Part shown: positions 1 through 62,639 of the stretch, one piece after another
How the letters are laid out: the number at the start of each line of letters is the position of its first letter
Position numbering within the stretch: the first letter of the stretch is position 1
IMG/VR virus record: IMGVR_UViG_3300006638_000002
Coordinates: 1 to 62,639 of that record
Strand: one strand, 5' to 3'
Length of the DNA: 62,639 nt
Source: a virus
Taxonomy: Duplodnaviria; Caudoviricetes
Notes under the pieces: generated by a model
What the model was told of the DNA's origin: nothing
Seen by the model: only the letters and a program-made list of their open reading frames with translations
Databases searched by the model: none
Made by a program: the position numbers and the translations under genes

Positions 1-996
1 TTCGTTGACGGTGCCATTGCAACCATCGGCGCGGAAGCTGATGCGGCTTGGACGACCGGCAGTGGCACAGCCATTTCCATTCTCAAGAACATAGCCGGTG
101 GCATTGCCGGTTCGATCCCCGCCGGTACGAACGTCATCGGCCATGTGGTCGTCGATACCGCGCCGACGACGGCAGTCACCGGGGCGTTCTGGCAAGCCAC
201 ACAGCCGGTCAGCGGCACGTTTTGGCAGGCGACACAACCTGTAAGCCTTGCGACCGCTCCGACAACTCCGGTTACAGGCACATTCTGGCAGACGACCCAG
301 CCGGTCTCTGGAATATTTTGGCAGGCAACTCAACCGATCAGCGCGACGGCGCTTCCACTACCAACCGGAGCATCCACCTCAGCCAATCAGGCAGTAGTCA
401 CTACTTGGGCCGGTGGCACTCTTGGCGCGATGGCCAACTTTGGATCGTCGCCGGGTGCGGTGCTGGTGCCGGGTGCAAACGTAGATACGCCGACTTCCGG
501 CAATCTCTACGGCGCCCTTACTGCTGCCGTCCCCGCGCTAAACGCGACGGCGTACAGCACCAATTCCTACTCAAATGCGGCGACTAGCCCGGTCAATGCA
601 GATTTGCACGGCAACCTTTATGTGCATGGCATTGGCGGTGCAGGCGGCTACCCGGCTGGCGCTACGCCAATCACTGCGTCTGCTACCGGGACAACGGCGG
701 CGACAACGGCGACACTAACCGGAACAAGCGTGACGACTGTGTATATCTGTAGCCGTTCTGTTCGCGCGAACGCCACGGCTGCGGCAACAGTCACCGACAC
801 GGTGACTGGGGTTATAACCGGGACAATTTCATCGATCTTGTGGGTTGCACCATTGGCATCAGGGCTTGGTGTCGATGAAGAAATATATAACCCGTGCGTT
901 CCAGCCAGCGGCACAAATCAAGCCATCGCTGTCGTGTCTGGTGCCCCTGGCACGGGCGGCGTTGTATCTGTACACGCTACTGGATTCTATCAGTGA
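1..996 (+). CDS. C-terminal part of Thr/Ala/Gly-rich fibre-like protein (5'-partial; probably continues 62146..62639)
   Basis: Frame 1 is open from base 1 (FVDGAIATIG...) to TGA 996; GxFWQxTQPVS repeats; two Cys. Confidence 0.75.
   Translation, partial: FVDGAIATIGAEADAAWTTGSGTAISILKNIAGGIAGSIPAGTNVIGHVVVDTAPTTAVTGAFWQATQPVSGTFWQATQPVSLATAPTTPVTGTFWQTTQPVSGIFWQATQPISATALPLPTGASTSANQAVVTTWAGGTLGAMANFGSSPGAVLVPGANVDTPTSGNLYGALTAAVPALNATAYSTNSYSNAATSPVNADLHGNLYVHGIGGAGGYPAGATPITASATGTTAATTATLTGTSVTTVYICSRSVRANATAAATVTDTVTGVITGTISSILWVAPLASGLGVDEEIYNPCVPASGTNQAIAVVSGAPGTGGVVSVHATGFYQ
181..342 (+). repeat. Four 33-bp/11-aa repeats GxFWQ(A/T)TQP(V/I)S
   Basis: Copies at 181-213, 214-246, 277-309, 310-342; synonymous codons differ. 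Confidence 0.9.
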
Positions 997-1748
997 GACG
1001 CCTAGCCTTTATCGCCCTGCTTGGCCTTCTCTGCTTCGGCAAAGCGGACGCCTTTTGGCAATCGCGAGGTTCTAATTACAATAGCAGTATTGCTTCAAGC
1101 GGCGGCGCTTCCGTTGCCTTCGATGCCAAAACAGTCACCACAACTTATGGCAGCACCTCTAGCATAACTAATTCGACCTTGACGGTGGGCTCCGGCTCAA
1201 ACCGTGCGCTTATCGCGGCTTTTGTCACATCAAACAACACCCCAACAGTTACATGTGTGTGGGATGCGGTTGGAGCCAATCAAAGTTTGACAGGGCTTAA
1301 AACTCAAGGGCAGGGAGTCGCAGCCAAAGGCGCCGTTATACTGCTGGGTCTTAGGAACCCAACCTCCGGAAATAAAATCTTAACTTGTACTCCGGGCGGC
1401 GCTTACAGTGACCAGTTTCTAAGTGCCGTTTCATTTACTGGGGTTTTGCAAACCAATGATGGCGTTGCATTCCCAAATAAGAGCGGGGCTACAAGCACGG
1501 GAACGGCCATCAGCAATGCTGTTACGAGTGCCGTTGGGAATATGACCGTAGATGTGGTTAGTTCAATTACACCTTACACCCTCAGCGCACCAACGCAGAC
1601 CGTGTTGTACACAAACAATGTTGCTGGATCGATAGTTAATGCTGGCAGCAGTTATGGAGCAGGAGCTTCAACCGTTACCTTTGCTTGGACTGCTTCAAAC
1701 GCAGCCGCAGTCTGGACAGATGCCGCAGTAGATATCGCCCACCAATGA
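993..1748 (+). CDS. Exported beta-rich protein with Sec signal peptide
   Basis: GTG overlaps upstream TGA (GTGA); VRRLAFIALLGLLCFGKADA|FWQ; Ser/Thr-rich; two mature Cys. Confidence 0.8.
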   Translation: MRRLAFIALLGLLCFGKADAFWQSRGSNYNSSIASSGGASVAFDAKTVTTTYGSTSSITNSTLTVGSGSNRALIAAFVTSNNTPTVTCVWDAVGANQSLTGLKTQGQGVAAKGAVILLGLRNPTSGNKILTCTPGGAYSDQFLSAVSFTGVLQTNDGVAFPNKSGATSTGTAISNAVTSAVGNMTVDVVSSITPYTLSAPTQTVLYTNNVAGSIVNAGSSYGAGASTVTFAWTASNAAAVWTDAAVDIAHQ

Positions 1749-1903
1749 AGAAACTTTTTGTTACTCTCGGTTTATTGGCAGCCGTCTTGATCTGCGGTGG
1801 ATGGAATGTTCATGGCATACCGTCGCCATCGACTAGTTTCATGTTGGTAAACACCGGCTCATTTATGCTGGTGAATACCGGATCAAAATTGAAGGTGAAA
1901 TAA
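1745..1903 (+). CDS. 52-aa signal-peptide micro-protein with tandem SFMLVNTG repeat
   Basis: ATGA overlap upstream, TAATG overlap downstream; MKKLFVTLGLLAAVLICGG N-terminus. Confidence 0.65.
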   Translation: MKKLFVTLGLLAAVLICGGWNVHGIPSPSTSFMLVNTGSFMLVNTGSKLKVK

Positions 1904-3438
1904 TGCTCCGGTTCATGGTCGGATTGATCTTGCTTGGTCTTATATCGCAGGCCAATGCCGCAGACTCCACTATCGATGCTCTCGGTGCCGGTTCTGCGTT
2001 AACTGGCGCAGAGTCAGTTCCAATGTTTCAGTCCGCTAACCCTGCTGTCAAAACAACGACCAGAGCGATAGGAAATTTGGCCCCTGGAAACGGGACGGCT
2101 TACATCGACGCTACGCAGCAGTCCGGCGCGGATATGTGCGCCAAGATCGCGGCGGCACAAACCGCACTTATATCAGCGTCACCATTTGGGGGTGTTGTTG
2201 ATGCGCGTGGTTTTCTTGGCGTGCAGCCGTGTGCCGGTTCCATGTTTCTTGCTACCGGGAATGTTGCCGTAACAATTCTTCTTGGTGCCACTTCAATTCA
2301 AACGGCTGTACCTCAAAATCCTCCAACGCTGACTGCGCTGGTTGGCTCTATGCCATTCTCCATTAACGCTCCACTAATAGCGCAAGCCACTGGCACAGTC
2401 ATTCAGCCCGCAAATTCCAACTCTTTTGTAGTTACTAAAACGACCAGCGGATCGACCGCAAGCGGGGCCGTATTGCCGTTTACCGACACATCTGGAATTG
2501 TGGTCGGTGATTCCGTGACCGGAACGAATATAGTCGTACATACCACTGTTCAGTCCATTGTGACTAATACCAGCGTGACAGTGGGAGAGGCAATTTCCGG
2601 GACAGTGGGAAGTGGTGCAACGATCACTTTCACGCATCCAATCATGTCGATGGGCGCTGGTGCCGTTTCTACTGCCGTACAAATTTCCAACCTGAAAGTT
2701 TCGTGCCAGCAGCCTAACGCGAGTTATCTATCTGGCGGAATTGGCATTCAGAATGATTGGGCGCAGCAGCAGAGTTTTCTTTTCAACGTGGTTATCAGCG
2801 GATGCTTTACTAACTTCGATATAGAAACAACGAATGCTCAAAACGGCGGTCCTTACAACTATGTGACAATGGCGGCAGGTTATGCGTCCGTCAACGAAAC
2901 GTGCATGAAGATAGGAAATAATAATGGCAGCAACACAGTTCTCGAATCTGCGTTTCACGGCCTTTCCTGCGGCGGCGCAGGAGTAGGTTTTGAACCTACT
3001 GTCGGAATTTATCAGGATGCGTATTCATTGGGCATCTATGATTCCAATGTGGAAAATGTAGTTACAGGCATCGAGGTAGGACGATACAACTTCGTTCACG
3101 GTCTATTGCTATCGAATATAAATTGTGGTGGGCAGGCCCAAGCAATGACCACCTGTGTCGATATTTCTTCAAACAATTCCGTGGATGCCGCGACACTCAC
3201 GAACATTACCGGATACAGTGGGGACGGCGTTACTAACAGGCTTGTCGATCATATCAATTCAAGAACTATAACGACCCCGTGGGTCGCCTACTATATACTC
3301 GCGCACGACGGGTCGATCATAGCCGATGGTGCCACTAACCTTTTTACGACGCTTGGAACAACGGCGGGTGTTACTTGTGCGAGTGGCGTAACAGCCGCAA
3401 CTGTTACGGTATTGAAAGGCATTGTGACGCATTGCTAG
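1903..3438 (+). CDS. Exported tailspike-like (probable beta-helix) protein with Sec signal peptide
   Basis: MLRFMVGLILLGLISQANA|ADS; GADMCAKIAAAQ..GGVVDARG cap typical of beta-helix tailspikes; Asn/Gly-rich; 10 Cys. Confidence 0.75.
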   Translation: MLRFMVGLILLGLISQANAADSTIDALGAGSALTGAESVPMFQSANPAVKTTTRAIGNLAPGNGTAYIDATQQSGADMCAKIAAAQTALISASPFGGVVDARGFLGVQPCAGSMFLATGNVAVTILLGATSIQTAVPQNPPTLTALVGSMPFSINAPLIAQATGTVIQPANSNSFVVTKTTSGSTASGAVLPFTDTSGIVVGDSVTGTNIVVHTTVQSIVTNTSVTVGEAISGTVGSGATITFTHPIMSMGAGAVSTAVQISNLKVSCQQPNASYLSGGIGIQNDWAQQQSFLFNVVISGCFTNFDIETTNAQNGGPYNYVTMAAGYASVNETCMKIGNNNGSNTVLESAFHGLSCGGAGVGFEPTVGIYQDAYSLGIYDSNVENVVTGIEVGRYNFVHGLLLSNINCGGQAQAMTTCVDISSNNSVDAATLTNITGYSGDGVTNRLVDHINSRTITTPWVAYYILAHDGSIIADGATNLFTTLGTTAGVTCASGVTAATVTVLKGIVTHC

Positions 3439-3604
3439 GGGACTCGACGGTTCTGATGCGCATCTAGTCCGGTGCGTTGCACCGCTTCTATGCCGGCCCA
3501 TTCTACCCGGTCATGAAACGGATAGCCTTCGCACGCGTGCTATGGTAGCCACGTTCTAGCCGTGTTAGTTTGATTCCTGTTGCAAAAATAAGGAAATCCG
3601 CACC

Positions 3605-4150
3605 ATGGGCCATCTCCAATCGACAATGAAACGGATCGAGGATGAAGAGCTGCCTGCGAATGTTGTGGCTGTCGTGATCGAGAGTGACCCACTCGCCCAG
3701 CCCGTCGCGCCACAGTCCAAGACATTCGAGGTTCCTGGCATTGGCACCTCAGTTCAATTCCGCCTGCGTGGTGGAGAATGGCGAAATGGGCAGAATGCCT
3801 TTGCGGCGATAGTGACCAAATCCAATCCTGATGATGGCACTGTGAATCTGCTGGTGGTGTTCGGCGCCGATGATTTCATGGAGCAGCAGAGTGTCCCGCA
3901 ATTGGTCGGTGACGGCGATTGGGGCTGGTCAATGCTCGATAGCTCGGCTGGCGCGGGGATAGCTAAACTGCGGGCTGAGTTTAAGGCGTTCAAGGCCGAA
4001 CTTGCCGCTGTTATCCTTGGGGGATGGGAGATTCGAAAGGAATCGATTTACGACGTGCTGCAAGAACATGATAACCGGCTATCGCTACTTGCTAGCGGAA
4101 ATGCGCCTGATCCAGTATCGCCGCGGCGTCGTCGTAGGCAGAGGGACTAA
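3605..4150 (+). CDS. Hypothetical protein
   Basis: SD AAGGA upstream; sits directly before the portal. Confidence 0.75.
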   Translation: MGHLQSTMKRIEDEELPANVVAVVIESDPLAQPVAPQSKTFEVPGIGTSVQFRLRGGEWRNGQNAFAAIVTKSNPDDGTVNLLVVFGADDFMEQQSVPQLVGDGDWGWSMLDSSAGAGIAKLRAEFKAFKAELAAVILGGWEIRKESIYDVLQEHDNRLSLLASGNAPDPVSPRRRRRQRD

Positions 4151-4155
4151 CCGCC

Positions 4156-6510
4156 TTGGACCCTGGTGCTGTCCAATCAATCGATACGCCCCCCGACGAT
4201 GGCATGACGATCGACGGGAATGCTGGATTGCCGGATGACGCTCCAGCGGCAGCGGTGTTGTCGATTAGCTCGCTCCCAGTCGGCAAGCAATTCGACGTTC
4301 TAAAGCAATTGCACCTTTCCGACGCCGACCACACGAAAGAGTGGCGTGCGATGGCAGAGGAATGGTTTGCCTTCCGCGCTGGCGAACAATGGACCGCAGA
4401 GGATAGGGCGCTGCTCAATAGCCAGCAGCGGCCGCATATCGTTTTTAACCGCGTCCTAACCATCCTAAAGGCCGTGGCGGGTATGGAAATCAACGGTCGG
4501 CACGAGATCACGTTCATTCCCCGCGGCACGCAGGATACGGCGGTTAACGAGGTGCTTTCGGCGGCTTCGAAATGGATGTCTGACGAATGCGACGGCGAGG
4601 ACGAGGAAAGCTCCGCTTTCGATGACACCTGTACGTGTGGAATCGGTGTTTGCGAGTCAAGAATGTCCTACGAGGACGATCCCGCGGGCCTCTATGTCGA
4701 GGACTGCATCGATCCGCGTGAGTTTTACTGGGACCGGACCGCGACCAAGAAAAACTTAGCCAATGCACGCCGTCTTTCCCGTGTACGCCGGATGCCTTTG
4801 GGCGATGCTTTGGCGTTATTTCCCGGCAGGACGGTGGAGCAATTAGACGCTACTTGGGCAGATGCTGGCCCGATGGATTACCCAAAGCGGACCATTGAGG
4901 AAAAGCGCAAGCGTGACGCTGATAATTCCTCGATGCAGGAATACGATGATAACTGCGAAGTGACGCTAGTACAGATTCAGTGGTTTGAGCGTGAGCCATA
5001 TTGGATTGTGGCCGATACGCAGACCAATACGAAAGCCGAACTGAGCGATGCGGAATACAATCGGTTTGTCGGCCGCATGAAGGTGCTTGGCATGCCGGTT
5101 CATGCCGCAAAGCTTACCCGCAAGGTCTACAAGCAGGCGTGGATGGGCGGGGATTTGCTGCAGAAAGCAGGTCCCGCGCCGATCAAGGGCAAATTCTCGT
5201 GGGATGTGATTACCGGAGAATTCGACAAGTCGAAGAAGTCGTGGTTTGGGCTTGTGAAGGTCATGCGCGACCCGCAGATGTGGGCAAACAAGTGGCTTTC
5301 TCAGATCCTGCATATCCTCAATACCACGGCGAAGGGCGGCATTCTGGCTGAGACGTCGGCATTCGATGATCAGCGCGAGGCCGAGGAAGGCTATGCACGG
5401 CCTGATACGATCACATGGCTGGCTGATGGCTCGCTGTCGGGTGATAAGCCGAAGATCATGCCCAAGCCTGGTGCCGGCATGACCGAGGGCTATCTCGGGC
5501 TTATGACCTTTGCCATTTCGTCGATCAAGGACGTGACGGGTATCAACCTCGAGCTATTGGGCCAGCAGGACCAGAACCAGCCCGGCATTATCGAGGCGAT
5601 GCGCAAGCAGGCCGGTATGACGGTGCTGGCGACATTGTTTGATTCGCTGCGTCGGTTCCGCAAAAATGTTGGACGATCACGGCTCTATTTCATCCAGAAT
5701 TTCTTGTCGGATGGTCGCCTGATTCGCGTGGTGCAGCCTGATAACGTGCAGGCCGTGGCTCTGGCAAAGCAAAGCACCACCGGAAAATACAACGTGATCG
5801 TGGACGATACGCCTACGTCGCCAAACCAGAAGGAAGCCAATTGGGCGATTATCCAGCCGCTGCTAGGGATATTCAAAGATCAGCTTATGGCTAATCCGCA
5901 GGTGTTCGCCATGCTGCTTGAGTACTCGCCGCTGCCGAATCGCATTGTGGAGGCAATCAAAGGATTTATTGCCAAGCAGCAGAACGATCCGCAGGCGAAG
6001 CAGGATCAGGATATTGCGAAACATTTGGCGATTACTGCGCAGGTCGCCTCGATTTCCAAGGATCAGTCGATCGCTGAAATGAACAACAAAAAGGCCGGGG
6101 CGACTGAGGCGACGGCCATGTACGACATTGCGCTCGCTCGCAAGATGCTGGCCGAGAACGATACAAGCGGGCTTGATGCTCACCTCAAGGCAATGGAGGG
6201 GGCTGCCAAGGTGCAGACCGCAGCGGCGAACGCTGATAAGACCACGGCGCAGGCGGCTAGGGAGCGTGCCGGGGTGGTAAACGACCGCCTAGAAACGCAC
6301 GCCAAGGTCATAGGGGCCGTTTCTGATGCTCACCGAGCCACAACCGATGGCCATGCGGCCCATCTGGGGGGACTCATCGATCATATTGGCGCTATCGGGG
6401 GGCTACATCGTGATCTTGCTGCTGCGCACAAGGACCATGTGACTGCCGATCGCACGGAAGCAACGCCAATTCCTGAGCCACAGCCTGCGGCACCTGCTGG
6501 TGGTGCATGA
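4156..6510 (+). CDS. Portal protein (P22-like)
   Basis: GEQW..EDRALL..QQRPHIVFNR motif, GLVKVMRDPQ..ANK, long helical C-terminus; position after TerL. Confidence 0.9.
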   Translation: MDPGAVQSIDTPPDDGMTIDGNAGLPDDAPAAAVLSISSLPVGKQFDVLKQLHLSDADHTKEWRAMAEEWFAFRAGEQWTAEDRALLNSQQRPHIVFNRVLTILKAVAGMEINGRHEITFIPRGTQDTAVNEVLSAASKWMSDECDGEDEESSAFDDTCTCGIGVCESRMSYEDDPAGLYVEDCIDPREFYWDRTATKKNLANARRLSRVRRMPLGDALALFPGRTVEQLDATWADAGPMDYPKRTIEEKRKRDADNSSMQEYDDNCEVTLVQIQWFEREPYWIVADTQTNTKAELSDAEYNRFVGRMKVLGMPVHAAKLTRKVYKQAWMGGDLLQKAGPAPIKGKFSWDVITGEFDKSKKSWFGLVKVMRDPQMWANKWLSQILHILNTTAKGGILAETSAFDDQREAEEGYARPDTITWLADGSLSGDKPKIMPKPGAGMTEGYLGLMTFAISSIKDVTGINLELLGQQDQNQPGIIEAMRKQAGMTVLATLFDSLRRFRKNVGRSRLYFIQNFLSDGRLIRVVQPDNVQAVALAKQSTTGKYNVIVDDTPTSPNQKEANWAIIQPLLGIFKDQLMANPQVFAMLLEYSPLPNRIVEAIKGFIAKQQNDPQAKQDQDIAKHLAITAQVASISKDQSIAEMNNKKAGATEATAMYDIALARKMLAENDTSGLDAHLKAMEGAAKVQTAAANADKTTAQAARERAGVVNDRLETHAKVIGAVSDAHRATTDGHAAHLGGLIDHIGAIGGLHRDLAAAHKDHVTADRTEATPIPEPQPAAPAGGA

Positions 6511-6854
6511 TTCGTGGTCGTGTCCAACTGGTGCGTATGCTTCAGGGAATGTTTGAAACCCACCTGCGGGGGCTATATCGGTGGGGAGAAATTGCCTTTC
6601 ACGTCGCGGAAGCTGCGGATAAACCGGAAGGCAAGCGCAAGAACGCTTACGGAAAGTTCAAGGAAATAGTAGCTATCCGGTTCGGGCCCTACGATCTCAC
6701 GGTCGAATCGCCCAATGAGAAGCCCCCGCTTGGGCATATCCTTTTGACTAGTCCGGATGGCACGATGGAGTTTGATTCGCTGGATGCTTCGGTTCTTGAC
6801 GAAATAGGACGTCGCATCCGTTCACAACACGAGGAGGTTGTTTCCTATGGCTGA
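6507..6854 (+). CDS. Hypothetical protein
   Basis: ATGA overlap with portal stop. Confidence 0.65.
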   Translation: MIRGRVQLVRMLQGMFETHLRGLYRWGEIAFHVAEAADKPEGKRKNAYGKFKEIVAIRFGPYDLTVESPNEKPPLGHILLTSPDGTMEFDSLDASVLDEIGRRIRSQHEEVVSYG

Positions 6855-8004
6855 TACCGCGCAAGCCCTCAATCCGGCAGATACTGCGGGAGAGGTCGAC
6901 GACGGGTTCACCTCTGAAGAGCGTACTGCATTCGAACAGATGCGCGAATCTACGTCAGATCCCGCGCCTGCCCCCACTCCGGAACCAACCCCTGAGCCAA
7001 CGCCTGCCCCGGCTCCCGCTGCGGCTGATGCTGCTGCGGCTGATGATGACGATGAGGATGAGCCTGCGGCTGCTGCCCCCGAGGCGGGAAAACCTGCTGC
7101 CGATGGTACTACGCCTCCCGTGGTGCCCAAACGCCGGGTATCGGCCCGCAAATACGAACGTGCCGAGGAAGCCCGTCAGAAGGCAGAGAATGAACTCAAT
7201 GAGACACGCCAGAATCAGGCGCGGCTCGACGAGCGTTTGCGTATCCTGAATGAGGCTTTGACGGCCACGCCTGCCGCTGCCCCAGACCCAGCCGAGGAGG
7301 ATCCGGAGCCGGATGCCGATCAGGACATTTTCGCTTGGGTGAACTGGAAAAAGCGGGACGATGCTCGTTTCCGCGCTGAGATAGCCGAAAGGCAGGCTTC
7401 GCAGCAAACCCGCACTGAAGAGCAAGACTTGTCGGCTGCGTATATCGACGATGCCCGATCGGTTGCGGCTGCTGATCCTACATTCGTCCCGGCCTATCAA
7501 TTCCTGATGGCAAATCGGACCTATGAACTCGCGCAGTATTTCTTTCAGAAAGACCTATCCGAGAATGGCGCGACTCTCACTGATGCCGAGATCGGTAAAA
7601 TCCGGCAGACGATCGCGGCAGAGGAGCGCGAACTTGTATCGGGGGCCATCAAAAATAAGCGGTCGCCGGCAAAGGCAGTTCTGGCTCTCGCCAAGGCGCG
7701 TGGATTCCGTCCACAGGCACCGGCTGCGGCTCCCGCGGCTGATGCCAAGCCGAATGGTGCTGCGGCTGCTGCTCCTGCGGCGGTCCCTGGTGCGTTAAAT
7801 GCCACGGGTGAAGCTCCGCGTGTACAGGACGAAATCGCCCGCATCCGTGAAGGCTCTGAGGCCGCACGGTCGCTATCCACAGGTGGTGGCGCTCCGCCGA
7901 ATCCTCTGACGCCTGAAAAGCTGGCGAATATGTCGGACGATGAATTCAATCATATGGTCGAGACTATGTCGCCTGACCAAAACCGCCAATTCTTCGGAAC
8001 GTAA
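6847..8004 (+). CDS. Putative scaffolding protein
   Basis: GAGGAGG SD; acidic/Pro-rich N-terminus, coiled coil, C-terminal LANMSDDEF motif; between portal and capsid. Confidence 0.8.
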   Translation: MADTAQALNPADTAGEVDDGFTSEERTAFEQMRESTSDPAPAPTPEPTPEPTPAPAPAAADAAAADDDDEDEPAAAAPEAGKPAADGTTPPVVPKRRVSARKYERAEEARQKAENELNETRQNQARLDERLRILNEALTATPAAAPDPAEEDPEPDADQDIFAWVNWKKRDDARFRAEIAERQASQQTRTEEQDLSAAYIDDARSVAAADPTFVPAYQFLMANRTYELAQYFFQKDLSENGATLTDAEIGKIRQTIAAEERELVSGAIKNKRSPAKAVLALAKARGFRPQAPAAAPAADAKPNGAAAAAPAAVPGALNATGEAPRVQDEIARIREGSEAARSLSTGGGAPPNPLTPEKLANMSDDEFNHMVETMSPDQNRQFFGT

Positions 8005-8207
8005 TGATGGCTGCCTTCATCCTGGCTGGCATTGTGGCTGTAGCGACCATCGTCATAGTCGTGATGATGTTTATGGCTGCAAGCATGAGTGATAATTCAA
8101 GTATGGCTGATGACGTTGGCCACAATGCAATCTATCTTTTATTCATCGGGATTGCGTTGGCAGTGATGATTGCTGCAAGTCATTGGCTCCCGCATATTGG
8201 CTGGTGA
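8004..8207 (+). CDS. Small two-TM membrane protein
   Basis: Two hydrophobic segments; TAATG coupling. Confidence 0.6.
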   Translation: MMAAFILAGIVAVATIVIVVMMFMAASMSDNSSMADDVGHNAIYLLFIGIALAVMIAASHWLPHIGW

Positions 8208-8462
8208 AATAGTGGGGCTTTACAAACCTGCATACCACTGCTAGTAATTGGTTCCAGTAAGCGGCGGTTGTGACCATCGCCCTCCCCGGGCCGGTCAAAG
8301 AACCTCCCCTCATCGGTCTAGTCCACCGAATTTAGGACAGGCGCCGTGTCCCGCGCTTCTCAATGGGAAAACTCGCCGCGCAGGCGATAATTTGCGCACC
8401 CCGACTTCGACGCGAATTTTGGACGGCTGCTCGATACGAGCGCCTCAACGCAGGGTGCCAGA

Positions 8463-9575
8463 ATGTCTACAACCTCTTTCGGAGTTAATGACGCGCTCGC
8501 CATTAAGCTCTGGTCGCGCAAGCTAGACCATGAAGCCCTGAAATACACGGATATCGGGCCGCTGATCGGTGACGATCCGGACTCGGTCATCCACCGGAAA
8601 ACCGAGACGCAGAAGGGTCCTGGCGATCAGATCACCTACGCGATCCGGATGCAGTTGTCCGGTGCGGGTTTCACCGAGAATCAGCTTGCCGAGGGTAACG
8701 GCGAATCGCTGACGACCTACTCGGACAAAATCCTGATCAACGAACTCGGCCACGTCGTCGGCGTGAAGTCTGAGTACACGATCGACCAGCAGCGGGTGCC
8801 TTTCGACCTGCGAGACGAGGCCAAGGGCGGCCTTGCCGATTGGTACGCCAAACGCTTTTCCGTGGCGTTCTTCAATCAGGTTTGCGGCAATACGGTGCAG
8901 ACCGATCTCCGCTTTACTGGCTTGAACTCGACGATTGCGGCTACCCGCATCATCCGGCAGTCTGGCCGCGCCTCTGACGATCTCCTGGTGGCTGGCGACA
9001 CTTTCACGCTGAACCTGATCGACAAGGCGAAGGAAGCCGCGATCACCGCAACTCCGAAAATCCGGCCGGCTCGATTTGCTGGTGGATCGAGCGGCGGCAC
9101 CATGAATCCTGGTAGGCGCGACTTTAACAGGACGCTGACCGACAAGTATGTGATGTACCTGCATCCGTACCAGATCACTGATTTGCGCTCGAACACTTCG
9201 ACCGGCCAATGGCTCGACCTGACCAAGGCCGCGCAGATGGGCCGTGGCATGGATAGCCCGATCTATACCGGCGCCATTGGTGAATATAACGGCGTCATCC
9301 TTCGCTCATCCTTCGACGTGGCAAGCGGCATTTCTGCTGCTGGCGTGCTGGTGGCGAATACCTACCGCGCGGTGCTGTTGGGCGGCCAAGCCTGCATGAT
9401 CGCTTTCGGACAGAAGAACTCGCAAACCAAGTATCGGTGGAACGAGGAACTGTTCGACCATAAGCGCCGACTTGAAGTGTCGGCGTGGACCATCCACGGC
9501 TTGAAAAAGACCGTGTACAATTCCCTCGACTATGGCTGCATCGTCGTCTCGACGTATGCTGCGGCCCACACCTAA
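8463..9575 (+). CDS. Major capsid protein (N4-gp56/DUF4043-type)
   Basis: K.WS..L..E, GDQIT, EGNGESL, YVMYLHPYQ..DL, G.IGEYNGV, RAVLLGGQA motifs; 370 aa. Confidence 0.9.
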   Translation: MSTTSFGVNDALAIKLWSRKLDHEALKYTDIGPLIGDDPDSVIHRKTETQKGPGDQITYAIRMQLSGAGFTENQLAEGNGESLTTYSDKILINELGHVVGVKSEYTIDQQRVPFDLRDEAKGGLADWYAKRFSVAFFNQVCGNTVQTDLRFTGLNSTIAATRIIRQSGRASDDLLVAGDTFTLNLIDKAKEAAITATPKIRPARFAGGSSGGTMNPGRRDFNRTLTDKYVMYLHPYQITDLRSNTSTGQWLDLTKAAQMGRGMDSPIYTGAIGEYNGVILRSSFDVASGISAAGVLVANTYRAVLLGGQACMIAFGQKNSQTKYRWNEELFDHKRRLEVSAWTIHGLKKTVYNSLDYGCIVVSTYAAAHT

Positions 9576-9592
9576 CGGAGGCTTGATTAGCC

Positions 9593-10018
9593 ATGGCCAC
9601 TGATACCGTACAGGTTTCGCCTCCGACTCGTCTTGATCCGAGGCAACTTGTAAACACCCTCAAAAAGACGGTGAATTTTGGCGATGCCGCAGTTGGTACT
9701 GGCAACGCCTTCGATAATTCGCTGCCGATTGGTGCCTTCATCATCGGCGTGAAGGTCGAAATCGTCACGGTCTTTAACGCTGGGACCACCAACGTTCTCA
9801 CGGTCGGCACCAACCCGACGACCTATAACGATATCGTCGCCGCTGGCGATGTGGACGAATTGACTGCTGGCGTGACCGAGGTTGGTCGCGCTTGGGGTCG
9901 TGGCCTTGCTGCCACGGTCGCCAAGCCAGTCTATGCGATGTATACGCAGAGTGGCACGGCGGGATCGACCGGGCAGGCCATCATCGTGATCACCTTTGAA
10001 GGCGGCTGGCAGAGCTAA
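9593..10018 (+). CDS. Capsid decoration/cement-like protein
   Basis: LPIGAFIIGVKVEIVTVFNAGT..LTVG beta-rich pattern; directly after capsid; GGAGG SD. Confidence 0.7.
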   Translation: MATDTVQVSPPTRLDPRQLVNTLKKTVNFGDAAVGTGNAFDNSLPIGAFIIGVKVEIVTVFNAGTTNVLTVGTNPTTYNDIVAAGDVDELTAGVTEVGRAWGRGLAATVAKPVYAMYTQSGTAGSTGQAIIVITFEGGWQS

Positions 10019-10034
10019 CAGGAGAATTACGGCT

Positions 10035-10610
10035 ATGGCGACCATCAATAGCAAGCGTCCCGCGGCTGCCGTCTATAACGGCATGCACGTCACATTCGTT
10101 CGCGATGTGACCGACGAGATGGCCTACAATCCTCTGGTCGACCAGGTGGTTGTGAAGTTCGACAATTCCCAGTGGAATGACCAGTTCCACGACGATCCCT
10201 CCCGCACTTTCGCCTCTGGCGGGGTCCCTTATTTCCGGCGCCCGCAGAATGGCGAGGAAATGTATTTCTTCGCCAATGAGGTAGAACTCACGCCGGACGA
10301 AACGAAGGCCAATGAAAAGTCAGTTGCTGCGGCGAAAACTGCCGCGGCTGACAGGGCAAAGACTGTATCCGAGGGCCGTGCAGGAAATACCAAGCTGTTT
10401 GCCACGACGAAACGCAAGAGTGGCGCGATTGTCGGTACGGCTCCCGATCCGGCGCCGAATCCGAACGCCTCGCAGGGCCAAACTTCGGCACAGCCCCCGC
10501 AGCAGCCACAGTCACAGTCACAGCAGCCGCGTCTGAATCCGAATCCGGCCCCCGCACAGGCCCCGGCTTTCGCCCCTTCGCCCGCGATGCCTGACCCATC
10601 AAGGAGCTAA
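10035..10610 (+). CDS. Hypothetical protein with Pro/Gln-rich tail
   Basis: AGGAG SD; in head operon. Confidence 0.7.
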   Translation: MATINSKRPAAAVYNGMHVTFVRDVTDEMAYNPLVDQVVVKFDNSQWNDQFHDDPSRTFASGGVPYFRRPQNGEEMYFFANEVELTPDETKANEKSVAAAKTAAADRAKTVSEGRAGNTKLFATTKRKSGAIVGTAPDPAPNPNASQGQTSAQPPQQPQSQSQQPRLNPNPAPAQAPAFAPSPAMPDPSRS

Positions 10611-10613
10611 CAA

Positions 10614-10811
10614 ATGGCAGCAAATATTGCTCTTAACGGCGGCATGGCTGCCTACGGCGCTCTTCCGGCAGGGCAGCGAGCGTCATCGGTCCAGGCGACG
10701 TCGCTCATCTCGGCCTATACTGCCACTACGTCATCGGCTTTGATCGGAGCGGTGGTCCTCGAGATCGCCAATACGCTCATCGCAATGGGCGTCTGGAAAG
10801 GCGCTGCGTAA
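10614..10811 (+). CDS. Small putative virion protein
   Basis: AAGGAG SD; EIANTLIAMGVWKG C-terminus. Confidence 0.65.
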   Translation: MAANIALNGGMAAYGALPAGQRASSVQATSLISAYTATTSSALIGAVVLEIANTLIAMGVWKGAA

Positions 10812-10821
10812 AGGACGGCAA

Positions 10822-11514
10822 GTGAAGGTAATTTTCTGCACACCTTCACTTGCTGGACCAACGGCTCCCTATATCGCGGCGCTGGAAGCATCTATCCCTT
10901 TGATCACTAGCGCAGGCTGGGAAGAGGGCTATGCGCAGTGCATCGGCAATCCATACATCTCGGCGGCACGATCGGACATGACGCGCAGGGCGCTGGACGC
11001 CAAGGCGGACGTTATTGTCTATCTGGATTATGATCTGAGTTTCGATCCGGAGAACTTGCTCACTCTGATAGAGACTGAGGGCGATGTAGTCGCCGGCACT
11101 TATCGATTCAAAAAGGATGAAGAGGAATATATGGGCTGCATGAATGCCCATGCGGATGGCCGGCCGATTGTTCGTGCCGATGGCTGTATCGATGCCGATC
11201 GTGTGCCAGCCGGGTTCTTGAAGGTCACAAAAAACGCCATTCACAAGTTCATGGAGGCTTATCCGGAATTGATCTATGGGGAGCGATACAATCCGTCGAT
11301 CGACCTTTTCAATCACGGTGCGCACAAGGGAGTCTGGTACGGCGAGGACTACGCCTTCTCGAGGAACTGGTGTGATGCGGGTGGAAAGATTTGGGTAGTT
11401 CCTGATCTGAATATCAATCACCATTCCAAGGATCGTGTCTACGCTGGAAACTTTCACCAATTTTTGCTAAAGCAACCGCAGCCGGACTCCGGCGAGCAAC
11501 GCAAGGCGGCCTAA
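10822..11514 (+). CDS. GT-A fold glycosyltransferase-like protein
   Basis: KVIFCTP, ISAARS, YLDYD (DxD), VVAGTY, GF.K, GEDYAFSR.W...GGKIW..H motifs. Confidence 0.8.
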   Translation: MKVIFCTPSLAGPTAPYIAALEASIPLITSAGWEEGYAQCIGNPYISAARSDMTRRALDAKADVIVYLDYDLSFDPENLLTLIETEGDVVAGTYRFKKDEEEYMGCMNAHADGRPIVRADGCIDADRVPAGFLKVTKNAIHKFMEAYPELIYGERYNPSIDLFNHGAHKGVWYGEDYAFSRNWCDAGGKIWVVPDLNINHHSKDRVYAGNFHQFLLKQPQPDSGEQRKAA

Positions 11515-11526
11515 AGGAGGCACACC

Positions 11527-11913
11527 ATGGTCAACCCGATTTCCGGTACTGACACCAGCGATTCCAATATGGCGCGTAAGGCGCAATATTTTGAAGGCTC
11601 GGTGGAGGACGCAATCACTGCCACGACCTCTGCCACGCAAGCCAATTCCTACCAACTGACGGCGCAGGTTAGTCGGCTCTCGACGGTGGCGAATGGAACC
11701 GATGGCGTGAAACTGCCGCCGGCTGTTGTCGGCATGGAATTGACCATCATCAATGATGGCGCGGCTGCAGCGCAGGTATTTGGCACGTCGCCTGACACTA
11801 TCGATGGGGTTGCGACAGCTACTGGCGTTGCTCTGACCAATGCCAAGCGGGCCAAGTTCTTCTGTGTGGTAGCTGGCAAGTGGCAGTCGATGCTCGGCGC
11901 TGTAAGCACCTGA
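11527..11913 (+). CDS. Putative structural/decoration protein
   Basis: AAGGAGG SD; VKLPPAVVG.ELTIIN...DTIDG beta-sandwich pattern. Confidence 0.7.
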   Translation: MVNPISGTDTSDSNMARKAQYFEGSVEDAITATTSATQANSYQLTAQVSRLSTVANGTDGVKLPPAVVGMELTIINDGAAAAQVFGTSPDTIDGVATATGVALTNAKRAKFFCVVAGKWQSMLGAVST

Positions 11914-11936
11914 TTCGGGTTTGAAGGCAATGACCG

Positions 11937-12620
11937 ATGGCTGGCACAAGGGCCGACATGGTAACCAGGATCGCCTCGGAAATAGCCCGTGGTGACCTGA
12001 ACGCCGTTCAAATCCCGAATGCCATCAATACGGCGATAGCGGCCTATCAATCGGAACGGTTCTCATTTTCCGATGTGCCACCGGACGGCACGCAGACTTT
12101 CTATACGCAAGGCGGTCGCGCCTATTACACGAAGGCCGATAATCCGAACCTTGGCTCGGCGTGGAAAATAGATCGGGTCAATATCAACATTGGCTCGTCG
12201 ACCATCCTGCAGTTGAAGCGTGAAGATCCTGAGACGCTGATTCTCTACAATCAGCAGGCCGGGACGATGGTCGGGCAGCCGTCATGGTATGCCTACCAAA
12301 ACGGCGAGATGATTATCTCCGCCATTCCGAATACCGCTTATCTCGTCACGCTTGGGCTATTCCTGAATGTCCCGGCACCAGCGACCGATATCGAGGCAAA
12401 TAACCCGTGGATGACGACTGCGGAATTGCTCATTCGGTCGCGGGCAAAATACGAACTCGCGGTGCATGTGATGCGCAATGCGACGATGGCTGCTGCTATG
12501 TCGCCTGATCCACCGATACCGTTTCAGCCGGTGGGGGCGTCCTATCGGGAGTGGAAGCGGTTAAAGGGCGCTGCTAATAGAATTCAAGGCAGGGGTGTTT
12601 TGCGGCCCATGGCATTTTGA
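11937..12620 (+). CDS. Head-tail adaptor protein
   Basis: Helical N-terminus (IASEIAR.DL..QIPNAINTAI), GQPSWYA, NPW....ELLI; position. Confidence 0.7.
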   Translation: MAGTRADMVTRIASEIARGDLNAVQIPNAINTAIAAYQSERFSFSDVPPDGTQTFYTQGGRAYYTKADNPNLGSAWKIDRVNINIGSSTILQLKREDPETLILYNQQAGTMVGQPSWYAYQNGEMIISAIPNTAYLVTLGLFLNVPAPATDIEANNPWMTTAELLIRSRAKYELAVHVMRNATMAAAMSPDPPIPFQPVGASYREWKRLKGAANRIQGRGVLRPMAF

Positions 12621-12630
12621 CGGGTGCATA

Positions 12631-14367
12631 ATGGCAAAGCGCCCGACCATCCCAATCCCTGATTTCTCGCCTGATCTTTCCGACATCGGAACTGGCATCT
12701 CTCAGAATATCACCGGGGTCATTCCGCAGGCAGACGGCTATGGACCGTTCAAATCGCTTGTAGAGTTTACCACTGCATTGCCTGACAATTGCCGCGGGCA
12801 TTTCTTCGCGCGCAATCCAGATGGCTCCATTTCGGTATTCGCCGCGACTGCGACCGATCTTTATCTATTGAACAATACCGCATTCACATGGACGAAAGTC
12901 TCTAAAGGTGGCGGCTATTCGCAATTGCCGACGACTGACAACTGGCAGTTTGCCCAATTCAATCAGACGATCATTGCGGTGCAGATCAATACGGTGCCGC
13001 AGGCTTTCCTATTGGGATCGTCGAGCGTGTTTGCCGATCTAGGTGGTTCTCCACCGCAGGCAGGATTCGTAGCGGTCGTTAATTTCTTCCTCGTGCTCAC
13101 GGGCCTGATTTCAAACCCGAACCGGATTCAATGGTCTGATCTGGATGCTATTACGACTTGGACGGCTGGCGTTGGACAGTCGGATTTCCAAGACTTGCCG
13201 GATGGCGGCAATTGCAATGGTCTATCCGGTGGCGATGCTTATGGGGTGATTTTTCAGGATGAATCAATCCGAAGTTTGATCTATTCGCCTGGTTCCGGCG
13301 TTGTGTTTTCTATCATCCGGATATCGACGCAGGATTCATTATTCGCCAAATACACGGTTATCAATGCGGGACAGAATACGTTTTTCCTTTCCGCGCAGGG
13401 CTTCAAATATATCCCACCGGGAGGCGTCCCGACACCAATCGGCAAAGAGCGGGTGGATCGGTGGTTCTTTGCCCATGTGGACAGGTCAAATCTGCAGCTA
13501 GTGATCGGCGCCACCGATCCGAGCGCAACCCGTGTCTATTGGGCGTTCAAATCGACGGCTGGGGAAGGCGGGTTGTTTGACCAACTCCTTTGCTATGACT
13601 GGTCGATCGGGCAGAACGGGAAATGGAGCCTTATCCCGTGCAGCGGCCAATATCTTGCCGCATTGGCAAAGCCGGGGCTCACGCTGCATCAACTGGATGC
13701 GTTGGCTCCCGGCGCACTGGCGGTAACTGGCGCAGCCGATAATGGCGCAGGTCTAATTCGGTTAGCGTTAAACCAGGAATCAAACGCCTATTTCACCATC
13801 GTCGGGCAGAACTTTATCGTTGTGCAGAATGTCGAAGGTACAGTCGAGGCAAACGGTCGCTGGTCGTTTAATATCATCGATTCAACCCATATCGATCTGC
13901 TCAAGGACGAGGACGGCAATCCCTCGGCATTCGTTCATGCCTATACAAGTGGAGGTGCGATCGGCGGCTCGCTGGATGCGTTGCCATTTTCTCTCGATAG
14001 CTTCTCGCAAGCAGCAGCAGCGCGGCTTTCGGCTGTGTCGCCCAATGCTGCGGTTGGTTTCTTCGACGGCTCCAATATGGAAGCCATCATGGAAACGGAT
14101 GAGCAGGATTTGGAAGGCGATCTAGTCTTTATCGACGGCGTGCGCCCGATCACCGATGCATCAACGGCAATGATTTCGATCGGCGGACGTCTCAATGCGC
14201 AGGCTGCTGTCACCTATAGCGCGGAGTCGGCGCTCTCGGAGAATGGGGATTGCCCGCAGTTGGTAGAGACGCGATATGCGCGCGCCAAGCTGCGGATTCC
14301 GGCAGCCTCGGTGTGGACATATGCCCGTGCGGTTCAACCTAGCGCGCAGCCAGCGGGTGATACGTGA
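12631..14367 (+). CDS. Tail nozzle / DNA stabilization protein (P22 gp10-like)
   Basis: WQFAQF, RIQWS, SDFQDLPDGG, PIGKERVDRWF beta-propeller-type motifs; position. Confidence 0.75.
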   Translation: MAKRPTIPIPDFSPDLSDIGTGISQNITGVIPQADGYGPFKSLVEFTTALPDNCRGHFFARNPDGSISVFAATATDLYLLNNTAFTWTKVSKGGGYSQLPTTDNWQFAQFNQTIIAVQINTVPQAFLLGSSSVFADLGGSPPQAGFVAVVNFFLVLTGLISNPNRIQWSDLDAITTWTAGVGQSDFQDLPDGGNCNGLSGGDAYGVIFQDESIRSLIYSPGSGVVFSIIRISTQDSLFAKYTVINAGQNTFFLSAQGFKYIPPGGVPTPIGKERVDRWFFAHVDRSNLQLVIGATDPSATRVYWAFKSTAGEGGLFDQLLCYDWSIGQNGKWSLIPCSGQYLAALAKPGLTLHQLDALAPGALAVTGAADNGAGLIRLALNQESNAYFTIVGQNFIVVQNVEGTVEANGRWSFNIIDSTHIDLLKDEDGNPSAFVHAYTSGGAIGGSLDALPFSLDSFSQAAAARLSAVSPNAAVGFFDGSNMEAIMETDEQDLEGDLVFIDGVRPITDASTAMISIGGRLNAQAAVTYSAESALSENGDCPQLVETRYARAKLRIPAASVWTYARAVQPSAQPAGDT

Positions 14368-15797
14368 CAACTGGCACACAGATTGGCGTTCCTCTTAGTC
14401 CCGCCGAAACTAATACTTTCCGTATTGTCGCGGCGATCAGGGCGCTACAAAATCCAGCGAGCGCGCCGGTATTACAAACCACAATTTTCAATGTCTATCC
14501 CTCTGGTGGAGACGACACGGCCAAAATTCAAGCAGCAATCAACTCGGCCTCTGCGGCTGGACGTGGAACGGTGTTTCTACAGCCAGGGCTCTACAAAACA
14601 TCATCAGTTATAACACTTGCCGCTAATGTCGATGTGATTGGAGCAAGTCGTGACTCTGTTTTGATATTCCCGCAGACAAACTCACAGAAAGTCTTTTCTC
14701 TAATCTATAGCGTTCTGACCTATACAAATGTGGTTCTCTCTGATTTTACGATCTACACCGGAGCAACTACGGGCGTAGTTGGCATTGCGCAGACACTTAC
14801 GAGAAACGTCGCATTTCGTAATCTAGTTTTTCAGGGCACTGGTGCCGGGTCAATCGTTTTAGATCGAGTTCAGGCATTTTTAATGTCCGACATTCTGGTT
14901 GAAGGAAATCCCGGCCAGGGCGCAGGGGGCATCAAACTGTGGAGTTCAGACGATAGCAACTACGGCTCTTATGGCAGCATTACCAACTTGATTGGAGTCA
15001 ATATCGGTAACGGATTTCAGACTCCGTTTCTATACCTTCGCCGCATGGTTGGGGTGATGTGTACCAACATCAGTGCCAATGATCTTGTCATTGGCGGAAC
15101 GCCGCAGGATGGCATCATTATTGAAAACGACAGCCAAGGCAATTCATTCAGTAACATCTTGATTGGTGCGTCAAGCGTTGGTGTTCGGGTTCAGCAGGGG
15201 GCAGGCATAGTTGCATCTCCGACTTTTAATGTATTTTCAAACTTGGGAATAGATCAGCCTCATACGGCGTCAATTCTACATTCTTCCGGCGAATGGAATA
15301 GTTTTGATGGTGGGGCACTTACATCCTCAGGTGCTGTTACGACGATTACGGCCGTACAACTTACTGGCGGGTCTTCTTTACGAATTAACAATTTCACGGT
15401 CGTCGGGTTCAACGGAGTTGGGGGGCAAGCTATAGCTATTGGTGCAGGCGTCGGCAATTCCATCATTAGTGAAAATATCGTGAATGGCAACACTACCACC
15501 ATTACGGATAGCGGTACGACAAATACTGTAATTGACAATCTAGGCTACAACCCTGTCGGAGCCTCTGGGCCGACTACGGTTGGAACATCGCCTGCAACAA
15601 TTACGAATGGCGCTTCACCGGCCACTTACTATTTCCTGCAAAGCGCAACCAATACAGCAACTGTTGCCCAGGGGGGGCACACGCTGGGGACACTCAGCAG
15701 CACCACACTGCCGCTTACGGTCGATCTTGGGCCGAATGAAAGCGTGGTTGTGACTTGGATAACTACAGCGCCAACTTACACAGTTTCGGTTCATTAA
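14364..15797 (+). CDS. Tailspike, pectate-lyase-like beta-helix (no signal peptide)
   Basis: GDDTAKIQAAINSA...GTVFLQPGLY motif; only one Cys seen. Confidence 0.8.
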   Translation: MTTGTQIGVPLSPAETNTFRIVAAIRALQNPASAPVLQTTIFNVYPSGGDDTAKIQAAINSASAAGRGTVFLQPGLYKTSSVITLAANVDVIGASRDSVLIFPQTNSQKVFSLIYSVLTYTNVVLSDFTIYTGATTGVVGIAQTLTRNVAFRNLVFQGTGAGSIVLDRVQAFLMSDILVEGNPGQGAGGIKLWSSDDSNYGSYGSITNLIGVNIGNGFQTPFLYLRRMVGVMCTNISANDLVIGGTPQDGIIIENDSQGNSFSNILIGASSVGVRVQQGAGIVASPTFNVFSNLGIDQPHTASILHSSGEWNSFDGGALTSSGAVTTITAVQLTGGSSLRINNFTVVGFNGVGGQAIAIGAGVGNSIISENIVNGNTTTITDSGTTNTVIDNLGYNPVGASGPTTVGTSPATITNGASPATYYFLQSATNTATVAQGGHTLGTLSSTTLPLTVDLGPNESVVVTWITTAPTYTVSVH

Positions 15798-16226
15798 ATG
15801 AACATTCATTCCCAGATGCCGCACTATCTTATTTGCGTTGACCCCGCGAGAGTCTGGCAGGTATGGCCGATTGTGCGTGACATGATCGACGAGGGCTATG
15901 CGGCGACTGGTGAGATAACGCCGGCCGATTTGCCGGAATGGCTTGCGGACGGCAAAGGGCAATTATGGATTTCGGTCGATAACGGTGAGATCGTCGCGGC
16001 GTTGACGACATCGCTGGTTCCTATGAGAAACGGTTTAGCCTTGCGAATGATCTGCTGTGGCGGCAGCCGGATAGAACTCTGGAAAGAATGCCACGCTCAA
16101 ATTGAACAATTCGCACGGGCCGAAGGATGTGATAGGGTTATAAGCGAAGGTCGTCCTGGTTGGTCGCGTGCTCTTAAAATCGGCGGTTACAAGATGACGC
16201 GCGTCACGATCGAGAAGAGGTTATAG
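15798..16226 (+). CDS. Podovirus tail-associated GNAT-like protein
   Basis: QLW, IEQFARAEGC....GRPGWSRAL motifs; between tail and ejection genes. Confidence 0.65.
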   Translation: MNIHSQMPHYLICVDPARVWQVWPIVRDMIDEGYAATGEITPADLPEWLADGKGQLWISVDNGEIVAALTTSLVPMRNGLALRMICCGGSRIELWKECHAQIEQFARAEGCDRVISEGRPGWSRALKIGGYKMTRVTIEKRL

Positions 16227-16228
16227 CG

Positions 16229-17314
16229 ATGTCCGGTGGTGGCAGCCAAACTACACAGCAATCGCAGAACAGCGTCTCGTCTCCTTGGTCAGCAGCCCAA
16301 CCGTTGCTTACCAATCTGCTCAATTCCTACGGCGGATTGAATACTTCGGTGACCCCTGCTCAGACGGCGGCATCAGGGCAACTCGTATCCGATACCAGCG
16401 GGATTCCGAACCAAGGCGCAGGCGCTACTAGCGCGGTCAATAACGCGCTGAATTTCAATACCACTCCGCAGATGGGAATGCTGGGAGGTGCGTTTAATAC
16501 GATGTCGAGCAACCTAGCTCCGCTGACCAATCCGGCCAATCTCAATCCGTATAATACGCCAGGATTCAGCACCGCGCTCAATACTATGAATTCGGACATT
16601 ACCAAGCAGGTCGGCAATCAATATGCTGCGTCTGGTCGTGATCCTGCTGGTGCTGGCTCCCAGCCTCAAACGCTCGCCCGCGGACTGAGCCAAGGCGAAG
16701 GTCAACTAATCGCGAATCAGTACAACACGAATGCCGGAAACCTGCTGAGTGCGAACAATAGCGTGTTCGGTGCTGGCAATACGACAGCGCAGGGACAGGC
16801 TAATCTTGGGGCCACGGGGGCCGGGGTCAATCTCGCTGGCGTCAGTGCTGTACCAGGAGCATCTACCGCCTATTCCTCACCGGGGGCTACCGCGCTCACT
16901 GCGGCCAATGCTGCTCAATCAACGCCATGGACAAACCTTGCTCAATTGCTCACGCCTGCGGCGACGATCGGATCTCTCGGCGGTCAGACTTCTGGCAGCG
17001 GGACGTCGACGACCACGGGATCGACGAGCCTTCTGTCGAATATCATGGGCGGCGCGTCTGCTGGCATCGGTATGCTATCGCTGCTCTCTGATAAACGCGC
17101 TAAGACCGATATCCAGCCTGTCGGAAAATTGAACGATGGCCAGGTTATTCACAAATTCCGCATGAAGGGCGAGCCGCATTTCCAAATCGGTCTGCTTGCC
17201 CAAGAGGTCCAAAAGAAGGTGCCTAGCGCGGTTGGCAGCACGCCTATGGGCTTGCTCAACGTGAACTATGATCGCGCGACTCAGCGTTCCGCACAAATGA
17301 AGGAGGCCGCTTAG
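16229..17314 (+). CDS. Ejection/pilot-like protein with C-terminal peptidase S74 (intramolecular chaperone) domain
   Basis: MSGGGSQTT..PW N-terminus; SDKRAKTDI..VG, IGLLAQEV, VNYD motifs. Confidence 0.75.
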   Translation: MSGGGSQTTQQSQNSVSSPWSAAQPLLTNLLNSYGGLNTSVTPAQTAASGQLVSDTSGIPNQGAGATSAVNNALNFNTTPQMGMLGGAFNTMSSNLAPLTNPANLNPYNTPGFSTALNTMNSDITKQVGNQYAASGRDPAGAGSQPQTLARGLSQGEGQLIANQYNTNAGNLLSANNSVFGAGNTTAQGQANLGATGAGVNLAGVSAVPGASTAYSSPGATALTAANAAQSTPWTNLAQLLTPAATIGSLGGQTSGSGTSTTTGSTSLLSNIMGGASAGIGMLSLLSDKRAKTDIQPVGKLNDGQVIHKFRMKGEPHFQIGLLAQEVQKKVPSAVGSTPMGLLNVNYDRATQRSAQMKEAA

Positions 17315-17698
17315 ATGGCTGCACCAAGTCTAATGAATATGACGATCCCGAATCTTCTCGCCAATTCGCCAAATCCACAAGCGCAGGGGCAGGCGATCTT
17401 GCAGGCCGCGCTCAGACAACAGCAACCTAATCCCGGTGCTCCCGCTGGTGGTGCGCCGCAAGGTGGCATCAGCGGCATGATGAATAACGGGCTTTTGTCG
17501 AAGATGTTTCCCTCGATGTTCGGTGGGGCCGCTGCGGGTGCCCCGACAAGTCTCGCGCCTCCTGGTGCGGCGCCCGGCGGTCCAGTCGGGCCCGGGATCG
17601 ATCCGAATACCGGATTGCCGCCGACTGGCGCATCGGCTGCTATGCCTAACTTTGGCGGCGCGGGCCCGGCGCCTACGGCTATGACCGGACTGTGGTGA
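17315..17698 (+). CDS. Pro/Gly/Ala-rich hypothetical (ejection module)
   Basis: AAGGAGG SD; abuts previous stop. Confidence 0.6.
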   Translation: MAAPSLMNMTIPNLLANSPNPQAQGQAILQAALRQQQPNPGAPAGGAPQGGISGMMNNGLLSKMFPSMFGGAAAGAPTSLAPPGAAPGGPVGPGIDPNTGLPPTGASAAMPNFGGAGPAPTAMTGLW

Positions 17699-17706
17699 GG
17701 TAATTC

Positions 17707-19512
17707 GTGCCTGGATTGTTAGACAATCTGCTGGCGAGCTTGGCGCTGTCCAATATGCAGCAGCCACAGCCGGGTAATACCTATTCGCCCACTGGGGCGG
17801 AGGGCATGCCCGATATGTCCGCGACCGATCCTTTTGCCAATGCACCTGCCCCTGCCGCGCCTAAGCCCGGGGCGCAGTCCTTTGGCCCGTTCGCTGGTCT
17901 GCTCAATGCACCGGCTGGAACGCCCTATAGCCAGCCCGTCGCCGGTTCCGACCAGCCACCGGCCACCAATGACGTACAGGCGCAGGAACCCCAAGTTTTC
18001 AAGGATGGGGTGCCTTTGCCCAAGCCGAGGCCAGATACAGGCCTCAATGGACGCGATGAGGTGCCCGCTGGTGCGCCGCTTTCGCTTGCCCCTCCCATGC
18101 CATCGGATTCCGCCAAATTGCCTCCCGGCGCGGCTCCTACGGGGCCTGCAAGCCCATCTGCGGGGCAGCCGCCTCCTTCATCGGGTGGAATCGGCAGTTT
18201 GCTGGGGAATGTGGCGAACAAGATATTCGACCCGAATCATGCCGCGACGTGGATGGCGTTGGCTTCCGGGTTTGCGGGGGCTCCGTCGCTCGGTATGGGC
18301 ATTGGTCGGGCTGCTGGGGCTGCGGTTCCAGCCATTGCGGCTGATCGGGCCAACGAACTGCGAATGAGCGCCATTTCTCAGACCTATCAGGCGGTCAGGT
18401 CACAACTGATAGCGCAGGGCAAGTCGCCGCAAGAGGCCGGTATGACGGCAATCGCAGCCGCGCAGAATCCTGAACTGCTTAAGATGCTGGCGCCGAAACT
18501 ATACAATGCGCTGCCGCCGACGGTGCATACGCAGACCGGCATGATGGGAGAACAGACGCTACGGGTATTTGATCCGAATAGCGGAACTTTCAAAGATCAA
18601 AACGGACAGACTGGCGCAGTCACTGGCGGTGTTCCTGCAACGCCTGAAAGCGAGCAGATTTTTAACAATATCGTTCAGGCTCGCACGCAGGGGGCCAATC
18701 AGGACCAGCTTCTTCAGCAAGTCCCCGTCCAATTGCGGGACTACGTTAAATCGATGCTGAAAGGAGATGCGATTCCCACCAATCTGCCTATGCGCGGGAA
18801 TGCCCGTACAAACGCGCTGACATTGGCCCATGCGATCGATCCATCATTTAACGAGAACCTTATCCCGATGCGGCAAACCTTTGCGAAGAGCATGGGTTCG
18901 ATGCAGGCTGCATCTTTTGGTGGTCAGGTTAAGAGTGCTGGCACGGTCATGCACCATTTGGATGACGCTCTTAGCCAGTTGCCGGTTCTTGAAAGCGGAA
19001 TTACTGGGGCATCTGAAATGCTTCCGGCACTCAATCCCTTGAAGGCTGGGCTTCGCGGTCAAATTGGCGACAAGCAATACAACGACGCCATCGGGCACTA
19101 TAAAGGCGCGATTAGCGGCATCGGCAATGAACTTGAGTATTTGCTGAAGGGCGGAGTTGGCACCGAAAAGTCGACGCAGGATATTATTGGAAGGCTCGAT
19201 ATCACTAAGAACGCTCCAAGCACGGTCAGGGGTGCGCTCGATGAAGTTCGCTCTCTGATGATGGGCCGACTTTCGAATGTGGCACAGGCAAAAGATCGTG
19301 CTTTTGGCTCCGATACCGATCCTCTGACGCTACTTGGTCCACAAGAGCGTGCGGTTGCTGAACGGTTGCAGGCAGGAACTTATGCTGGTCAGCAGCGCGC
19401 GGCTGCTGGCGGCGCTGCACCAGCCGCAACCGCTCCCGTTCCTCGTGCTGCCCCGCCTCCTGGCAATTACGTGTATAATCCGGCGACACGCACGCTGGTA
19501 CCGGCGCAATGA
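17707..19512 (+). CDS. Putative DNA ejection/internal virion protein
   Basis: Large Ala/Gly/Gln-rich ORF in ejection module. Confidence 0.7.
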   Translation: MPGLLDNLLASLALSNMQQPQPGNTYSPTGAEGMPDMSATDPFANAPAPAAPKPGAQSFGPFAGLLNAPAGTPYSQPVAGSDQPPATNDVQAQEPQVFKDGVPLPKPRPDTGLNGRDEVPAGAPLSLAPPMPSDSAKLPPGAAPTGPASPSAGQPPPSSGGIGSLLGNVANKIFDPNHAATWMALASGFAGAPSLGMGIGRAAGAAVPAIAADRANELRMSAISQTYQAVRSQLIAQGKSPQEAGMTAIAAAQNPELLKMLAPKLYNALPPTVHTQTGMMGEQTLRVFDPNSGTFKDQNGQTGAVTGGVPATPESEQIFNNIVQARTQGANQDQLLQQVPVQLRDYVKSMLKGDAIPTNLPMRGNARTNALTLAHAIDPSFNENLIPMRQTFAKSMGSMQAASFGGQVKSAGTVMHHLDDALSQLPVLESGITGASEMLPALNPLKAGLRGQIGDKQYNDAIGHYKGAISGIGNELEYLLKGGVGTEKSTQDIIGRLDITKNAPSTVRGALDEVRSLMMGRLSNVAQAKDRAFGSDTDPLTLLGPQERAVAERLQAGTYAGQQRAAAGGAAPAATAPVPRAAPPPGNYVYNPATRTLVPAQ

Positions 19513-22274
19513 CCATCAATGTTAAAGGCGCAGACGGCTCAAGTTTCGCCTTTCCTGACGGGACGGCCGAGGCGGATATAACTGGTGCCATGGATGCCCA
19601 TTATGGCTCTGCGGCCGCGCCGTCGGTCGCAAATGCTGACCCTCGATTTTCCGGTGGCGGCATGGCGGGCGAGAAATTCCTTGAAGGCGTTCCGGTTCTA
19701 GGCGGTGCAATCCCCTCAATCGGCGCAGCTATTTCGGCGGCCGCACAGCCACTGACTGGGGTAGGTGCTCCGGGTGCGACCTTTGCCGAACGCCATGCAG
19801 CCAATTTGGAGGCTGAAAAGGCGGCTTCAAAGGCAGCAGATATCGCGCAGCCTGGACTTTCGACGGCATTAAAAGTTGGCGGCGGAATAGCCTCTTTCGG
19901 TGGCGCGCTCAAAGCTGTTCCGGCGCTTGCTGGTCCGCTTGGTCTTGAAGGCACCATTCCGCAGATGGTCACCAAGGGCGCGATGTCCGGCGCCGGCATC
20001 AGTGCAGCCGATGCATTGGCGCGTGGCGAAGATCCCGGCTCCGCTGCGGTCGAAGGCGGTGTTTTGGGCGCTGCTGGTGGCCCTGTTGGTCGACTGATTG
20101 GCAAGACTGTGGGCGCCGGTATGCGCGCGGTACGCGGTGCCCCTGCGCTCGATCATGCGATCACCACGCCGGTTGCTGGCGTCGATGTGCCGGTTCCTAC
20201 GTCCGATCCGGCTGCTGCCTCTCAAATCGAGATTGCGCGCCGCGGTGGTGCTGGCGTTCCAGCCCAGCAGGTAGTCCAGCAAGGCGACCAAGGCGTGCAG
20301 GCTGCGCTCGAGCAGGCAAAGGGAAACATCGGCGCTTCTATCGATCCGAATGCCTCGCCGGCTGCTACCCCACAGGATTCCGCTGCCTCGGTGGCCGAGG
20401 AATTACGGGCGAACGAGGCTAATAGGTTCCAGACCGAACAATCGACCATGCAGCGGGCCACGCAAGGAACCAAAGACCTGCTGCAAAGTCTGGATACTAG
20501 TAGGCCAGTAACGCCCGTGGTACCGCCTGAGGCCCCTGTGGCTGGCGGTGCGCCAGCCATGGCCCCTCTGGCTACATCGGAGGCAGCCCCCCCTCTAGCC
20601 GGAACGGCCCCAGTTGCCGCTCCAACTGGCCCCACAATCCATGCAGAGTCCCCCCTAGCGGCGTCCGAAATCCTTTCGGCTGGCATCCAGCGCAAGGCCG
20701 AAGAGGCTGCCGCCGCCAGAACTGCTGCCTATGCGGCGAAGGCCGCCATTCCAGGAGAGTATAGCCGACAGGCACTAAAAAGCTCCGGCGATGCAATTCG
20801 ATCTGACTTGTCGAGCGGACCTATCGAGAACCGCGTTCGAGTAACCAGTTCTACTCCGAAGGCCACCGAAGCCCTCCAATTGATCGATGAGACGATTGGC
20901 GGCAGTCCTCCGCAGGCTCTGCCGAATGCTGCGGTGCCAAAATCGCAAATGACATTGGAACCGATCACTGGCGACACGATGGAGGGCGTTCGAAAAGGTC
21001 TAAATCAGATTTATGGAGACGCTTTGCGCTCGGCTAATGGTCCTGGCGGCAATCCAAGTGATGCGCGGGCAGTCGGACGAATCATCGATGCGTTCGACAC
21101 TCATATTTCGAACGTCGAGGACGCTGGCGGCTTCTCCGGTGATGCGAAAGCCCTCTCTGATGCACGCAACACAGCCCGCGCTTCCCATGTGGCTTATAAA
21201 ACGACTTTCGAGCCACGGAATCCAGGCGACAAGGCAGGTTCAAGCATCGAGAAGATCGTCGGGAAATTTGACGGTCAAGAAGCTGGTCCCGATCAGGTCA
21301 CGCAGATGGCTTATGGTTCCGCTGGTGAACCAGGTGGCACGCCAGCAGCGCAATTTGCGCAGCGAATAAAATCTATATTCGGTGAGAATTCTAAGGAATG
21401 GGCGGCCTATAAGCAGGGCCTCGCCTCTCACCTCATGAATGATGCGACTGGCAAGCCGCTCTCGCCAGCGGATGCGGCAGACCGAATCGATCAGTTCTTG
21501 AAAGCCCCAAAGGGCAAAATCTTAGGTCAAATGGCGCTAACTGCCGAAGATCGCGCGGCATTGGCTAATCATGCCGAGACATTGCGGGCGACTCAGCCTG
21601 TGGCACTGAAAGACCTAGGAACCGTGGATAAGTTGATCGGACGCATTACAGGCCGTGATGGTGGTCCGCCTGCATCGATCAATGAAGTCACCGATTATCT
21701 ATTCGGGCCCAGCAGCGGCAAGAAGGGACTTCAATTCCAACTGGCCACGCGGTTAAAGCGTGATCTATCGCCGGAAGGCTTTAATGCCTTGCGCACTGGC
21801 ATGTGGTCGAAGATGACCGGAGTCACCGAAGGCAAGACCGATCTGACGCCCAAGCGTCTGTCGGACAATCTTTTCGAGTTCTTGAATGGCTCGGGCAGTG
21901 ACTTGTCGAAGGTGCTCTATTCGCCGGCCGAGAGGACTGAAATGCTGCGGTTGGCGCAGGCGGTCAAGATGCACGTCCCGATCGCCGGCACTACCAATCC
22001 ATCCGGCACGGCGCCGATGCTGTCGAAGATCGCCCGCGGTGCCTCGCATCTGTTCTTGCCGACCGTTGGACTTGTCCATGGCGGAATTCCTGGTGCCATC
22101 GTTGGTGCCGCGGCGGACAAGGCGATCGGTAGCGTTTCGGCGGCGCGTGCGGCGCGCAAGGCAGGATTGTTGTATTATGGCCCGCAGCGTAGTGTTGCGA
22201 CCGACCCGCGTTTCGCCAAAGCGGCAGGCATCCTCACTCGGGGCGCCGCTCAGGGGCAGGTCGGCGGTCCCTAA
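19509..22274 (+). CDS. Large DNA ejection/internal virion protein
   Basis: 921 aa; F.FPDGT N-terminal motif, NPSGTA C-terminal motif, Gly-rich hydrophobic hairpins. Confidence 0.75.
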   Translation: MTINVKGADGSSFAFPDGTAEADITGAMDAHYGSAAAPSVANADPRFSGGGMAGEKFLEGVPVLGGAIPSIGAAISAAAQPLTGVGAPGATFAERHAANLEAEKAASKAADIAQPGLSTALKVGGGIASFGGALKAVPALAGPLGLEGTIPQMVTKGAMSGAGISAADALARGEDPGSAAVEGGVLGAAGGPVGRLIGKTVGAGMRAVRGAPALDHAITTPVAGVDVPVPTSDPAAASQIEIARRGGAGVPAQQVVQQGDQGVQAALEQAKGNIGASIDPNASPAATPQDSAASVAEELRANEANRFQTEQSTMQRATQGTKDLLQSLDTSRPVTPVVPPEAPVAGGAPAMAPLATSEAAPPLAGTAPVAAPTGPTIHAESPLAASEILSAGIQRKAEEAAAARTAAYAAKAAIPGEYSRQALKSSGDAIRSDLSSGPIENRVRVTSSTPKATEALQLIDETIGGSPPQALPNAAVPKSQMTLEPITGDTMEGVRKGLNQIYGDALRSANGPGGNPSDARAVGRIIDAFDTHISNVEDAGGFSGDAKALSDARNTARASHVAYKTTFEPRNPGDKAGSSIEKIVGKFDGQEAGPDQVTQMAYGSAGEPGGTPAAQFAQRIKSIFGENSKEWAAYKQGLASHLMNDATGKPLSPADAADRIDQFLKAPKGKILGQMALTAEDRAALANHAETLRATQPVALKDLGTVDKLIGRITGRDGGPPASINEVTDYLFGPSSGKKGLQFQLATRLKRDLSPEGFNALRTGMWSKMTGVTEGKTDLTPKRLSDNLFEFLNGSGSDLSKVLYSPAERTEMLRLAQAVKMHVPIAGTTNPSGTAPMLSKIARGASHLFLPTVGLVHGGIPGAIVGAAADKAIGSVSAARAARKAGLLYYGPQRSVATDPRFAKAAGILTRGAAQGQVGGP

Positions 22275-22425
22275 CGTCAAGCCATCGAGCGATGGCGACA
22301 ACTCCCACTAACAGCGCACCGGCGATCGTGGTTCCGATCAAGCCGATGAAGGCAGGAATGATGTAAAGGCGCAGTGCGACCATTATTCCGATGAAGGTCG
22401 CGACCATCGCAATCCGCAGGAGCAT
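22234..22425 (-). CDS. Antisense small membrane protein
   Basis: Fills the 155-bp gap in the late operon; two hydrophobic helices; start uncertain. Confidence 0.45.
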   Translation of the reverse strand: MLLRIAMVATFIGIMVALRLYIIPAFIGLIGTTIAGALLVGVVAIARWLDVRDRRPAPERRPE

Positions 22426-22429
22426 CGGT

Positions 22430-23185
22430 ATGGCTGACAGTTCTGTGGACATTCCCGCGATCATCCGTGAAAAAGCGGCGGCTTACGGCGTTGATCCAGA
22501 CACGCTTTTGCAAACGGCTAAAGTAGAAAGCAACCTCGACCCCACTAACGCTAATCCCGCGTCCTCTGCGAGGGGGTTATTCCAGCAAACCACCGGAAAC
22601 TGGAAGCAATATGGGAACGGCGGCGATCCGCTCGATCCAGTCGCTAGTGCTGATGCTGGCGCTCGGTTCATGGCGGCGAATCAGAAGCTACTCACGGCAT
22701 CCGGTATTCAGCCGACGCCTGGTGCGCTCTATCTGAGTCATTTCGCCGGGCCCGGGGGGGCGCTGAAGGTTCTCAAATCCGATCCGACTGCATCAGCGGC
22801 TGATATTCTCGGTCCCGCGGTGGTCAAGGCCAATCCATTCCTCGCCAATATGTCGGCAGGTGATTTGCAGTCATGGGCTGATCGCAAGATGAGCGGTTCG
22901 GCACCTGCTGGTGCGCCTGCTACCGCCGCGCCGACTCAAATGGCGTCCGCTGCTCCGGTCGCTGGCGGTGCTGCGCCTGACACATCGGCGGCTGCACCGA
23001 CCGAGCCAGCAATCAATCCAGACCTGATGGCGCAGTTGTCAGCCGTTCCTAAAATGCTGGCGCAATCGCAGCCGGATGTTTCGCAGCAGGCACCTCCACC
23101 GATGGCACCGATGTTCGATCCATCAGCACTCGCTCGCGCCCGCATACTGTCTCGTGTTATAGCTGGGCAGCCGATTACGGGATAG
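22430..23185 (+). CDS. Lytic transglycosylase (SLT-like), probably virion-associated
   Basis: AKVES..DP...NP.SSARGLFQ, LYLSHFAGPGGA motifs; AGGAG SD. Confidence 0.85.
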   Translation: MADSSVDIPAIIREKAAAYGVDPDTLLQTAKVESNLDPTNANPASSARGLFQQTTGNWKQYGNGGDPLDPVASADAGARFMAANQKLLTASGIQPTPGALYLSHFAGPGGALKVLKSDPTASAADILGPAVVKANPFLANMSAGDLQSWADRKMSGSAPAGAPATAAPTQMASAAPVAGGAAPDTSAAAPTEPAINPDLMAQLSAVPKMLAQSQPDVSQQAPPPMAPMFDPSALARARILSRVIAGQPITG

Positions 23186-23195
23186 GATTTGTCCA

Positions 23196-24266
23196 ATGCT
23201 ACGTTCTCGACCTTGGTTGATGATTATCGCACTGCTCGCTCTGGCTATCCCAGCGCAAGCCGCGATGTGGCAGTGGTCCAAGACGCCATCCTCGAATGCT
23301 ACTGCGGATCCCAGCGTGAACTGGTCGATCGGCATGGCCCCGAGTGCAGTGGATGCATCGGGGCGTGCCATGATGGCCCGCACTGCGGAAAATCGCGACG
23401 ACATTTCGGGCCTGCTTTCTGCTGGTGGTACTGCGACTGCCTATACCGTCACGACTAATCAAGGCCTTCCCGCTACTCCGAATGACGGGCAACTGCTTGG
23501 ATTCACCCCGACCAATACGAATGGGGCTGGCGTTACTCTGTCGGCGGACAGCGGCGGTGTTTTTCCAATTCAAAGTTCGGCTGGTACGGGAATTTCCAGC
23601 GGTTCTTTGGTATCCGGCACGCCATATACGGTGAAGTTCTCGGCTTCGGCTTCTGCATGGGTCGTGCGGAATTTCTTCGGCAGCCCATTCACAGTGCCGA
23701 TCGGCGCGATGCTGCCTTATACCGGGACGACTTCGCCAAATTCCAATTTCATATTTCCTGCAGGCCAGTGCATCTCGCGCACGACTTATGCTGCCTATTT
23801 CGTGCAGGTTAGCACGACATATGGTGCTTGCGATGGCAGCACGACTTTCGGCGTTCCAGACATGCGCGGTCGCACGATCGCTGCGATTGATAACCTTGGC
23901 GGCACGGCGGCCAATCGACTAACGACAACTTATTTTGGCTCTGATCCGACTGTGGTTGGCGATGCTGGTGGTTCGCAAAGTCATACGTTGACGCAATCGG
24001 AGTTGAGCGTTTCGCTAGGCACCGCGACAAGCACCGTTACCGATCCTGGCCACTCGCACGTTGAAACCGCCGCTCCTGGTTCAGGAGGATTAAGTGGCGT
24101 TGCAGTGCAAAGTGGTGCATCAGCGCAGGCTGCTACGAATTACACAACGCTGGCCGGCACGACAGGGATTAGCGTTGCAACTACTATTACGAACGCTGGT
24201 GGTGGAAATCCTCACGCCATTGTGCCGCCGATGATCGTGCTCTCCTACATACTTCGGGTGCTCTGA
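23196..24266 (+). CDS. Tail fibre with tail-collar domain and Sec signal peptide
   Basis: MLRSRPWLMIIALLALAIPAQA|AMWQW; VPIGAMLPY..GQCISRTTY..YGACDGSTTFGVPDMRGR..GG.QSHTLT..H.H..H..VPP collar/tip motifs. Confidence 0.85.
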   Translation: MLRSRPWLMIIALLALAIPAQAAMWQWSKTPSSNATADPSVNWSIGMAPSAVDASGRAMMARTAENRDDISGLLSAGGTATAYTVTTNQGLPATPNDGQLLGFTPTNTNGAGVTLSADSGGVFPIQSSAGTGISSGSLVSGTPYTVKFSASASAWVVRNFFGSPFTVPIGAMLPYTGTTSPNSNFIFPAGQCISRTTYAAYFVQVSTTYGACDGSTTFGVPDMRGRTIAAIDNLGGTAANRLTTTYFGSDPTVVGDAGGSQSHTLTQSELSVSLGTATSTVTDPGHSHVETAAPGSGGLSGVAVQSGASAQAATNYTTLAGTTGISVATTITNAGGGNPHAIVPPMIVLSYILRVL

Positions 24267-24700
24267 TGACCGTCCTCCGCACCAATCTTCACAATACCCG
24301 TGATTCTGCGCGGCAGATTCGGTTCGAGCCGACAGCGGGAATCACGGCGACAAATGTCCAGAAAGCCGTTGAACAAGGCGGCGGGGGTGGAGGTGGTGGC
24401 GGTCCAGTTGTTCCAACGAATATCTCCTTTTCAAACTCGCCATATACGGTGCTGTCGACCGATACTTTCCTCGCCGTCGATACGGCTGGCGGCGCAGTGG
24501 TTATTGATCTGGTAGCGGCTGCGTCTCGTTCGCTTCCCATAACCATCAAAGACATGACCGGACATGCAAACACTAATCCAATGAGCATCGTTCCGAATGG
24601 TGCAGAGACTATCGATGGCCTAAGCCCCTATTCGGTTGGCTCCGATTTTGGTGGCGTCCAACTCATTCCGCAGACTGGCGGCTATATGGTTGCCCCATGA
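24266..24700 (+). CDS. Tail fibre-associated protein (no signal peptide, no Cys)
   Basis: I.F.P..GITATNVQ.A motif, Gly9 linker, IKD..G.A.TN...I...G.ETIDG domain. Confidence 0.75.
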   Translation: MTVLRTNLHNTRDSARQIRFEPTAGITATNVQKAVEQGGGGGGGGGPVVPTNISFSNSPYTVLSTDTFLAVDTAGGAVVIDLVAAASRSLPITIKDMTGHANTNPMSIVPNGAETIDGLSPYSVGSDFGGVQLIPQTGGYMVAP

Positions 24701-26610
24701 AGATTATCTTACGAATCCTTATCGCCTTTGGCCTTCTGCTCGGACAGGCCTACGCGCAACAGGGCGCGCAGTTGCCGGCAGGTACTGCGTTTGGCAATGC
24801 GGGATCATTGAGAGCGCCTGCTGTTCCTGTACCGTTTTCGACGATTGTCTCGATGGGAGGCGGCGGTGGAGGAGGTGGCGGCTCGTCGACAATAAATCGG
24901 CAGGATTTCTGTTTAGTCGGAATTACGGGCTGCCTTTATACATTTAGCTCCGGCGCGACATCGGTAACTCTGGCCACGACGCCAGCCAGCACGAATTCCG
25001 TCACTGTCTCGTTTAACGGGGTGACCCAAGCCGGAAACACTTGGTCGCTTTCCGGCAGCACGATAACATTCGCCGCTGCTGTACCATCTGATGTGAAGGT
25101 GATCGATGTCACGTCTCTGTCGGCCAGCATCTCGAGCGGCACGGTCACGAGCGTTGGCCTATCCGATGCTTCGGCTACACCGATCTACGCAATTACCAAT
25201 AGCCCAGTCACAAACTCTGGAAGCCTTACATTAACACTGACTACTAAAAGTCCGAACGTGGTGTTTGCTGGGCCATCGAGCGGAGGGGCGAATCAGCCAA
25301 GCTTTCGCTCTTTAGTTGGCGCTGATTTGCCTTTACCAGCCGCGGCCACATTGGGCGGCATTAAGAGCATTACGTCAGTCGCGTCTAACTGGATTTCAGA
25401 CATTGGAACAGACGGCACGCCGCATCAATCACAGCCGACATATACCGATCTTGCTGCTGGTGCGCCGACATCAACGGCGTCCGTCCTCGGGCTCGTAAAA
25501 CCTGATGCGACGACAATCACGATTTCTAGCGGAATATTGACCGCCGCTACGGCTACATCGTCGACATTGGGTGTTGTGAAGCCGGACAATTCGACAATTA
25601 CAATCTCGGCTGGCGTGATTAGCGCAGTGGGATCATCGCTCACGGTCGGATCCACAATTACCGGCTCATGCACGTCTGGCTATGTTGTCTATAGCAATTC
25701 CGGTGTTGTCGGCTGCGAATTGCTGGCTGGTGGCGGCAATGTCAGCAACTCTGGAACACCTACGATTGGACAGCTTGCAATCTGGACCAACGCGACGACC
25801 GTACAGGGTTTGACCGCGCTACCGGCCGCAAACTTTCCAGCCCTTACTGGCGATGTGACAACTGCTGGCGCCTCGCTCGCAACGACCGTTGCTAAGATCG
25901 ACGGATTCGCCATGTCGATCGGTGGGACGGTTACGACTGCGGGAAATGTTACCTTTGCAGGGGCATATCCATTCACCGGCACACTGACGGCCAGCACTAG
26001 CGTTACGTTCCCGACATCAGGGACACTGGTCAATTCCGGTGTGGCAACACTTAGCTCGCTAACCTCGGTTGGGGCGCTGGCGTCTGGATCGCTTACGACC
26101 GGCTTTACCGTCGTGCCTGCTGCAATAGGCGGCACTGGCGTTAACAACGGTAGCAATACGCTGACGCTTGGCGGCTCCATGACGACAACTGGCGCAGCAA
26201 CACCGACGTTTGCCTTCGGCTCAGGATCATGGACTTACACCTTTGCTGCGAGTGCAAATGATTCGGTCGCTCTGCTAGGCAAAGTCAGCCAAGCCTTCTC
26301 AGGTGGCGTTCACTTGACCTCGTATAATATCGGCACAGTGTCGAGCGGAACAACGACTATCGATTGCGGTAATGGTCCGAGCCAATATCTAACCAATGGT
26401 GGAGCATTCACGTTCGCAGCACCTAGCAGCGATAGCCAATGCCTTGTCATTGTTACGAACAACGGTAGCGCAGGAGCTATTACATTTTCTGGCTTTACGG
26501 CAGAGGCCAGTCACGGTGACGCTCTTGATACGACGAATGCCCATAAATTCACGGTGAGCGTATGGCGTGGTAATTCTACCGCCGACTACCGCGTGGTGGC
26601 GATGCAATGA
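24697..26610 (+). CDS. Tail fibre-like protein with Sec signal peptide
   Basis: MKIILRILIAFGLLLGQAYA|QQ; Gly9 linker; LG.VKPD..TITI..G repeats; PSFRSLV.ADLP; 6 Cys in three close pairs. Confidence 0.8.
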   Translation: MKIILRILIAFGLLLGQAYAQQGAQLPAGTAFGNAGSLRAPAVPVPFSTIVSMGGGGGGGGGSSTINRQDFCLVGITGCLYTFSSGATSVTLATTPASTNSVTVSFNGVTQAGNTWSLSGSTITFAAAVPSDVKVIDVTSLSASISSGTVTSVGLSDASATPIYAITNSPVTNSGSLTLTLTTKSPNVVFAGPSSGGANQPSFRSLVGADLPLPAAATLGGIKSITSVASNWISDIGTDGTPHQSQPTYTDLAAGAPTSTASVLGLVKPDATTITISSGILTAATATSSTLGVVKPDNSTITISAGVISAVGSSLTVGSTITGSCTSGYVVYSNSGVVGCELLAGGGNVSNSGTPTIGQLAIWTNATTVQGLTALPAANFPALTGDVTTAGASLATTVAKIDGFAMSIGGTVTTAGNVTFAGAYPFTGTLTASTSVTFPTSGTLVNSGVATLSSLTSVGALASGSLTTGFTVVPAAIGGTGVNNGSNTLTLGGSMTTTGAATPTFAFGSGSWTYTFAASANDSVALLGKVSQAFSGGVHLTSYNIGTVSSGTTTIDCGNGPSQYLTNGGAFTFAAPSSDSQCLVIVTNNGSAGAITFSGFTAEASHGDALDTTNAHKFTVSVWRGNSTADYRVVAMQ

Positions 26611-27386
26611 TGAAAAAGATTTTTGCATTTCTGATCTGTCTAGTGGCATTTACGTCGCCAGCGTGGGCGAGTATTACTTTCACTGCTGCGGGAACGCAGT
26701 CCAGCACATCGTCGAACACTCTTACATTAAATAGTTCGTCTACAAGTCCAGCAAGCATTCCGGCTGGCTCGGTCATCATATTATCCGTCACCGACTTATC
26801 TGGCAGCGGGACGCTTAGTTCCGTCGCAGACAACGCCGGAAACGTTTACTCGCTTGCCACGTCTAAAGCGCTGAATGGCTCATCCGCGACCGGAACAGGA
26901 TTTGTTTATATTAGCTACACCGGAAATGCGCTGAATCTTACAGCGAGCGGAACAATTACTTATACTCTTAATTTTTCTTCTGGCCCGCGTTCTGCTGTTG
27001 CCAGCGTCTCGTATGCAAGCGGAACGCTGCTAAGTTCGTCCGTATTAGACGCTACCGTTACGGCGACGGCGAGTGGGAACAGCGGGACCATTACGGTTGG
27101 CTCTGGCATCCCGGCAGTAGCTAATGAACTTCTGATCTGTGTATTCTCAAACAATAATGCTTCGACCTTTACGCAGGATAGCGGCAACGGTTGGGCTGCA
27201 CCGCCGACGAGAGCTATACAAGGAAGTTCTTCTCAGATCGCAGGCGGGAGTCAAGTAGCGAGCGCTGCTAAGACCTGCGTGCCGACATTGGGCACGAAAG
27301 GTTCGTGGGCCATTCAGACTATTGGGCTCAAGCCAGCAGTAACGATTGCTACGCCGTTTATCTTTCTTCCGGCTATCGTGCCATGA
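26607..27386 (+). CDS. Exported beta-rich protein with Sec signal peptide
   Basis: MMKKIFAFLICLVAFTSPAWA|SIT; SVADNAGNVY motif; two mature Cys. Confidence 0.8.
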   Translation: MMKKIFAFLICLVAFTSPAWASITFTAAGTQSSTSSNTLTLNSSSTSPASIPAGSVIILSVTDLSGSGTLSSVADNAGNVYSLATSKALNGSSATGTGFVYISYTGNALNLTASGTITYTLNFSSGPRSAVASVSYASGTLLSSSVLDATVTATASGNSGTITVGSGIPAVANELLICVFSNNNASTFTQDSGNGWAAPPTRAIQGSSSQIAGGSQVASAAKTCVPTLGTKGSWAIQTIGLKPAVTIATPFIFLPAIVP

Positions 27387-28297
27387 GGATTCATATGCTC
27401 AGATTAGCAAAACTCACGGTGGCATTTTTGGCTCTGACTGGCATTGCTTTCGCGGCTCCGCCGACCACGACAACGGTGCCTAGCCAATTGCTGACGATGC
27501 CGCTGGATAGCATCCTCACGACGATGACGCCGACTACTGCTGGCGCCGGATTTAATCTTCCGCAGGGGGTGGCTCCAACGGTGCCGAATAATGGCGACGT
27601 TTGGACAACGAGTGCTGGTTTGTTTTTTAGAATTGCTGGCGTGACTGTCGGCCCGATCGGTGCAAGCGGAATAACGATCAACGCGACTCCGGTCACGGGG
27701 GCGACGGCTGGACAAGTTTTATTTAGCGATGGTTCTAAATTGCAGGCCTATTCGATCACGGGAACGGCTGGCAATGCTGTGATGTCAAATGCGCCGACGA
27801 TTGCTTCGCCAATATTCACTGGCACTGTTGCTGGCAACGCGACGATTCCTTTGTCAATACTAGTGCAGGGCACTGCCAATTCTATGATCGGCAACTGGTC
27901 GAACAGCACCGGGTATTTCCAAGCCAATACGATGCCGCCATGTCCTGATACGGGCGGCCATCTCAATTATGTTTCAGGGGCCGGTATTACCTGTGGAACT
28001 GGCGGTAGCTTTGGCGGTCGTGTTATCACTGCGGCAGGTGCGGTCACAATCACAACTTCCGATGATGTGGTAATCATCAAGAAATCATCGCCTGCGACGA
28101 CAACGGTAAACCTGCCATCTAGCCCGGTTAACTGGCAGAAAATCAGGATCAAGGACGGGTCGTGCAACTCAGGAACCTTTGCCATTACGATCACACCGGC
28201 GGCTGGCAATATCGATAATGCATCGACCTACGTCCTCAACCGCAACTGCCAATCGGTCACGCTGACCTATGACGGCGCTCAATGGGACACGCTGTAA
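27383..28297 (+). CDS. Tail fibre-like protein with Sec signal peptide (start 27383 or 27395)
   Basis: MLRLAKLTVAFLALTGIAFA|APP; APT.P.NGDVW motif; C-terminal IKD.....ID..W domain; 4 Cys. Confidence 0.8.
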   Translation: MRIHMLRLAKLTVAFLALTGIAFAAPPTTTTVPSQLLTMPLDSILTTMTPTTAGAGFNLPQGVAPTVPNNGDVWTTSAGLFFRIAGVTVGPIGASGITINATPVTGATAGQVLFSDGSKLQAYSITGTAGNAVMSNAPTIASPIFTGTVAGNATIPLSILVQGTANSMIGNWSNSTGYFQANTMPPCPDTGGHLNYVSGAGITCGTGGSFGGRVITAAGAVTITTSDDVVIIKKSSPATTTVNLPSSPVNWQKIRIKDGSCNSGTFAITITPAAGNIDNASTYVLNRNCQSVTLTYDGAQWDTL

Positions 28298-29562
28298 TGA
28301 CCAACCTGATTAAGCCGGACAAGAAACTGATCTCGTCCAGACGCAAATTTATCGCTGGCGCTGCCGCGGTGCTGGCAATGCCTGCGGTGTTTCGATCAGA
28401 TGAGGCGCGGGCGTCTTTCGTGCCGGGCCCCTACGAACTATGGATCGATCAACTCGGCGCCAAGGGCGACGGCAGCACGGATGACACCACGGCGTTTAGT
28501 CGCATTGCTGGCTATCTGCCGAATGGCGGCACGGTTCGCCTGTCCAATGGCAAGAATTATCTATCGTCGTCAGGATTCACTATTCCTGAAGGTGTGACGC
28601 TTGCGGGACCGTATGGCCAGATCGGAATGAACGGTCTGACCGCAACGCATCTCGCCAACTTCCGCAGCATTACGCTGGGCTCTGGTGCGACCATCACCAT
28701 GAATCAATCATCCACGCTAACGGGGTGTGCAATTCTTCCGCAGGGAATGACGTTCCCGCAGTCGAGTCCTTCTGCATGGACAGGCACTGCGGTTACAATC
28801 GCACAGAGCAATGCTTGTGTTGAAAATTCAATGATTGCTGGCTTCGGTCTTGGTATTCATTCGGAAGGCACGGTTTCTGTTGGCGTAGACCGGACATATG
28901 TTCGGCATTGCCAGATGGATAATGTTGCTGGGATTCAAGCGGGATATTGTTTTGATGTCTCACGCTTTGAGGACATTCATTGCTGGCCGTTCTTGACCTA
29001 TAACTCAGGAACTCTCACACGCACCGGAACGGCCTATTTAGTAGACAATCCGAATGATTGGGGCGAGTTCAACTATTGTTTCGCGTATGGCTACGATAAA
29101 GGTTTCAGCAATTCGGGGGCAAGCTCTCTCACTTATAACTTATGTGGCGCGGATACGTGCGCGACCTATGGATTTGTCCATTCCGGCACTCCAAGCGCCG
29201 ACGTAAGCTACATCGGATGCAATGCGGGCGGATGTGGGAATGGCATCTACATTTCTAGTCAGTATGCCGGTGATGCGATAGCAACTATCTCCGCCTGTCG
29301 CTTTTGGTCAAATACCAACGGAATAGCCGTTGATGCATCAAACCTTATCCCAATCACTGTGACAGGCGGTTCGAATCGCGATAATACCGCATGGGGAATT
29401 AATTGCGCTTCTAGCCATACTGGTTCCAAGATGACAGTGACCGGCGCTGTGTTCCAAGGCAATTCGAGCGGTGCCGCTGCCACATTAGCCACTGGCGTTT
29501 TGACCTCATGCGTACTTAGCGGTGAGACTGTCACCGGCTTTACGCAGTCGAACAATATCTAA
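28297..29562 (+). CDS. Pectate-lyase-like beta-helix tailspike with twin-arginine (Tat) signal
   Basis: SSRRKFIAGAAAVLAMPAVFRSDEARA|S then LGAKGDGSTDDTTAF...GGTV...GKNY. Confidence 0.8.
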   Translation: MTNLIKPDKKLISSRRKFIAGAAAVLAMPAVFRSDEARASFVPGPYELWIDQLGAKGDGSTDDTTAFSRIAGYLPNGGTVRLSNGKNYLSSSGFTIPEGVTLAGPYGQIGMNGLTATHLANFRSITLGSGATITMNQSSTLTGCAILPQGMTFPQSSPSAWTGTAVTIAQSNACVENSMIAGFGLGIHSEGTVSVGVDRTYVRHCQMDNVAGIQAGYCFDVSRFEDIHCWPFLTYNSGTLTRTGTAYLVDNPNDWGEFNYCFAYGYDKGFSNSGASSLTYNLCGADTCATYGFVHSGTPSADVSYIGCNAGGCGNGIYISSQYAGDAIATISACRFWSNTNGIAVDASNLIPITVTGGSNRDNTAWGINCASSHTGSKMTVTGAVFQGNSSGAAATLATGVLTSCVLSGETVTGFTQSNNI

Positions 29563-30089
29563 TGCAGGATAATCTTTCTAAGGCGCTCGACTTCATCACC
29601 ACTGACGAAGGTGAGGAATTGAATGTCAGCCCTGACGAACCGGGTGGCGCTTCCAAATGGGGAGTGACGCTCACCGATCTATCTGAAGTTCGCGGTAAGG
29701 TCTGCACGGTAGCCGATGTCGCTGCTCTCACGCAGGATGATGCGAGCCAGATATACGGCACGAGATTCGCTGTCCCTATTCATTTTGATGAATTGCCTGG
29801 CGGTGTCGATTATCGAATGCTCGATTGCGCCGTGACGCTCGGTGTCACGGGCTCCATCCAAGCCTTGCAGATGTGTCTCGCCATATGGCCGACGACAGGG
29901 ACCATGGATGCCATTACACTGGCGGCTGTGAAGGCTGCGACTCCATCGGTTCTCGTGCTGCAACTTGATGCCGCGTGGTTAACATGGAAACGCGGCCTGA
30001 CTCCGACTGGATTTTCCAAGTACGGTCATGGCTGGACGAATCGAATCCTCAAAGTTAGGAGCCGCATAGCGGCAATGGTGACGTCATGA
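29562..30089 (+). CDS. Endolysin, glycoside hydrolase family 108-like
   Basis: EG......DEPGGASKWGVT; LPGGVDY...D.AV..G; YGHGWTNRI. Confidence 0.85.
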   Translation: MQDNLSKALDFITTDEGEELNVSPDEPGGASKWGVTLTDLSEVRGKVCTVADVAALTQDDASQIYGTRFAVPIHFDELPGGVDYRMLDCAVTLGVTGSIQALQMCLAIWPTTGTMDAITLAAVKAATPSVLVLQLDAAWLTWKRGLTPTGFSKYGHGWTNRILKVRSRIAAMVTS

Positions 30090-30862
30090 GTTTCGCTGCG
30101 ATGGTCGCTTCAGACGGCCCACTGCAACTCGGTGTGCGAGATGGTCCGGACGTTCGCGCGCTGCAAGTGGCACTATCGAATGCGGGCTATCGCGTTGACA
30201 TCAATTCCGGCACATTCACGGCTGATACTGAATACTGGCTACGGCAATTCCAGAAACAGCACGGCCTCAATATCGATGGCATACTAGGACCAACTGCGGC
30301 GGCGGCGCTAGATGCCCCATCGTCGGTTCTCATACAGACAGCAACTCCGCTGGTCGGGCCTACCGGCTTCCCGCATGACGACTCCGCATCGCTGATTGCG
30401 TTCTATGGCGATCCGAGCGTGAACAACACGGCATGGCAAGAAGCGAACCTAGTCCCGGTCGTTCCGCCCTATCAGATGTTCGGAGGCGACAACGACGATG
30501 GAACATCTCCGGTCAAGAACATCTATTTTCATAAACTGTGCGCGCCGAACCTGTTGGCGGCCCTAACCGATATCTGGAATTACTACGGCAAGGACGACGC
30601 CAAAATCCATGCGATCGGGATGCATCGTTTCAGCGGTGCCTATAACTACAGGCCGATCCGCGGCAGCACGCGATTATCGGATCACTCATTTGGATGCGCC
30701 ATTGATTTGGACTCTCAAGACAATCCGATGACAACGGACTTTAGTATTCCCTACAAAATGCCACAGGCATGTGCTGATATCTTTAAGTCACATGGTGCAT
30801 TTTGGGGTGGAGATTTCAAACACAGAAAAGATTATATGCACTATCAGTGGAGCCAGGAATAG
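30086..30862 (+). CDS. Endolysin: peptidoglycan-binding domain + M15 metallopeptidase
   Basis: L.LG..GPDVRALQ..L...FQ..HGL..DGI.GP; R..RG...LSDHSFGCAIDL; DYMHYQ. Confidence 0.85.
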   Translation: MSFAAMVASDGPLQLGVRDGPDVRALQVALSNAGYRVDINSGTFTADTEYWLRQFQKQHGLNIDGILGPTAAAALDAPSSVLIQTATPLVGPTGFPHDDSASLIAFYGDPSVNNTAWQEANLVPVVPPYQMFGGDNDDGTSPVKNIYFHKLCAPNLLAALTDIWNYYGKDDAKIHAIGMHRFSGAYNYRPIRGSTRLSDHSFGCAIDLDSQDNPMTTDFSIPYKMPQACADIFKSHGAFWGGDFKHRKDYMHYQWSQE

Positions 30863-30919
30863 ATTGTGATAAACTGCCAGAATAGTTAAACATCGCGGGC
30901 AACTAAGGGGAATCACCTA

Positions 30920-31537
30920 ATGAAGTCGGCAAAGCTTTTACTAGCGGCCTTTCTGATTATTGCCCCGCTTTCGGTGTGCGCTCAGACGCCTCCGATTACC
31001 CTTACCCCAACGAACGTGACTACAACGACTCTTCCAGCAACGGGTCCTGCGGCTACTGCTGCACCTGCGGTCACGCAGAACACTGTTTCAACGACGGGCC
31101 CGGTTGAAAGCAAAACCACCATTAGCGTCGGTACATTGGCCGGCGAAGTCCTACAATGGCTCGCGGCTGCGTTTAGCGTTCCGATCGGCGGTTTGCTCAC
31201 GGCATGGCTCTATCGCCTATTTAAACTTGCTGGGGTGAATGTTGCGGATGGTCTGCGGACAAAATTGCAGGAGATCATCATCAACGGCTTGAACGCCGGT
31301 GCCAAGAATACGGCCGACCAGATGCAGGGCAGAGGCCAAGTCGAGATCAAGAATGCAGTGGTGGCTCAGGCCGTAGTTTATGCGCAGGCCCATGCCGCCG
31401 AAACGCTTAAGCAACTTGGGCTCGATCCGCAGAGCGGCGCCGCGGTGGAAGCAATCAAGGCTCGCATTGAAACCGCCATCAATGATCCGTCTGCTCCTAC
31501 GCCGCCAGTTCTAGACGGCCATCCAAAGGCTGCATGA
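30920..31537 (+). CDS. Holin-like membrane protein with N-terminal signal peptide
   Basis: MKSAKLLLAAFLIIAPLSVCA|Q, Thr/Pro linker, one TM, helical C-domain (AVVYAQ..A.E.LK.LG) resembling LL-H-type holins. Confidence 0.55.
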   Translation: MKSAKLLLAAFLIIAPLSVCAQTPPITLTPTNVTTTTLPATGPAATAAPAVTQNTVSTTGPVESKTTISVGTLAGEVLQWLAAAFSVPIGGLLTAWLYRLFKLAGVNVADGLRTKLQEIIINGLNAGAKNTADQMQGRGQVEIKNAVVAQAVVYAQAHAAETLKQLGLDPQSGAAVEAIKARIETAINDPSAPTPPVLDGHPKAA

Positions 31538-31538
31538 G

Positions 31539-32306
31539 ATGAATTACAAAACTGGAAAACTACCGGCGCGGCCTGATGCTGTCGGTTTTAAGTTCGGCGC
31601 ATTTTTTAATGCTGAAAAGTTGCCGACGCCACCTGCCAAGTTCGGTCATTACGGGCTCGGCATAGGTCTTAATTTTGGAATGCTCGCAAATGACCAATAC
31701 GCAAATTGTGTATTCGCTGGTGCTGCTCACGAGCACATGATCTGGACCCATCGATCGGGAACCGGCCAGCCTGTCGCATTCAACGATGCGTGCGTACTGG
31801 CAGATTATGGCGCGGTGACAGGATTTGATCCGTCCAAGCCCGCCAGCGATCAGGGCACCGATATGGTTTATGCGGCATCCTACCGCCGCACGGTTGGCGT
31901 TGCCGATGCTCGTGGGGATCGTCATAAGATTGATTCCTACGTGGCGCTGCGTCCTGGTGATGCGGACCAACTCGCATTGGCGACCTATCTGACGGGCGCC
32001 ACGGCGGTCGGGATCCAATTTCCCGATAGCGCGGAGAATCAATTCGACAAGAGCGAACCGTGGGACGTTGTGCCTAATGCTAAGATAAATGGTGGCCACT
32101 ACGTCCCCTGTGTGGGACGTAACAGCGATGGCAATCTGCTTATCGTCACCTGGGGCCGTTTGCACGCGATGACGCCGAAGTTTTATCAGACCTACTGCGA
32201 TGAGGCGCTGGCGTATGTCTCCGTTGATCTAATGAAGGACGATCTCTCTCCGGATGGGTTTAATTCTGTTCAACTCAGTCGAGACTTAGCTGCACTCGCA
32301 AACTGA
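31539..32306 (+). CDS. Papain-like cysteine peptidase
   Basis: NDQYANCVFAGAAH (Cys), GGHYVPCVG (His), IVTWG. Confidence 0.75.
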   Translation: MNYKTGKLPARPDAVGFKFGAFFNAEKLPTPPAKFGHYGLGIGLNFGMLANDQYANCVFAGAAHEHMIWTHRSGTGQPVAFNDACVLADYGAVTGFDPSKPASDQGTDMVYAASYRRTVGVADARGDRHKIDSYVALRPGDADQLALATYLTGATAVGIQFPDSAENQFDKSEPWDVVPNAKINGGHYVPCVGRNSDGNLLIVTWGRLHAMTPKFYQTYCDEALAYVSVDLMKDDLSPDGFNSVQLSRDLAALAN

Positions 32307-32316
32307 CGGAGAAACC

Positions 32317-32460
32317 GTGAAAAGACCAAAGTGGAGTTGGTTATGGATGTGGTTCAGCAATGACCCGATATATTTTCCTGTAACTACTCAGCACGAAGCG
32401 GTATCAAATCTTTGGCGAGCCTATCTACGAGAACATCTGAAATCGCAACGAGGCAAATAG
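32317..32460 (+). CDS. Small hypothetical protein (47 aa)
   Basis: GGAG SD + GTG; fills gap. Confidence 0.5.
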   Translation: MKRPKWSWLWMWFSNDPIYFPVTTQHEAVSNLWRAYLREHLKSQRGK

Positions 32461-32469
32461 GAGAGAATT

Positions 32470-32667
32470 ATGGCCGATGCAGTACAAGGCACCCAAGTTG
32501 ATCCTGACCGGCTAGCGGCTGCCCAAGCGGCAGTAAGGCAAGTCGTCAACGGGTTCACATATGACGGCTTCAATGTTGGAAGCCGGGTAACGGCGGATGA
32601 ATGCAATCAGGTCGCCGTTGCTGTGATGGCGGCTCTCGAGGCTTACGATTCGTCGAAGCCAATTTAA
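32470..32667 (+). CDS. Hypothetical protein
   Basis: AGGAG SD. Confidence 0.65.
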   Translation: MADAVQGTQVDPDRLAAAQAAVRQVVNGFTYDGFNVGSRVTADECNQVAVAVMAALEAYDSSKPI

Positions 32668-32679
32668 CGGAGTTATCAA

Positions 32680-32991
32680 ATGAAGAATTTTCTACGAGTT
32701 CTTCCGATTGTCGGCACGTTGCTGGTCGGTGGTTGCGGTGTGACCAACCCGTTTACCGGCGTTCCAGTCACGGCGGCTGATGTTCAGGCTGCTGCGGTCG
32801 CCGCTTGCGGCTTCCTGCCTACGGCTTCGACCGTTGCCAACATCATCGCTGCAGGAAATCCAGCAGTGGCTACGGTGTCAACTATCGCCGCGGCCATTTG
32901 CTCGGCTGTGGTCGGCGCGAAGGGTCGCAGGCTTGGTGGCGCTGTGCCGAACGTGAACGGCGTTCCTGTTCATGGGCGCTTCGTCCAGTAA
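32680..32991 (+). CDS. Lipoprotein (possible spanin-type)
   Basis: MKNFLRVLPIVGTLLVGG|C lipobox; in lysis region. Confidence 0.7.
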   Translation: MKNFLRVLPIVGTLLVGGCGVTNPFTGVPVTAADVQAAAVAACGFLPTASTVANIIAAGNPAVATVSTIAAAICSAVVGAKGRRLGGAVPNVNGVPVHGRFVQ

Positions 32992-33042
32992 GAGAAATGG
33001 CCCCTTGCCTATCTGGTGAGGGGCCAATTTTAATGGAGCGAT

Positions 33043-33468
33043 GTGATGACACCAATAATTACGGGCGGAGTTGTTGGGACCACATGGAGCACTTGGCGTC
33101 GTAAGACTGTTACGATCTGCGGGCTCATCGCGGCCATCACCGGGGCCGTGGTCGGCGTGGCTAAGGCCGCACCAATCATCGAACCATGGTGGTATGCCCA
33201 TCGAGGTTACGTGCGAGAGTACGATCAAGAAATAACTGGGCCGTTGCTTCAGCGCATCATCGAAATTCAACTCAATCAGAACTCCGACAAGCGCCAGCGT
33301 CTACTCGACGAGGTGCCCAAGCGTGAATTGGAATTGCAAAGCGACCAAGCCAAACAGCTTCCGCAGTATCGTGCTTTAGTTCAATCGCGCGTTGATCGCG
33401 TTAAGGAAGAACTGAAATCGCTCGACGAAAAGGATAAATCTTTGTTCAGCGAGAAATTGGCAAAATAG
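33043..33468 (+). CDS. N-terminal-TM coiled-coil protein (possible i-spanin/antiholin)
   Basis: One TM then helical domain. Confidence 0.6.
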   Translation: MMTPIITGGVVGTTWSTWRRKTVTICGLIAAITGAVVGVAKAAPIIEPWWYAHRGYVREYDQEITGPLLQRIIEIQLNQNSDKRQRLLDEVPKRELELQSDQAKQLPQYRALVQSRVDRVKEELKSLDEKDKSLFSEKLAK

Positions 33469-33512
33469 AAAAATGCAAACAATGCTGGCAAATCTTTTCC
33501 GGAGAGATAATT

Positions 33513-34157
33513 ATGGTAGCTAAAGAAAGTGTCGATAATATCGACCATGATCCAACAAAAAACGTTTTGGACTTGGTGAAAGCCGAGTCAAAATATCAAG
33601 ACGGTATGCGTAATGCTCTCGGAGAGTTACAAACTTTTGCGCGTGAATCAGAATCAAAGATGCAGAATTTGATGCGTAATGCGGAGACAAATCGTATAGA
33701 TCAATTGGCAGGTCAACGGCAGATTTATGAGGCTCAAATTGCCAATATGCTTGCGAAGTCTGTCGAGACAACCTCAAATTTGGTATCTACGCAGTTAGTT
33801 CAAATTCAAAGCACGTTTGATGCTCGAGTTTCTAAACTGGAGGAATACCGGCTTAAAGCCGAAGGAAAAAGTAGTGTGGCTGATCCAGCACTCGCATCAC
33901 AACTCGGTATACTGGCTGCAGGCCAGCAGGCGGTACAAGATGCTTTTCAAAAAACTATGCGGGAACACACTGAGCTTGAGATGAGCTATATGGTCAAGAT
34001 GTCAAATAACATTGAGGCTTTACAAACCGTTGGTACGAAATCAAGCGGGAGAGATGCTGGCAGGCGAGAGGTGATAGCATGGATTGTTGCTGCCGGAATG
34101 TTTATCGCGGCTCTTATATATCCGTTATTCCAAGTGTTGCATGCCACGGCTAAATAG
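33513..34157 (+). CDS. Coiled-coil protein with C-terminal TM
   Basis: GGAG SD; heptad-like body; VIAWIVAAGMFIAALIY. Confidence 0.7.
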   Translation: MVAKESVDNIDHDPTKNVLDLVKAESKYQDGMRNALGELQTFARESESKMQNLMRNAETNRIDQLAGQRQIYEAQIANMLAKSVETTSNLVSTQLVQIQSTFDARVSKLEEYRLKAEGKSSVADPALASQLGILAAGQQAVQDAFQKTMREHTELEMSYMVKMSNNIEALQTVGTKSSGRDAGRREVIAWIVAAGMFIAALIYPLFQVLHATAK

Positions 34158-34346
34158 ATGCGCATTCACGTTCGGGCGAAATGTGAACGAGTACGGCGGA
34201 ACAACGGCATGGTCGAGGTGTTATTCACTCGCCGTCAAAGCGAAGAAGAGCATGTTCTGATTAACGTGGTCTGGAAAGATAAGGCCTTCGTTGAAGGCAA
34301 AGAATATCTGATTGAAATACAACCGGCTTTTCCGCATGAAAAATGA
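34158..34346 (+). CDS. Hypothetical protein
   Basis: Abuts upstream stop; F.EGKEY.IEI motif. Confidence 0.6.
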   Translation: MRIHVRAKCERVRRNNGMVEVLFTRRQSEEEHVLINVVWKDKAFVEGKEYLIEIQPAFPHEK

Positions 34347-34644
34347 GGATATGCACAAAGTTCTTTCGGCGCTAAAACGGTACTTCGATTCTACGCCCGA
34401 ATGGGCTAAGACTATCATCTCAAAACAGGAGAGACTCATGGCTGCCATGGACAACCTAACCGCATCTGAGACGCGGCTAGAGACTATCGCGACTGCCGTT
34501 CTTGCCGACATCGCCGCGCTTACCACGCAGTTAACCACGGCCAATACCGCGAATGACCCTGCCATCCAAGCCGTGGCCGACAAGATGACCGCGTTGGGCG
34601 ACAAGCTGCAGGCGGTCGTTCCTGCTGCTACGCCACCGGCGTAA
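34336..34644 (+). CDS. Coiled-coil hypothetical protein
   Basis: ER.MAAMD.L..... DPAIQAVAD pattern; followed by hairpin 34658-34680. Confidence 0.6.
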   Translation: MKNEDMHKVLSALKRYFDSTPEWAKTIISKQERLMAAMDNLTASETRLETIATAVLADIAALTTQLTTANTANDPAIQAVADKMTALGDKLQAVVPAATPPA

Positions 34645-34690
34645 GTCCCGCGTAGATCCCGGGCCGCGCTGCGGCTCGGGCACTTAACCG

Positions 34691-34930
34691 ATGGTGGAGG
34701 ACGTCATGGGAATCATCGAAGCTGTAATCCGGGCTTTGCTCTATCTCTGCTGCATCGCCCTAGCGTTTTTCCTTGTCTTGTGGGTTCTCGGCTCGATCGG
34801 CGTGGCATTGCCGATCATGGTGGTCAACATCCTCAAGGTTATGTTCGTGCTTATCGCCATCCTAGTCCTTGTGAGACTGTTCTGGCCGATAGCGGCTGGC
34901 TATCAATGGTTCGGGCCGCGCGCGCCGTAA
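34691..34930 (+). CDS. Small two-TM membrane protein
   Basis: Two hydrophobic helices; alternative start at 34706 with GGAGG SD. Confidence 0.7.
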   Translation: MVEDVMGIIEAVIRALLYLCCIALAFFLVLWVLGSIGVALPIMVVNILKVMFVLIAILVLVRLFWPIAAGYQWFGPRAP

Positions 34931-35034
34931 TGTTTGCTGGTCGAAACGCACTGCTCTTGCTGGCAGTTGTCGTGATGGGGATCGCATTGGGGCTTTATCT
35001 GTCCGGAATCGACAACTGCTGCCAGTTGCAATAA
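34930..35034 (+). CDS. 34-aa membrane peptide ending ...SGIDNCCQLQ
   Basis: TAATG coupling; similar to 43327..43416. Confidence 0.55.
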   Translation: MFAGRNALLLLAVVVMGIALGLYLSGIDNCCQLQ

Positions 35035-35049
35035 TCGGGTAATTTACGG

Positions 35050-35080
35050 AACCGCCCCCTTGCGTTGGGGGGCGGTTTTT
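35050..35080 (+). terminator. Rho-independent terminator ending the late/lysis operon
   Basis: AACCGCCCCC-loop-GGGGGCGGTT followed by T run. Confidence 0.8.
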
Positions 35081-35161
35081 CGTTAGGCTCGGCGCTTCCC
35101 CATCATCATCCGGGGCCAAAGTCCACGTTCGCTATTCCGCCTTTAACCAACGGAGAACGAC

Positions 35162-35848
35162 ATGCGACCGCGCCTTTTATTGCTTGCCATTGCCTCCACC
35201 ATCGCCATTTCTGCCCCAGCCCAAGCCCGTCATTCCCGCACTGCACAATCCGGTTCCGTTACCCGCTATTGCGGTGATCGAGTATGCCCATCCTACGGAA
35301 AGGTGGCCGATCGTCCTGTTAGGGGCCGCCACGCTGTCAGCCAGGTGCCCCACCATCGCGTAGAAGCCTACCGTAGGCACCATGAGGGCCATAGGGAGAG
35401 GATAATCGCTACACGGCCATCTGTGGGCGAATCCGGCTCAGGGATCGTCCATTCGTCTAAAACCGGCGCGATCGCCCATGTTGCGGCGCGGTATGCTGGA
35501 ATGTTTCAGGCTTATATCAACGATCTCGAGCAGAACTATGGGGCTGTCGTGAAGTTCATCGGCGGTCTACGCCGCGGGCGATGTTCTCCGGGCAGCCAGC
35601 ATCCATGTGGCAAGGCGTTAGACGTCTGCCAGTTATCGCGCGATCAAGTGGACGGTCGTTGCCATCTGCCGGGGCGTTCTACGCTTATCGCGGTGGCTTC
35701 TAAGCATGGTCTGCAGGAAGGCGGTCAATGGTGTCACGGTGACATGGGCCACGCCCAGGTCAGTCCAAGTGCCGGACCATGCGGATCGCAAATGATGGCA
35801 CGGAGCCACATGCGTCGGCGCCATCACGTTCGGTACGCTCGCCGGTGA
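35162..35848 (+). CDS. Secreted M15-like (Zn peptidase fold) protein
   Basis: MRPRLLLLAIASTIAISAPAQA|R; SQHPCGKALD (HxxxxxxD) and DMGHAQ; GGAG SD. Confidence 0.7.
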   Translation: MRPRLLLLAIASTIAISAPAQARHSRTAQSGSVTRYCGDRVCPSYGKVADRPVRGRHAVSQVPHHRVEAYRRHHEGHRERIIATRPSVGESGSGIVHSSKTGAIAHVAARYAGMFQAYINDLEQNYGAVVKFIGGLRRGRCSPGSQHPCGKALDVCQLSRDQVDGRCHLPGRSTLIAVASKHGLQEGGQWCHGDMGHAQVSPSAGPCGSQMMARSHMRRRHHVRYARR

Positions 35849-35967
35849 CCAGACGTTTCCCTGATCCATACCGAACTGGACCGGCATCGCCATTTGTCGG
35901 GACGATATTCCGATGGCTTATCGTTATAAGCGCATTTTTTATTCTGGTGGCGTTTTGGTGGAGATAG
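35845..35967 (+). CDS. Small membrane peptide
   Basis: GTGA overlap; hydrophobic C-terminus. Confidence 0.45.
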   Translation: MTRRFPDPYRTGPASPFVGTIFRWLIVISAFFILVAFWWR

Positions 35968-36003
35968 AATCTACGGCTCTCAAGTTTCAATTTAAACCGC
36001 TAA

Positions 36004-36189
36004 TCACTGCCACTTATTACCAACGCGGCACACTAGCCCATTGCCGTAATCGACTAGCGTGTATTTTTTGCCTTCACGCCGAGCTAGTTCGGCTTGCATG
36101 ATGGCAACCTTGTCGCGTTCGGTCCTGCGGCGATCTTCGCCGGTAACAACGTCAAACAGTTTTCCGAGTAGCTGCGTGCCGTTGCTCAA
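36004..36189 (-). CDS. Array micro-ORF (MSNGTQLL...)
   Basis: TTG start after AGATAG-AGGA junction. Confidence 0.5.
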   Translation of the reverse strand: MSNGTQLLGKLFDVVTGEDRRRTERDKVAIMQAELARREGKKYTLVDYGNGLVCRVGNKWQ

Positions 36190-36200
36190 GAAAAAATCCT

Positions 36201-36356
36201 CTATCTCGCGGCCTTGACCGCGTTGTAATCGTTTTGCGCCTCGACCATCCGCGCGCAATGGGCGGATCGGTGGTCACAGCTTTTGCGACACTCCAAATGG
36301 GCACAGGGCGGCGTTAGCCGCTTGAACACTTCCCTATCTTCAAGTGGCGTCGCCAT
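36201..36356 (-). CDS. Array micro-ORF, Cys/His-rich (MATPLEDREV...)
   Basis: Follows ACGAAATAG-GAAC junction; ends GCG AGA TAG. Confidence 0.6.
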   Translation of the reverse strand: MATPLEDREVFKRLTPPCAHLECRKSCDHRSAHCARMVEAQNDYNAVKAAR

Positions 36357-36366
36357 CACCCGGTTC

Positions 36367-36474
36367 CTATTTCGTTTTAACAATCTGGTATGTCGCTGCG
36401 ACCGCGCAGCAAGCGAGAGCCAACATAGTGACTGATGCGCTTATGATAAATATGTTCATGGGTATGTCCGCCAT
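36367..36474 (-). CDS. Array micro-ORF, 35-aa single TM
   Basis: GGAGG SD in junction; ends ACG AAA TAG. Confidence 0.55.
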   Translation of the reverse strand: MADIPMNIFIISASVTMLALACCAVAATYQIVKTK

Positions 36475-36486
36475 TCCAAAATCCTC

Positions 36487-36708
36487 CTATTTTGATATCT
36501 GTACCGGACGAGTTTCCCAATCAACGCCCATTTCTTGTTGAAAACTAATTACGTTTTCCTCAGTCCACAATCTTGTGCGTCCGTCGCATGTGCGGACGCG
36601 CACCCATTTATGACTTGCACCAAAGCCGATCACCTCACCGCAACAAGTGTCAAGGTCAGGATTGTTTTTGGTGGCGTGATAGACGGGCTCTCCAATTACG
36701 ACTTTCAT
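36487..36708 (-). CDS. Array micro-ORF (MKVVIGEP...)
   Basis: ATGA coupling; ends TCA AAA TAG. Confidence 0.6.
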   Translation of the reverse strand: MKVVIGEPVYHATKNNPDLDTCCGEVIGFGASHKWVRVRTCDGRTRLWTEENVISFQQEMGVDWETRPVQISK

Positions 36709-36830
36709 TTCCTGGGAACCTTCCAAAACTCACCACATGAATAGCATCGCCAGCGATAATAGCGCGTGCCAGGGCTTTGCAAGCCCCGTTCCCTGTGAAA
36801 AATAAAACACCAAATTCTGCGAATCTTCAC
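36705..36830 (-). CDS. Array micro-ORF with C..H...CxxC zinc-finger-like pattern
   Basis: MKIRRIWCFIFH...RCYSCGEFW; GGAGG SD. Confidence 0.55.
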   Translation of the reverse strand: MKIRRIWCFIFHRERGLQSPGTRYYRWRCYSCGEFWKVPRK

Positions 36831-36852
36831 GATGCCCTCCTAATTTCACTCC

Positions 36853-36989
36853 AAGCACTTATCGGATGGTGGCAGACGCCTACGCTTCCTGCCGATCACC
36901 CCGAACCCGAAACCTTCATGCGGCGATCAACTCCGCATTCGTCGGGTTTAACGTCCCAGGGCGTCCCCCGGACCATCCGATAAGCGCTC
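36853..36989 (-). ncRNA. Structured non-coding RNA unit A (four-way junction)
   Basis: 18-bp closing helix GAGCGCUUAUCGGAUGGU/ACCAUCCGAUAAGUGCUU (mismatches are G.U only on minus strand) plus three internal hairpins. Confidence 0.65.
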
Positions 36990-36993
36990 CTGC

Positions 36994-37131
36994 TCATTTA
37001 AGACGTTTGAGGACAAACTGTGCTGCTGCATAACCACCTTGCGCGGCCATGACAACGAGAGCGACAACCGCGACAACGCCAAGGAGTAGCAGCGTGATTG
37101 CCCCGATCATTGCAAGTAGTGGACTAGCCAT
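36994..37131 (-). CDS. Array micro-ORF, 45-aa membrane peptide
   Basis: MASPLLAMIGAITLLLLGVVAVV...; ends AAA TGA. Confidence 0.55.
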   Translation of the reverse strand: MASPLLAMIGAITLLLLGVVAVVALVVMAAQGGYAAAQFVLKRLK

Positions 37132-37140
37132 CAAATTTTC

Positions 37141-37353
37141 CTATTGTGTCATCTTAATATCGGCCAAAGCCACCCTGGCGACCTGTGCTGCTTCCTGGCA
37201 TTTATCGCAGCAAGTGTTATCTGCGATGCTTTGCAGCGCCGTTCGCAACCGCTCGATTGTGGTCATGGCATCCTCTATGTTGCTGGCAACGCCCCTGGAA
37301 AAGCTTGCCTCGCATCTAGCTGCGTCAAACCGCAATCGCTCAACTATGTCCAC
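37141..37353 (-). CDS. Array micro-ORF, DIVERLR...IERLR family
   Basis: GGAG SD in junction; ends ACA CAA TAG. Confidence 0.65.
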   Translation of the reverse strand: MDIVERLRFDAARCEASFSRGVASNIEDAMTTIERLRTALQSIADNTCCDKCQEAAQVARVALADIKMTQ

Positions 37354-37361
37354 GGTCACTC

Positions 37362-37505
37362 CTATTTTGAGAGTGACGGAAGCGTGATAATAAGTTTTCT
37401 GCGCCCGGCCTTCTTAAATCTAACTGCGCCGCCGCGATCACGTGCCGCCGCAGCCTTGCGTTTCATATTCTTTTTTGCCTGGGCAATTTTTTTCTGCGAA
37501 GCCAT
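37362..37505 (-). CDS. Array micro-ORF, 47-aa basic peptide
   Basis: MASQKKIAQAKK...; ends TCA AAA TAG. Confidence 0.55.
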   Translation of the reverse strand: MASQKKIAQAKKNMKRKAAAARDRGGAVRFKKAGRRKLIITLPSLSK

Positions 37506-37525
37506 AACCGTTCCTAGTTGTTAAA

Positions 37526-37645
37526 TGGGATGCTCGGCAACACTTCCGATGTGCTCCGAGAGCGCGAGCGGCCTTTGGCATCGGAGTCCTCCGCTCCTTA
37601 GACCAATCCGTTACCGGCGGTCGTCATCCCAACTGTGAAACTCCT
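37526..37645 (-). ncRNA. Structured non-coding RNA unit B (cloverleaf)
   Basis: UGGGAUG/CAUCCCA closing stem; GACC..CCG-GUAA-CGG..GGUC; GAGCGG/CCGCUC; CUCGG/CCGAG hairpins. Confidence 0.55.
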
Positions 37646-37651
37646 CTATAT

Positions 37652-37834
37652 TCACCAAGGGCTGCCACACGCCGCGCCAACCGGCGCAGCGCACAGCCAT
37701 GAAAGATATTCCTCGCACTGTTCGACGGTGCGCCGAGATCCAACCCACTTGCCATTCACCCATAGATCGAACAGCAAGGCGAAGCCGCGATGATCCTTTA
37801 CCGCTCGCGCTTCAATGTCTGCCGGATCGTTCAC
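37652..37834 (-). CDS. Array micro-ORF (MNDPADIE...)
   Basis: AAGGAG SD; ends TGA-ATATAGAGG. Confidence 0.6.
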   Translation of the reverse strand: MNDPADIEARAVKDHRGFALLFDLWVNGKWVGSRRTVEQCEEYLSWLCAAPVGAACGSPW

Positions 37835-37844
37835 GGTCGCTCCT

Positions 37845-38117
37845 TTATCTCGTCTGTTCTCGCGGATGAACTTGCCCGTGATTTGCACCGACCTCGCTCA
37901 CATCAAACGCATCTTTCAACCGTGCGAGTGTTTCGCCATCGGCCCATGACACCGCAACGTATGGCCGGTACGGAGCCGCGCCACCTTCACCAATCGTCCC
38001 CTGACAACTCGTATGAGTGCGAACGCCGGGGATTGTATTGAGATAGCGCACCGTGTCGGCAATGCCTTCGTCCACATCGACTATGACTTGCATTGCGATC
38101 TGCTTGTGAACAACCAC
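37845..38117 (-). CDS. Array ORF (VDEGIA..V..LN..PGVRT..SCQG family)
   Basis: AAGGAG SD; ends ACG AGA TAA. Confidence 0.7.
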   Translation of the reverse strand: MVVHKQIAMQVIVDVDEGIADTVRYLNTIPGVRTHTSCQGTIGEGGAAPYRPYVAVSWADGETLARLKDAFDVSEVGANHGQVHPREQTR

Positions 38118-38129
38118 CGCCGGCACTCC

Positions 38130-38234
38130 TTATTTTCGCGCCCAATCTTGAATGCTGCACTCAACAAGCGTGTAAAGCGCCGCACCGCCAAATCCAAAAG
38201 CGACTATTCCGGCTATAACTAATAATGGCGTCAC
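38130..38234 (-). CDS. Array micro-ORF, 34-aa single TM
   Basis: AGGAG SD; ends CGA AAA TAA. Confidence 0.55.
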   Translation of the reverse strand: MTPLLVIAGIVAFGFGGAALYTLVECSIQDWARK

Positions 38235-38242
38235 GATGGCTC

Positions 38243-38428
38243 CTAATTTGACTGCTTGGCAACGCGCTCAATCTCTTTGAACATCTGGATAACTCGGCCT
38301 TCGTGATCTTGAAGCGCACATGCGGCGATGTACAAAAGCGAGTGTGTTGGCTCATCTTTGACAGCGGCAACCCGCGCCCAAAACTTCTTGCTCACTTTGC
38401 CGGAATACTGAGGAGTTGGACCTGTCAT
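38243..38428 (-). CDS. Array micro-ORF (MTGPTPQYSG...)
   Basis: AAGGA SD; ends TCA AAT TAG. Confidence 0.65.
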   Translation of the reverse strand: MTGPTPQYSGKVSKKFWARVAAVKDEPTHSLLYIAACALQDHEGRVIQMFKEIERVAKQSN

Positions 38429-38439
38429 ATTTTATATCC

Positions 38440-38598
38440 TTTAGACCATTAAGTGAGCCGCCTGCTAACCCGCTCTTGCGGGAAGACAAAAGTGGGGTTC
38501 GGAACCATCCCTGGCTAGAGCTTTGTTGGGCGCTCTTGGGAGAATGGTCGTGACGCTCTATGTCCCCGGTCGTCATCCTTTACCCGTGGAAACTCTCC
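38440..38598 (-). ncRNA. Possible structured non-coding unit C, 5' end homologous to unit B
   Basis: Shares GAGUUUC..GGAUGACGACCG and UGGUCUAA with unit B; UAGAGC/GCUCUA, GGGACA/UGUCUU, CCCGC/GCGGG stems. Confidence 0.4.
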
Positions 38599-38605
38599 TG
38601 CATAT

Positions 38606-38878
38606 TCAGACGGATTTGCGCATAGATTTGATTTCGTCGTTCACCAGATCGACTCCGCGTAACGCGCCTTCGACGTAGGCTTGCAAAACAATAGCGTTGA
38701 CTTGTGCTTCCATTCTGGCCTTGAATTTTTCTCTCACATCGGCCGGCGCGCTACGGTTCAAATTCATAGGGCTGATAACGTTCTTAATCATGGACGTTAG
38801 ATCGACATCTACGGCCCACTTATCCGCAAGCCCGTCGAGGACATCTAGGCCGATCTCCGCTTTTCGCTTCGCGTTCAT
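38606..38878 (-). CDS. Array ORF (MNAKRKAE...)
   Basis: Ends GTC TGA-ATATG. Confidence 0.7.
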   Translation of the reverse strand: MNAKRKAEIGLDVLDGLADKWAVDVDLTSMIKNVISPMNLNRSAPADVREKFKARMEAQVNAIVLQAYVEGALRGVDLVNDEIKSMRKSV

Positions 38879-38888
38879 GCCGCCGCCC

Positions 38889-39044
38889 CTATTTCGACTC
38901 GGCTATATCAATGTCAGCAGAAAGGGCCGCGAGCACAATCACCAAGGCCTCGCTCACCTTGGCAAGAGACGGTCCGCGATTTTCCAACCCGAGAACTTTT
39001 TCTAGGCGCCTAAGCGCACGTCGAAATTCTTCTTCTTTGCTCAT
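38889..39044 (-). CDS. Array micro-ORF (MSKEEEFRR...)
   Basis: AGGAG SD; ends TCG AAA TAG. Confidence 0.6.
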   Translation of the reverse strand: MSKEEEFRRALRRLEKVLGLENRGPSLAKVSEALVIVLAALSADIDIAESK

Positions 39045-39052
39045 ATCCGCTC

Positions 39053-39259
39053 CTATTTCGCTAGTCGCTCTAAACGATCAACGCGCTCACACCGCATTCT
39101 CGTTATTGCGGCATCAAGAGTCATCCGCTCTATCGTGCGCCCCATCTCGACCCAATCTCCAAGCATCTCCGCCGTCAGCCTAGTATCGGCGGGATCATCA
39201 ACGACGATTGCTCGGACGGTGCCGTCTTTTATTCCGACATAAGCTGAAAGTTCATCCAC
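39053..39259 (-). CDS. Array micro-ORF (MDELSAYVG...)
   Basis: AGGAG SD; ends GCG AAA TAG. Confidence 0.7.
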   Translation of the reverse strand: MDELSAYVGIKDGTVRAIVVDDPADTRLTAEMLGDWVEMGRTIERMTLDAAITRMRCERVDRLERLAK

Positions 39260-39268
39260 AATCGGCTC

Positions 39269-39460
39269 CTATTTCTCGTCAGTGATTATTGGAACGGCGC
39301 CCTTCAAGATTGCCGCAGCAATGTCGTTAGCAAGACCGTCAAGCGGCACTTCATCGGCAAAGCATGGGCTGTGATCCATGAGGATGCCATAAGCCATGTT
39401 CAGCGCAATCAGCTTTGGATTCGTGCGCCGCTGTTCCCTGATGTATTCCACGCTATCCAC
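39269..39460 (-). CDS. Array micro-ORF (MDSVEYIR...)
   Basis: AGGAG SD; ends GAG AAA TAG. Confidence 0.7.
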   Translation of the reverse strand: MDSVEYIREQRRTNPKLIALNMAYGILMDHSPCFADEVPLDGLANDIAAAILKGAVPIITDEK

Positions 39461-39472
39461 GGTCGCTCCTGC

Positions 39473-40123
39473 TCATTTAGTGGGTCGGCGGACCCAAATG
39501 AAGGTTTCGTCTTTCCGCTTTTTCTTGGTGTTCTGCCAAAAGCCATAAACCGACGCGGTTGAAACTTCCATCTTGGCGGCGACCCACGGCCCTGACTTGC
39601 CGGAATTAAGATATTTGCCGACGCGCACGATCTTGGGCTCGGTCATCACCACCTTGCGGCCCCATTCCCATTTCTCGCCTTTGTCCTCGCGTTTCTCACG
39701 GATCACCGCGAGGCCGGCCTTGGTGCGCTCGGCTATCAGATCGCGCTCGAAGCCAGCGACGGCGGTCGTTATCCCCATGACAAGCCTGCCGATTGCGGTC
39801 GTGGTGTCGAGCATTTCGGTGAGGCTACGAAGGCCGACGCCCTTGTTCTTGAGCATTTCGACCAGGGCATATAGCTCCGGTGGCGATCGCGTGAGGCGAT
39901 CGAGCTTCCAAATAACCAGCGTGTCGCCCTCGCGGCAGTCCATGAGCGCAAGCCGCAGACCAGGGCGCCGTTTGCTGACGCCGGACGCCTTATCGGTATG
40001 CATGTTATCGGACAGAACCCCGGCGCGCGTGAGCGCCGCCGTCTGTAGCTCCAAATTCTGATCTTCGGTCGAGACACGGGCATAGCCGATCAGCCGGTTT
40101 TCTGGCAGCGATTGCTTGGTCAA
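39473..40123 (-). CDS. Small serine recombinase (resolvase/invertase family)
   Basis: IGYARVSTEDQ (catalytic Ser), DKASG..RPGL, GDTLVIWKLDRLTRS, ERDLIAERTKAGL, GRK arm and C-terminal HTH. Confidence 0.95.
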   Translation of the reverse strand: MTKQSLPENRLIGYARVSTEDQNLELQTAALTRAGVLSDNMHTDKASGVSKRRPGLRLALMDCREGDTLVIWKLDRLTRSPPELYALVEMLKNKGVGLRSLTEMLDTTTAIGRLVMGITTAVAGFERDLIAERTKAGLAVIREKREDKGEKWEWGRKVVMTEPKIVRVGKYLNSGKSGPWVAAKMEVSTASVYGFWQNTKKKRKDETFIWVRRPTK

Positions 40124-40134
40124 ACGAACGACCC

Positions 40135-40200
40135 CTTTTCTGTCAGTAAGTGATATGGCATTATTGACAGAAAAGCAAGACCGTGCCTATATTCTCCACA
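40135..40200. promoter_or_regulatory. 41-bp inverted repeat (candidate recombinase site) overlapping a sigma70 promoter
   Basis: CTTTTCTGTCAGTAA-N11-TTATTGACAGAAAAG (14/15 match); TTGACA 40164-69, N18, TATATT 40188-93; ATG at 40200 suggests leaderless mRNA. Confidence 0.75.
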
Positions 40201-40508
40201 TGCCGAAACGCATCCAACGAAAGCGCACGAAGGGCTGGCGGATGCCGCCGAATACGGTCTGCGTCACGCGGCCGGGCCGGTGGGGCAATCCTTACCGCGC
40301 CAGCTTGTTCCGTGATTACAGCCGCGAGCAGCAAGTGGCCGATTACAAGCGATGGATTGATGGCGACGTTGGCGGTCGAGTATGGGCCGGGCCGCCGCCG
40401 ACCGAGGCGGAAATTCGCAAAGAACTACGAGGCAAAAATCTCGCTTGTTATTGTCCGATTGGCGAGCCGTGCCACGCTGATTTGTTGCTCAAGATTGCTA
40501 ACCCATAA
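40200..40508 (+). CDS. DUF4326-family protein
   Basis: PKRIQRKRTKGWRMP..V.RP..WGNP..LRGKNLACYC....CHAD.L. Confidence 0.85.
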   Translation: MPKRIQRKRTKGWRMPPNTVCVTRPGRWGNPYRASLFRDYSREQQVADYKRWIDGDVGGRVWAGPPPTEAEIRKELRGKNLACYCPIGEPCHADLLLKIANP

Positions 40509-40530
40509 ATCTGGATTCGGAGCCCCGATC

Positions 40531-40737
40531 ATGCCCGCAGCATTTAAGATGGAAGGCGTTTCGATTGGCGGCAAGATTTACGTCCTTGAGGCAGATTGCC
40601 GCCGAACAGTGAACGCGGCGATGGCCGCCGCCAAAAATGCCGAACGTGAGCGCTGCGCTCATATCGCCTTGGCGATTGATAGCAAGCGCGGCAATGAGAA
40701 AGAAATAGCTCGCGCAATCCGCGCTCAGACAGTTTGA
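40531..40737 (+). CDS. Array micro-ORF (AERERCA...IA.AIR family)
   Basis: Follows GGAGCCCCG; ends TGA-ATATAGAGGCCCC. Confidence 0.65.
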   Translation: MPAAFKMEGVSIGGKIYVLEADCRRTVNAAMAAAKNAERERCAHIALAIDSKRGNEKEIARAIRAQTV

Positions 40738-40754
40738 ATATAGAGGCCCCGGCT

Positions 40755-40937
40755 GTGAAACAGAAACTAGACATCACGAGTTGGCTCCGTAAGGAAGCGG
40801 AGTTAATTCATGGGTTTGATCGGGCGGCAGAAGCCGCTGACGAGATCGAGCGGATGCGGAAAGCACAGCCCTGCGTCTGCCCGAAATGCGGCGGTCGCGG
40901 CACATATCAAAACGGCAGCTTCACGTTGAAGGAATAG
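40755..40937 (+). CDS. Array micro-ORF, EAADEIER + CPKCGG
   Basis: GTG after junction; ends GAA TAG GCCC. Confidence 0.65.
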   Translation: MKQKLDITSWLRKEAELIHGFDRAAEAADEIERMRKAQPCVCPKCGGRGTYQNGSFTLKE

Positions 40938-40943
40938 GCCCGC

Positions 40944-41114
40944 ATGGAAAACGCCAAAGGCCAACCAGACGCCGCCAGGCTTATTTTCGCCACAGCCCAA
41001 AAAATGGTTGACGTGCTAGACGCATCTGAGTTGCCAGATGGGCCGTTGAAGGCGGCTGCAATAAAGGTGTTGGCAATCACCTACAACATGGAAGCTCGCG
41101 CTCAGAAGGAATAG
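40944..41114 (+). CDS. Array micro-ORF (MENAKGQP..., 56 aa)
   Basis: Bounded by exact 15-bp repeat GAAGGAATAGGCCCG. Confidence 0.6.
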   Translation: MENAKGQPDAARLIFATAQKMVDVLDASELPDGPLKAAAIKVLAITYNMEARAQKE

Positions 41115-41122
41115 GCCCGAAA

Positions 41123-41278
41123 ATGAGCAAATCAGAAATAGAGATGCTTCGCAGTCTTGGTTATCCTTGGGCCATTAGAGCCGCCGACGAGATTGAGCGG
41201 TTGCAGAAACAAGTGAACGATCTTGAATTTACTCTCGACTGCCGAACCGAGGCGTTAGAAGAAGCTTCCGAACAATAA
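41123..41278 (+). CDS. Array micro-ORF, AADEIERL family (51 aa)
   Basis: Ends CAA TAA AGGCCCG. Confidence 0.6.
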   Translation: MSKSEIEMLRSLGYPWAIRAADEIERLQKQVNDLEFTLDCRTEALEEASEQ

Positions 41279-41287
41279 AGGCCCGAT

Positions 41288-41482
41288 ATGCTACTGCCTA
41301 GGCCACGCTTTGACCCACTGGATCGGTACGCAACCGAATTGGCCGACTTTGTGGTTCAAAAAGAATGGCATCCATCGAATGCCTCCAGGTCCATGCGCTG
41401 TCAAATTCTTGCCGCCGAACTTCGTAGATTCGTTGGCGAGTGGCTGGCGGCAAATCCGCCGCCCGTTAGAAACGGGGATTAG
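41288..41482 (+). CDS. Array micro-ORF (MLLPRPRF...)
   Basis: Ends GAT TAG GCCC. Confidence 0.6.
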   Translation: MLLPRPRFDPLDRYATELADFVVQKEWHPSNASRSMRCQILAAELRRFVGEWLAANPPPVRNGD

Positions 41483-41490
41483 GCCCTACC

Positions 41491-41667
41491 ATGCCAACGA
41501 TAATCACCAGGACTAGCTCCGCTCCGACCGAGCAGTTAGCGGAAGTCGAAAGGGCGATCCGCGAATATCATGAGGCGCTGGATCGCCGGGAGCACGGTGG
41601 CGTGGCGGCCGACAAAGCGATAAAGCATATCGAGGCCATTCTTTGTCTCGAATGGCGAAACCGATAA
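41491..41667 (+). CDS. Array micro-ORF (..IREYH.ALDRREHGGVA.., 58 aa)
   Basis: Open frame between junctions. Confidence 0.6.
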   Translation: MPTIITRTSSAPTEQLAEVERAIREYHEALDRREHGGVAADKAIKHIEAILCLEWRNR

Positions 41668-41671
41668 TCCC

Positions 41672-41989
41672 ATGCTAAATGACATAGTAGAACGCCTGCG
41701 CGAAAATCGCCCTAAAATGCCGACGCGAGATCGCTATGAAGCGGCCGACTTGATCGAGCAGAAGATGTGGCAACCGATTGAAACAGCGCCGAAGGACGGA
41801 AGCCTAATCGTGCTGGCCGATTATTCCGGCTTTCGTGAGCGCGGCAGCGACGGCATGTGGATAGCGACGGGATGCTGGAACGCCGCCGAAAACGAACTTG
41901 AGAACGGCAGGTGGTGGGACCGAACAGAGTACCTTTATACGCCGACACACTGGATGCCGTTGCCCTCACCTCCAACTCTAACAAAATAG
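41672..41989 (+). CDS. DUF551-like protein with DIVERLR/EAADLIE N-terminus
   Basis: WQPIETAPKDG...PTHWMPLP; ends ACA AAA TAG CCC. Confidence 0.8.
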   Translation: MLNDIVERLRENRPKMPTRDRYEAADLIEQKMWQPIETAPKDGSLIVLADYSGFRERGSDGMWIATGCWNAAENELENGRWWDRTEYLYTPTHWMPLPSPPTLTK

Positions 41990-41998
41990 CCCGGAACC

Positions 41999-42184
41999 GT
42001 GACTAAGATCGAACAGATGCTCGAAATGGTCCTTACCAATCAGGTCACCATTATGCGTTGGATGCTCACAGCGAGCGACGAGCCGGGATCAGGAAGAAAA
42101 TCCGATCATCGCAAAACGATGGGCACCCGCGCCGAGGTCACCGAGAACTGGCTAAAGTATCACCCGCCCAAGCAAATAAAATAG
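41999..42184 (+). CDS. Array micro-ORF (MTKIEQML...)
   Basis: Ends ATA AAA TAG GCCG. Confidence 0.6.
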   Translation: MTKIEQMLEMVLTNQVTIMRWMLTASDEPGSGRKSDHRKTMGTRAEVTENWLKYHPPKQIK

Positions 42185-42191
42185 GCCGCCG

Positions 42192-42326
42192 ATGGAACAG
42201 TGCGAATGTGGCCGTCCGAAAGGGCAATGCGTTCAGGGCGACATGAAACGCTGCCCTGCCCTAGATGATGACGAACTCGATAACGAGCCACCGCTCTACA
42301 CCGAAACAGACGACGACAATTATTGA
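42192..42326 (+). CDS. Array micro-ORF, Cys-rich then acidic (44 aa)
   Basis: MEQCECGRPKGQC...; ends TGA-ATATGGAGCCCCG. Confidence 0.55.
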   Translation: MEQCECGRPKGQCVQGDMKRCPALDDDELDNEPPLYTETDDDNY

Positions 42327-42339
42327 ATATGGAGCCCCG

Positions 42340-42630
42340 ATGGAAAAGCCACTCGAAGAACTAGAGCCACATGCTTATGTCCCAAGCGCGATGCACATGG
42401 GCGATTGTCAGGTCTGTGGGCACCTTCAGGGATCGCCTATTCATTCGCCATTTACCAGCATGGGAACGCCCATCAGTGACGCCGAAATCAGGCACACGAT
42501 CTGTTGGGATGATGGAGAAGATCGGGACGCGGCGCTTGCTGGCGGCAAATACGTGACCTGCGCCGGAGAGTGGCGGCAGCGACCGGATACCTGCTGGCAG
42601 TTCTTCAAAGACCCGACCGTTGAAATCTGA
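42340..42630 (+). CDS. Array ORF with H..CxxC..H motif
   Basis: GGAG SD; ends TGA-ATGTAGAGGCC. Confidence 0.65.
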   Translation: MEKPLEELEPHAYVPSAMHMGDCQVCGHLQGSPIHSPFTSMGTPISDAEIRHTICWDDGEDRDAALAGGKYVTCAGEWRQRPDTCWQFFKDPTVEI

Positions 42631-42647
42631 ATGTAGAGGCCGCCGCC

Positions 42648-42830
42648 ATGAAAATCGACATGCAAGAGATTGAGCGAATCGGCGGCAGGGCAAAAAACCC
42701 TGACATTGATGCCGCGCTTCGCATTCTCGAAATGAATGGTTTGGTCGTTGAGGAACGCCCTCGCGTTGATCGTGGCGACGACCACAGAACGGTCAATACG
42801 CCAACCAGTTTTTTTAACTCTAGCCGTTGA
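42648..42830 (+). CDS. Array micro-ORF (MKIDMQEI...)
   Basis: Ends TGA-ATGTAGAGGCCCC. Confidence 0.6.
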   Translation: MKIDMQEIERIGGRAKNPDIDAALRILEMNGLVVEERPRVDRGDDHRTVNTPTSFFNSSR

Positions 42831-42844
42831 ATGTAGAGGCCCCG

Positions 42845-43012
42845 ATGCCCTACCTAGAAACAATAGAGTTGGCTGCTAGGCGTGCTGCTGAAAGGCTGCA
42901 AAAGTCGGAGGATCACTCCATGTATTGCGCGGGGTCTGCGCTTGAAACCTTGGCCGAAGAAATCCTTTCAATCATCAACGAGCGCAAGCGAGACGCTGCG
43001 CAGACAAAATAG
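42845..43012 (+). CDS. Array micro-ORF (MPYLETIE...)
   Basis: Ends ACA AAA TAG GCCCC. Confidence 0.6.
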   Translation: MPYLETIELAARRAAERLQKSEDHSMYCAGSALETLAEEILSIINERKRDAAQTK

Positions 43013-43021
43013 GCCCCGACC

Positions 43022-43219
43022 ATGACCGACGAGCAGAAAGTCGCCTATCTTAACGCGCAAGTCGTCTGCGCTCAGATTGAGGTCGCCGGGATGCAGGCTG
43101 AAAACCAGCACCGCATGAATACAGGAAATTCAATCGCCTATGGCGAGGAAGCCTTCGCCGCCGTCGCCAACAAATATGGCATCCACCACAACGCCGTCCT
43201 TGGCTTGTTCCAAGGTTGA
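43022..43219 (+). CDS. Array micro-ORF (..GMQAENQHR...G.SIAYGEEAF family)
   Basis: Ends TGA-ATGTAGGGCC. Confidence 0.7.
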   Translation: MTDEQKVAYLNAQVVCAQIEVAGMQAENQHRMNTGNSIAYGEEAFAAVANKYGIHHNAVLGLFQG

Positions 43220-43326
43220 ATGTAGGGCCAGATCGTGAAGGCGCGTTGGCGCGTCGCTGGTACAAGGCCAAGGCCGACCTACTCATCACGATAGGTCTTG
43301 GCGCTCTAACAAATAAGGCCGACTGC

Positions 43327-43416
43327 TCAGCAGCAGTTTCCATATCCAGAATAATGAACGCCGAGCAGCACGATCGCCACGATAAAGGCGACCGCGATTG
43401 CCACTCGTGTCGCCAT
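43327..43416 (-). CDS. 29-aa membrane peptide ending SGYGNCC
   Basis: TGATG coupling; similar to 34930..35034. Confidence 0.55.
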   Translation of the reverse strand: MATRVAIAVAFIVAIVLLGVHYSGYGNCC

Positions 43417-43568
43417 CAGTGAAAAAACCCTGCGCGCATAACGCCACCGAATAGCTCGGCAGCGATCCAACACGCTATACCGATCCAAGCAAAGCGTCGC
43501 GTCTGCCATGCCTCGATGGTAACAAACACAAAAGCGAAAGCCAGTAGGACTAGACCTAAGTTCTGCAT
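43416..43568 (-). CDS. 50-aa two-TM membrane protein
   Basis: MQNLGLVLLAFAFVF...; GGAGG SD. Confidence 0.6.
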   Translation of the reverse strand: MQNLGLVLLAFAFVFVTIEAWQTRRFAWIGIACWIAAELFGGVMRAGFFH

Positions 43569-43684
43569 CAGAACCTCCCAAAAATAACGAGGACGATAAC
43601 GACGAGCAGCACTAAGCCGATGCCGCCGCCAGCGTGATACGGGCCGCCGAAACAGCCCTCGCCAGACACCACGCAACCAGTCAA
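43568..43684 (-). pseudogene. 5'-truncated small membrane protein (DUF3309-like C-half)
   Basis: GGGIGLVLLVVIVLVIFGRF*; frame is closed upstream at 43696 and has no SD; family call from memory. Confidence 0.35.
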
Positions 43685-43709
43685 TAGAGCCCACTAAGGA
43701 GATACCAAT

Positions 43710-43818
43710 GAGCGCGCGTCCCGGACGGGTGAAAACCAAGATGCGGAACCTGAAACAGCGGGCTTCGGCTCGCCCCGCTCTTGGCCGTAGTCGCAGGCGT
43801 CGTAACCCTGCCGCGCTC
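43710..43818 (+). ncRNA. tRNA-like structured RNA unit (overlaps a 44-aa ORF, 43708..43842)
   Basis: 7-bp GAGCGCG/CGCGCUC stem stacked on GCAGG/CCUGC arm; CCAAGA/UCUUGG stem; cUUCGg hairpin. Confidence 0.55.
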
Positions 43819-43838
43819 GCCTTACTTGGAGATATAAA

Positions 43839-44210
43839 ATGACGACAGCACGAACCGATGGGGTCCGCGAGCTTACGAAAAAGCCGGAAAGCGAAATGAC
43901 GGAGAACGAACATCGCGCCGTCGTTGCCGCGCATTTTTTCATGGCTGAATTGATGGTCAATGAACGCGGGGCAATCGTGCCAGCCGCCGACGACAAAGAC
44001 GGCGTTCGTGCTGTCGATTATCTCGCTTCAATAATGTGCGATTTGCTCGATGACAAATCCACTTCCGCAACTGTAACAAAACTGCGTGATGTGCTGCGCC
44101 AAATTTCTGAAATGAAACGAGAAGATTTGTATTTGGCGGATAGCGAACTGCCAATCGACAATGCTGCCGCGTGGACTGCTAAAAATGCTCTTGCTGAAAC
44201 CAGTCAATAG
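43839..44210 (+). CDS. Array ORF (MTTARTDG...)
   Basis: GGAG SD; stop lies in the 19-bp repeat. Confidence 0.7.
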   Translation: MTTARTDGVRELTKKPESEMTENEHRAVVAAHFFMAELMVNERGAIVPAADDKDGVRAVDYLASIMCDLLDDKSTSATVTKLRDVLRQISEMKREDLYLADSELPIDNAAAWTAKNALAETSQ

Positions 44211-44225
44211 AGCCCAGTCATCGGC

Positions 44226-44330
44226 TCAGTACGGCTTCCCGCGTTCGCCATCATTAAATTCACTTAGGCCGAATGCTGCAATGGCTAGAATTATCGCCAC
44301 GATTCCCAATGCACTGAAAATCAATTGCAT
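44226..44330 (-). CDS. 34-aa membrane peptide
   Basis: AGGAG SD; MQLIFSALGIVAIILAIAAFG. Confidence 0.5.
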   Translation of the reverse strand: MQLIFSALGIVAIILAIAAFGLSEFNDGERGKPY

Positions 44331-44341
44331 GGCTTAATCTC

Positions 44342-44623
44342 CTATGGATTTTCTTTTTTCTTCACGTCGCTAAGTTTCTTATCCTCCGCGGTTTTCTTTT
44401 CTGCTGCCACCTTCTGTTGGTCAGAGATCTGCTTATTGAGATCGGCTATGAATGGATCTGCGTCCTTCTTTGGGAGATTTAGCAACGCCTGTCCTAACAT
44501 TTGGAGTTGTTCTTGAGTAAATTCCAATGTGGTCTTAGGAGCGACTTGCGTATTTTGTGCAAGAGTAATCGACGGCGTGATGGTTAATGCGAGCATGGCG
44601 AAGGCAAAAGCGATTTTCTTCAT
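44342..44623 (-). CDS. Secreted small protein
   Basis: MKKIAFAFAMLALTITPSITLA|Q; L.NLPKK.A.PFI..L..Q motif. Confidence 0.7.
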   Translation of the reverse strand: MKKIAFAFAMLALTITPSITLAQNTQVAPKTTLEFTQEQLQMLGQALLNLPKKDADPFIADLNKQISDQQKVAAEKKTAEDKKLSDVKKKENP

Positions 44624-44631
44624 GTGGTTTC

Positions 44632-45072
44632 CTATTTGGATCGGTTCTGGATCTTGCGGGTGCCTTTTGGCGGCCACCTGTTCGCTGATTTAATCTTCTG
44701 TTTCGGTCGATCTCGGATTGGTGTCTCGATGTGGCGCTGGCGCTTGATTAGAACGCGATCTGGATGCTGGCCGTGTTCGCCCCTTACCAGAGTTTTTATT
44801 CGGTGGTCGACCGCAATCCGGTAAATCAAATAGTCTGGATCGTTGGCGGCTGGCGTGTAATCGACGTGCTCGCCATTCCGATAGACCTTCTTGCGGGCAC
44901 CTAATGGTGGATCGTGATCGAGGTGGACAGGCTCTGCACCGAATAGCATCATCAGAAGCCCTGCCAGCCTAACTGCGTTGTTCGCATTGGGGCTCGCCTT
45001 AAATCCTGCCTGCCGTTCCGCGACTTTGAGGCGCACCTCTAGGGGAATGTACGGCCTCGGTAATCGGCTCAT
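44632..45072 (-). CDS. HNH-like protein
   Basis: HLDHDPPL...ANDP..L.....H..KT. Confidence 0.6.
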   Translation of the reverse strand: MSRLPRPYIPLEVRLKVAERQAGFKASPNANNAVRLAGLLMMLFGAEPVHLDHDPPLGARKKVYRNGEHVDYTPAANDPDYLIYRIAVDHRIKTLVRGEHGQHPDRVLIKRQRHIETPIRDRPKQKIKSANRWPPKGTRKIQNRSK

Positions 45073-45151
45073 CTCGATTGCCACACCAACCATGCGACGG
45101 TCAGGACGTTAAACGAACCAATGACGATGACGATTTCCCAAAGCACTCGAT

Positions 45152-45703
45152 TCATCTTGTGACTCCACTGTGATCTTCGCGCGGCGCTCGCTTGGATGCT
45201 TCCTTCGCAACTGTCGATCGGCTCAGTCCTGGGTTAAGGGCTGCGACAATATCCAGCACGGCATCTTTGGAAGCCTTGAATTCCTCTGCGGACATTGATG
45301 GCCGAGATTGTGATTTCGGATCGAAAACCTTAACCACATCTCCGCTTATTTTTATGACGGCATATTCCGCGTGGGCACGGATGATTTTAGCTAGGTGCGC
45401 AGCCTTTCTAACCGAATCGCAAACATAATCCTTCTCGGTATAGAAACCTGCCTGTACTAATGCCCATGCGCGGAGATGTTCAATCGTCGGGAATCGTTTA
45501 GCGATGTCCTCTGGCAGGTTGTTCCACATTTCATGGAGCGATGCGAAGTAGAAATTGTGCGAGGCCATTGATCGAGCCTCAACTACCTGCAGCGGATAGA
45601 CCTCTCCGATCACGAATTGCCGGTCACATAGCGTGGCAAACCGCTGTTCCGGTTTCATGGTGCCGTCATCGCGCCAAACAAAATTGACCGGCCGCATTTT
45701 CAT
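45152..45703 (-). CDS. NinB/DUF1367-like recombination-associated protein
   Basis: RS..SH..YFA, EHLR...L..AG, SQS...M...EF; next to YqaJ/ERF. Confidence 0.6.
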   Translation of the reverse strand: MKMRPVNFVWRDDGTMKPEQRFATLCDRQFVIGEVYPLQVVEARSMASHNFYFASLHEMWNNLPEDIAKRFPTIEHLRAWALVQAGFYTEKDYVCDSVRKAAHLAKIIRAHAEYAVIKISGDVVKVFDPKSQSRPSMSAEEFKASKDAVLDIVAALNPGLSRSTVAKEASKRAPREDHSGVTR

Positions 45704-46368
45704 TCGGGAGATCCCATACTCCGCAGTCGCTCGACCAGCTTCTTAAGGTCATAACTAAACTGCTCGATCTCGTTAGAGATTTGTTTGATATAGGAATCGT
45801 CGCGCAATACTCGGACAGTGAAGTCGGGCATCCTCGGATAGTAGATTTTGAAATCCCACCACTCGCGCTCGCAGACCCACATATTGCCTTGGACTTGGGC
45901 GCGATGTTCGTTTGGCATTGCCGATCCCTTATCGAACAGTTCGATCATCAGTGCGGGGATCATGGTCTTGATCTCTAGGCCTCCGTCATCGCCTATCAGG
46001 GCATCGGGGCTGGCACCAACTGTGGCGAATTTCATAAGACTAGCGTTCTTTACAAACCCAACTTGGCGAAGGTCCGCGAACTTTGTCCTCGCATAGTGAT
46101 CGCGGGCCTCGGCTTCCATCTCGTTCCCGCGGGTCATAGCGGAACCCTTGAATGTCTCGGCTGGTCGACCAGTGATGATCTCGCCGGCTAACTCTCGCAG
46201 GTAGCGGGTCCGCACCTTGCCTTCGCCGGCAGCCATGATGTCGGCAAAACGCGATGCGGTGGGAATGCCTAGTCGCAAACTTTTCCATTCATCCGTTCCC
46301 TGTTCACAATCGAATATTTCGATGGTCGGCTCCGGAGGGGCAACCTTCTTCTGCGCTGCCTTCGCCAT
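45700..46368 (-). CDS. YqaJ/lambda-exonuclease-like nuclease
   Basis: EQGTDEW...RLG.PTAS, AM.RG..ME..AR, GASPDALI....GLEIK, QVQG.MWV. Confidence 0.9.
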   Translation of the reverse strand: MAKAAQKKVAPPEPTIEIFDCEQGTDEWKSLRLGIPTASRFADIMAAGEGKVRTRYLRELAGEIITGRPAETFKGSAMTRGNEMEAEARDHYARTKFADLRQVGFVKNASLMKFATVGASPDALIGDDGGLEIKTMIPALMIELFDKGSAMPNEHRAQVQGNMWVCEREWWDFKIYYPRMPDFTVRVLRDDSYIKQISNEIEQFSYDLKKLVERLRSMGSPE

Positions 46369-47174
46369 TACTTCGTCTCCGCCTTTTTGGCCTTGTAGCC
46401 ATCGCAAGCTTTGATTGCTTCGTTGAATAGTCGCGCTGGTAGCTGCGCCACCATGTCGATCTGATAATGCTGGCAGAACTTTGGGCGACCAACGCCGCAT
46501 GCCTCGATGGCGTCGATCAGCGATGATTCCTGTTCAGCGGATATTTTCGGATCTGCCTCAGATTTATTGACCGCAATCTTGGCGTCGTCGTCAACCGCAG
46601 CGGCAAGTCCAAGGGCTGCCTTAAGCGTGTATCGCTGTAGGTAAGTCACAGTCGATCCGACCGCCTGGATGCTGTTCTTATTTCCCGTTTCATCGCGTCC
46701 GGCCGAAAGTGTCGTTTCCTCAGAATGGCCGAGACGGTGGGATAGGATACAGGTTACGGCCACGGTCGGACCTTCGATCGATGTTCGGTATCGATAGGAA
46801 AGGCCTTGGTCCGCCAAGATAGGGTCAACCGTGCGCGCGATCTCGGCCATGTCCTCGTGCCGATAATTCGTCCGCCCCTTCGCACTGGTAAAGTCTACGG
46901 TGCGGTTCTTTTTAATCGGCGTAATCTTTGCTTTGGCATTTGCCATCGCCTCGTCGAACGCCTTGCGGGCGTTGTTCTTCTCCCACCGCTCTTGAAGGCC
47001 CATCAGCTTCTCGATGATCTCGACATTCGCTCCCTGCGCAACCGCCTTGTCGAGCATTTGCATCGGCGTCAGTGCGGCTGATGGCGCGAGGGCGAGAGCC
47101 ATTTTCTTCGCTATCGGCTTACCAGACACCTTCTCTGGCGGCATAACTTCGATCTTCTCAACGGTGGCGTTCAT
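46368..47174 (-). CDS. ERF-family single-strand annealing protein
   Basis: IEKLM.LQERW, V.P.L...GLS, QAVGS.VTYLQRY.L.A.LGL....DDDA. Confidence 0.9.
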   Translation of the reverse strand: MNATVEKIEVMPPEKVSGKPIAKKMALALAPSAALTPMQMLDKAVAQGANVEIIEKLMGLQERWEKNNARKAFDEAMANAKAKITPIKKNRTVDFTSAKGRTNYRHEDMAEIARTVDPILADQGLSYRYRTSIEGPTVAVTCILSHRLGHSEETTLSAGRDETGNKNSIQAVGSTVTYLQRYTLKAALGLAAAVDDDAKIAVNKSEADPKISAEQESSLIDAIEACGVGRPKFCQHYQIDMVAQLPARLFNEAIKACDGYKAKKAETK

Positions 47175-47190
47175 AGGATTTTTCCTGTTT

Positions 47191-48051
47191 TTATCTGATT
47201 ACTGTGTCGTCGCGCATCTCAATGATTGCGCCCTGCATTGGGCGCTTATGGGAGGTGGTTTTCGCCCAAGCCTTAAGGGCTTTTAGTGCATCTTCCTCAC
47301 GAATAAATGGCCACAAAACCGCCGGGTCAAGCGCCATCTTATCGGTGATTTCGACATATCCGACTTGGCGCATAGTCACGAGGCGACCATCATCAAATTG
47401 CGAGCGGGTCATATCGGCTGGCTTGCGGAGGGTGTCGATATGGGCCTCCTCGGCCTTGTCGGCAGCTAGACTGGCCTCGACTAGCGCCGCACTGGCGGCC
47501 TGCTCTGCCGCGATTGCCGCAGCGGATTTTGTCTCGATGTGTTCGGCCTTGCGCGCCCGATCGGCAGCTAGGCGACGTTCCTCGGCTTCACGGGCAAGAC
47601 GGGCCTCCTCGGCACGGGCTGCAGCAGCGGCGCGTTCTGCGGCTTCCGATTCGATGCGTCGGCGTTCGCGTTCCTCGGCCAGTTTGCGCTGCTGATAGAC
47701 GTTCACTCGCTTGGTAAGGATTGCCATGCCCTTTTCGAGTCGCGTCTTGATGGTGTTAAAATAACCATCGACGGCTTGGCCTCCGCGCAAGAATGGCTCT
47801 TTCTCCGAAACGCGGGCACCCTCGGCGCGACCGATGGTATCGCGCATGCGGACTACAACATCGGAAAATTCCTTCAGGGTTTTCTCGTCATCGACGCTTT
47901 CGGGAAGGCTTCGCGCTTCCTCGAGAACGCCGCTGGTCGACTTAGCCAACTCGGCATAATCCTCGGCCATACGGTCGGTGATCTGCTGGGCATAATCGGG
48001 GGCTTGATTCGATCCGGCTATTGCGCGCGGGTTTTCTAGCGTTTGATCCAT
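47191..48051 (-). CDS. Coiled-coil hypothetical protein (recombination module)
   Basis: G.N.AP N-terminus, R..EKEPFL..G..VD.YF, Ala/Glu/Arg coil; GGAG SD. Confidence 0.75.
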   Translation of the reverse strand: MDQTLENPRAIAGSNQAPDYAQQITDRMAEDYAELAKSTSGVLEEARSLPESVDDEKTLKEFSDVVVRMRDTIGRAEGARVSEKEPFLRGGQAVDGYFNTIKTRLEKGMAILTKRVNVYQQRKLAEERERRRIESEAAERAAAAARAEEARLAREAEERRLAADRARKAEHIETKSAAAIAAEQAASAALVEASLAADKAEEAHIDTLRKPADMTRSQFDDGRLVTMRQVGYVEITDKMALDPAVLWPFIREEDALKALKAWAKTTSHKRPMQGAIIEMRDDTVIR

Positions 48052-48107
48052 GGTGGTTCTCCGTTGAATGGACGCATGGCTATCATCATCCAAGCCGCAT
48101 TAGATTG

Positions 48108-48165
48108 CAAGCGGGAAAACCCGATTTGCTTCTTTACATACTGTTTTTATTACCGCTATATGTGG
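48108..48165 (+). promoter_or_regulatory. Divergent control region: CGGGAAAACCCG operator-like palindrome and promoter
   Basis: Palindrome 48112-48123; TTTACA 48133-38, N17, CTATAT 48156-61. Confidence 0.55.
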
Positions 48166-48169
48166 GGTC

Positions 48170-48493
48170 ATGAAGATCGAGCCGGTACTACGGGATAATC
48201 TTGCCATCTTGGCGAAGGCCTATTGCGCCCATACCGGGACGACGCTGGGCGTGCTATCCCGCAAGGCCCATAATGACCCTCCCTACTTTGAGCGGCTGAT
48301 GGCCGGGGAGGGTACGGTATCGGCTCGGGCCTACGACAAGCTGATCCCATGGTTTGAATCGAACTGGCCGAAAGGGGTATCAGCCCCCCTGCTTTGGGCT
48401 ATTATCTGCCATCCACCTGCAACCCGCGAAAGGAGCCAAAATGGCACCGCGAAAGAAGTCCGGCCCAAAGCCGGAAAAGCAAGAAGCCGTTAA
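48170..48493 (+). CDS. Cro-like DNA-binding protein
   Basis: First rightward gene; LA.AY..HT......LS.....D...F.RL..G...WF..NWP pattern. Confidence 0.6.
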   Translation: MKIEPVLRDNLAILAKAYCAHTGTTLGVLSRKAHNDPPYFERLMAGEGTVSARAYDKLIPWFESNWPKGVSAPLLWAIICHPPATRERSQNGTAKEVRPKAGKARSR

Positions 48494-48884
48494 ATCGTCG
48501 GACGTTACCGGCATGATTACGGCGAAAGCCTTAGAAAATATACTGAAACTCGACAAAAGGACCAAGAATGCCCAAGCGGAACTTGCTGGGGAACTTGGCG
48601 CTGAGATCGGCAAAGCTGTCGAGAAATACGGCACGAATCGCAAGGCTTTGGGCGTAATTCGGCAATTAAACCGGATGGAACCCGAGAAACTGGCCGATTT
48701 CCTCGACCATTTCGACTATATGCTGGAAGTTTCTGGCATCGAAAAACGGGCAGAATCGGTCCAAAGGCTGCCTATGGAGCCCGAATCGGAGCCGGAAGCC
48801 GAGGAAGAGGCCGAATCGCCTGCGGAACCCGATGCCAAGGTATCCCGGCCTCAATTTGGGGCAAAAGCGGCTGCGGAGGCCTAG
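48441..48884 (+). CDS. GapR/DUF2312-like nucleoid-associated protein
   Basis: AAGGAG SD; helix pattern AEL..E......A..YG.NRKAL..I..L.RM........FD.....GI resembles GapR; acidic tail. Confidence 0.55.
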   Translation: MAPRKKSGPKPEKQEAVKSSDVTGMITAKALENILKLDKRTKNAQAELAGELGAEIGKAVEKYGTNRKALGVIRQLNRMEPEKLADFLDHFDYMLEVSGIEKRAESVQRLPMEPESEPEAEEEAESPAEPDAKVSRPQFGAKAAAEA

Positions 48885-49379
48885 GTGGGGCTCGCGCTCG
48901 ACCTATTCAGCGTTACGGGGGCTGCCTCACAGGCGGCCCCCTATTGCGTGGTAGAACTTTCCGGGGTGCCGGTTCCTAAAGGTAGGCCCCGCTTCCGCTA
49001 CGTGCCTCCTGGGGCCAATGGCAGGGCAGGATTCGTCCACGTCTATACCCCGAAGGCCACCGAGGTTTACGAGACGGCACTAAAATGGAAGGGCAAAGCC
49101 GCCATGCGGGGGCGGGCCCCGCTCGAGGGGCCATTGGCCGTCCGCATCTTCGTCATGCTGCCGGTTCCGAAAAGCTGGCCTATTAAGAAGCGGGACGCGG
49201 CGCTGGTCGGCATGATCTGGCCCGCTGGCCGCCCTGACTGGGACAATTTCGGGAAAGTGCTATGTGATGCCCTAAATGGCACGATTTGGGCCGATGACGG
49301 GCAGATTGTGAAAGCTCTGGTTATCAAGGAATACGCTGAAAACCCTGGGATTATCGCGGAAGTCTACAAACTGGATTGA
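48885..49379 (+). CDS. rusA: RusA-family Holliday junction resolvase
   Basis: G.PVPKGRPRF, YTP..T..YE, RPDWDN.GK...DALNG..WADD.QIV. Confidence 0.9.
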   Translation: MGLALDLFSVTGAASQAAPYCVVELSGVPVPKGRPRFRYVPPGANGRAGFVHVYTPKATEVYETALKWKGKAAMRGRAPLEGPLAVRIFVMLPVPKSWPIKKRDAALVGMIWPAGRPDWDNFGKVLCDALNGTIWADDGQIVKALVIKEYAENPGIIAEVYKLD

Positions 49380-49388
49380 GAACCACCA

Positions 49389-49982
49389 ATGTTCGGCTTG
49401 GAATATGGGCATTACCGCGTGATTTGCGTCGATCCGCCATGGGATTTTAAGTCTAATAGCAAGGCCGAGCCAGGCCGAAATGCCAGGCGCCATTATGCCT
49501 GCATGAGCCAAGCGGAACTGGCCGCTATGCCGGTCGGGGATGTGGCGGCTAACGATTGCGCGCTATTCCTCTGGATCACCGGGCCCATGCTGGCGATCGG
49601 GGCCCACCTGCCATTGATGAAGGCATGGGGCTTCAAGCCATCGGGGATGGGCTTTGTCTGGATCAAGCTTAATCCTCGAGCCGCATCGCTATTCATGCTG
49701 AAGTCGGATCTGGCGATGGGCGGCGGATTCACGACACGCAAGAATGCGGAGTTCGCGATCATCGGCAAACGCGGTCGATCGGTGCGTCGGGACGCTGGCG
49801 TGCATGAGGTCATTATCGAGCCGCGGCGTGAACACTCCCGCAAGCCTGAGCAATTCTATGATCGTGTCGAGCGTTATGCGGATGGCCCGCGCCTCGAGCT
49901 ATTCGCGCGCACGGAGCGCGAAGGTTGGACTACCTGGGGCGATCAAGTCGGCAAATTCCCTAGTGTCCCGTCTGCAGCCTGA
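49389..49982 (+). CDS. MT-A70-family adenine methyltransferase
   Basis: VI.VDPPW, HY..M, LFLW, AWGF, FVWIK, TRKNAE, REHSRKP, RLELFAR. Confidence 0.9.
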   Translation: MFGLEYGHYRVICVDPPWDFKSNSKAEPGRNARRHYACMSQAELAAMPVGDVAANDCALFLWITGPMLAIGAHLPLMKAWGFKPSGMGFVWIKLNPRAASLFMLKSDLAMGGGFTTRKNAEFAIIGKRGRSVRRDAGVHEVIIEPRREHSRKPEQFYDRVERYADGPRLELFARTEREGWTTWGDQVGKFPSVPSAA

Positions 49983-50451
49983 CCACCATTAGTGGTGGAC
50001 TTGCATTTCCTAAGAATCTGGACCTTAATAGAAAGCGCCGGTCAGGGTATCAGCCCTGCCGGCGCGGATCTCGGTGTGTGGGAACACCTAGAACCAGTGA
50101 GGCGGATAATATAACCGCCCAATTGGAATCCGACAAGTCCTTTCCCACAAGCTATCGGTCCCTTGCTCGAGCATAGGACCTCAATGCCAAATTAACCCAT
50201 AAACCCGCCTCGTGCGGGATCGCGGAGGCTCGCCCATATGCCATCTGATCGCCAAAGGAATCGCGCGCGCCTGCGACTTTCTTTCTTCCTTTCTTTTTCT
50301 GAGTTCAAACAACTAGAAACAGAAAGGGAAGGTAAAGAGGTGAGGAGAGTCATTGCCTTCCCGATAGCCCCTTCTTTCTTTGCTGACTCACCACGAATTC
50401 TGAGCCGCGCACGAAGCCAAAACCGTGCCAAACCGAAAAACAAAAGCGTCG

Positions 50452-50679
50452 ATGGTTTTTCCACATAGCGTGGACTGCGCTTGCTGGGATTGCATCGATT
50501 CGCTCGAGCGGGCGATGGTGCAGCAGGTAATGGACGTGCGCCTGAGCATCGATCAGCAGATAGAACTTGTCGTATCGCTAGTGTCGGAGTTCAATGCGGT
50601 TGAATTGCTGCCGGTGCTGCACACTTTGCAGTGGCTTTGCGATAATGAATTGAAAATCAGACAACGGGTAGCCGAATGA
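50452..50679 (+). CDS. Hypothetical protein
   Basis: CACWDC motif; ATGA coupling to helicase. Confidence 0.55.
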   Translation: MVFPHSVDCACWDCIDSLERAMVQQVMDVRLSIDQQIELVVSLVSEFNAVELLPVLHTLQWLCDNELKIRQRVAE

Positions 50680-52298
50680 GTCTACTCCTTCGCGATCAGC
50701 CAATTAAAACGCTGCGGGCGGACCAGGGTGCTGGCGTCAGCAAATTGCGCGAAATGGTGGGGCAAGGCGAACGGCGAATCGTAATGATGGCCCCGACCGG
50801 ATTCGGCAAAACGGTGGTCACCGCCGACTTGGTACGGCGGGCAAGGTCGAAGGGAAAGCGGGTGCTGGTAACGGTGCCTGCTTTGTCTTTGGTCGACCAG
50901 ACATATGAAATGCTCGGCGCGCAGGGCGTGACCGAAGTCGGCATAATCCAAGCGCAACATCAGAACACCGACCCGTCGCAACCCGTGCAACTGGCGAGCA
51001 TTCAAACGCTGCAGCGCCGACCAAGCATTCCGCAGGCCGACCTCGTTATTATCGACGAGATCCACAAGTGGTTCCGGTTTTATGAGAAATGGCTACGCGA
51101 TCCGGCATGGGTGAATGTGCCGATCATTGGCATGAGTGCAACGCCATGGACGCGCGGGTTAGGCGCGTATTTCGGCAAGATGGTGGTGGCGAATACGGTC
51201 AAGGATATGATTGAGGCCGGGACACTATCGCGATTCCGCGTATTCGCGCCGAATCACCCTGATCTGAAAGGTGTTCGCACCGTTGCCGGCGACTATCACG
51301 AAGGCGACCTGCACGAGCGGATGGGCGAATCTAAACTGGTGGCCGATATCGTTATGAACTGGAAATATCTAGCGGAAGGCAGACCCACGGTTTGCTTTGC
51401 GGTTAACCGGGCCCACGCCGAGCAGATATCCAAGGAATTTGAGGCTGCTGGCGTGCCTTCCGGGTACATGGATTGCGACACGCCTATAATGGAACGTGCT
51501 TCGATTCGCGCTCGACTGCAGGCTGGCCGAATCAAGGTAGTCTGCAATGTCGATGTGATTGGATTGGGGGTCGACTGGCCTGAAATAAGTTGCATCATCT
51601 ACGCTCGACCGACAAAATCTGAAATGCGCTACGTCCAGAATATAGGCCGCGGTCTGCGCACGATGCCGGGTAAGGACGACCTGATCATATTCGACCATAG
51701 CGATACGACTCTGCGACTAGGGTTTGTCAGTGATATTCACCGCGACGGTCTGGACGATGGCAAGCCGCGTACTGTCACTGAAAAGGTGGTGCAGCTTCCG
51801 AAAGAATGTCCGAAGTGCCATTATCTAAAACCACCGCGCATGGCGCTTTGCCCTGTCTGCGGCACCATTGCCGAGCATCACGCAAAACCAATCCATACAG
51901 CGGCTGGCGAACTGGTTGAGATGAATGGCGACCGCTTCAAAGTGGCGCCGATCGCAAAGCAGTTGAAGGGGAAGGCGCAGACCTACGGCCAGCTAATGTA
52001 TTACGGCCAATCGAAGGGCTATAGCCAAGGGTGGGCCGCGAACAAGTACCGGACGATTTATGGGGTATGGCCGCGTTCGCTCGACTGGCAGCCTCACCAA
52101 GTGCCGCCAGAAATGGCGCTGGCAAGTTGGATCAAGTCGCAGAATATACGATGGGCCAAGAGCAAGAAAAACAGGTTTGATGGCGAAGTGGTAAACGGGA
52201 CGGCCTATGCCAATGGCGGCAGTGTTTCGCCAAAACCTAGCAACGGATTCGTCGCTGGCACGCTATGCACTGAAAAGGATATGGAGGACTTCGCATGA
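50676..52298 (+). CDS. Superfamily II (DEAD/DEAH) helicase with zinc ribbon
   Basis: APTGFGKT, DEIH, SATP, QNIGRGLR, CPKC...CPVC. Confidence 0.93.
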   Translation: MSLLLRDQPIKTLRADQGAGVSKLREMVGQGERRIVMMAPTGFGKTVVTADLVRRARSKGKRVLVTVPALSLVDQTYEMLGAQGVTEVGIIQAQHQNTDPSQPVQLASIQTLQRRPSIPQADLVIIDEIHKWFRFYEKWLRDPAWVNVPIIGMSATPWTRGLGAYFGKMVVANTVKDMIEAGTLSRFRVFAPNHPDLKGVRTVAGDYHEGDLHERMGESKLVADIVMNWKYLAEGRPTVCFAVNRAHAEQISKEFEAAGVPSGYMDCDTPIMERASIRARLQAGRIKVVCNVDVIGLGVDWPEISCIIYARPTKSEMRYVQNIGRGLRTMPGKDDLIIFDHSDTTLRLGFVSDIHRDGLDDGKPRTVTEKVVQLPKECPKCHYLKPPRMALCPVCGTIAEHHAKPIHTAAGELVEMNGDRFKVAPIAKQLKGKAQTYGQLMYYGQSKGYSQGWAANKYRTIYGVWPRSLDWQPHQVPPEMALASWIKSQNIRWAKSKKNRFDGEVVNGTAYANGGSVSPKPSNGFVAGTLCTEKDMEDFA

Positions 52299-52609
52299 AC
52301 ATTAGATTCGATAACATCACCCCACTAGCTCCTGGAGATTATGCGATCGGTCGCGCGCTGGTGCAGCTTGGCGAAATGCTCGATGCTGGGGTTGCGGTAG
52401 ATCGACCTCCGTTACGCCTGCCGCTTGCTACCCTCACGCACATTCCGATGCACCGAAATGCGTACCCCGATTCTACCGAAAAGCAGGCGATGGATTCGCT
52501 TTGGCGCGCTGGCCGGCAATATGTGAAGGGCAATCTAACCGACGAGGAATTTAGGGAAATCAACCGGCGCTGTGATTTGGTTCTGGCGCATAAGCGTAAT
52601 CCTGACTAA
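52295..52609 (+). CDS. Hypothetical protein
   Basis: GGAGG SD; ATGA coupling. Confidence 0.65.
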   Translation: MNIRFDNITPLAPGDYAIGRALVQLGEMLDAGVAVDRPPLRLPLATLTHIPMHRNAYPDSTEKQAMDSLWRAGRQYVKGNLTDEEFREINRRCDLVLAHKRNPD

Positions 52610-52617
52610 CACGAGTT

Positions 52618-52711
52618 GGTTCTCGCGCAGCGTGGTGGTTCGCATTGCGCGATGAGCCAGGCACCGGGGCTCGAGTATCCAGCCTCCCGGCCTCACTTGG
52701 GCTCCGGTGCC
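52618..52711 (+). ncRNA. Tandem long hairpins upstream of gcrA
   Basis: 17-bp stem 52660-76/52695-711 with three G.U pairs on the plus strand, preceded by a second stem 52618-58. Confidence 0.45.
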
Positions 52712-52758
52712 GTCCTTCCTCAAATGCAGTGGTAAAAATTAACATCTAGGGGAAACAA

Positions 52759-53262
52759 ATGAACTGGACCGAAGATCAAAAAACCTTTGTGAAACACGAA
52801 TGGGAGGCTGGCGTCAGCGCGAGGATCATAGCTGCAGAACTCCACACCAGCAGAAACGCGATATGTGGACTGGTGAACAGGAACCATTGGCATACGCCAA
52901 CCGCATACCCTAAACACCCACCGAGAAAAAACAAATCAACTCGCCAAGTGCCTTACAACATCATGAAACGTAATTTGAATCCCGTACCGCAGGGACCGCT
53001 CGAGCGTGATCCGGCCCCGACCGTGGATGACCTCAACATTCCTATGGAGCAACGCTGCACGTTGATGGAGCTAAGGCCTAATACCTGCCGCTGGCCGATT
53101 GGCGATGTATTGTCGCCGGACTTTTTCTTTTGCGGCGCCATTCCGATGGAGGATCAATCTTATTGCCCCGCGCATTTCCGGCGTGGCACATTGCCAAGGC
53201 GACACGAGCCGCAATCGCAGCCACATTCCTATAGCTTGGCAAAACATGCGGTGCGATTGTAA
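52759..53262 (+). CDS. gcrA: GcrA-family cell-cycle regulator
   Basis: MNWT.......W..G.SA..IA..L..SRNAI.G...R and TLMEL...TCRWPIGD....DF.FCG......YC..H. Confidence 0.9.
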   Translation: MNWTEDQKTFVKHEWEAGVSARIIAAELHTSRNAICGLVNRNHWHTPTAYPKHPPRKNKSTRQVPYNIMKRNLNPVPQGPLERDPAPTVDDLNIPMEQRCTLMELRPNTCRWPIGDVLSPDFFFCGAIPMEDQSYCPAHFRRGTLPRRHEPQSQPHSYSLAKHAVRL

Positions 53263-53422
53263 CGGAGATCGAAACATGGGACGCGATTTCTGTTGGATAG
53301 TGTGGGCGCTGATCGATCATATCCCGAACAAATTCGACGGTCCCGGTAAGTGGCTCTTCATGAAAACCGTCTATTGGGAATTGCACTGTGGAAGAAAAAT
53401 CTATTACGCGGAGGGGCAATAA

Positions 53423-53617
53423 ATGTCGGACACAATGGTAAAATACCGCGCTCTCGCCGGCGATCTATGCGATGCAATACTGCTAGATCAGGATGGTGGC
53501 AAAGCATTGATCGACGTCACATTCCCGAATAGCAAAGAACATCTTCGGCTATCGCGGATTCCGCTGGTGATGGTCGATGACGGGCGCCGCGGTATTTGCT
53601 TTCCGGTGGCAGCATGA
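53423..53617 (+). CDS. Hypothetical protein
   Basis: GGAGG SD; ATGA coupling to methylase. Confidence 0.6.
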   Translation: MSDTMVKYRALAGDLCDAILLDQDGGKALIDVTFPNSKEHLRLSRIPLVMVDDGRRGICFPVAA

Positions 53618-54990
53618 AAAAGAAACTAATCGATCAAGAAACTAAAATCGAGACAATCGATATTTCTGCCCTATCGCCGTATAGCAAAAATCCACGTTCG
53701 CATCCGGCGAGCCAGATCGAAATGCTGGCCAAGGCCATTCGGCAATTCGGATTTTTGAATCCGATCATCATCGACGATAAGAACGAGATTGTTGCTGGGC
53801 ATGGTCGTTTCGAGGCGGCAAAGATAGTCGGCCTTAAATCATTGCCAGCCATTCGGGCTTCCCATCTCACGCCAGCGCAAATCAAAGCCTTCCGCGTGGC
53901 CGATAATCAATTGGCATCATTAAGCGTATGGGACGATGATGGCCTGCGCGAAATCCTTCAATCGCTGCAAGGAGAGGATATCGACTTCGACGCAATGGGA
54001 TTTACTGCGGAGGCATTAGCGGCTGCTCTAGCCAAGCCGAACGGCGGACTCGTGGACCCAGACGATGCTCCGCCTGTCCGTGCGAATCCGGCAGTGCGGC
54101 TGGGTGATGTGTGGCTACTTGGCAGCCATCGGGTGCTATGCGGCGATTCCACAAAAGCCGATGACGTCGCCCGCGTGATGGGTAAAGATAGACCACAACT
54201 GATGGTCACAGATCCTCCATATGGGGTCGATTACGATCCGAATTGGCGTAACGAAGAAGCCGCAAAAGGAAACTTGGCCTACGCGGATCGCCGCGTAGGG
54301 GTAGTGAAGAACGACGACCGCCACGATTGGCGAGAGGCATGGGCGCTGTTTACTGGCGACGTCGCCTATTGCTGGCATGCCGGTCGGCATGCCAGCAGCG
54401 TGCAGACTTCCCTTGAATCAACTGGATTGATGGTCCGCAGCCAGATCATTTGGGCGAAGTCGAACTATCCGATCTCACGCGGCCACTATCACTGGCGCCA
54501 CGAACCGTGCTGGTATGCAGTGCGAGAAGGCAGAACCGGGCATTGGCAGGGCGCTCGCGATCAGACCACGCTCTGGCAAATAAACCTTGATAAGAACGTG
54601 GATGGTGGGCATTCGACACAAAAGCCTGTCGAATGCATGCGCTTACCGATCATCAATAATTCCGCACAAGGTGAATATGTTTATGATCCATTCGTTGGAT
54701 CTGGCACGACTCTAATCGCCAGCGAAATGGAAGGGCGACATTGCCTAGCGATTGAACTGGACCCGGCCTATTGCCAAGTGACCATTGAACGCTGGGAGGC
54801 ATTTTCGGGATTGAAAGCAACGCTTGAAGATGGTGGACAGACGCTAGAGCAGGTCACGCGCGCTCGGCGCGCTGTCCGAGCCAATGGGGGGACCAATGCA
54901 GTTACCGATCCACAGCATCCACCGCTACGTTCCGCTCGTCGACGCGCTCGAGTTCGTGCGCCTGGGGTGGTTGCCGTTACCGAGCCTTAA
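53614..54990 (+). CDS. ParB-N domain + N6/N4 DNA methyltransferase
   Basis: PY.KNPR.H..FGF.NPII..AGHGR..ADN; TDPPY; HSTQKP; DPFVGSGTT. Confidence 0.92.
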   Translation: MKKKLIDQETKIETIDISALSPYSKNPRSHPASQIEMLAKAIRQFGFLNPIIIDDKNEIVAGHGRFEAAKIVGLKSLPAIRASHLTPAQIKAFRVADNQLASLSVWDDDGLREILQSLQGEDIDFDAMGFTAEALAAALAKPNGGLVDPDDAPPVRANPAVRLGDVWLLGSHRVLCGDSTKADDVARVMGKDRPQLMVTDPPYGVDYDPNWRNEEAAKGNLAYADRRVGVVKNDDRHDWREAWALFTGDVAYCWHAGRHASSVQTSLESTGLMVRSQIIWAKSNYPISRGHYHWRHEPCWYAVREGRTGHWQGARDQTTLWQINLDKNVDGGHSTQKPVECMRLPIINNSAQGEYVYDPFVGSGTTLIASEMEGRHCLAIELDPAYCQVTIERWEAFSGLKATLEDGGQTLEQVTRARRAVRANGGTNAVTDPQHPPLRSARRRARVRAPGVVAVTEP

Positions 54991-55084
54991 TGGAATCCAC
55001 CACGGCGATTGGTCGGTGCATTGCTGCTGGCCGTGCCAATGTGTGCCGCCCGTGCCCATCGGGACCGATCTGGCTAGGCATTAA
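54896..55084 (+). CDS. Small Cys-rich protein overlapping methylase 3' end
   Basis: GGGGGA SD; RYV.......RLGW......HGDWSV...W.C.C. Confidence 0.5.
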   Translation: MQLPIHSIHRYVPLVDALEFVRLGWLPLPSLNGIHHGDWSVHCCWPCQCVPPVPIGTDLARH

Positions 55085-55290
55085 GCCTCAGAAATAGGCC
55101 GTGGTGGATTTTTTGGCTTCTTGTGGCCCCGTGGTACCAGTTTATCCGCCGACGCGCCCTGTGCCTGCCCTAGGGCTTTTACGGCGGCAGCCTTTTTGGC
55201 CTCTCTAGGCTCTTTCCGGTTATTCTGCTGGAATCGCTGTTCGCGCTGAACGCGAAGGGCAGCTTCACGGGGTCCGATCGGTTTTGCCAT
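55081..55290 (-). CDS. Small basic protein
   Basis: IGPREAALR..RE motif; TGATG coupling. Confidence 0.6.
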   Translation of the reverse strand: MAKPIGPREAALRVQREQRFQQNNRKEPREAKKAAAVKALGQAQGASADKLVPRGHKKPKNPPRPISEA

Positions 55291-55436
55291 CATTGCCCCG
55301 TCGCGCAGGCATAGTTCGGTGCCGTGCCATTCCAGCCGCAGGTATGATCCCGCTGGCTGGCAAAGGCGAGGATACCGATTACTGTGGCAATCAGCATGGT
55401 GCCGAGGAATCTGGTAGTTGCGGTGTTTTTGAGCAT
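55290..55436 (-). CDS. 48-aa membrane/secreted peptide with Cys pair
   Basis: GAGAACCACC-ATG; MLKNTATTRFLGTMLIATVIGILAFA. Confidence 0.55.
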   Translation of the reverse strand: MLKNTATTRFLGTMLIATVIGILAFASQRDHTCGWNGTAPNYACATGQ

Positions 55437-55446
55437 GGTGGTTCTC

Positions 55447-55647
55447 TTATAGTTTGAGTGCTTCGTAGGCGATGGCGGAGGGATCGTCTGTGTCGCCGTT
55501 TGAAATCTTCTGCAAAATAACCTGCAGCCGTTCGATCTCGTCAGCGGCCTCGCCCATTAGACCTATTCCCTCTGGCGTGAATCCCTCCACCATTGCTAAC
55601 CTAGCCTGAATGGCTCCGTCTCTCAGTCTGTGGATGATATCCGCCAT
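55447..55647 (-). CDS. DII.RLR...EAADEIERL family protein
   Basis: Same motif as array ORFs. Confidence 0.7.
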   Translation of the reverse strand: MADIIHRLRDGAIQARLAMVEGFTPEGIGLMGEAADEIERLQVILQKISNGDTDDPSAIAYEALKL

Positions 55648-55655
55648 TTCTGCCC

Positions 55656-55943
55656 TTAATCGTTCGTGCGGAGGGAGAAATCAGTCGGGCAATGGCCTTC
55701 GACCATTTGATCGCATCGGTCGACCAGCACATTTGCCGCATCACTCATCCACTCGGCCAAAAGCTGAAGGCGCTTGCCAGTCGAGGCCCGCATCCATTCC
55801 CGGCGCTGTGGAGTATCAATCTTGATTGCATCGCAATCCTCAATGCCTAGGGCACGCTGTAGCATACGGCAGGCAGCATCCGGCTCGGCTAGGATCGCGG
55901 CGGTGAAGATTCGGTTATCGTTGGAAATCGGTGTGTTGGTCAT
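55656..55943 (-). CDS. Hypothetical protein
   Basis: GGAGAACCACCAA-ATG start. Confidence 0.65.
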   Translation of the reverse strand: MTNTPISNDNRIFTAAILAEPDAACRMLQRALGIEDCDAIKIDTPQRREWMRASTGKRLQLLAEWMSDAANVLVDRCDQMVEGHCPTDFSLRTND

Positions 55944-56027
55944 TTGGTGGTTCTCCATGCGGGTTTTCCCGCAAACGGATAATGCGCTTTCCGCAAAGGC
56001 AGTCAAGTCGATTTCAACATTTATTTA

Positions 56028-56201
56028 TTAGCTCGGAAACGCCCATAAACCGGCCATAACTGCGACTAGGGCGGTAAACAGGGCTAGGCTTACCAGCGTC
56101 GCGGCCTCGTGGGCGATGAAACGGGAGATTGACGGGTTTGGCGCATGTTCGCGGCACATCAGGCCTGATTTAGTGCAGCCGCAGGGCAATTGATCGGGCA
56201 T
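56028..56201 (-). CDS. Small protein with CxC..C..H and C-terminal TM
   Basis: AAGGAGG SD. Confidence 0.6.
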   Translation of the reverse strand: MPDQLPCGCTKSGLMCREHAPNPSISRFIAHEAATLVSLALFTALVAVMAGLWAFPS

Positions 56202-56254
56202 ATGGTCCTCCTTCGTTGGGAAGGCCATAATCGCCGGCAAAGTTGAATAAATCG

Positions 56255-56614
56255 TTAATCCGCACCCATTAGCCGGGCCAAGGCTATCTCACGGTCTATA
56301 CCTACCAGAATAGAAGGGGACGCCACTCGTTCGAGGAATTTTCGGTGCTGCACTAAGGAATCGGCATATTGTCCTAAGATGCAGCAGACTGTTTCCCGGC
56401 CTAGCTCAGTCAGGGCGCTATGGGTCGGGGCCGAGACGTTGTGATTGCCCATCGCGTTCGACCAAAATATAAGACCATGACGCTTGAGAACGACTCGGCT
56501 TCCCTCCCTCGGACTACTCCGGTCGATCGGATTTGGCCCATTGGCGTGTTCGATCAAAAGGTCGCGTTGCGCAACTTTCAGAATGGCAGCGATCTGTGGG
56601 GCTCCGGTCGGCAT
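56255..56614 (-). CDS. Hypothetical protein (winged-helix-like LTELGR)
   Basis: GAGG SD. Confidence 0.6.
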   Translation of the reverse strand: MPTGAPQIAAILKVAQRDLLIEHANGPNPIDRSSPREGSRVVLKRHGLIFWSNAMGNHNVSAPTHSALTELGRETVCCILGQYADSLVQHRKFLERVASPSILVGIDREIALARLMGAD

Positions 56615-56688
56615 GGGTTTGGTCCTCTTTTTGATGCCTTCGGTGCATAGTCGGGTTTTCCCGCTTGGAAGTCAAATGGGGATGTGCT

Positions 56689-56937
56689 ATGCCTTCAATT
56701 ATGACTGACGGGCCAAAGATACTTACCGAAAACGGCCACCGGATTCTCTCTCGTGGTGGAGCGGACGGAGTATCGGACGATGATCTGCTAGTACTGGAAA
56801 TTCTCAAGCGCGCGCCTGGTATGTCACAGGCGGATTTGCAGACTTGTTTTGTGGAAATCCGCATGGAATATGGAGAAGATGCAGTTAAGGCGATAAAGTC
56901 GGGACACGTTAAGTTCGCCAAGAGCAAGCCGCAATGA
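56689..56937 (+). CDS. Hypothetical protein
   Basis: First ORF of rightward unit; ATGA coupling. Confidence 0.55.
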   Translation: MPSIMTDGPKILTENGHRILSRGGADGVSDDDLLVLEILKRAPGMSQADLQTCFVEIRMEYGEDAVKAIKSGHVKFAKSKPQ

Positions 56938-57128
56938 ACACGATTGAATATGTCGAAAAGCTCAGTCTGCAAAACAAATTTCGGCTTGTGGAAATCGCGC
57001 ATGAAACGAGAGACGAGGAGGTTAAATCGGCTGCATTAAGTATTCTCCGTCAATCTCAGACTGTAATGGTTGTGCCGAAAAGCGCTTTTACTGAGCCGGG
57101 CACAATTCAATGGGTTGATCGAAAATAG
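56934..57128 (+). CDS. Hypothetical protein
   Basis: Coupled ORF. Confidence 0.55.
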   Translation: MNTIEYVEKLSLQNKFRLVEIAHETRDEEVKSAALSILRQSQTVMVVPKSAFTEPGTIQWVDRK

Positions 57129-57265
57129 TTTCGTGGGCAAGGGAAATCCACGTCGGTTATCATGGGGATCGATGGTCACAAACCAAAGGCAGCATGCACA
57201 GAGGGCCTTGCCGGCCCGAAAGGGTACATCTACGTCCTCTAATGCTGTCGCGCTCATGAACTGGA

Positions 57266-57493
57266 ATGTCGATGATCATCAAACTTGAGCCCACCGGCCA
57301 ATTCGAGGTATTCCGTGGTGTGCAGTTTCGGGTATTCGTCGGTGTCACGGATAGCGGGATAAAACTGCAAATGCTTGGCATGTTTAGGATTCCAAACGAT
57401 AACGACCGCGGCAAGTTTGCATCTGAGATAAGCGCCATTCCAGTTGATAGCATCGGGCATTTACTCGCCACTGAGGGATTGATTACGCCATGA
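57266..57493 (+). CDS. Hypothetical protein
   Basis: I.LEPT......G...RV..G.TD.G motif; ATGA coupling to TerS. Confidence 0.6.
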   Translation: MSMIIKLEPTGQFEVFRGVQFRVFVGVTDSGIKLQMLGMFRIPNDNDRGKFASEISAIPVDSIGHLLATEGLITP

Positions 57494-57969
57494 CCCGTCA
57501 AACAAGAAAATCGCGTCGTGAAACGCAAGAGCATCCGATCCAGACCAAGAAGGGTCGCAAATGGGCGATAGCGGACGTTGAAGCTGCAAAGCGGGTACTC
57601 GGCGGCCTCGGTGCGTTGATGGCTACCTGGGCCGAATGCGCTACTGCGTTGGGGATCTCTGAGGCCACGCTATCCCGCATATTCAAACGCTGGCCCGAGG
57701 CAAAGGACGCCTACGAGGACGGCAAGAACGGCGGCAAGATCAGTCTGCGTCGGACGCAATTCAAACTGGCCGATCGCAACGCCACGATGGCGATATTCCT
57801 TGGCATGAACTATCTCGAACAAAAGGACATGCGGAATTTCAATCACTCCGGCGACGTCAAGCATTCCCACGAGCATACGGTAATCGGCATGATGCTGAAG
57901 GAGATCGATGAGGAAGCCCGCGAAATGCCGATGATCGAGCATCAGCCAAATAAGGAGAATGCGGCATGA
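57490..57969 (+). CDS. Putative terminase small subunit
   Basis: HTH (ECA.ALGISEATL.R), G...GK.SLRR.QF..A..NATM.IFLG.NYL.QKD; upstream of TerL. Confidence 0.75.
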   Translation: MTRQTRKSRRETQEHPIQTKKGRKWAIADVEAAKRVLGGLGALMATWAECATALGISEATLSRIFKRWPEAKDAYEDGKNGGKISLRRTQFKLADRNATMAIFLGMNYLEQKDMRNFNHSGDVKHSHEHTVIGMMLKEIDEEAREMPMIEHQPNKENAA

Positions 57970-58064
57970 CGATAGTATACGCGGTACTCGGCATCGCCGT
58001 TGGCCTAGTGGTGGTTTCCGGCGCATGGCTATGGGCGACAAGTCGGTCGGATTGAGGATTCAGC

Positions 58065-58280
58065 ATGAGCGAAGCCAATATCCACGTCATCGATCTTCCT
58101 GCGACCGATATGCAGGTTACGGAGGATTTCGCTATCCGTATTCGTGCTGCGCTCGACGTGCTTTGCGCCTTGGAAAACGAAGTGGTTAAGGCTGGCTTTG
58201 CCGTTACCTATCAGGTTGGGTTTAACGGGTTCGGGCAGAAATCGGTTCAGACGCTATCGGTGCTGAAGCGGTTGGCTTGA
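58065..58280 (+). CDS. Hypothetical protein
   Basis: GAGG SD. Confidence 0.6.
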   Translation: MSEANIHVIDLPATDMQVTEDFAIRIRAALDVLCALENEVVKAGFAVTYQVGFNGFGQKSVQTLSVLKRLA

Positions 58281-58430
58281 CGTCGCCGCATTCGTTTGGT
58301 CTGCTGCCAATGCAAACTCCGTGCAAGGCCTCAGTGGTCGAGGAGGTGCCCATGTGCCGTCGCAGTTAAAAGCTGCGGCTCGATGTTGGAAGCCGAGCAG
58401 GCATCAAAACACCGCGATAAACGAAACAGC

Positions 58431-58462
58431 AATGCCCTGTCGGTTGCCGATGGGGCATTTTT
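58431..58462 (+). terminator. Rho-independent terminator
   Basis: AATGCCCTGTCGG-TTG-CCGATGGGGCATT-TTT. Confidence 0.75.
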
Positions 58463-58497
58463 CGTTGTAGGGTGTGCAATCAGGAATCGGAGCGCCT

Positions 58498-58713
58498 ATG
58501 ATCCCAGAAGTTGGCTCAGAGTGGTACGCCCGCGATGGTCGCGTGATGCGCGTCGATGAAGTGGTTATCCCGGTTCTCCCGCAAGACATGCCGTGGGCCA
58601 AGGTGACAGTTCTGAATGCCGGAAAGGGCATGAGAAAGACGACAACAATGAACACAGGAAACTTCGGCACCGATCTAGCATCGGCATTTCTCAGACCTCG
58701 CAAAGCATCATAG
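58498..58713 (+). CDS. Hypothetical protein
   Basis: GGAG SD; PEVGS.W..RDGR motif. Confidence 0.6.
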   Translation: MIPEVGSEWYARDGRVMRVDEVVIPVLPQDMPWAKVTVLNAGKGMRKTTTMNTGNFGTDLASAFLRPRKAS

Positions 58714-58756
58714 GAGGCGTCCAATTCCATTCGCATCAAAAAACCAAGCAAAGGCG

Positions 58757-58993
58757 ATGTTTTCGGCCGCTGCCGGCCATTCCACCATCGGTATTCCTAA
58801 GTCTGTCGGCACTAAATTCGTGAAAGACTCGGTCGGCATGAAGGTCGGCAAGCTACCGAAATTCAAGAAGCCGAAAATGCCTAAACCTCCCGGCACTCCC
58901 GGTGCGCAGCCATTCGGTTCTCTCTCGCCTGGTGGCGTCAATTCCGATATGCCGTCTGCACCACCATTGCCAGGCGATGGAGAAATGATGTGA
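58757..58993 (+). CDS. Small Lys/Pro-rich protein (true start may lie upstream)
   Basis: AA.GHST.GIPKSVG.KFV motif; frame open back to the GGAGG at 58713. Confidence 0.55.
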   Translation: MFSAAAGHSTIGIPKSVGTKFVKDSVGMKVGKLPKFKKPKMPKPPGTPGAQPFGSLSPGGVNSDMPSAPPLPGDGEMM

Positions 58994-59214
58994 TTACCCC
59001 TATTCCAGAAGCTCCCATTCCGGTCAATGAACACAAGCCTCAGCCAAAGCAGCAGCAAGCCGAACACTACAAAAACGTCTCATCTCTGCTGGCCCGCTAT
59101 GAGACTGAGGCTGCTGACATGATCAGCAATCAGAACGCACCTGCCCAAGCGGTCGGGGAACTGCTACAAGCCATTTCGCTTTTGCGCGCCGAGAAGCAGT
59201 TTCATCGGCCATAA
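58990..59214 (+). CDS. Hypothetical protein
   Basis: GTGA coupling. Confidence 0.55.
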   Translation: MITPIPEAPIPVNEHKPQPKQQQAEHYKNVSSLLARYETEAADMISNQNAPAQAVGELLQAISLLRAEKQFHRP

Positions 59215-59224
59215 GGGAGTGGTG

Positions 59225-59437
59225 ATGAGTGACGGTCGCGCCGCCAATCTAGCCGCTGTCAAGGTTCGCCTCGACAACCCTAACCCGGCAGACGCTGTTC
59301 CTATTTCTGTGGATTTCGATCCAGGTGGGACTGGTCTATTCAACGTCTCAGCGGACAAGATCGGCAGATTGTGGGCTTATGATCACGAAGCGCGCGAGTT
59401 GCGGATGGTATTTGATCCGCGCGATGCGCCGACTTGA
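59225..59437 (+). CDS. Hypothetical protein
   Basis: GGGAG SD. Confidence 0.55.
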   Translation: MSDGRAANLAAVKVRLDNPNPADAVPISVDFDPGGTGLFNVSADKIGRLWAYDHEARELRMVFDPRDAPT

Positions 59438-59730
59438 GTGGAAATACCATGAATGCGATTCCATCAGTCCCGTTCGGTTTGGCCCCAGGATTGGGAGATT
59501 CTCAACAGGTTCAGCCTAATCAAAATAATGTCCAAGTGGCCGATGCAGGTGGCGCACCCCCTTATCCATTGCAAATAGAAACCATACTGCATGGCCATGC
59601 GGCTGGAATACTTTCGCCAGCGCAGGTGCATAGTGCAATGCCTCCCGGTTGGACCGCTAATCTCCGTCGTGGTAGCTATGAGTATGAAGTTACTGCACCT
59701 GATGGAACGATCCACTATGTTCCACCATAG
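59434..59730 (+). CDS. Hypothetical protein
   Basis: Coupled ORF. Confidence 0.55.
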   Translation: MSGNTMNAIPSVPFGLAPGLGDSQQVQPNQNNVQVADAGGAPPYPLQIETILHGHAAGILSPAQVHSAMPPGWTANLRRGSYEYEVTAPDGTIHYVPP

Positions 59731-59746
59731 GCTGAAAGAATAACCG

Positions 59747-60100
59747 ATGGCATTCAACGTCCGTCTACATTTTTACCGCGGCAACACGCAAATGCGCGAT
59801 GTGCTGCCGAAGCAGTATTCAGCCGATTCAATCCGGATGCTTGAGGAGCCATACGAGGCCTCGCAAACCCTTGTCAGCAATGCCGGCACGCCGGTCACGA
59901 GTTCACCAGATACCACCCATGATCGCGTGACCATGCTTAGGGTTGAAGTCCCTGACGGCCAAAGCATCCGCTACGAGGTGCTTACGCCTGGATCGGCACG
60001 GGTGGTTGGCACCAACTCGCCGCGCATGTCGGGAATAGATTACTACCCGTTTTCGCCCGGCTGGACCTTCGCATTCATCGATCAGGCCTCGGCACCGTGA
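59747..60100 (+). CDS. Hypothetical protein
   Basis: Open frame in packaging operon. Confidence 0.65.
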   Translation: MAFNVRLHFYRGNTQMRDVLPKQYSADSIRMLEEPYEASQTLVSNAGTPVTSSPDTTHDRVTMLRVEVPDGQSIRYEVLTPGSARVVGTNSPRMSGIDYYPFSPGWTFAFIDQASAP

Positions 60101-60369
60101 GTTCTAGGATTGTCTTTGCAATCGAGGATCTGGTCCGCGAGATTCACGTGATATCCGGAACCGCTGGCGGTCCCATCACGCTTATTCTGGCACCGACCGA
60201 TTTCGACAATATCGCGGCCGAAGTGGCAAACCACTACGGCATCCTTCCGGGCAATGGGGAACGGTTTACACTGGCTGGTCTGACGATCATGCGGAGGCAA
60301 AATGTTGGAGAACGGGCAGACGGCCGACTTGGAGAAAGTACGCACGACCAAGGCGTACCGGCAGCGTAA
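60097..60369 (+). CDS. Hypothetical protein
   Basis: GTGA coupling; overlaps TerL start. Confidence 0.5.
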   Translation: MSSRIVFAIEDLVREIHVISGTAGGPITLILAPTDFDNIAAEVANHYGILPGNGERFTLAGLTIMRRQNVGERADGRLGESTHDQGVPAA

Positions 60370-61861
60370 GGCCCAATTAGCCAACCGGGAATGGCGGCTC
60401 GATAATCTCTATTTCATCCGGAGCGAACAGGGCGAGCGCATTCCGTTCATTCGCAATCCAGCGCAGCAGGCGTTCTTTAGTTCTATGTGGCTACGGAATA
60501 TAATCCCTAAGGCTCGCAAATTGGGAATGTCTACATTCATAGAATTGCTGATGCTGGATAACTGCATTTTCTCGAGCGGGAAGGTCTGCGGTATTGTCGA
60601 TCGGTCGCTGGATGATGCGGTCGATAAGCTTGGGATGATCGCCTTTGCCTACGACAACATGCCGGATGAAATCCGCAAAGCTGTGCCTCTAACGCGGCGG
60701 GCCGACAAATATCTGGAATGGGCGAACGGATCGAATGTGAGCGTTGGCACCTCCTACCGCGGCGGCACGCCGGCATTTCTACATGTGAGCGAATACGGCA
60801 AGATCAGCGTGGACTCGCCGGATTCAGCTACTGAAATCAAGACCGGCGCTATTACCGCCGTTCCCATGACCGGGCAGGTATTTGTCGAAAGCACTTGGCA
60901 TGGGACTGGTGGTGAGTTTTCTAAAATGACCATGGCTGCCAAGGCGCAACTGGATCGCCATGCGCAGCTTACGCCGCTAGATTTCAAGTTTCATTTTTAC
61001 GGCTGGTGGATGAAGCCTGAGTATCGGCTGGCGAATAACCTTGTGATCGTCACGCAGGAATTGCGTGAGTATTTCAAGGATTTGGAGGCCAAGTTCGGCG
61101 TTAAACTCGATGCCGACCAGATGGCTTGGTATCAGAACCGATACAGCGATCTCGGGCTCGACAAGACTCACGAGGAATTCCCGTCCTCGCCTGAAGAGCT
61201 ATTCCTGACGTCGAATGAGGGCGCATTCTTCAAGCGGGAGATGTCGAAGGCTCGGCAGGAAGGCCGTATAGGCGGTCTGGTGCCGTTTGACCCCACGAGG
61301 CGGGTGAATACGTTCTGGGATATTGGCGAGGACACCACCGCGATCTGGTGGCATCAGTCGGACGGTCTACGGCATCGAGTAATCGACTATTACGAGGAAG
61401 AGGGCTGGTCGCTGCAGGGAGCTTGCGCGATGATTGACGATAAGCGGCGAACGCGGAAATTCGTCTATGACAAGCACTACGGGCCACACGATATGGGCAA
61501 TAAGGACTGGGGCAATTCGGCGCAAACTCGCAAGCAAACGGCCAAGGGACTAGGCGTGGAAATCACCGTAGTGCCGCGGATTGAGAACAAGGACGACGCT
61601 ATCGAGGCTGCGCGGCGCATGATCAACAATCTGTGGTTTGACCAGGAGCATTGCTCGCTCGGTGTCGAGCGCCTTGAGAACTACCGAAAGAAGTGGAACA
61701 AGACGCTAGGCGTCTATACTGCGGAGCCAGAGCATGACGTTTCCTCGCACGGTGCCGACGCTTTGATGTGTGGTGCCTGCGGTTTGGTTCCAGACAAACC
61801 GAAGTCCGAATCACGTTCCAGGTTCGAAGAGCATCGGAGAACTTCGCAATGGGCATCCTGA
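60302..61861 (+). CDS. terL: Terminase large subunit
   Basis: KARKLGMST (Walker A), LHVSE (Walker B), VEST, FWDIG..D and SHGADA nuclease motifs. Confidence 0.93.
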   Translation: MLENGQTADLEKVRTTKAYRQRKAQLANREWRLDNLYFIRSEQGERIPFIRNPAQQAFFSSMWLRNIIPKARKLGMSTFIELLMLDNCIFSSGKVCGIVDRSLDDAVDKLGMIAFAYDNMPDEIRKAVPLTRRADKYLEWANGSNVSVGTSYRGGTPAFLHVSEYGKISVDSPDSATEIKTGAITAVPMTGQVFVESTWHGTGGEFSKMTMAAKAQLDRHAQLTPLDFKFHFYGWWMKPEYRLANNLVIVTQELREYFKDLEAKFGVKLDADQMAWYQNRYSDLGLDKTHEEFPSSPEELFLTSNEGAFFKREMSKARQEGRIGGLVPFDPTRRVNTFWDIGEDTTAIWWHQSDGLRHRVIDYYEEEGWSLQGACAMIDDKRRTRKFVYDKHYGPHDMGNKDWGNSAQTRKQTAKGLGVEITVVPRIENKDDAIEAARRMINNLWFDQEHCSLGVERLENYRKKWNKTLGVYTAEPEHDVSSHGADALMCGACGLVPDKPKSESRSRFEEHRRTSQWAS

Positions 61862-61900
61862 GCGTCCCATGATATACGGTGGCATGACCGAGGCAGACCA

Positions 61901-62149
61901 ATGGGCGTGAAAGCTTTGCGCGATGCATTCGATGCAGCGGCTGACGGTCGCCTCACATGTCAAACGGCATTCCTCGATTACGTCCGCCAAGATGGCACCG
62001 AATGGCAAAAGCTTACATTTTCTGGTATCGATTCCGCTGGGGCGGTATTTTCGGCTGAGTCTGCGTTGCTGCCGCCAAAAACTGACCTGACAGAGGCCGC
62101 CGGCGATGTAGCCCGCGAACTCATCAAACCGAAGGCTGCGACCCAATGA
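61901..62149 (+). CDS. Hypothetical protein
   Basis: GAGG SD. Confidence 0.55.
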   Translation: MGVKALRDAFDAAADGRLTCQTAFLDYVRQDGTEWQKLTFSGIDSAGAVFSAESALLPPKTDLTEAAGDVARELIKPKAATQ

Positions 62150-62639
62150 GATATCTAGGACAAGCGATCGGTGCCGTTGCTCTATTGCTGGCCGTCGCTC
62201 TTGGATCTGCACCAACACACGCCGCAATAGTCGTCGCCAGTTGTCCGAATACTTTCGGCTCGCCGCTGCCTACTGGGAAAACCGGACAGGATATTCTCGT
62301 CGATATAAATGGAAATCTCTGCGCGGCGATCACGGCTAGCATTTCTGGCTTTACCGCTGCCTCAACCGGCACACCGATAACGGCCACAACTGGCGGTGCG
62401 GCGGGAACGTTGCCAACTGGAACGGTCGTCGTCGCAACCAACGTCGGTGCGACCAACGGCGCCTATTGCGCGCTTGGGGCTTCGGCAAATACATCATCTC
62501 AATATATCGCACCAAATGGCGGCTGGTTTGCCTTCACGGTCGGCGCGGCGACGCAGCTGACGTGCGCGACCTCGACCAGCACGACAACGGTCAACATGAC
62601 TGGCGGGGCGGGGCTCCCTACGGGCACTGGCGGTGGCGG
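62146..62639 (+). CDS. N-terminal part of exported Thr/Gly-rich protein with Sec signal (3'-partial; not in ORF track)
   Basis: ATGA coupling; MRYLGQAIGAVALLLAVALGSAPTHA|AIV; open to window end; 4 Cys. Confidence 0.8.
   Translation, partial: MRYLGQAIGAVALLLAVALGSAPTHAAIVVASCPNTFGSPLPTGKTGQDILVDINGNLCAAITASISGFTAASTGTPITATTGGAAGTLPTGTVVVATNVGATNGAYCALGASANTSSQYIAPNGGWFAFTVGAATQLTCATSTSTTTVNMTGGAGLPTGTGGG

Follow-up and report, generated by a model that had tools for sequence, protein, structure and literature searches.

Are the fibres of a tailed phage always built in the cytoplasm, or can they be exported and folded elsewhere before they meet the particle? In textbook tailed phages, synthesis and assembly of all virion parts take place in the cytoplasm, and this holds for P22 gp9, the Sf6 tailspike, T4 gp10 and gp12 and the CBA120 tailspikes. 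Podovirus fibres and tailspikes (P22 gp9, Sf6) hold the particle through an N-terminal part, and branched sets are joined by T4 gp10-like domains. The window, that is the whole stretch of 62,639 nucleotides analysed here, is a complete soil phage of the podovirus type, whose host is probably an alphaproteobacterium. Its tail-fibre position is occupied by six consecutive ORFs (genes A to F, 23196 to 29562), which lie after the ejection and lytic-transglycosylase genes in a translationally coupled late operon running into the endolysins. Five of them (A, C, D, E and F) carry predicted N-terminal export signals and gene B carries none. A full-text literature search found no paper describing export signals on tailed-phage fibre proteins.

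Sec signals were called with our own heuristic scanner of n-, h- and c-regions, not with a trained predictor (SignalP, TatP), as a positive n-region followed by 8-17 uncharged hydrophobic residues (the h-region), with small residues at positions -3 and -1. Applied to the translations, it predicted cleavage (slash) at MLRSRPWLMIIALLALAIPAQA/AMWQW in gene A (23196), MKIILRILIAFGLLLGQAYA/QQ in gene C (24697), MMKKIFAFLICLVAFTSPAWA/SI in gene D (26607) and M(RIHM)LRLAKLTVAFLALTGIAFA/AP in gene E, which qualifies from either start, 27383 or 27395. Scores were 5.8-6.6 for these four genes and for a fifth at 1903. Gene F (28297) has a predicted Tat signal, ..SSRRKFIAGAAAVLAMPAVFRSDEARA/SF. Its N-terminus (SSRRKFIAGAAAVLAMPAVF..EARA/S) combines the motif SRRKFI, judged against S/T-R-R-x-F-L-K, with a moderately hydrophobic h-region and an AxA site; an NCBIfam scan at E <= 1 returned no Tat-signal model for it, HMMER filters easily losing such short models. 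The scanner flagged 138 of 3300 shuffled N-termini (4.2% false positives) and 9 of the 66 window ORFs, a count that leaves out F and the second start of E. Signals in five of six adjacent genes are far beyond chance. A preliminary description of this DNA had placed export signals at 23196, 24697, 26607, 27383/27395 and 28297 (Tat) and had taken the last four starts (with 27383 for E) to be set by overlaps. All six ORFs exist, the signals are canonical by scanner or motif, and the overlaps are borne out, TGATG, ATGA or TAATG linking B, C, D, E, F and two endolysin genes. The start at 23196 is set by a ribosome-binding site (GGATAGGA, 8 nt upstream).

All features described here are on the plus strand. 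Gene A (23196..24266, 356 aa; signal residues 1-22, nt 23196-23261) encodes a tail-collar fibre, as indicated by tail PHROGs, a Collar domain (PF07484, E 5.9e-12; 45.8 bits against a Pfam cut-off of 24) and PDB matches to the long tail fibre 8kec (E 8e-14) and T4 gp12; mature A starts AMWQWSKT. Gene B (24266..24700, 144 aa) encodes a putative mini-fibre or adaptor, in which an adaptor-like N-terminal segment and a poly-Gly linker precede a C-terminal T4 gp10-like beta-sandwich; it has a baseplate PHROG and a weak PF07880 match (E 1e-3), and its PDB matches (T4 gp10 and N-terminal fragments of tailspikes) are weak and not significant (E 0.05-0.7). Gene C (24697..26610, 637 aa; signal residues 1-20, nt 24697-24756) is a fibre gene by phrog_27494 and by tblastn matches in phiRSL1 and Motura, to tail fibre and minor tail proteins; the mature product begins QQGAQLPAG..GN..RAP and contains a poly-Gly linker and two LG.VKPD..TITI repeats. 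Gene D (26607..27386, 259 aa; signal residues 1-21, nt 26607-26669) is modelled (pLDDT 88.9) as a single beta-sandwich that lacks a docking segment. The model has 75 BFVD matches at E <= 1e-3, actinophage minor tail proteins among them, and no match in the PDB search. Gene E (27383..28297, 304 aa; signal residues 1-24, nt 27383-27454), assigned as a fibre from its relatives and a weak PF25692 match, has a FNLPQG..NGDVWTT motif and a C-terminal beta-sandwich.

Gene F (28297..29562, 421 aa, 13 Cys; signal residues 1-39, nt 28297-28413) carries GAKGDGSTDDT, the third of the fibre hallmarks that had been listed for this locus; those in A (Collar) and C (the twofold repeat) were likewise recovered. 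Its model (pLDDT 74.8, from a shallow alignment of 6 rows) shows the right-handed beta-helix of a tailspike body, glycanase or tailspike-like, with 78 PDB matches at E <= 1e-3 that include the Sf6, HK620, CBA120 and Det7 spikes as well as AlgE4, GH87 and RbmB. Gene position, the Collar in A, the beta-helix in F (matching Sf6, HK620 and CBA120) and C-type genes with a conserved N-terminal module on swapped distal bodies are all as in podovirus fibres and tailspikes, and the weak gp10-like domain of B, predicted to hold the N-terminus of C, recalls T4 gp10-type sets. Unlike podovirus fibres, however, five of these six genes have Sec or Tat signals, the Sec ones with paired cysteines. Unlike podovirus tailspikes, mature F lacks an N-terminal particle-binding domain in the model, the chain starting at residue 40 and the helix at about residue 47.

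Genes A to F are syntenic across 10 kin phages. In three families (A, D and E), signal-bearing and signal-less members have one mature N-terminus in common. Among the 120 best relatives of A, 100 have a signal directly upstream of A-x-W-Q-W-S-K-T, a share inflated because the query contained the signal, and of the 20 without one, most begin M-A-x-W-Q-W-S-K-T; a scan of IMG/VR with mature motifs found 65 of 75 distinct homologues without a signal and about nine with one. Cultured relatives have signal-less fibres that are orthologous to gene A and in synteny with it. Signal-less orthologues from Bradyrhizobium phage ppBeUSDA76-2, from Microcystis phage Mae-JY35 and from a UViG begin 3-4 residues upstream of the invariant W27. 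Across the 10 kin loci, A has a signal in seven and none in three, with unchanged neighbours. Gene B is conserved and signal-less in all nine loci where it was read (its only blast match being in L117), and the gene directly after B is signal-bearing in 10 of 10. Most of these loci conserve the mature N-terminal domain of the C-type gene, with variable bodies behind it. The D family numbers 380 relatives; among the 150 listed, 34 have a signal and most of those without one begin at the mature end of D, typically MAISVTNIGT. Of 107 E relatives, 34 are signal-bearing. The E protein of P0008 (88% identical) keeps the hydrophobicity of the signal but not its sequence. The Tat signal of F is near-identical in P0002 (72% identical) and is replaced by fibre-type N-termini in P0003 and P0005.

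Cysteine content follows the same division. Even numbers in the four Sec-type mature chains (A 2, C 6, D 2, E 4), with none in B and one in gene 14364, had been noted beforehand, and these counts stand; the product of gene 1903 has 10. The proposed survey of homologues for co-occurrence of signal and cysteine pairs gave the expected outcome in the A, D and E families. In the E family, clustered at 40% identity, signal-bearing proteins comprise 4 with no cysteine, 28 with an even and none with an odd number, compared with 29, 22 and 20 of the signal-less ones (p = 4.8e-6), and cysteine density is 3.3-fold higher in the former. The corresponding counts (none/even/odd) are 9/19/3 against 9/27/37 for D (p = 3.9e-4) and 2/92/6 against 9/4/7 for A (p = 1.5e-5). 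A covarying cysteine pair occurs in 21 of 46 signal-bearing E-type domains and in 2 of 100 signal-less ones, so that even counts and covarying pairs, the marks of a disulfide protein, are both tied to the signal. On these sequence comparisons, export and disulfide formation are well supported, because a common mature N-terminus is reached by both routes and cysteine parity and density go with the signal. Because most of these fibre-type proteins carry secretion signals and paired cysteines, they very probably fold in the periplasm rather than in the cytoplasm.

A model of three B chains with three copies of C residues 21-62 gave ipSAE values of 0.87, 0.87 and 0.86 (best of three controls, 0.00), with a partner pLDDT of 86 and contacts agreeing at least 97% between runs. 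Of 80 solved complexes in the calibration of the tool, 58 reached the mark, as did 2 of 110 mismatched pairs; our inputs (own shallow alignments of 9 and 10 rows, 3+3 copies) differ from those of that calibration. The first residues of mature C are thereby predicted to dock on signal-less B, contacts being placed between C 21-27 and 39-44 and B 96-144. The model may echo solved gp10-type attachment complexes.

The best explanation, to which we give a probability of about 0.5, is that most of the fibre-type proteins are exported by Sec or Tat, oxidised in the periplasm and docked at lysis, F and possibly D perhaps remaining free. A fuller scheme, to which we lean a little less than evenly, divides assembly between two compartments: head, tail and B in the cytoplasm, and most fibres exported, trimmed and locked by disulfides, signal removal making the docking N-terminus and relatives switching routes. 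A, C, D, E and the gene 1903 product would cross the inner membrane through Sec, and F through Tat, before the cell lyses. The Sec substrates would lose their signals and then fold and form disulfides in the periplasm, a strongly supported step. The cytoplasmic particle would be built from signal-less parts, namely the nozzle, B and perhaps the spike 14364. Breach of the inner membrane by the holin would mix the two compartments, and the exported fibres, we infer, would use the mature N-termini uncovered by signal removal to dock, A on the tail in the manner of its signal-less orthologues and C on the gp10-like C-terminal domain of B. Attachment would have to wait for the holin, because signal removal creates the docking N-terminus. 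F, and possibly D, may instead act as free periplasmic or released proteins that cut or bind glycans, and close relatives would move single fibres between routes by gaining or losing a signal. The preliminary description had proposed export, oxidation and joining at or after lysis. The first two are upheld in three families; the joining is plausible and indirectly supported by the orthology of A to signal-less fibres, the late-operon coupling, the B-C model and Cellulophaga phage phi18:3. That phage (NC_021794, Pachyviridae) is, like ours, a podovirus, here a cultured one, with signal-bearing genes directly upstream of the lysis genes: gp085, gp086 and gp087 are adjacent, have canonical Sec signals and are annotated in the record from virion MS/MS as structural or tail proteins, and no signal is present on the nine further MS-annotated proteins among the record entries covered. 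The MS detection could reflect co-purifying material. Unlike the window phage, phi18:3 has a Bacteroidota host and its three proteins have 0, 1 and 3 cysteines, without pairing; no sequence relation between them and the window genes was found.

A less probable but serious alternative is that the exported proteins never enter the virion and act as free late fibre-fold proteins, periplasmic or released, that cut, mask or bind surface glycans or receptors, and so block superinfection, keep progeny off debris or aid release; Llp of phage T5 and WceF of Pantoea act comparably. This reading accounts for export and oxidation just as well, D is a lone beta-sandwich without a docking segment, and signal-less candidates for receptor binding by the virion exist in gene 14364 and in the kin genome G001. 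Yet signal-less A orthologues cannot act in the periplasm, and A has its mature N-terminus and gene position in common with them; a constant N-terminal domain with variable bodies fits an anchored fibre, not a free enzyme; the complex model places exported C on cytoplasmic B; and the signal-bearing proteins of phi18:3 are annotated from virion MS. For F the case differs. Pantoea stewartii WceF has a Tat signal and a trimeric tailspike-like right-handed beta-helix that cuts exopolysaccharide (PMC7949094), and mature F, likewise a bare glycanase- or tailspike-type beta-helix behind a Tat signal, may be such a free glycanase. The depolymerase named earlier as an alternative would suit F, which lacks an N-terminal docking domain, better than virion joining. 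WceF is absent among the listed PDB matches of the F model and is a chromosomal protein of 736 aa from an EPS synthesis cluster (PMC7949094), whereas F has 421 aa and is coupled to endolysins in a phage late operon.

It is unlikely that genes A to F are lysogenic-conversion (moron) genes for surface or periplasmic proteins serving a lysogen, for instance adhesins like the mosaic adhesive trimer fibre proteins of Bdellovibrio (PMC10769870). The tail-fibre region is a known moron site, bacterial contigs (among them a 489-kb MAG contig and a prophage of a Bradyrhizobium isolate) encode signal-bearing fibre-like proteins too, and the phage may be temperate, given the resolvase-type recombinase and the ERF/YqaJ recombination genes in the window. 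The Bdellovibrio proteins are reportedly modular, phage-fibre-like and exported by a Gram-negative cell; unlike the window genes, theirs belong to a bacterial predator, serve the cell surface and lie in no phage late operon. Against the marks of a moron (own promoter or terminator, deviant composition, patchy presence), a promoter and terminator search at A to F found no excess, their GC of 0.53-0.59 lies within the 0.515-0.59 of neighbouring late-operon genes, synteny is kept in the kin phages, and stop/start overlaps join every gene from A through the endolysins. It is very improbable that the hydrophobic N-termini are not working signals, with translation starting downstream or with cytoplasmic proteins assembled in the textbook way. 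The in-frame Met24 of gene A is the exact start position of its signal-less orthologues, and the calls are heuristic, with no Tat-model match for F. However, Met24 has no ribosome-binding site like that upstream of 23196, C, D, E and F start on overlap codons, the D translation holds no later Met, and close relatives keep the hydrophobicity of signal regions despite sequence drift. Cysteine parity tracks the signal in three families, a pattern for which a non-functional N-terminal extension cannot account.

It appears that, in a large group of uncultured soil phages, receptor-binding proteins take the Sec or Tat route and are oxidised in the periplasm. If so, tailed-phage assembly would have an extracytoplasmic branch so far unrecognised, host export and Dsb systems would be host factors for infectivity, fibre-less particles and periplasmic fibres would make up a natural in-vivo complementation step, and pipelines that equate a signal peptide with "not structural" would mislabel the proteins that are the most host-specific. 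Phage engineering would be affected too, because such fibres may require oxidative folding. The window offers testable handles in close relatives whose orthologous fibres either have or lack a signal, in a Tat-routed beta-helix protein and in the predicted docking of the signal-processed N-terminus of C on signal-less B. Phage proteins that pass through host Sec before lysis are familiar as such (Llp, Cor, Lom and Bor), as are secretory and SAR endolysins; these act in lysis or exclusion, and none is a fibre-type protein with a virion-docking module. In the endolysin P1 Lyz, a periplasmic disulfide matters (PMC3556154).

Two further fibre-like genes lie outside the block. Gene 1903 (1903..3438, 511 aa) has the scanner-called signal MLRFMVGLILLGLISQANA/ADSTID, and shares 55% identity over its first 67 residues with the signal-bearing fibre of L040. 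Gene 14364 (14364..15797, 477 aa), tailspike-like by tail-spike PHROGs and without a signal, has no homologue in five kin genomes at least 91% complete and is a possible receptor-binding protein assembled in the cytoplasm. The particle could infect without the exported set, because of this spike and of signal-less proteins of 756 and 942 aa encoded by G001. Downstream of F, and coupled to it by TAATG and ATGA overlaps, two endolysin genes of PHROG lysis families (29562..30862) encode a GH108-type enzyme and a PG-binding plus M15-type enzyme. Finally, two 25-nt poly-Gly-coding direct repeats (24376-24400 and 24858-24882, 88% identical) flank the C-terminal domain of B together with the signal and docking N-terminus of C.

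Genes A to F are six adjacent genes at the tail-fibre position, preceded by the transglycosylase gene (22391-23185) and followed by the endolysins (29562-30862). The preliminary description reported export signals on all of these genes except B, an assignment that holds both in the translations and with our own n/h/c-region scanner, whose false-positive rate on shuffled N-termini is 4.2% and which flags 9 of the 66 ORFs of the window, including the 511-aa gene 1903 and an M15-like peptidase at 35162. Predicted cleavage follows MLRSRPWLMIIALLALAIPAQA and precedes an alanine in A (start at 23196), and falls at LLLGQAYA/Q in C (24697), FTSPAWA/S in D (26607) and LTGIAFA/A in E (27383); F (28297) begins with a predicted twin-arginine signal, SSRRKFIAGAAAVLAMPAVFRSDEARA/S, and B (24266) has no signal. 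The starts of C, D, E and F, described earlier as set by stop/start overlaps, are borne out by TGATG, ATGA or TAATG overlaps, which chain B, C, D, E, F and two endolysin genes, while GGATAGGA lies 8 nt 5' of the gene A start and no such site is found at the in-frame Met24. Neither promoter-like sites (11 versus 12.9 expected) nor terminator-like sites (19 versus 18.8 expected) were in excess. Together with the overlaps, this places A to F in a single late operon, translationally coupled and continuing into the lysis genes.

The cysteine counts given in the preliminary description were correct, with 2, 6, 2 and 4 residues in A, C, D and E, none in B and one in gene 14364, a signal-less tailspike-like gene of the window, and its proposed co-occurrence of signal and cysteine pairs was recovered among homologues, since even cysteine numbers track the signal in the families of A, D and E. 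In the E family, where 34 of 107 relatives have a signal, clusters at 40% global identity with none, an even or an odd number of cysteines numbered 4, 28 and 0 for signal-bearing proteins and 29, 22 and 20 for signal-less ones (Fisher p = 4.8e-6), with densities of 1.33 versus 0.40 cysteines per 100 residues. A covarying cysteine pair in the C-terminal sandwich of E-type domains was present in 21 of 46 signal-bearing versus 2 of 100 signal-less domains, one of the latter two having its start wrongly called, ahead of an internal signal. The corresponding numbers for D-family representatives (50% identity, 330 aa or less) were 9, 19 and 3 against 9, 27 and 37 (p = 3.9e-4), and for the A family 2, 92 and 6 against 9, 4 and 7 (p = 1.5e-5). 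F, expected to fold before its export by Tat, contains 13 cysteines, an odd number.

Signal-bearing and signal-less forms share their mature ends. Using the first 115 residues of A as query, a signal directly upstream of A-x-W-Q-W-S-K-T was found in 100 of the best 120 relatives, a proportion inflated by the signal within the query, and most of the remaining 20 begin with M-A-x-W-Q-W-S-K-T, so that signal cleavage or removal of Met would leave identical mature ends. Of 75 distinct A-type homologues yielded by an IMG/VR scan on mature motifs, about 9 were signal-bearing; 65 lacked a signal, and most of these came from phages of about 42-45 kb. Similarly, 34 of the 150 listed relatives of D carry a signal (one of them Tat), and most of the others start with MAISVTNIGT or a near variant, which is the predicted mature end of D. 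In a tree built from 103 D-family proteins, the signal label required 24 changes, compared with 26.6 after shuffling (69 of 500 shuffles gave as few); good support was limited to 8 of 100 branches, which force at least 3 label changes, a resolution too low for counting gains and losses.

The bodies of these proteins were compared with known folds. Gene A encodes a Collar domain, with matches to T4 gp12 and to a long tail fibre of solved structure. B has a weak, non-significant likeness to the N-terminal domain of T4 gp9/gp10 and to tailspike N-terminal fragments, and C matches a virion-protein PHROG and tail-fibre/minor tail genes of two jumbo phages. The D model is a beta-sandwich (pLDDT 88.9) with no fold match in the PDB at E <= 1e-3; predicted viral structures gave 75 matches, many of which were minor tail proteins of actinophages. 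In its model, F is disordered over residues 1-44 and forms a right-handed beta-helix that starts near residue 47; it matches the Sf6, HK620, CBA120 and Det7 tailspikes as well as alginate epimerases, a GH87 glucanase and the RbmB lyase. Neither Pfam nor NCBIfam had a match for C, D or gene 1903, and D also falls in no PHROG family; on ten long D-family fusions Pfam gave a single unrelated domain. Searching phages by tblastn gave no match for D and short local matches only for E and C, and a search for related loci with C alone found no relative. Gene 1903 (1903-3438), situated between the likely terminase (60302-61861) and portal genes, carries a signal and 10 cysteines, and its post-signal N-terminus is fibre-like, with 55% identity over 67 residues to a fibre start in the IMG/VR contig L040.

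Tandem signal-bearing fibre-like genes lie right downstream of ejection genes in L040 (five genes) and in the IMG/VR contigs L016 (about seven), L072 (four), L017, L011 and L025, and similar genes occur in alphaproteobacterial MAG contigs and in a Bradyrhizobium isolate prophage. In L094, a 489-kb Alphaproteobacteria MAG contig, a gene with the Tat-type start MMGPSRRRFLAGFAAGGVALAAARSATA (10833-11771) adjoins Sec-type signal-bearing fibre-like genes, so the predicted mixture of Sec and Tat signals in one array recurs outside the window. Ten loci related to the window (kin loci) share 27-96% identity over matched structural genes. The order A, B, C-type is kept in nine of them, the B gene being not resolved in L117; A has a signal in seven, B never has one and contains 0-1 cysteine, and the gene behind B has a signal in all ten. 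A rule by which either all fibres of a phage or none would carry signals was ruled out, as the three loci with signal-less A (L104, L105 and L110) pair it with a signal-bearing C-type gene. The complete kin genome G001 likewise rules out that kin fibres are all signal-bearing, as it has signal-less proteins of 756 and 942 aa; the latter occupies the same terminase-to-portal interval as gene 1903. In the Microcystis phage Mae-JY35, a cultured relative, the last fibre-region gene (11591-12823; 410 aa, 4 cysteines) has the start MVLFILAFLLSASPASAAMTCD, which is hydrophobic and signal-like and has no charged n-region.

Several observations bear on whether the products reach the virion. Gene A occupies the position of a signal-less collar fibre in Mae-JY35 and in the Bradyrhizobium phage ppBeUSDA76-2; identity to these two and to a third signal-less orthologue from a UViG is 32-48%, the N-terminal domain being well kept. 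An orthologue that lacks the signal cannot work in the periplasm, which makes a single fibre function, reached by two routes, the simplest reading. Most C-type genes of the kin loci encode bodies of 378-1120 aa behind a shared mature N-terminal domain of some 70 residues; of this domain, C of the window has just the first 22 or so residues. Such a conserved module on swapped bodies is the hallmark of anchored receptor-binding proteins. A complex model of three B chains and three C(21-62) chains, the N-terminal piece of mature C, passed with ipSAE values of 0.87, 0.87 and 0.86 (0.00 for the best of 3 controls), the score being a model confidence from our own shallow alignments and a multi-copy input, unlike the calibration of the tool (where 58 of 80 solved complexes, and 2 of 110 mismatched pairs, cleared the threshold), and one that may echo solved gp10-type attachments. 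The partner pLDDT was 86, contacts agreed between runs in at least 97%, and residues 21-27 of C, the first seven past the predicted cleavage site, contact residues 96-144 of B. Mature C is thus predicted to dock on B, and since B is signal-less the two chains could meet only once the inner membrane had opened. In the RefSeq record of the cultured Cellulophaga phage phi18:3, experimental MS/MS proteomics is given as the basis for annotating gp085, gp086 and gp087 as structural or tail components, although this could reflect co-purifying material; each starts with a canonical signal, and the nine other MS-annotated proteins within positions 30,000-71,443 of the record have none.

Taken together, we give a probability of about one half to the following mechanism as a whole. 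The proteins would be exported by Sec, or by Tat for F, their signals would be cleaved and the chains would fold oxidatively in the periplasm; once the holin lets the compartments mix, A would dock on the tail and C on B, and F, perhaps with D, may act as a free glycan-active protein. Comparative evidence supports the first three steps, and we infer the last two. The link between cysteines and signal would be left unexplained if the N-terminal extensions had no function; we therefore consider non-functional signals highly improbable and take export and periplasmic disulfide formation as well supported and very probable. Expression as lysogenic-conversion proteins also appears unlikely, for A to F are coupled to late structural and lysis genes, with no excess of promoters or terminators, and do not look like morons, which counts for a virion role.

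It is possible, if doubtful, that the proteins are exported and never join the virion. Mature F has no docking segment and so resembles WceF of Pantoea, described as a Tat-exported, tailspike-like EPS glycosidase (PMC7949094), and D is a bare beta-sandwich, which counts against a virion role. Particles might moreover infect without the exported set, given the signal-less spike of gene 14364 and the two signal-less proteins of G001; this spike is absent from five kin genomes. Against this reading stand the signal-less A orthologues at the same position, the conserved module on swapped bodies, the predicted docking of C on B and the phi18:3 annotation, which favour export followed by docking at lysis.

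A full-text literature search, with subscription journals outside its coverage, found no paper on signal-bearing tailed-phage fibres. The window contributes a Tat-routed member, fibre orthologues with and without signal in close kin, cysteine-parity statistics for three families and the predicted docking of a signal-processed N-terminus (C) on a signal-less neighbour (B). Two 25-nt poly-Gly-coding direct repeats (24376-24400 and 24858-24882; 88% identical, starts 482 nt apart) bracket the C-terminal domain of B, the signal of C and its docking N-terminus, and recombination between them would join the signal-less N-terminus of B to the body of C; no such joint was found in contigs of three sequencing runs, which cannot reveal rare forms. 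Contigs from two runs, which may be where the window came from, match it identically.

The window is the entire record, a single contig of 62,639 bp, and the same DNA is contained in contigs of soil-metagenome runs; a DNA search of GenBank phages with the A to F region gave no match. Podophages of Microcystis, Paracoccus and Rhizobium have portals with 37-40% identity to that of the window, which also encodes an HK97-type major head protein, ejection-type proteins and a lytic transglycosylase. Also encoded, within 39473-40123, 45700-47174, 49389-49982, 52759-53262 and 53596-54990, are a small resolvase/invertase-type serine recombinase, the recombination genes ERF and YqaJ, an MT-A70 methyltransferase, a GcrA-like regulator and a fusion of ParB-N with a DNA methylase. 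The GcrA-like regulator suggests that the host is an alphaproteobacterium. The M15-like peptidase (35162-35848; 228 aa) has a canonical signal, MRPRLLLLAIASTIAISAPAQA/R, 8 cysteines and a weak M15_4 match (E 0.0045), and G001 has a signal-bearing homologue with 33% identity. Downstream of the lysis genes, a 255-aa protein of phrog_19005 with no assigned function (31539-32306) is conserved behind the signal-bearing array of L016 and in kin loci, and its C..H spacing, judged by eye, looks like that of a papain-type protease. The 205-aa product of 30920-31537, with a signal-like N-terminus and a second hydrophobic stretch by eye, may be a holin or part of a spanin, and the 103-aa product of 32680-32991, with a lipobox-like LVGGC, is a candidate outer-membrane spanin or exclusion lipoprotein.

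Follow-up and report, generated by a model that had tools for sequence, protein, structure and literature searches.

The window analysed here is the whole of IMG/VR record IMGVR_UViG_3300006638_000002 (62,639 nucleotides). An open reading frame on the plus strand of this uncultured soil phage (23196..24266, stop codon at 24264-24266) encodes a protein of 356 amino acids, recognised by profile match as a Pfam Collar tail fibre. The ATG at 23196 lies 10 nt past the end of the preceding gene, which codes for an SLT transglycosylase, and a Shine-Dalgarno-like AGGA, read from the sequence (23184..23187, plus strand), stands 8 nt 5′ of this ATG and overlaps the transglycosylase stop codon.

Residues 1-22 of the fibre (MLRSRPWLMIIALLALAIPAQA; 23196..23261, plus strand) make up a predicted signal peptide; signal peptides were classified by a heuristic of our own, not by SignalP, and this call is accompanied by conservation in homologues. 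The layout is MLRSRP (n-region, with R3 and R5), WLMIIALLALAI (h-region, 12 hydrophobic residues) and PAQA followed by A (c-region, A-Q-A), with the predicted signal peptidase I cut between A22 and A23. The features of a Sec/signal peptidase I substrate, i.e., a positive n-region, an h-region of 7-15 hydrophobic residues and small residues at −3 and −1, are all present. A lipoprotein signal (lipobox [LVI][ASTVI][GAS]C, with Cys at +1) was rejected because the fibre has no Cys near the cleavage site, and a Tat signal (S/T-R-R-x-F-L-K) because R3 and R5 are non-adjacent; a twin-arginine motif, SRRKFI, is carried by the neighbouring ORF 28282.

The mature protein (residues 23-356; 23262..24263, plus strand) matches the tail protein profile phrog_8763 (4.3e-30). 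Its AlphaFold2 model (pLDDT 81 for the fibre, above 90 across the collar domain) was matched by Foldseek to the cyanophage A-1(L) fibre 8kec and to T4 gp12. The conserved N-terminal domain (residues 23-72, AMWQWSKT...NW..GM.PS....S.RA.MA; 23262..23411, plus strand) aligns with positions 3-52 of the 64 in profile phrog_30879, contains nearly invariant columns in the family alignment and is presumed to be the virion-attachment end. The phage tail collar domain PF07484 occupies residues 170-228 (23703..23879, plus strand), which fits the span of 23696-23880 marked as a collar in an earlier note made from the letters alone. It scores 45.8 bits (48.8 in a second search) against a gathering cut-off of 24 and covers profile positions 1-57 of 57. 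In Foldseek the collar matches 5lye with a probability of 1.00 and an rmsd of 1.2 Å over 59 columns, and also 1ocy, 1pdi and 8kec, so that by model and structure search the fold is that of the T4 gp12 collar. Behind the collar lies a His-x-His motif, H286-S-H288 (24051..24059, plus strand; DPGHSH, residues 283-288), which reads DPGHxH in the consensus of 101 sequences. Such a motif is typical of trimeric metal-binding fibre tips, e.g., those of T4 gp12 and gp37, and Foldseek also matches the fibre to 1ocy and 2xgf; a tip of the gp12/gp37 type, with putative metal binding, is therefore indicated by motif and model.

The collar, residues 190-218 of which read GQCISRTTYAAYFVQVSTTYGACDGSTTF, holds the only two Cys of the protein, as the earlier note had pointed out. 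C192 (codon tgc, 23769..23771, plus strand) is the first residue of model strand 192-194 and is Ala in signal-less relatives. C212 (codon tgc, 23829..23831, plus strand) is Gly in those relatives and sits in the YG.xDG loop leading from helix 199-205 to strand 217-219. The PF07484 consensus has small residues at both sites (A in G-Q-A-[IV]-S-R and G in Y-G-x-G-D-G), but the fibre has Cys at both; this is a variant inside PF07484 and no ground for exclusion.

The fibre gene is followed by a gene for a 144-residue protein (24266..24700, plus strand) that has neither a signal peptide nor Cys and weakly resembles the N-terminal part of T4 gp9/gp10: the Pfam match (E 0.00099) is below the cut-off, and the PF07880 row of an ESM Atlas structure search meets the bar. 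Next comes a second fibre-like gene (637 amino acids; 24697..26610, plus strand), whose product has a predicted signal peptide, MKIILRILIAFGLLLGQAYA, with cleavage before QQ, and six Cys in its mature part. Altogether, five Sec/Tat ORFs at 23196-29562 (1978 amino acids), located just before the lysis genes, contain 28 Cys, and one of their products combines a Tat signal with weak similarity to pectate lyases. Five structural proteins without a signal, encoded consecutively at 16229-23185 (2274 amino acids), contain none. NCBIfam returned no family for the six ORFs at 23196-29559. The phage also encodes a portal, an HK97-type capsid and, at 14364-15797, a signal-less tailspike-like protein. A Bradyrhizobium-like alphaproteobacterium is the most likely host.

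Signal peptide and cysteines among homologues

An N-terminal extension of 22-55 amino acids (median 25) is present in 128 of 262 homologues. All 128 carry one to three K/R in the first ten residues, followed by a hydrophobic core; position −3 is A in 104 of them and position −1 is A, G or S in 118. The n-, h- and c-region features and the A-x-A site are thus retained across homologues whose sequences have diverged. The predicted mature proteins start with [A/Q/S]-hydrophobic-W-Q-W-S-K-T, in the same frame as the M-[A/S/T/P]-[F/V/L]-W of the signal-less proteins.

The earlier note had taken the Met of MWQWSKT (ATG 23265) for the start of an ancestral cytoplasmic fibre. It is correct that this ATG lacks a Shine-Dalgarno-like run, the 20 nt upstream being ctatcccagcgcaagccgcg; AGGA stands before ATG 23196. 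M24, however, does not go back to the old start: its counterpart in the signal-less fibres is residue 3 (F/V/L), and the old Met1 corresponds roughly to residue 22, i.e., to −1 of the cleavage site. Met occupies this column in 16 of the 128 signal-bearing proteins and in 2 of the 115 without a signal, and an internal start at M24 was accordingly rejected as a conserved feature.

The check that had been set beforehand, whether collar Cys correlate with a signal peptide, gave a clear answer. Among homologues with a whole collar, the Cys pair is found in 111 of 124 signal-bearing and 0 of 113 signal-less proteins. In fetched loci, where reading each frame from one stop to the next kept a wrongly called start from hiding a signal, it is found in 9 of 9 and 0 of 107, respectively. 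The association is far beyond chance, and equal occurrence in signal-less homologues, which would have spoken against the idea, was not seen. None of the 113 signal-less proteins has Cys at either site, nearly all having A and G, and 95 of 114 distant collar domains from the fetched loci have A/G, all 114 being free of Cys at these positions; the Cys-free collar consensus given in the earlier note thus agrees with both sets. When PDB sequences were searched with the full-length protein and, separately, with its collar, none of the solved collars retrieved had Cys at one or the other position.

As can be seen from the alignment, the first Cys always has a partner in the YG..DG loop, and neither is seen singly. 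In five whole-collar proteins whose second Cys falls outside the aligned column, it is 1-4 residues off in the same loop; in loop variants such as GSPASG.CPGGQ and GT..CTTGNF, it is kept at a shifted position. Mature signal-bearing proteins have even Cys counts in 124 of 128 cases (0 Cys in 5, 2 in 52, 4 in 53, 6 in 12 and 8 in 2; odd in 4). Counts in signal-less homologues look random with respect to parity (0 Cys in 37, 1 in 31, 2 in 29, 3 in 11, 4 in 4 and 5 in 3). An even-number rule for the Cys of exported proteins is said to have been described by Dutton et al. in PNAS in 2008. Three more Cys pairs occur, in the signal-bearing set only, at columns 24 and 66 (13/13), at columns 102 and 145 (7/7) and at column 247 or 249 together with 258. 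A Cys at column 24, present in 14 homologues, comes with H, D, N or S at −3, which does not fit a lipobox. Co-occurring Cys and even counts are therefore both confined to the signal-bearing set in this comparison. With strict co-occurrence, a partner that is shifted and never lost, and even counts, C192 and C212 behave like a disulfide, and a bond between them is predicted. Export does not require the pair, since 13 of 124 signal-bearing whole-collar proteins are without it and five signal-bearing proteins have no Cys at all.

The second fibre-like gene at 24697 is, judged from predicted signals, a replicate of the link between a signal peptide and an even, high Cys count. Among its 120 homologues listed, signal-bearing proteins have an even count in 35 of 38 cases, mostly 6-18; in the 79 signal-less homologues among the matches listed, the commonest count is 1, and most have 0-2. 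Of 9 signal-bearing loci, 8 have a homologue of the 144-residue protein; of 110 signal-less loci, including 98 with 1 kb or more of sequence downstream, none has. A crude count of signal-like ORFs in the 5 kb that follow the fibre gene gave 8/32 in signal-bearing loci versus 55/331 in signal-less loci. The difference is small and the count too noisy to be of use, as it picks wrong frames in G+C-rich DNA and includes lysis genes carrying signals in both groups.

In the maximum-likelihood tree the signal state changes 18 times. Supported branches provide five independent contrasts, in which the Cys pair follows the signal in four, shows no difference in one and goes the opposite way in none; with five contrasts the sign test is underpowered (median p 0.125). 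Monophyly of the signal-bearing proteins was rejected (p-AU 0.012) on a 62-row subset whose 15 forced rows were picked after the tree had been seen, which makes a single ancestral event doubtful. Some signal-less and signal-bearing proteins are close over the whole mature part; the identity between P0017 and P0020, one such pair, is 82/62/61/75/47% by region. Relatives with the signal-bearing fibre are soil metagenome phages of about 60-66 kb; contigs in this size range encode the signal-bearing P0002, P0004, P0006 and P0026, and also the signal-less P0040 and P0065. Because fibre genes recombine, some of the transitions in the tree may instead reflect segments swapped between genes, and since the trees are unrooted, gain and loss look alike in them. 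The earlier scenario, in which a cytoplasmic fibre gained a signal and later a disulfide, therefore stands in part: the pair is tied to the signal, and the asymmetry between 13 signal-bearing proteins lacking it and no signal-less protein having it fits the proposed order, but M24 is no relic. Its use of the Cys pair as internal evidence for export proved sound, because the pair is tied to the signal and behaves like a disulfide.

Proposed export route and alternative readings

Since the two Cys occur in relatives only together and only alongside the signal, it is very probable that the fibre acquires its fold outside the cytoplasm, the compartment in which phage particles are built. We consider it likely that it is made as a Sec-exported precursor, cleaved, and closed by a C192-C212 disulfide in the periplasm, and, taken together with this, that it is the tail-collar receptor-binding fibre of a short-tailed phage of roughly 63 kb. 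The precursor would cross the inner membrane unfolded, led by residues 1-22, and signal peptidase I would cut it after A-Q-A. C192 and C212 would then join within the chain in the oxidising periplasm, the bond stapling the YG..DG loop to the start of a collar β-strand at positions that are Gly and Ala in cytoplasmic relatives. The weakest part, held to be less likely than not, is that the oxidised fibre would meet the cytoplasm-built particle only once holin and lysis merge the compartments; its dock may be the adjoining signal-less 144-residue gp9/gp10-like protein. A wider scheme, in which head and tail are built in the cytoplasm, fibres leave via Sec and a spike-like enzyme via Tat, disulfides form in the periplasm and the parts are mounted after lysis on the Cys-free gp9/gp10-like adaptor, is put forward tentatively, as an idea with clearly less than even chances. 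If true, it would amount to a morphogenesis split between two compartments, of which no case has been described in Caudoviricetes.

The particles of tailed phages are put together in the cytoplasm, which leaves an exported fibre without a known route onto the virion. This textbook view speaks for a different fate, in which export and disulfide formation do take place but the fibre never becomes part of the virion. Left free in the periplasm or at the cell surface, it might cover or occupy the receptor, which would shut out superinfecting phages or prevent new particles from adsorbing again to debris; alternatively, together with its exported neighbours that bind or cut sugars, it might work on the host envelope ahead of release. 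The position of the gene within the five Sec/Tat ORFs ahead of the lysis genes, one of them with a Tat signal and a weak resemblance to pectate lyases, agrees with such a role, and the signal-less tailspike-like protein from 14364-15797 could be the real virion adhesin instead. Exported fibre-like proteins of cells are also on record, namely the MAT fibres of Bdellovibrio bacteriovorus (PMC10769870) and Pantoea WceF, which has a tailspike-like fold (PMC7949094). We nevertheless regard a non-virion fibre as unlikely. Along its whole length, N-terminal domain included, the mature protein aligns collinearly with signal-less fibres of related phages and prophages, and about 30 of the signal-less fibre loci have the same backbone genes; the gene occupies the position of the signal-less relatives' only fibre gene, between the SLT gene and the endolysin gene. 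Cleavage would leave the N-terminus A-M-W-Q-W-S-K-T, restoring the exact length of signal-less fibres once Met1 is removed, which argues that the same docking end is still needed.

That the two Cys form no disulfide, being a lineage marker of the signal-bearing version, metal ligands or free thiols, appears much less probable still. In its favour, the signal-bearing proteins are for the most part relatives of one another, and common descent by itself accounts for much of the raw correlation; the supported independent contrasts are just five. Against it, the Cys are never single, the second one is kept at a shifted place when the loop changes, at least three other co-occurring pairs arose in signal-bearing subsets, and parity is even in 124 of 128. 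As to metal ligands, the collar domain of T4 gp12 lies off the fibre axis, and a shared axial metal site is therefore unlikely.

Least probable of all is an extension that goes unused through a start at Met24 or stays as an uncleaved membrane anchor, with cytoplasmic folding and oxidation only after release into air: the in-frame ATG does lie directly after the predicted cleavage site, but it has no Shine-Dalgarno-like run and is no family feature, the 10-nt gap to the previous gene and the AGGA favour 23196, the n-h-c features and A-x-A site are conserved, and oxidation after release would predict the pair in the signal-less fibres of both homologue sets, where it is absent.

The exported, disulfide-bonded receptor-binding fibre is thus the preferred reading. 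In textbook tailed phages, all virion parts are folded and assembled in the reducing cytoplasm. A search of the literature at the level of main texts did not turn up any tailed phage with a fibre described as Sec-exported. In PMC6199706, a missing signal peptide is even taken to indicate that fibre-like proteins derive from phages. In the fibre family described here, the predicted secretion signal (128 of 262 homologues) and structural Cys pairs appear and disappear together, which suggests that receptor-binding proteins can mature in the periplasm. If so, soil phages would have disulfide-stabilised adhesins and a late assembly step after lysis, and host-range determinants would be overlooked by annotation pipelines that drop ORFs with a signal as "not structural".

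Comparison with known fibres and adhesins

The MAT fibres of B. bacteriovorus are phage-fibre-like trimers with a signal peptide and with disulphides in their tip domains; they differ from the fibre in being cell-encoded and shown on the predator surface, and they are not homologous to it in the collar, a term absent from PMC10769870.

The fibres of T4 (gp12) and cyanophage A-1(L) (1ocy, 5lye, 8kec; Foldseek E 8.6e-07 for 8kec) share with ours the collar, the His-x-His motif and the trimeric fibre layout. They lack a signal peptide, and at the two sites gp12 has T/S and 8kec has N/N instead of Cys. Fibres of this type are assembled in the cytoplasm.

Closer relatives, all without a signal, are the fibres encoded by Bradyrhizobium prophages and by the Bradyrhizobium phage ppBeUSDA76-2 (OP596614.1, "tail fiber protein"), which have the same N-terminal domain, shaft, collar and tip at 40-52% identity and whose genes lie in the same place, after the lysozyme/SLT gene and before the endolysin gene. 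These proteins start with M-[T/S/A]-[L/F]-[Y/W]-K-W-S, have A and G at the two sites and an odd number of Cys or none, and their genes are without a homologue of the 144-residue protein downstream. The ppBeUSDA76-2 protein is the closest fibre of a cultured phage; among the 397 matching phage records, none covers 80% of the query and no cultured phage has the signal-bearing form.

The P22 tailspike has no signal peptide. Its cysteines matter for folding and its native form is without disulfide bonds (PMC3357383). It is a cytoplasmic adhesin with folding-relevant Cys, lacking the disulfide and the signal that are predicted for the fibre.

The minor coat protein g3p, an adsorption protein of filamentous phages, carries a Sec signal and disulfides, both of which our fibre is predicted to share. 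Filamentous phages, however, assemble at the membrane and are extruded, whereas the phage studied here, having a portal and an HK97-type capsid, would build its particle in the cytoplasm.

The collar cysteines and the signal peptide

The tail fibre encoded at 23196..24266 (+ strand, 356 aa) starts 10 nt past the SLT transglycosylase gene, with AGGA 8 nt ahead of its ATG, and its N-terminus, MLRSRPWLMIIALLALAIPAQA followed by AMWQWSKT, is tripartite in the manner of a Sec signal peptide and has an A-x-A site. Residues 170-228 form a complete Pfam Collar domain (45.8 bits; cut-off, 24), C-terminal of which lies a DPGHSH motif. The collar string quoted in the earlier note as holding the only two cysteines of the protein corresponds to residues 190-218, and C192 (codon 23769-23771, +) and C212 (codon 23829-23831, +), as read from the sequence, are indeed the only ones. 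The collar consensus without cysteines given in the earlier note was borne out by distant collars of other phage types, where Cys was found in 0/114 and A/G in 95/114 at the two sites. In an AlphaFold2 model of the fibre (101 aligned sequences; mean pLDDT 81, above 90 throughout the collar), C192 is at the start of strand 192-194 and C212 is in the loop leading from helix 199-205 to strand 217-219. Foldseek matched the model to the cyanophage A-1(L) tail fibre (8kec, E 8.6e-07) and to T4 gp12 (1pdi, 1ocy and 5iv5 at E 2-5e-04; 5lye with an rmsd of 1.2 Å over 59 columns).

Homologues (264) were gathered from the best 120 of 1128 matches of a word-indexed search and, for the others, from the best 150 of 25,050 matches of a second, exhaustive search among 50 %-identity representatives; 262 were aligned after removal of 2 proteins longer than 700 aa. 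By our own rule, a signal peptide was scored when at least 18 residues, starting with M, lay ahead of the M24 column and the mean Kyte-Doolittle hydropathy of a 9-residue window was at least 2.0. This yielded 128 signal-bearing proteins and 115 with at most 8 residues ahead of the M24 column (signal-less), the remainder being 16 fragments and 3 odd cases. Among homologues with a whole collar, the Cys pair was present in 111 and absent from 13 of the 124 signal-bearing proteins, and was absent from all 113 signal-less ones (0/113). The correlation that the earlier note proposed to look for is strongly positive. In five whole-collar proteins the second Cys is off its aligned column, 1-4 residues further on in the same loop; one further homologue, P0179, ends before the loop.

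The fibre genes of 129 fetched loci were read over the entire frame between stop codons, which keeps a mis-called start from masking a signal. In this second sample, which overlaps the first since both were drawn from the same public data, the pair was found in 9/9 signal-bearing fibres, in 0/107 signal-less fibres with a collar and in 0/9 unclear cases. A relative at loci L084 and L162 (fibre ORF upstream of about 7380 and 9056, respectively), unclassified by the signal-peptide rule, has a long hydrophobic N-terminal extension, GLGVVMALIGLGMIAH...ARPAT, with A/G at the collar sites and its two Cys at other positions; this form may be anchored in the membrane.

Disulfide signatures and ancestry of the association

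Dutton et al. 2008 reportedly described a bias of exported proteins to even cysteine numbers, a known signature of disulfide formation. Mature parts of the 128 signal-bearing proteins contain 0 (5 proteins), 2 (52), 3 (2), 4 (53), 6 (12), 7 (1), 8 (2) or 9 (1) cysteines, i.e., an even number in 124/128, and those of the 115 signal-less proteins contain 0 (37), 1 (31), 2 (29), 3 (11), 4 (4) or 5 (3). Additional Cys columns of the signal-bearing set co-occur: 24 with 66 (13/13), 102 with 145 (7/7), and 258 (52 proteins) with 247 or 249 (49). A strand Cys of constant position with a loop partner of shifting position fits a staple of the loop. Nearly all other collar domains have A and G, the smallest residues, at the two sites, which suggests close packing there. 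We consider it probable that the fibre is Sec-exported and carries a C192-C212 disulfide.

Trees were inferred from the mature protein after removal of the Cys columns. The signal state changed 17-25 times in FastTree trees and 18 times in a quick ML tree (194 rows, filtered at 70 % identity), mostly on weakly supported branches. Supported branches gave 5-6 independent contrasts, in which the Cys pair changed in the same direction in 4-5, was equal in 1-2 and was opposite in 0, a number so small that a sign test cannot reach significance (median p 0.06-0.125). Forcing signal-bearing rows together cost 147 log-likelihood units (p-AU 0.012) in a 62-row subset (31 + 31), 15 rows of which were chosen once the tree was known. 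Some signal-less/signal-bearing pairs are nearer over the whole mature protein than the mean signal-bearing pair; homologues P0017 and P0020, for example, are 82/62/61/75/47 % identical in five regions, compared with means of 70/50/57/35/30 for signal-bearing pairs. Thus, either signal state and Cys pair switched jointly more than once or gene parts were swapped with the association kept. Both routes suggest that selection, beyond mere linkage, is at work.

The mature N-terminus and exported-looking neighbours

In the 128 signal peptides, the position four before the M24 column is A in 104, that two before is A/G/S in 118 and that one before is A/Q/S in 121, followed by a hydrophobic residue and W/Y-Q-W-S-K-T. 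Signal-less fibres start with M-[A/S/T/P]-[F/V/L/I]-W, and the predicted cleaved form equals in N-terminal length the signal-less form minus Met1, which is usually removed. Such a match is expected if cleavage takes place at precisely this site and the mature end serves a function, presumably docking. The M24 ATG (23265), just past the predicted cut, lacks a preceding Shine-Dalgarno-like run, as the earlier note had stated. Its reading of this Met as the old start is unsupported: the M24 column matches residue 3 of signal-less fibres, and Met occupies it in just 16/128 signal-bearing proteins; an internal second start is no feature of the family.

The genome, a 62,639-base IMG/VR virus record with an estimated completeness of 96 %, also encodes a portal (phrog_156), an HK97-type major head protein (phrog_334), internal/ejection proteins and, in a lysis cassette, a GH108 endolysin and an M15 peptidase. 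The nearest capsid relative is that of Rhizobium phage RHph_Y1_10 (52 % identity), and genome-encoded relatives of the fibre are nearly all from Bradyrhizobium and allied Hyphomicrobiales. The fibre is the first gene of an exported-looking block, continued at 24697-29562 by three ORFs with Sec-type signals, 24697 (637 aa, the mature part having 6 Cys), 26607 (259 aa) and 27395 (300 aa), and by ORF 28282 (426 aa, 13 Cys), in which the twin-arginine motif SRRKFI is accompanied by a weak match of pectate-lyase type (E 1.1e-4, below cut-off). These five exported-looking ORFs contain 28 Cys in 1978 aa; five successive signal-less structural/ejection proteins upstream (16229-23185; 361, 127, 601, 921 and 264 aa) contain 0 in 2274 aa. 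Of the 120 homologues listed for ORF 24697, 38 are signal-bearing, and 35 of these have Cys numbers that are both high and even; the 79 signal-less ones mostly have 0-2. The signal heuristic misclassified at least one of the homologues.

Nine-glycine runs in two adjoining genes (24377-24403, QGGGGGGGGGPV; 24856-24882, MGGGGGGGGGSS), encoded by similar GGN repeats, might act as a flexible hinge or as a recombination site. Upstream of the portal gene, a 511-aa ORF (1903-3438) without a Pfam or PHROG match has a signal peptide, MLRFMVGLILLGLISQANA followed by A, and 10 Cys. Past the endolysins, exported-looking ORFs lie at 30920-31537, 32680-32991 and 35162-35848: a 205-aa ORF with a Sec signal, a 103-aa ORF with a lipobox-like LLVGGC, possibly an outer-membrane spanin, and a 228-aa ORF with a signal and 8 Cys.

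Assembly and known systems

Between the two fibres, a 144-aa gene (24266-24700) encodes a protein with a gp9/gp10-N-like fold, without signal or Cys. Its homologues were found in 8/9 signal-bearing loci and 0/110 signal-less loci; of the latter, 98 include 1 kb or more of downstream sequence and about 30 have the same phage backbone. In five fetched loci (L012, L015, L089, L117 and L181), the ORF past the 144-aa homologue also begins with a signal peptide. In T4, the collar-type fibre gp12 is held by gp10; by this analogy, the 144-aa protein is a candidate dock for the exported fibres, or it may be a helper to them. As a further step, we propose, only tentatively, that such fibres are added to the particle no earlier than lysis.

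No signal-bearing form of the fibre was found among cultured phages in the phage collection, and a full-text literature search retrieved no description of a tailed phage with a Sec-exported fibre. The closest fibre in that collection, that of Bradyrhizobium phage ppBeUSDA76-2, is signal-less. The nearest analogues of an exported fibre are g3p of filamentous phages and, on the cellular side, the MAT fibres of Bdellovibrio, which combine a signal peptide with disulphides (PMC10769870).

Follow-up and report, generated by a model that had tools for sequence, protein, structure and literature searches.

In integron attC arrays, a divergent recombinase gene stands beside promoterless small ORFs with repeated separators and a variable cassette content, and the attC separators span tens of bases and are structured inverted repeats. 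In ordinary coupled Shine-Dalgarno (SD) junctions, stop, SD and start lie within ~20 nt, and in typical phage small-gene arrays stop and start overlap, for most early genes by 4 nt in the annotation of Rhizobium phage RHph_Y1_10. Three repeat systems of phages are also comparable to the locus reported here. The start-associated sequences (SAS) of Cluster K mycobacteriophages, as portrayed in sections of the original report (Pope et al. 2011, PMC3203893), are short asymmetric repeats 3-9 bp before start codons, present in a single orientation, restricted to the non-structural arm and containing an SD core, often together with the upstream stop codon; their conserved flanks include a CCC tail unable to pair with 16S rRNA, and the genes downstream belong to different families, mostly with ATG starts. 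Descriptions from 2024-2025, PMC11373665 included, still list their function as unknown. The PeSLs of T4-type phages are, according to the relevant parts of Arbiol et al. 2010 (PMC2839356), short conserved repeats between small non-essential ORFans that combine an early promoter with a terminator stem-loop, and recombination between them leads to insertion, deletion or replacement of the bracketed genes. The stoperators of Cluster A mycobacteriophages, in the portion of PMC9283540 devoted to them, are numerous asymmetric sites between genes that point in the direction of transcription.

Here, we analysed a window, i.e. the whole stretch of 62,639 nt of phage DNA, in which ~14 small, tightly packed ORFs form one rightward early operon on the + strand (40200-43300), with short motif strings between them (Table 1). 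The phage is a soil phage. It is not an actinophage; the nearest isolates of its portal infect Microcystis, Paracoccus and Rhizobium (~40% identity). All 15 of the 15 strings quoted from this arm in an initial annotation are exact matches at their coordinates; the three strings quoted for two places are present at exactly those two, and the remaining ones are unique in the window. Most of the quoted sites are indeed operon junctions, but those at 43217, 43311, 43682 and 44205 are different in kind, the sites at 43682 and 44205 belonging to a pair of 19-nt direct repeats, while junction 1 (40512-40529, GGAGCCCCG) and the motif-poor junction at 41665 (TAATCCCATG) had been absent from the list. 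The start codon follows within 4-17 nt of the stop, as had been claimed, for 13 junctions and not for junction 1 (22 nt), with the gaps measured after curation of the ORF chain.

Table 1. Junctions of the right early arm and neighbouring features of the window
Feature	Position	Strand	Remark
Left early arm, AAATAGGAG(C) junctions	36189..39472	-	
Small serine recombinase, invertase/resolvase type, 216 aa, divergent from arm	39473..40123	-	
15-nt inverted repeat, 93% complementary, 11-nt spacer, over divergent promoters	40135..40175	.	I4
Sigma-70-type promoter of the rightward early operon (TTGACA, 18 nt, TATATT)	40164..40193	+	11/12 hexamer matches
DUF4326 protein, 102 aa, first arm gene	40200..40508	+	PF14216, E 4.8e-20
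Junction 1 TGGATTCGGAGCCCCGAT, then ATG 40531	40512..40529	+	Repeat family D9
Junction 2, long form TTGAATATAGAGGCCCCG, then GTG 40755	40734..40751	+	Repeat family D1
Junction 3 TTGAAGGAATAGGCCCG, then ATG 40944	40926..40942	+	Repeat family D14
Junction 4 GAAGGAATAGGCCCG, then ATG 41123	41105..41119	+	Repeat family D14
Junction 5 AATAAAGGCCCG, then ATG 41288	41274..41285	+	
Junction 6 ATTAGGCCC, then ATG 41491	41478..41486	+	
Junction 7, degenerate TAATCCC, then ATG 41672	41665..41671	+	CCC before start is the sole remaining part
Junction 8 ACAAAATAGCCCG, then GTG 41999	41981..41993	+	Repeat family D4
Junction 9 AAAATAGGCCGCCG, then ATG 42192	42178..42191	+	
Junction 10, long form TTGAATATGGAGCCCCG, then ATG 42340	42323..42339	+	Repeat family D1
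Junction 11, long form CTGAATGTAGAGGCCGCCGCC, then ATG 42648	42627..42647	+	Repeat family D1
Junction 12, long form TTGAATGTAGAGGCCCCG, then ATG 42845	42827..42844	+	Repeat family D1
Junction 13 ACAAAATAGGCCCCG, then ATG 43022	43004..43018	+	Repeat family D4
Junction 14, long form TTGAATGTAGGGCC, operon end	43216..43229	+	
Junction remnant CTCTAACAAATAAGGCCG, convergent gap, no start codon after it	43304..43321	+	Repeat family D11
Perfect 19-nt direct repeats AACCAGTCAATAGAGCCCA	43675-43693 and 44198-44216 (span 43675..44216)	+	D6

The first ATG of the arm (40200) lies only 6 nt past the -10 hexamer, so that the first gene is probably leaderless. Since junctions 3 and 4 share a perfect 15-nt repeat, the pair brackets a single gene (40944-41114). 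The gene downstream of junction 7 (start 41672) is DUF551-like. Junction 14 is followed by nothing but a 19-codon GTG ORF (43235-43294) and is probably vestigial. The 19-nt direct repeats enclose a two-gene insert (43708-43842 and 43839-44210) and are junction-like elements serving as an insertion seam.

The motif is concentrated in the right arm and in one orientation. Both strands of the 62,639-bp genome together contain 27 copies of AGGCCC, 7 of them on the + strand of the 2.8-kb arm, i.e. in 2.3% of the search space. A 12-nt weight matrix, designed like the regular expressions post hoc with the sites already known (the unbiased test being the shared-k-mer comparison given below), reached at least 8 bits at 9 of 13 junctions in a leave-one-out evaluation. 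At this threshold there were 64 matches in the genome, where a Markov-1 simulation gives an expectation of ~55 per 125 kb; 12 are on the + strand of the arm, 0 on its minus strand, and by inspection only one of the 52 matches outside the arm (55093) is at a stop codon. GGCC or NGCCC within 14 nt of the start was found at 13 of 14 right-arm junctions, at 0 of 11 in the left arm and before 2 of 39 other genes; the tail is specific to the right arm. In the junctions of three phages pooled, C occupies the positions -3, -2 and -1 in 19, 22 and 17 of 28 cases.

Four other phage contigs (L198, L308, G003 and L469) carry the same junctions before unrelated genes, with the motif at 9/11, 2/3, 6/8 and, in the fragment L469, 3/4 of the junctions. 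A comparison of 38 arm proteins, covering four of the five arms and leaving out the L469 proteins, yielded a single cross-phage homologous pair, and G003 and the window have ~4 proteins in common genome-wide. Nevertheless, junction blocks of 17-19 nt are identical between phages with almost no genes in common. Junction 2 matches a junction of the unrelated phage G003 at 18 of 18 positions, while the 17-mer of junction 3 has an identical copy in L469 and 13 of its nucleotides recur in G003. All exact blocks of at least 15 nt common to the arms (18, 18, 17, 16 and 15 nt) are located at a junction or a junction remnant; the remnant in the window has an exact 16-mer in common with a live G003 junction and is 83% similar to junction 8 and its upstream codons. 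Moreover, two proteins of 60 and 63 aa without detectable similarity are bracketed by the same two junction blocks in different phages, and within the window perfect 15-nt repeats bracket a one-gene cassette and perfect 19-nt repeats a two-gene cassette. Unrelated cassettes between identical junctions suggest that the junctions are seams of gene exchange. In public runs, searched as contigs, which drop rare variants, no population variant differing by a cassette at a junction turned up, and none of the runs containing this stretch is registered as RNA. In L198, a motif-like CATAGAGATCGCCG is found 5' of the first gene, with no preceding ORF that would require a stop codon, and in L469 the upstream ORF enters the identical 17-mer in a different frame and ends at its TGA. 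Both cases argue that the motif is a unit rather than a by-product of coding.

The initial annotation had denied that the motif is a ribosome-binding site, which turned out to be wrong, as it considered GCCCC alone and the bases directly 5' of it (AGG, GAGG or GGAG, with AAGGA further upstream) form an SD-like core of normal pairing strength. The predicted duplex with the 16S 3' tail, computed on 22 nt upstream of each start, had a median energy of -5.65 kcal/mol for the 14 junctions versus -4.55 kcal/mol for 40 other phage genes, and the arm median was unchanged with the tail of a real 16S rRNA. In 11 of 14 junctions, SD pairing stops 2-7 nt short of the start codon. The cores are short (3-5 bp), and in some relatives (L198, L308) AGG lies just 3-4 nt from the start, shorter than usual. 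What stood of the earlier argument is that GCCCC lacks anti-SD complementarity, as the final 10 nt of a 16S rRNA contain nothing complementary to the CCC(C)G tail, and that translation alone does not explain the conservation, given this non-complementary tail, its arm specificity and the blocks identical across phages. The left-arm junctions have the canonical AAATAGGAG, a TAG stop fused to the SD, without a CCCG tail; TAG stops terminate 6 of 14 right-arm, 8 of 11 left-arm and 7 of 40 genes elsewhere. In E. coli, cytidines within the SD-start spacer reduce translation (PMC7264876), so that the C-rich tail is not the outcome expected of simple RBS optimisation.

By analogy, the junctions appear to behave like SAS and PeSLs. 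They share with SAS all of the features listed above, with a similar layout TAG-GAG-CCC. However, SAS genes mostly follow gaps of >50 bp in the part of PMC3203893 describing them, compared to 4-22 nt here, the present phage is not an actinophage, and identical junction blocks are common to otherwise unrelated phages. The 13-bp SAS consensus had no match in the window at up to 2 mismatches and 16 matches at 3 mismatches, which is chance level, and ESAS-type inverted repeats are absent. In common with PeSLs, they are short conserved repeats between small ORFans, but they consist of a translation signal of 12-19 nt instead of transcription signals; no promoter match and no consistent stem-loop was found at the junctions. 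Stop, SD and start within ~20 nt and a pairing energy normal for the phage are also typical of ordinary SD junctions, which however have neither 17-19-nt blocks identical across unrelated genomes nor a fixed non-complementary C-rich spacer. The likeness to an integron attC array lies in the divergent recombinase, the repeat-separated small ORFs and the cassette content varying between elements; unlike in integrons, the recombinase is of the serine type and not an IntI tyrosine recombinase, and the junctions, unlike attC sites, are asymmetric and 4-22 nt in length.

Resolvases and invertases use paired half-sites that are longer than gaps of 4-22 nt. This bears on the possibility, which we regard as very unlikely, that the junctions are DNA sites of the small serine recombinase, in an integron-like array whose primary site would be the promoter dyad and whose cassette sites would be the junctions. 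The recombinase is the sole protein noticed beside the motif-bearing arms in 4/4 contigs reaching that far, always divergent, with homologues of 67% (L198), 57% (L308) and 48% (G003) identity; G003 was found via the motif alone, while two of the four linkages reflect ascertainment, L198 and L308 having been found via the recombinase. Such sites would also fit the unrelated cassettes within identical junctions and the perfect direct repeats around cassettes. However, the junctions lack symmetry and none has an inverted repeat, the entire intergenic gaps are too short for paired half-sites, ~13 direct-repeat sites in 3 kb would invite deletion, and all junctions have an SD at working distance, superfluous in a pure DNA site. 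The only dyad is found in the promoter region of the recombinase itself, without a weight-matrix match to the junction motif. Thus, of the earlier proposal of a recombination or protein-binding site, gene-exchange seams are borne out by the comparative footprints, and binding by the recombinase is not; the inverted repeat at 40135-40175, which is unique in the genome and shows partial conservation in L198 and L308, is a stronger candidate for a recombinase binding site or operator. A second DNA-level alternative, stoperator-like sites at which an asymmetric-site repressor would block elongation through the arm in lysogeny, draws on the asymmetric, intergenic and transcription-oriented arrangement known in part from Cluster A (PMC9283540), but appears most improbable, as the promoter/operator of the arm has no motif copy, the sites occur in one arm only with SD content and a fixed spacing to start codons, and no repressor was found.

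It is conceivable, if unlikely, that the extended motif (CCC(C)G tail, ATAG prefix) is the mRNA target of a trans-acting factor controlling the operon as a class, such as a repressor or activator of translation, of phage or host origin, or a sequence-specific RNase. A role of this kind has been proposed for SAS, whose layout and right-arm, start-proximal placement are similar (PMC3203893, PMC11373665), and it would account for a strand-specific, start-proximal motif, for a tail at 13/14 right-arm versus 0/11 left-arm junctions translated by the same ribosomes, and for conservation across phages whatever the downstream gene. On the other hand, there is no candidate factor, the sole protein noticed in all motif-bearing contigs being a DNA recombinase, no conserved RNA structure is predicted at the junctions, and the cross-phage identity reaches into the variable spacer and upstream codons, which favours copying by descent over selection for a short recognition core. 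Barely credible is a functionless leftover of tandem duplication of one ancestral gene with its junction. Two weak paralogous pairs exist in the arm (40755/41123, E 2e-4; 41288/41672, E 3e-5), yet the remaining arm proteins are mutually unrelated, the junctions are 78-100% identical compared to merely 33-44% for the paralogous proteins, and the same junctions with different genes in the four other contigs already contradict this explanation.

We therefore favour, with moderate confidence, a standardized intercistronic adaptor of the early operon that combines stop, SD and C-rich spacer and doubles as a recombination seam. It provides the stop of the upstream ORF, a TAG or TAA inside the motif or a TGA in the long form, where an in-frame TAG follows two codons later in 4 of 5 copies and TGG in the fifth (42324). 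It also contains the SD-like purine core (AGG, GAGG or GGAG), in many cases preceded at a short distance by a second AAGGA or GGAG, and the C-rich spacer CCC(C)G, which is unable to form a start or stop codon, with ATG or GTG 0-6 nt on; any specific role of this tail would come in addition. On the mRNA level, the adaptor would provide the next gene with its ribosome-binding site, and the stop-start distance of 4-22 nt makes coupled termination and re-initiation the probable route. On the DNA level, a block of 12-19 nt in direct orientation at each junction and common to several phages would provide a seam for cassette exchange. Among the gene products of the phage are Erf, a YqaJ exonuclease and a NinB/Orf-like protein, and recombinases of the Erf type are described in part of PMC3945230 as promoting mosaicism between diverged sequences. 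ORFan cassettes may thus be exchanged at the adaptor by short-homology recombination.

The junctions between the small right-arm genes, each made of a stop codon, a Shine-Dalgarno (SD) core and a CCC(C)G tail, are far from a chance occurrence. All 15 strings quoted in the initial annotation were recovered at the coordinates it reported, and its distance of 4-17 nt from stop to start applies to 13 junctions but not to the first, where the gap is 22 nt (the gaps being, in order, 22, 17, 6, 8, 9, 8, 4, 9, 7, 13, 17, 14, 9 and 15 nt). AGGCCC occurs 27 times in the genome on both strands, 7 of them on the plus strand of the 2.8-kb right arm. With a 12-nt weight matrix and leave-one-out scoring, 9 of 13 junctions reached at least 8 bits; at this score Markov-1 simulations predict about 55 +/- 6 matches per genome on both strands, and we found 64, with 12 on the plus strand of the right arm and none on its opposite strand. 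Repeat search alone recovered four copies of a long form, TTGAAT(A/G)T(A/G)GAGGCCCCG, and two copies of a perfect 15-nt repeat, GAAGGAATAGGCCCG; a fifth long-form copy, at 43216, was found by inspection only. Four of the quoted sites are of another kind: at 43217 the motif has only a 19-codon ORF downstream, at 43311 there is a junction remnant that no start follows, and at 43682 and 44205 lie the copies of a perfect 19-nt direct repeat that flanks an insert of two genes.

The window is an entire virus record of 62,639 bp, which encodes a P22-like portal and a Phage_capsid_3 major capsid protein; structural genes occupy ~1-35 kb, and no tRNA genes were found in it. The closest cultured relatives of the portal, at ~40% identity, infect Microcystis, Paracoccus and Rhizobium. 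A 511-aa ORF at 1903-3438 is without match in phage records or Pfam. Two early operons diverge at ~40.15 kb (see table). In the rightward promoter, 6 nt separate the -10 hexamer from the DUF4326 ATG (40164-40202), so that the mRNA of this first right-arm gene is probably leaderless. In the related contig L198, a short leader with a junction-like motif lies downstream of the equivalent promoter.

Features of the divergent early region and of the end of the right arm
Feature	Position	Strand	Evidence or remark
Small serine recombinase, first gene of leftward operon	39473-40123	-	phrog_125 DNA invertase, E 2.8e-55
15-nt inverted repeat (dyad), 11-nt spacer	40135-40175		93% complementary; over -35 regions of both divergent promoters
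Strong sigma-70-type promoter of rightward operon	40164-40193	+	11/12 hexamer matches
DUF4326 gene, first in right arm	40200-40508	+	domain match
13 ORFs of 44-105 aa after DUF4326 gene	starts 40531, 40755, 40944, 41123, 41288, 41491, 41672, 41999, 42192, 42340, 42648, 42845, 43022	+	curated from sequence and ORF list
Doubtful 19-codon ORF	start 43235	+	curated ORF chain
Two small ORFs, 84 and 38 aa	43327-43684	-	between right-arm end and 19-nt repeat

The motif had been described as not being a ribosome-binding site. Here, we found an SD core (AGG, GAGG or GGAG) directly 5' of the C-run with normal predicted 16S pairing, and several junctions carry a second AAGGA or GGAG upstream. For the duplex predicted between the 22 nt before the start and a 16S 3' tail, the median energy is -5.65 kcal/mol over the 14 junctions, compared with -4.55 kcal/mol over 40 confidently called genes elsewhere, and the right-arm median is unchanged with the tail CACCUCCUUU of a real 16S gene (from contig L468). 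The pairing ends 4-7 nt before the start in 10 of the 14 junctions and 2-7 nt before it in 11; 16S complementarity ending ~4-9 nt before the start, the mark of an SD-type site, is found at the junctions, and the pairing is weak or misplaced at the starts 41491, 41672 and 43235. The late genes have a plain AAGGAGG or GGAGG before their starts, and thus the host reads a canonical SD. In the left arm (36189-39472, minus strand), the junctions are uniform, (A)AATAGGAG(C), i.e. AAATAGGAG(C), with the stop TAG fused to a canonical SD; TAG is the stop of 8 of 11 left-arm genes, 6 of 14 right-arm genes and 7 of 40 genes elsewhere. The last sense codon of left-arm genes is very often AAA. Pairing, spacing, the left-arm design and TAG usage together overturn the earlier heading: as judged by predicted pairing, the junction motif contains a ribosome-binding site.

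Is SD pairing, then, sufficient to explain the motif? The earlier argument that it is not has held up, since the 16S tail contains nothing that could pair with CCC(C)G, and this C-rich tail is specific to the arm. Indeed, CACCUCCUUU offers no complement to the junction C-run, and GGCC or NGCCC within 14 nt of the start is a feature of nearly all right-arm genes (13 of 14) and of few others (0 of 11 in the left arm and 2 of 39 elsewhere). When 28 junctions from three phages are aligned on the start codon, C stands at -3, -2 and -1 in 19, 22 and 17 of them, respectively. Any effect of the tail could go in either direction, as published results point both ways: one study reports that cytidines in the spacer between SD and start reduce translation in E. 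coli (PMC7264876), whereas another describes C-rich leaders as efficient ribosome-binding sites selected in vitro and notes that phages infecting other hosts have them too (PMC3310771). RNA folding of the 14 junctions, each with flanks of 60 nt, predicted no shared hairpin, the mean unpaired probability from -18 to -1 was 0.51 at junctions versus 0.45 in controls, and Rfam gave two matches only, both far under the gathering scores. A target elsewhere in 16S was considered as well: AGGCCCG has one perfect complement, at position 1322 of a Paracoccaceae 16S, which we treated as chance because 8.5% of all 7-mers have one and the four-C variant has none.

Four other phage contigs carry the same junction motif. 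Two were found via the recombinase, namely L198 (26.9 kb, the same contig as L307; record G001), whose recombinase is 67% identical, and the 59-kb contig L308 (57%). The other two came from searching for pairs of motif copies spaced one gene apart: the complete 55.8-kb phage G003 (loci L470 and L471), with a divergent recombinase homologue (48%) adjoining the arm, and the 6.3-kb fragment L469. In L198, L308, G003 and L469, respectively, 9 of 11, 2 of 3, 6 of 8 and 3 of 4 junctions carry the motif, with examples such as AAATAGGCCCGATG, GTAAA(C/G)GCCCG, GAGCGCCCATG, GGAATAGGCCCATG and TTGAATATAGAGGCCCCG. Among 38 arm proteins from four arms, there is one cross-phage homologous pair at E <= 1e-3, a DUF551-like protein; L469 stands outside this comparison, and its ORFs gave no tblastn match to the window at E <= 1e-4. 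In an unbiased comparison of the arms, all common exact blocks of at least 15 nt (18, 18, 17, 16 and 15 nt) lie at a junction or at the remnant, while common 11-14-mers are about as frequent as in the opposite-strand control. The identical 17-mer of L469 is read in another frame, with the upstream ORF ending at the 17-mer's TGA; L198 has a motif-like sequence with TAG before its first operon gene, where no ORF needs a stop; and the identity between phages runs through the variable spacer and start (GAATAGGCCCGAAAATGA), in which copies within a genome differ. From these three observations, the junction block is best described as a unit at the nucleotide level, and the last of them points to copying by descent rather than to convergence. 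Genome-wide, G003 and the window have only about four proteins in common, the recombinase and about three others, besides the junction blocks, so that in gene content the recombinase-promoter-arm region behaves as a mosaic module moving between unrelated phage backbones.

When the right arm was compared with 50,697 phage records by megablast, a single 36-nt match and no relative emerged, and the exact 14-mer of the long form lies in at least 117 stretches of viral contigs, all 80 listed having a single match, as by chance. The motif was absent as an array from the best 80 of 174 loci with DUF4326 relatives and absent from the best 80 of 404 loci with DUF551-like relatives. In bacterial genomes, the best recombinase match was 54% identical, and neither a motif-bearing prophage nor a host was found. 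An unrelated phage contig (L138, ~3170-5300, plus strand) has its own repeated extended ribosome-binding site, CCGGAGGCCAAGCCATG, before at least four genes, and L427 has a similar GGAGGCCAGCCATG. Phages may carry standardized blocks of this start-associated kind more often than published work suggests.

The junctions also bear recombination footprints. In both the window and G003, a long-form block is followed ~190 nt later by a GTTGAAGGAATAG block, and the ORFs in between, of 60 and 63 aa, do not align even at E <= 100, nor can their DNA be aligned. The perfect 15-nt repeat of the window brackets exactly one gene (40944-41114), and the 19-nt direct repeat (43675-44216) brackets two genes, an insert amid minus-strand genes. 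The left copy of the latter has no upstream ORF and hence looks like an insertion scar at a junction. L198 has two or three copies each of 19-26-nt blocks that extend into the final codons of upstream genes unrelated to one another. At 43220-43330 of the window, a long-form junction and the 19-codon ORF are followed by a decayed block of junction 8, which has an exact 16-mer in common with a live G003 junction; these sequences are probably the remains of deleted cassettes. The genome has genes for Erf, a YqaJ exonuclease and a NinB/Orf-like protein, and Erf-type recombinases and Orf are described in PMC3945230 as favouring mosaic formation on diverged sequence. Variants with gained or lost cassettes were not visible among contigs from public runs, none of the runs listed for the phage being recorded as RNA. 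At the junctions, the phage-matching contigs of these runs showed neither joints nor insertions nor deletions; X3 gave short identical fragments only. One contig each from X1 and X2, the two runs that contain the phage, matches the window only from 40833 on and has, before that point, a different sequence with a junction-like GGAATAGG and then ATG; it looks like a relative from the same samples with a differently joined copy of part of the gene 40755-40937.

We consider it fairly probable that the junction is a standardized adaptor of stop, SD and C-spacer that is also a seam of cassette exchange. Such an adaptor would secure the translation of any insert while supplying the recombination homology for its insertion. 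The interpretation as a recombination site survives in part: conservation beyond SD pairing and recombination footprints stand, while the denial of a ribosome-binding site and the assignment as a binding site for the recombinase do not.

A different reading would take the right arm as a cassette array run by the small serine recombinase inherited along with it, with the dyad as its primary site and the minimal, asymmetric junctions as cassette sites. The recombinase is linked to the arm in each of the four contigs that bear the motif and extend to this region, two of which were found through the recombinase and one via the motif alone; it is the only protein seen in all four, and unrelated cassettes do lie between identical junctions. 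Shared ancestry of the early-region module, however, explains the linkage as well. The junctions are asymmetric, the repeat search found no inverted repeat at any of them, and the two inverted half-sites around a central crossover that define res/hix-type sites are lacking there. The only dyad found, unique in the genome and with one half conserved in L198 and L308, is that over the divergent promoters, a candidate recombinase binding site or operator; resolvase-type proteins are expected to bind and autoregulate at their own promoter region. Given the asymmetry and this sole dyad, the junctions are probably not the recombinase's site, and we regard the cassette array as very unlikely. The junction block TTGAAGGAATAG matches a dyad half-site at 9 of 12 positions by eye, which we treated as chance since other junction forms and L198 do not match. 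If true, the cassette array would amount to integron-like gene capture by a serine recombinase, with recombination sites doubling as ribosome-binding sites.

Integron attC sites themselves, used by the tyrosine integrase IntI, are imperfect inverted repeats that form structures and span tens of bases; the junctions differ in their gaps of 4-22 nt and in a recombinase of the serine invertase/resolvase families. Unlike stoperators, whose sequence also serves as the operator at the early promoter and which are scattered genome-wide, the junctions have no weight-matrix match in 40125-40199, and all junction matches are confined to the right arm. T4-type PeSLs are regulatory cassettes with an early sigma-70 promoter and a terminator stem-loop, and recombination between the repeated copies shuffles ORFans, as set out in PMC2839356. 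Like PeSLs, the junction repeats bracket ORFans and coincide with replacement boundaries between phages, but the junction element is a translation signal; no promoter-like site on the plus strand falls at a junction, the two matches being 40164 and 41679 (inside a gene), and no consistent hairpin is found there. In Rhizobium phage RHph_Y1_10, as annotated, most early genes overlap by 4 nt, unlike the junctions.

Closest in behaviour are the start-associated sequences (SAS) of Cluster K mycobacteriophages. Three papers (PMC3203893, PMC11373665, PMC12699233) present SAS as 13-bp asymmetric repeats that are confined to the right arm, where they precede the starts of different gene families by 3-9 bp, and which join an SD core to a non-pairing CCC tail and whose function is still described there as unknown. 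Like SAS, the junctions lie a few bp before starts, in one orientation and only in the non-structural arm, and combine an SD core with conserved bases unable to pair with the 16S 3' end. Unlike SAS, which mostly lie in gaps >50 bp, they occupy gaps of 4-22 nt; none has the upstream inverted repeats (ESAS) of a subset of SAS, and the likely host differs. At the cut-off for SAS membership of at most two mismatches to the 13-bp consensus (set in Pope 2011 and applied again in PMC12699233), the window has 0 matches; at three mismatches it has 16, versus 17.0 +/- 4.3 in shuffles, two of them at junctions (39263-39275, minus strand; 40513-40525, plus strand).

In summary, the junctions constitute a second, independent start-associated family, in phages with a portal like that of phages of Gram-negative hosts. 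Their layout of TAG, SD core and C-run is close to that of the mycobacteriophage SAS, whose function has been open since 2011, and this recurrence speaks for a general mechanism that acts either at the ribosome or at the junction, for which the junctions, with short gaps and no ESAS, are a simpler test system. They are also an unusually clean natural case of the "linker" long proposed for the modular evolution of phages, in that phages with almost nothing else in common have unrelated ORFans set between identical adaptors of 13-19 nt. If the junctions are adaptor and seam at once, one sequence would provide both the expression of an inserted gene and the homology for inserting that same gene.
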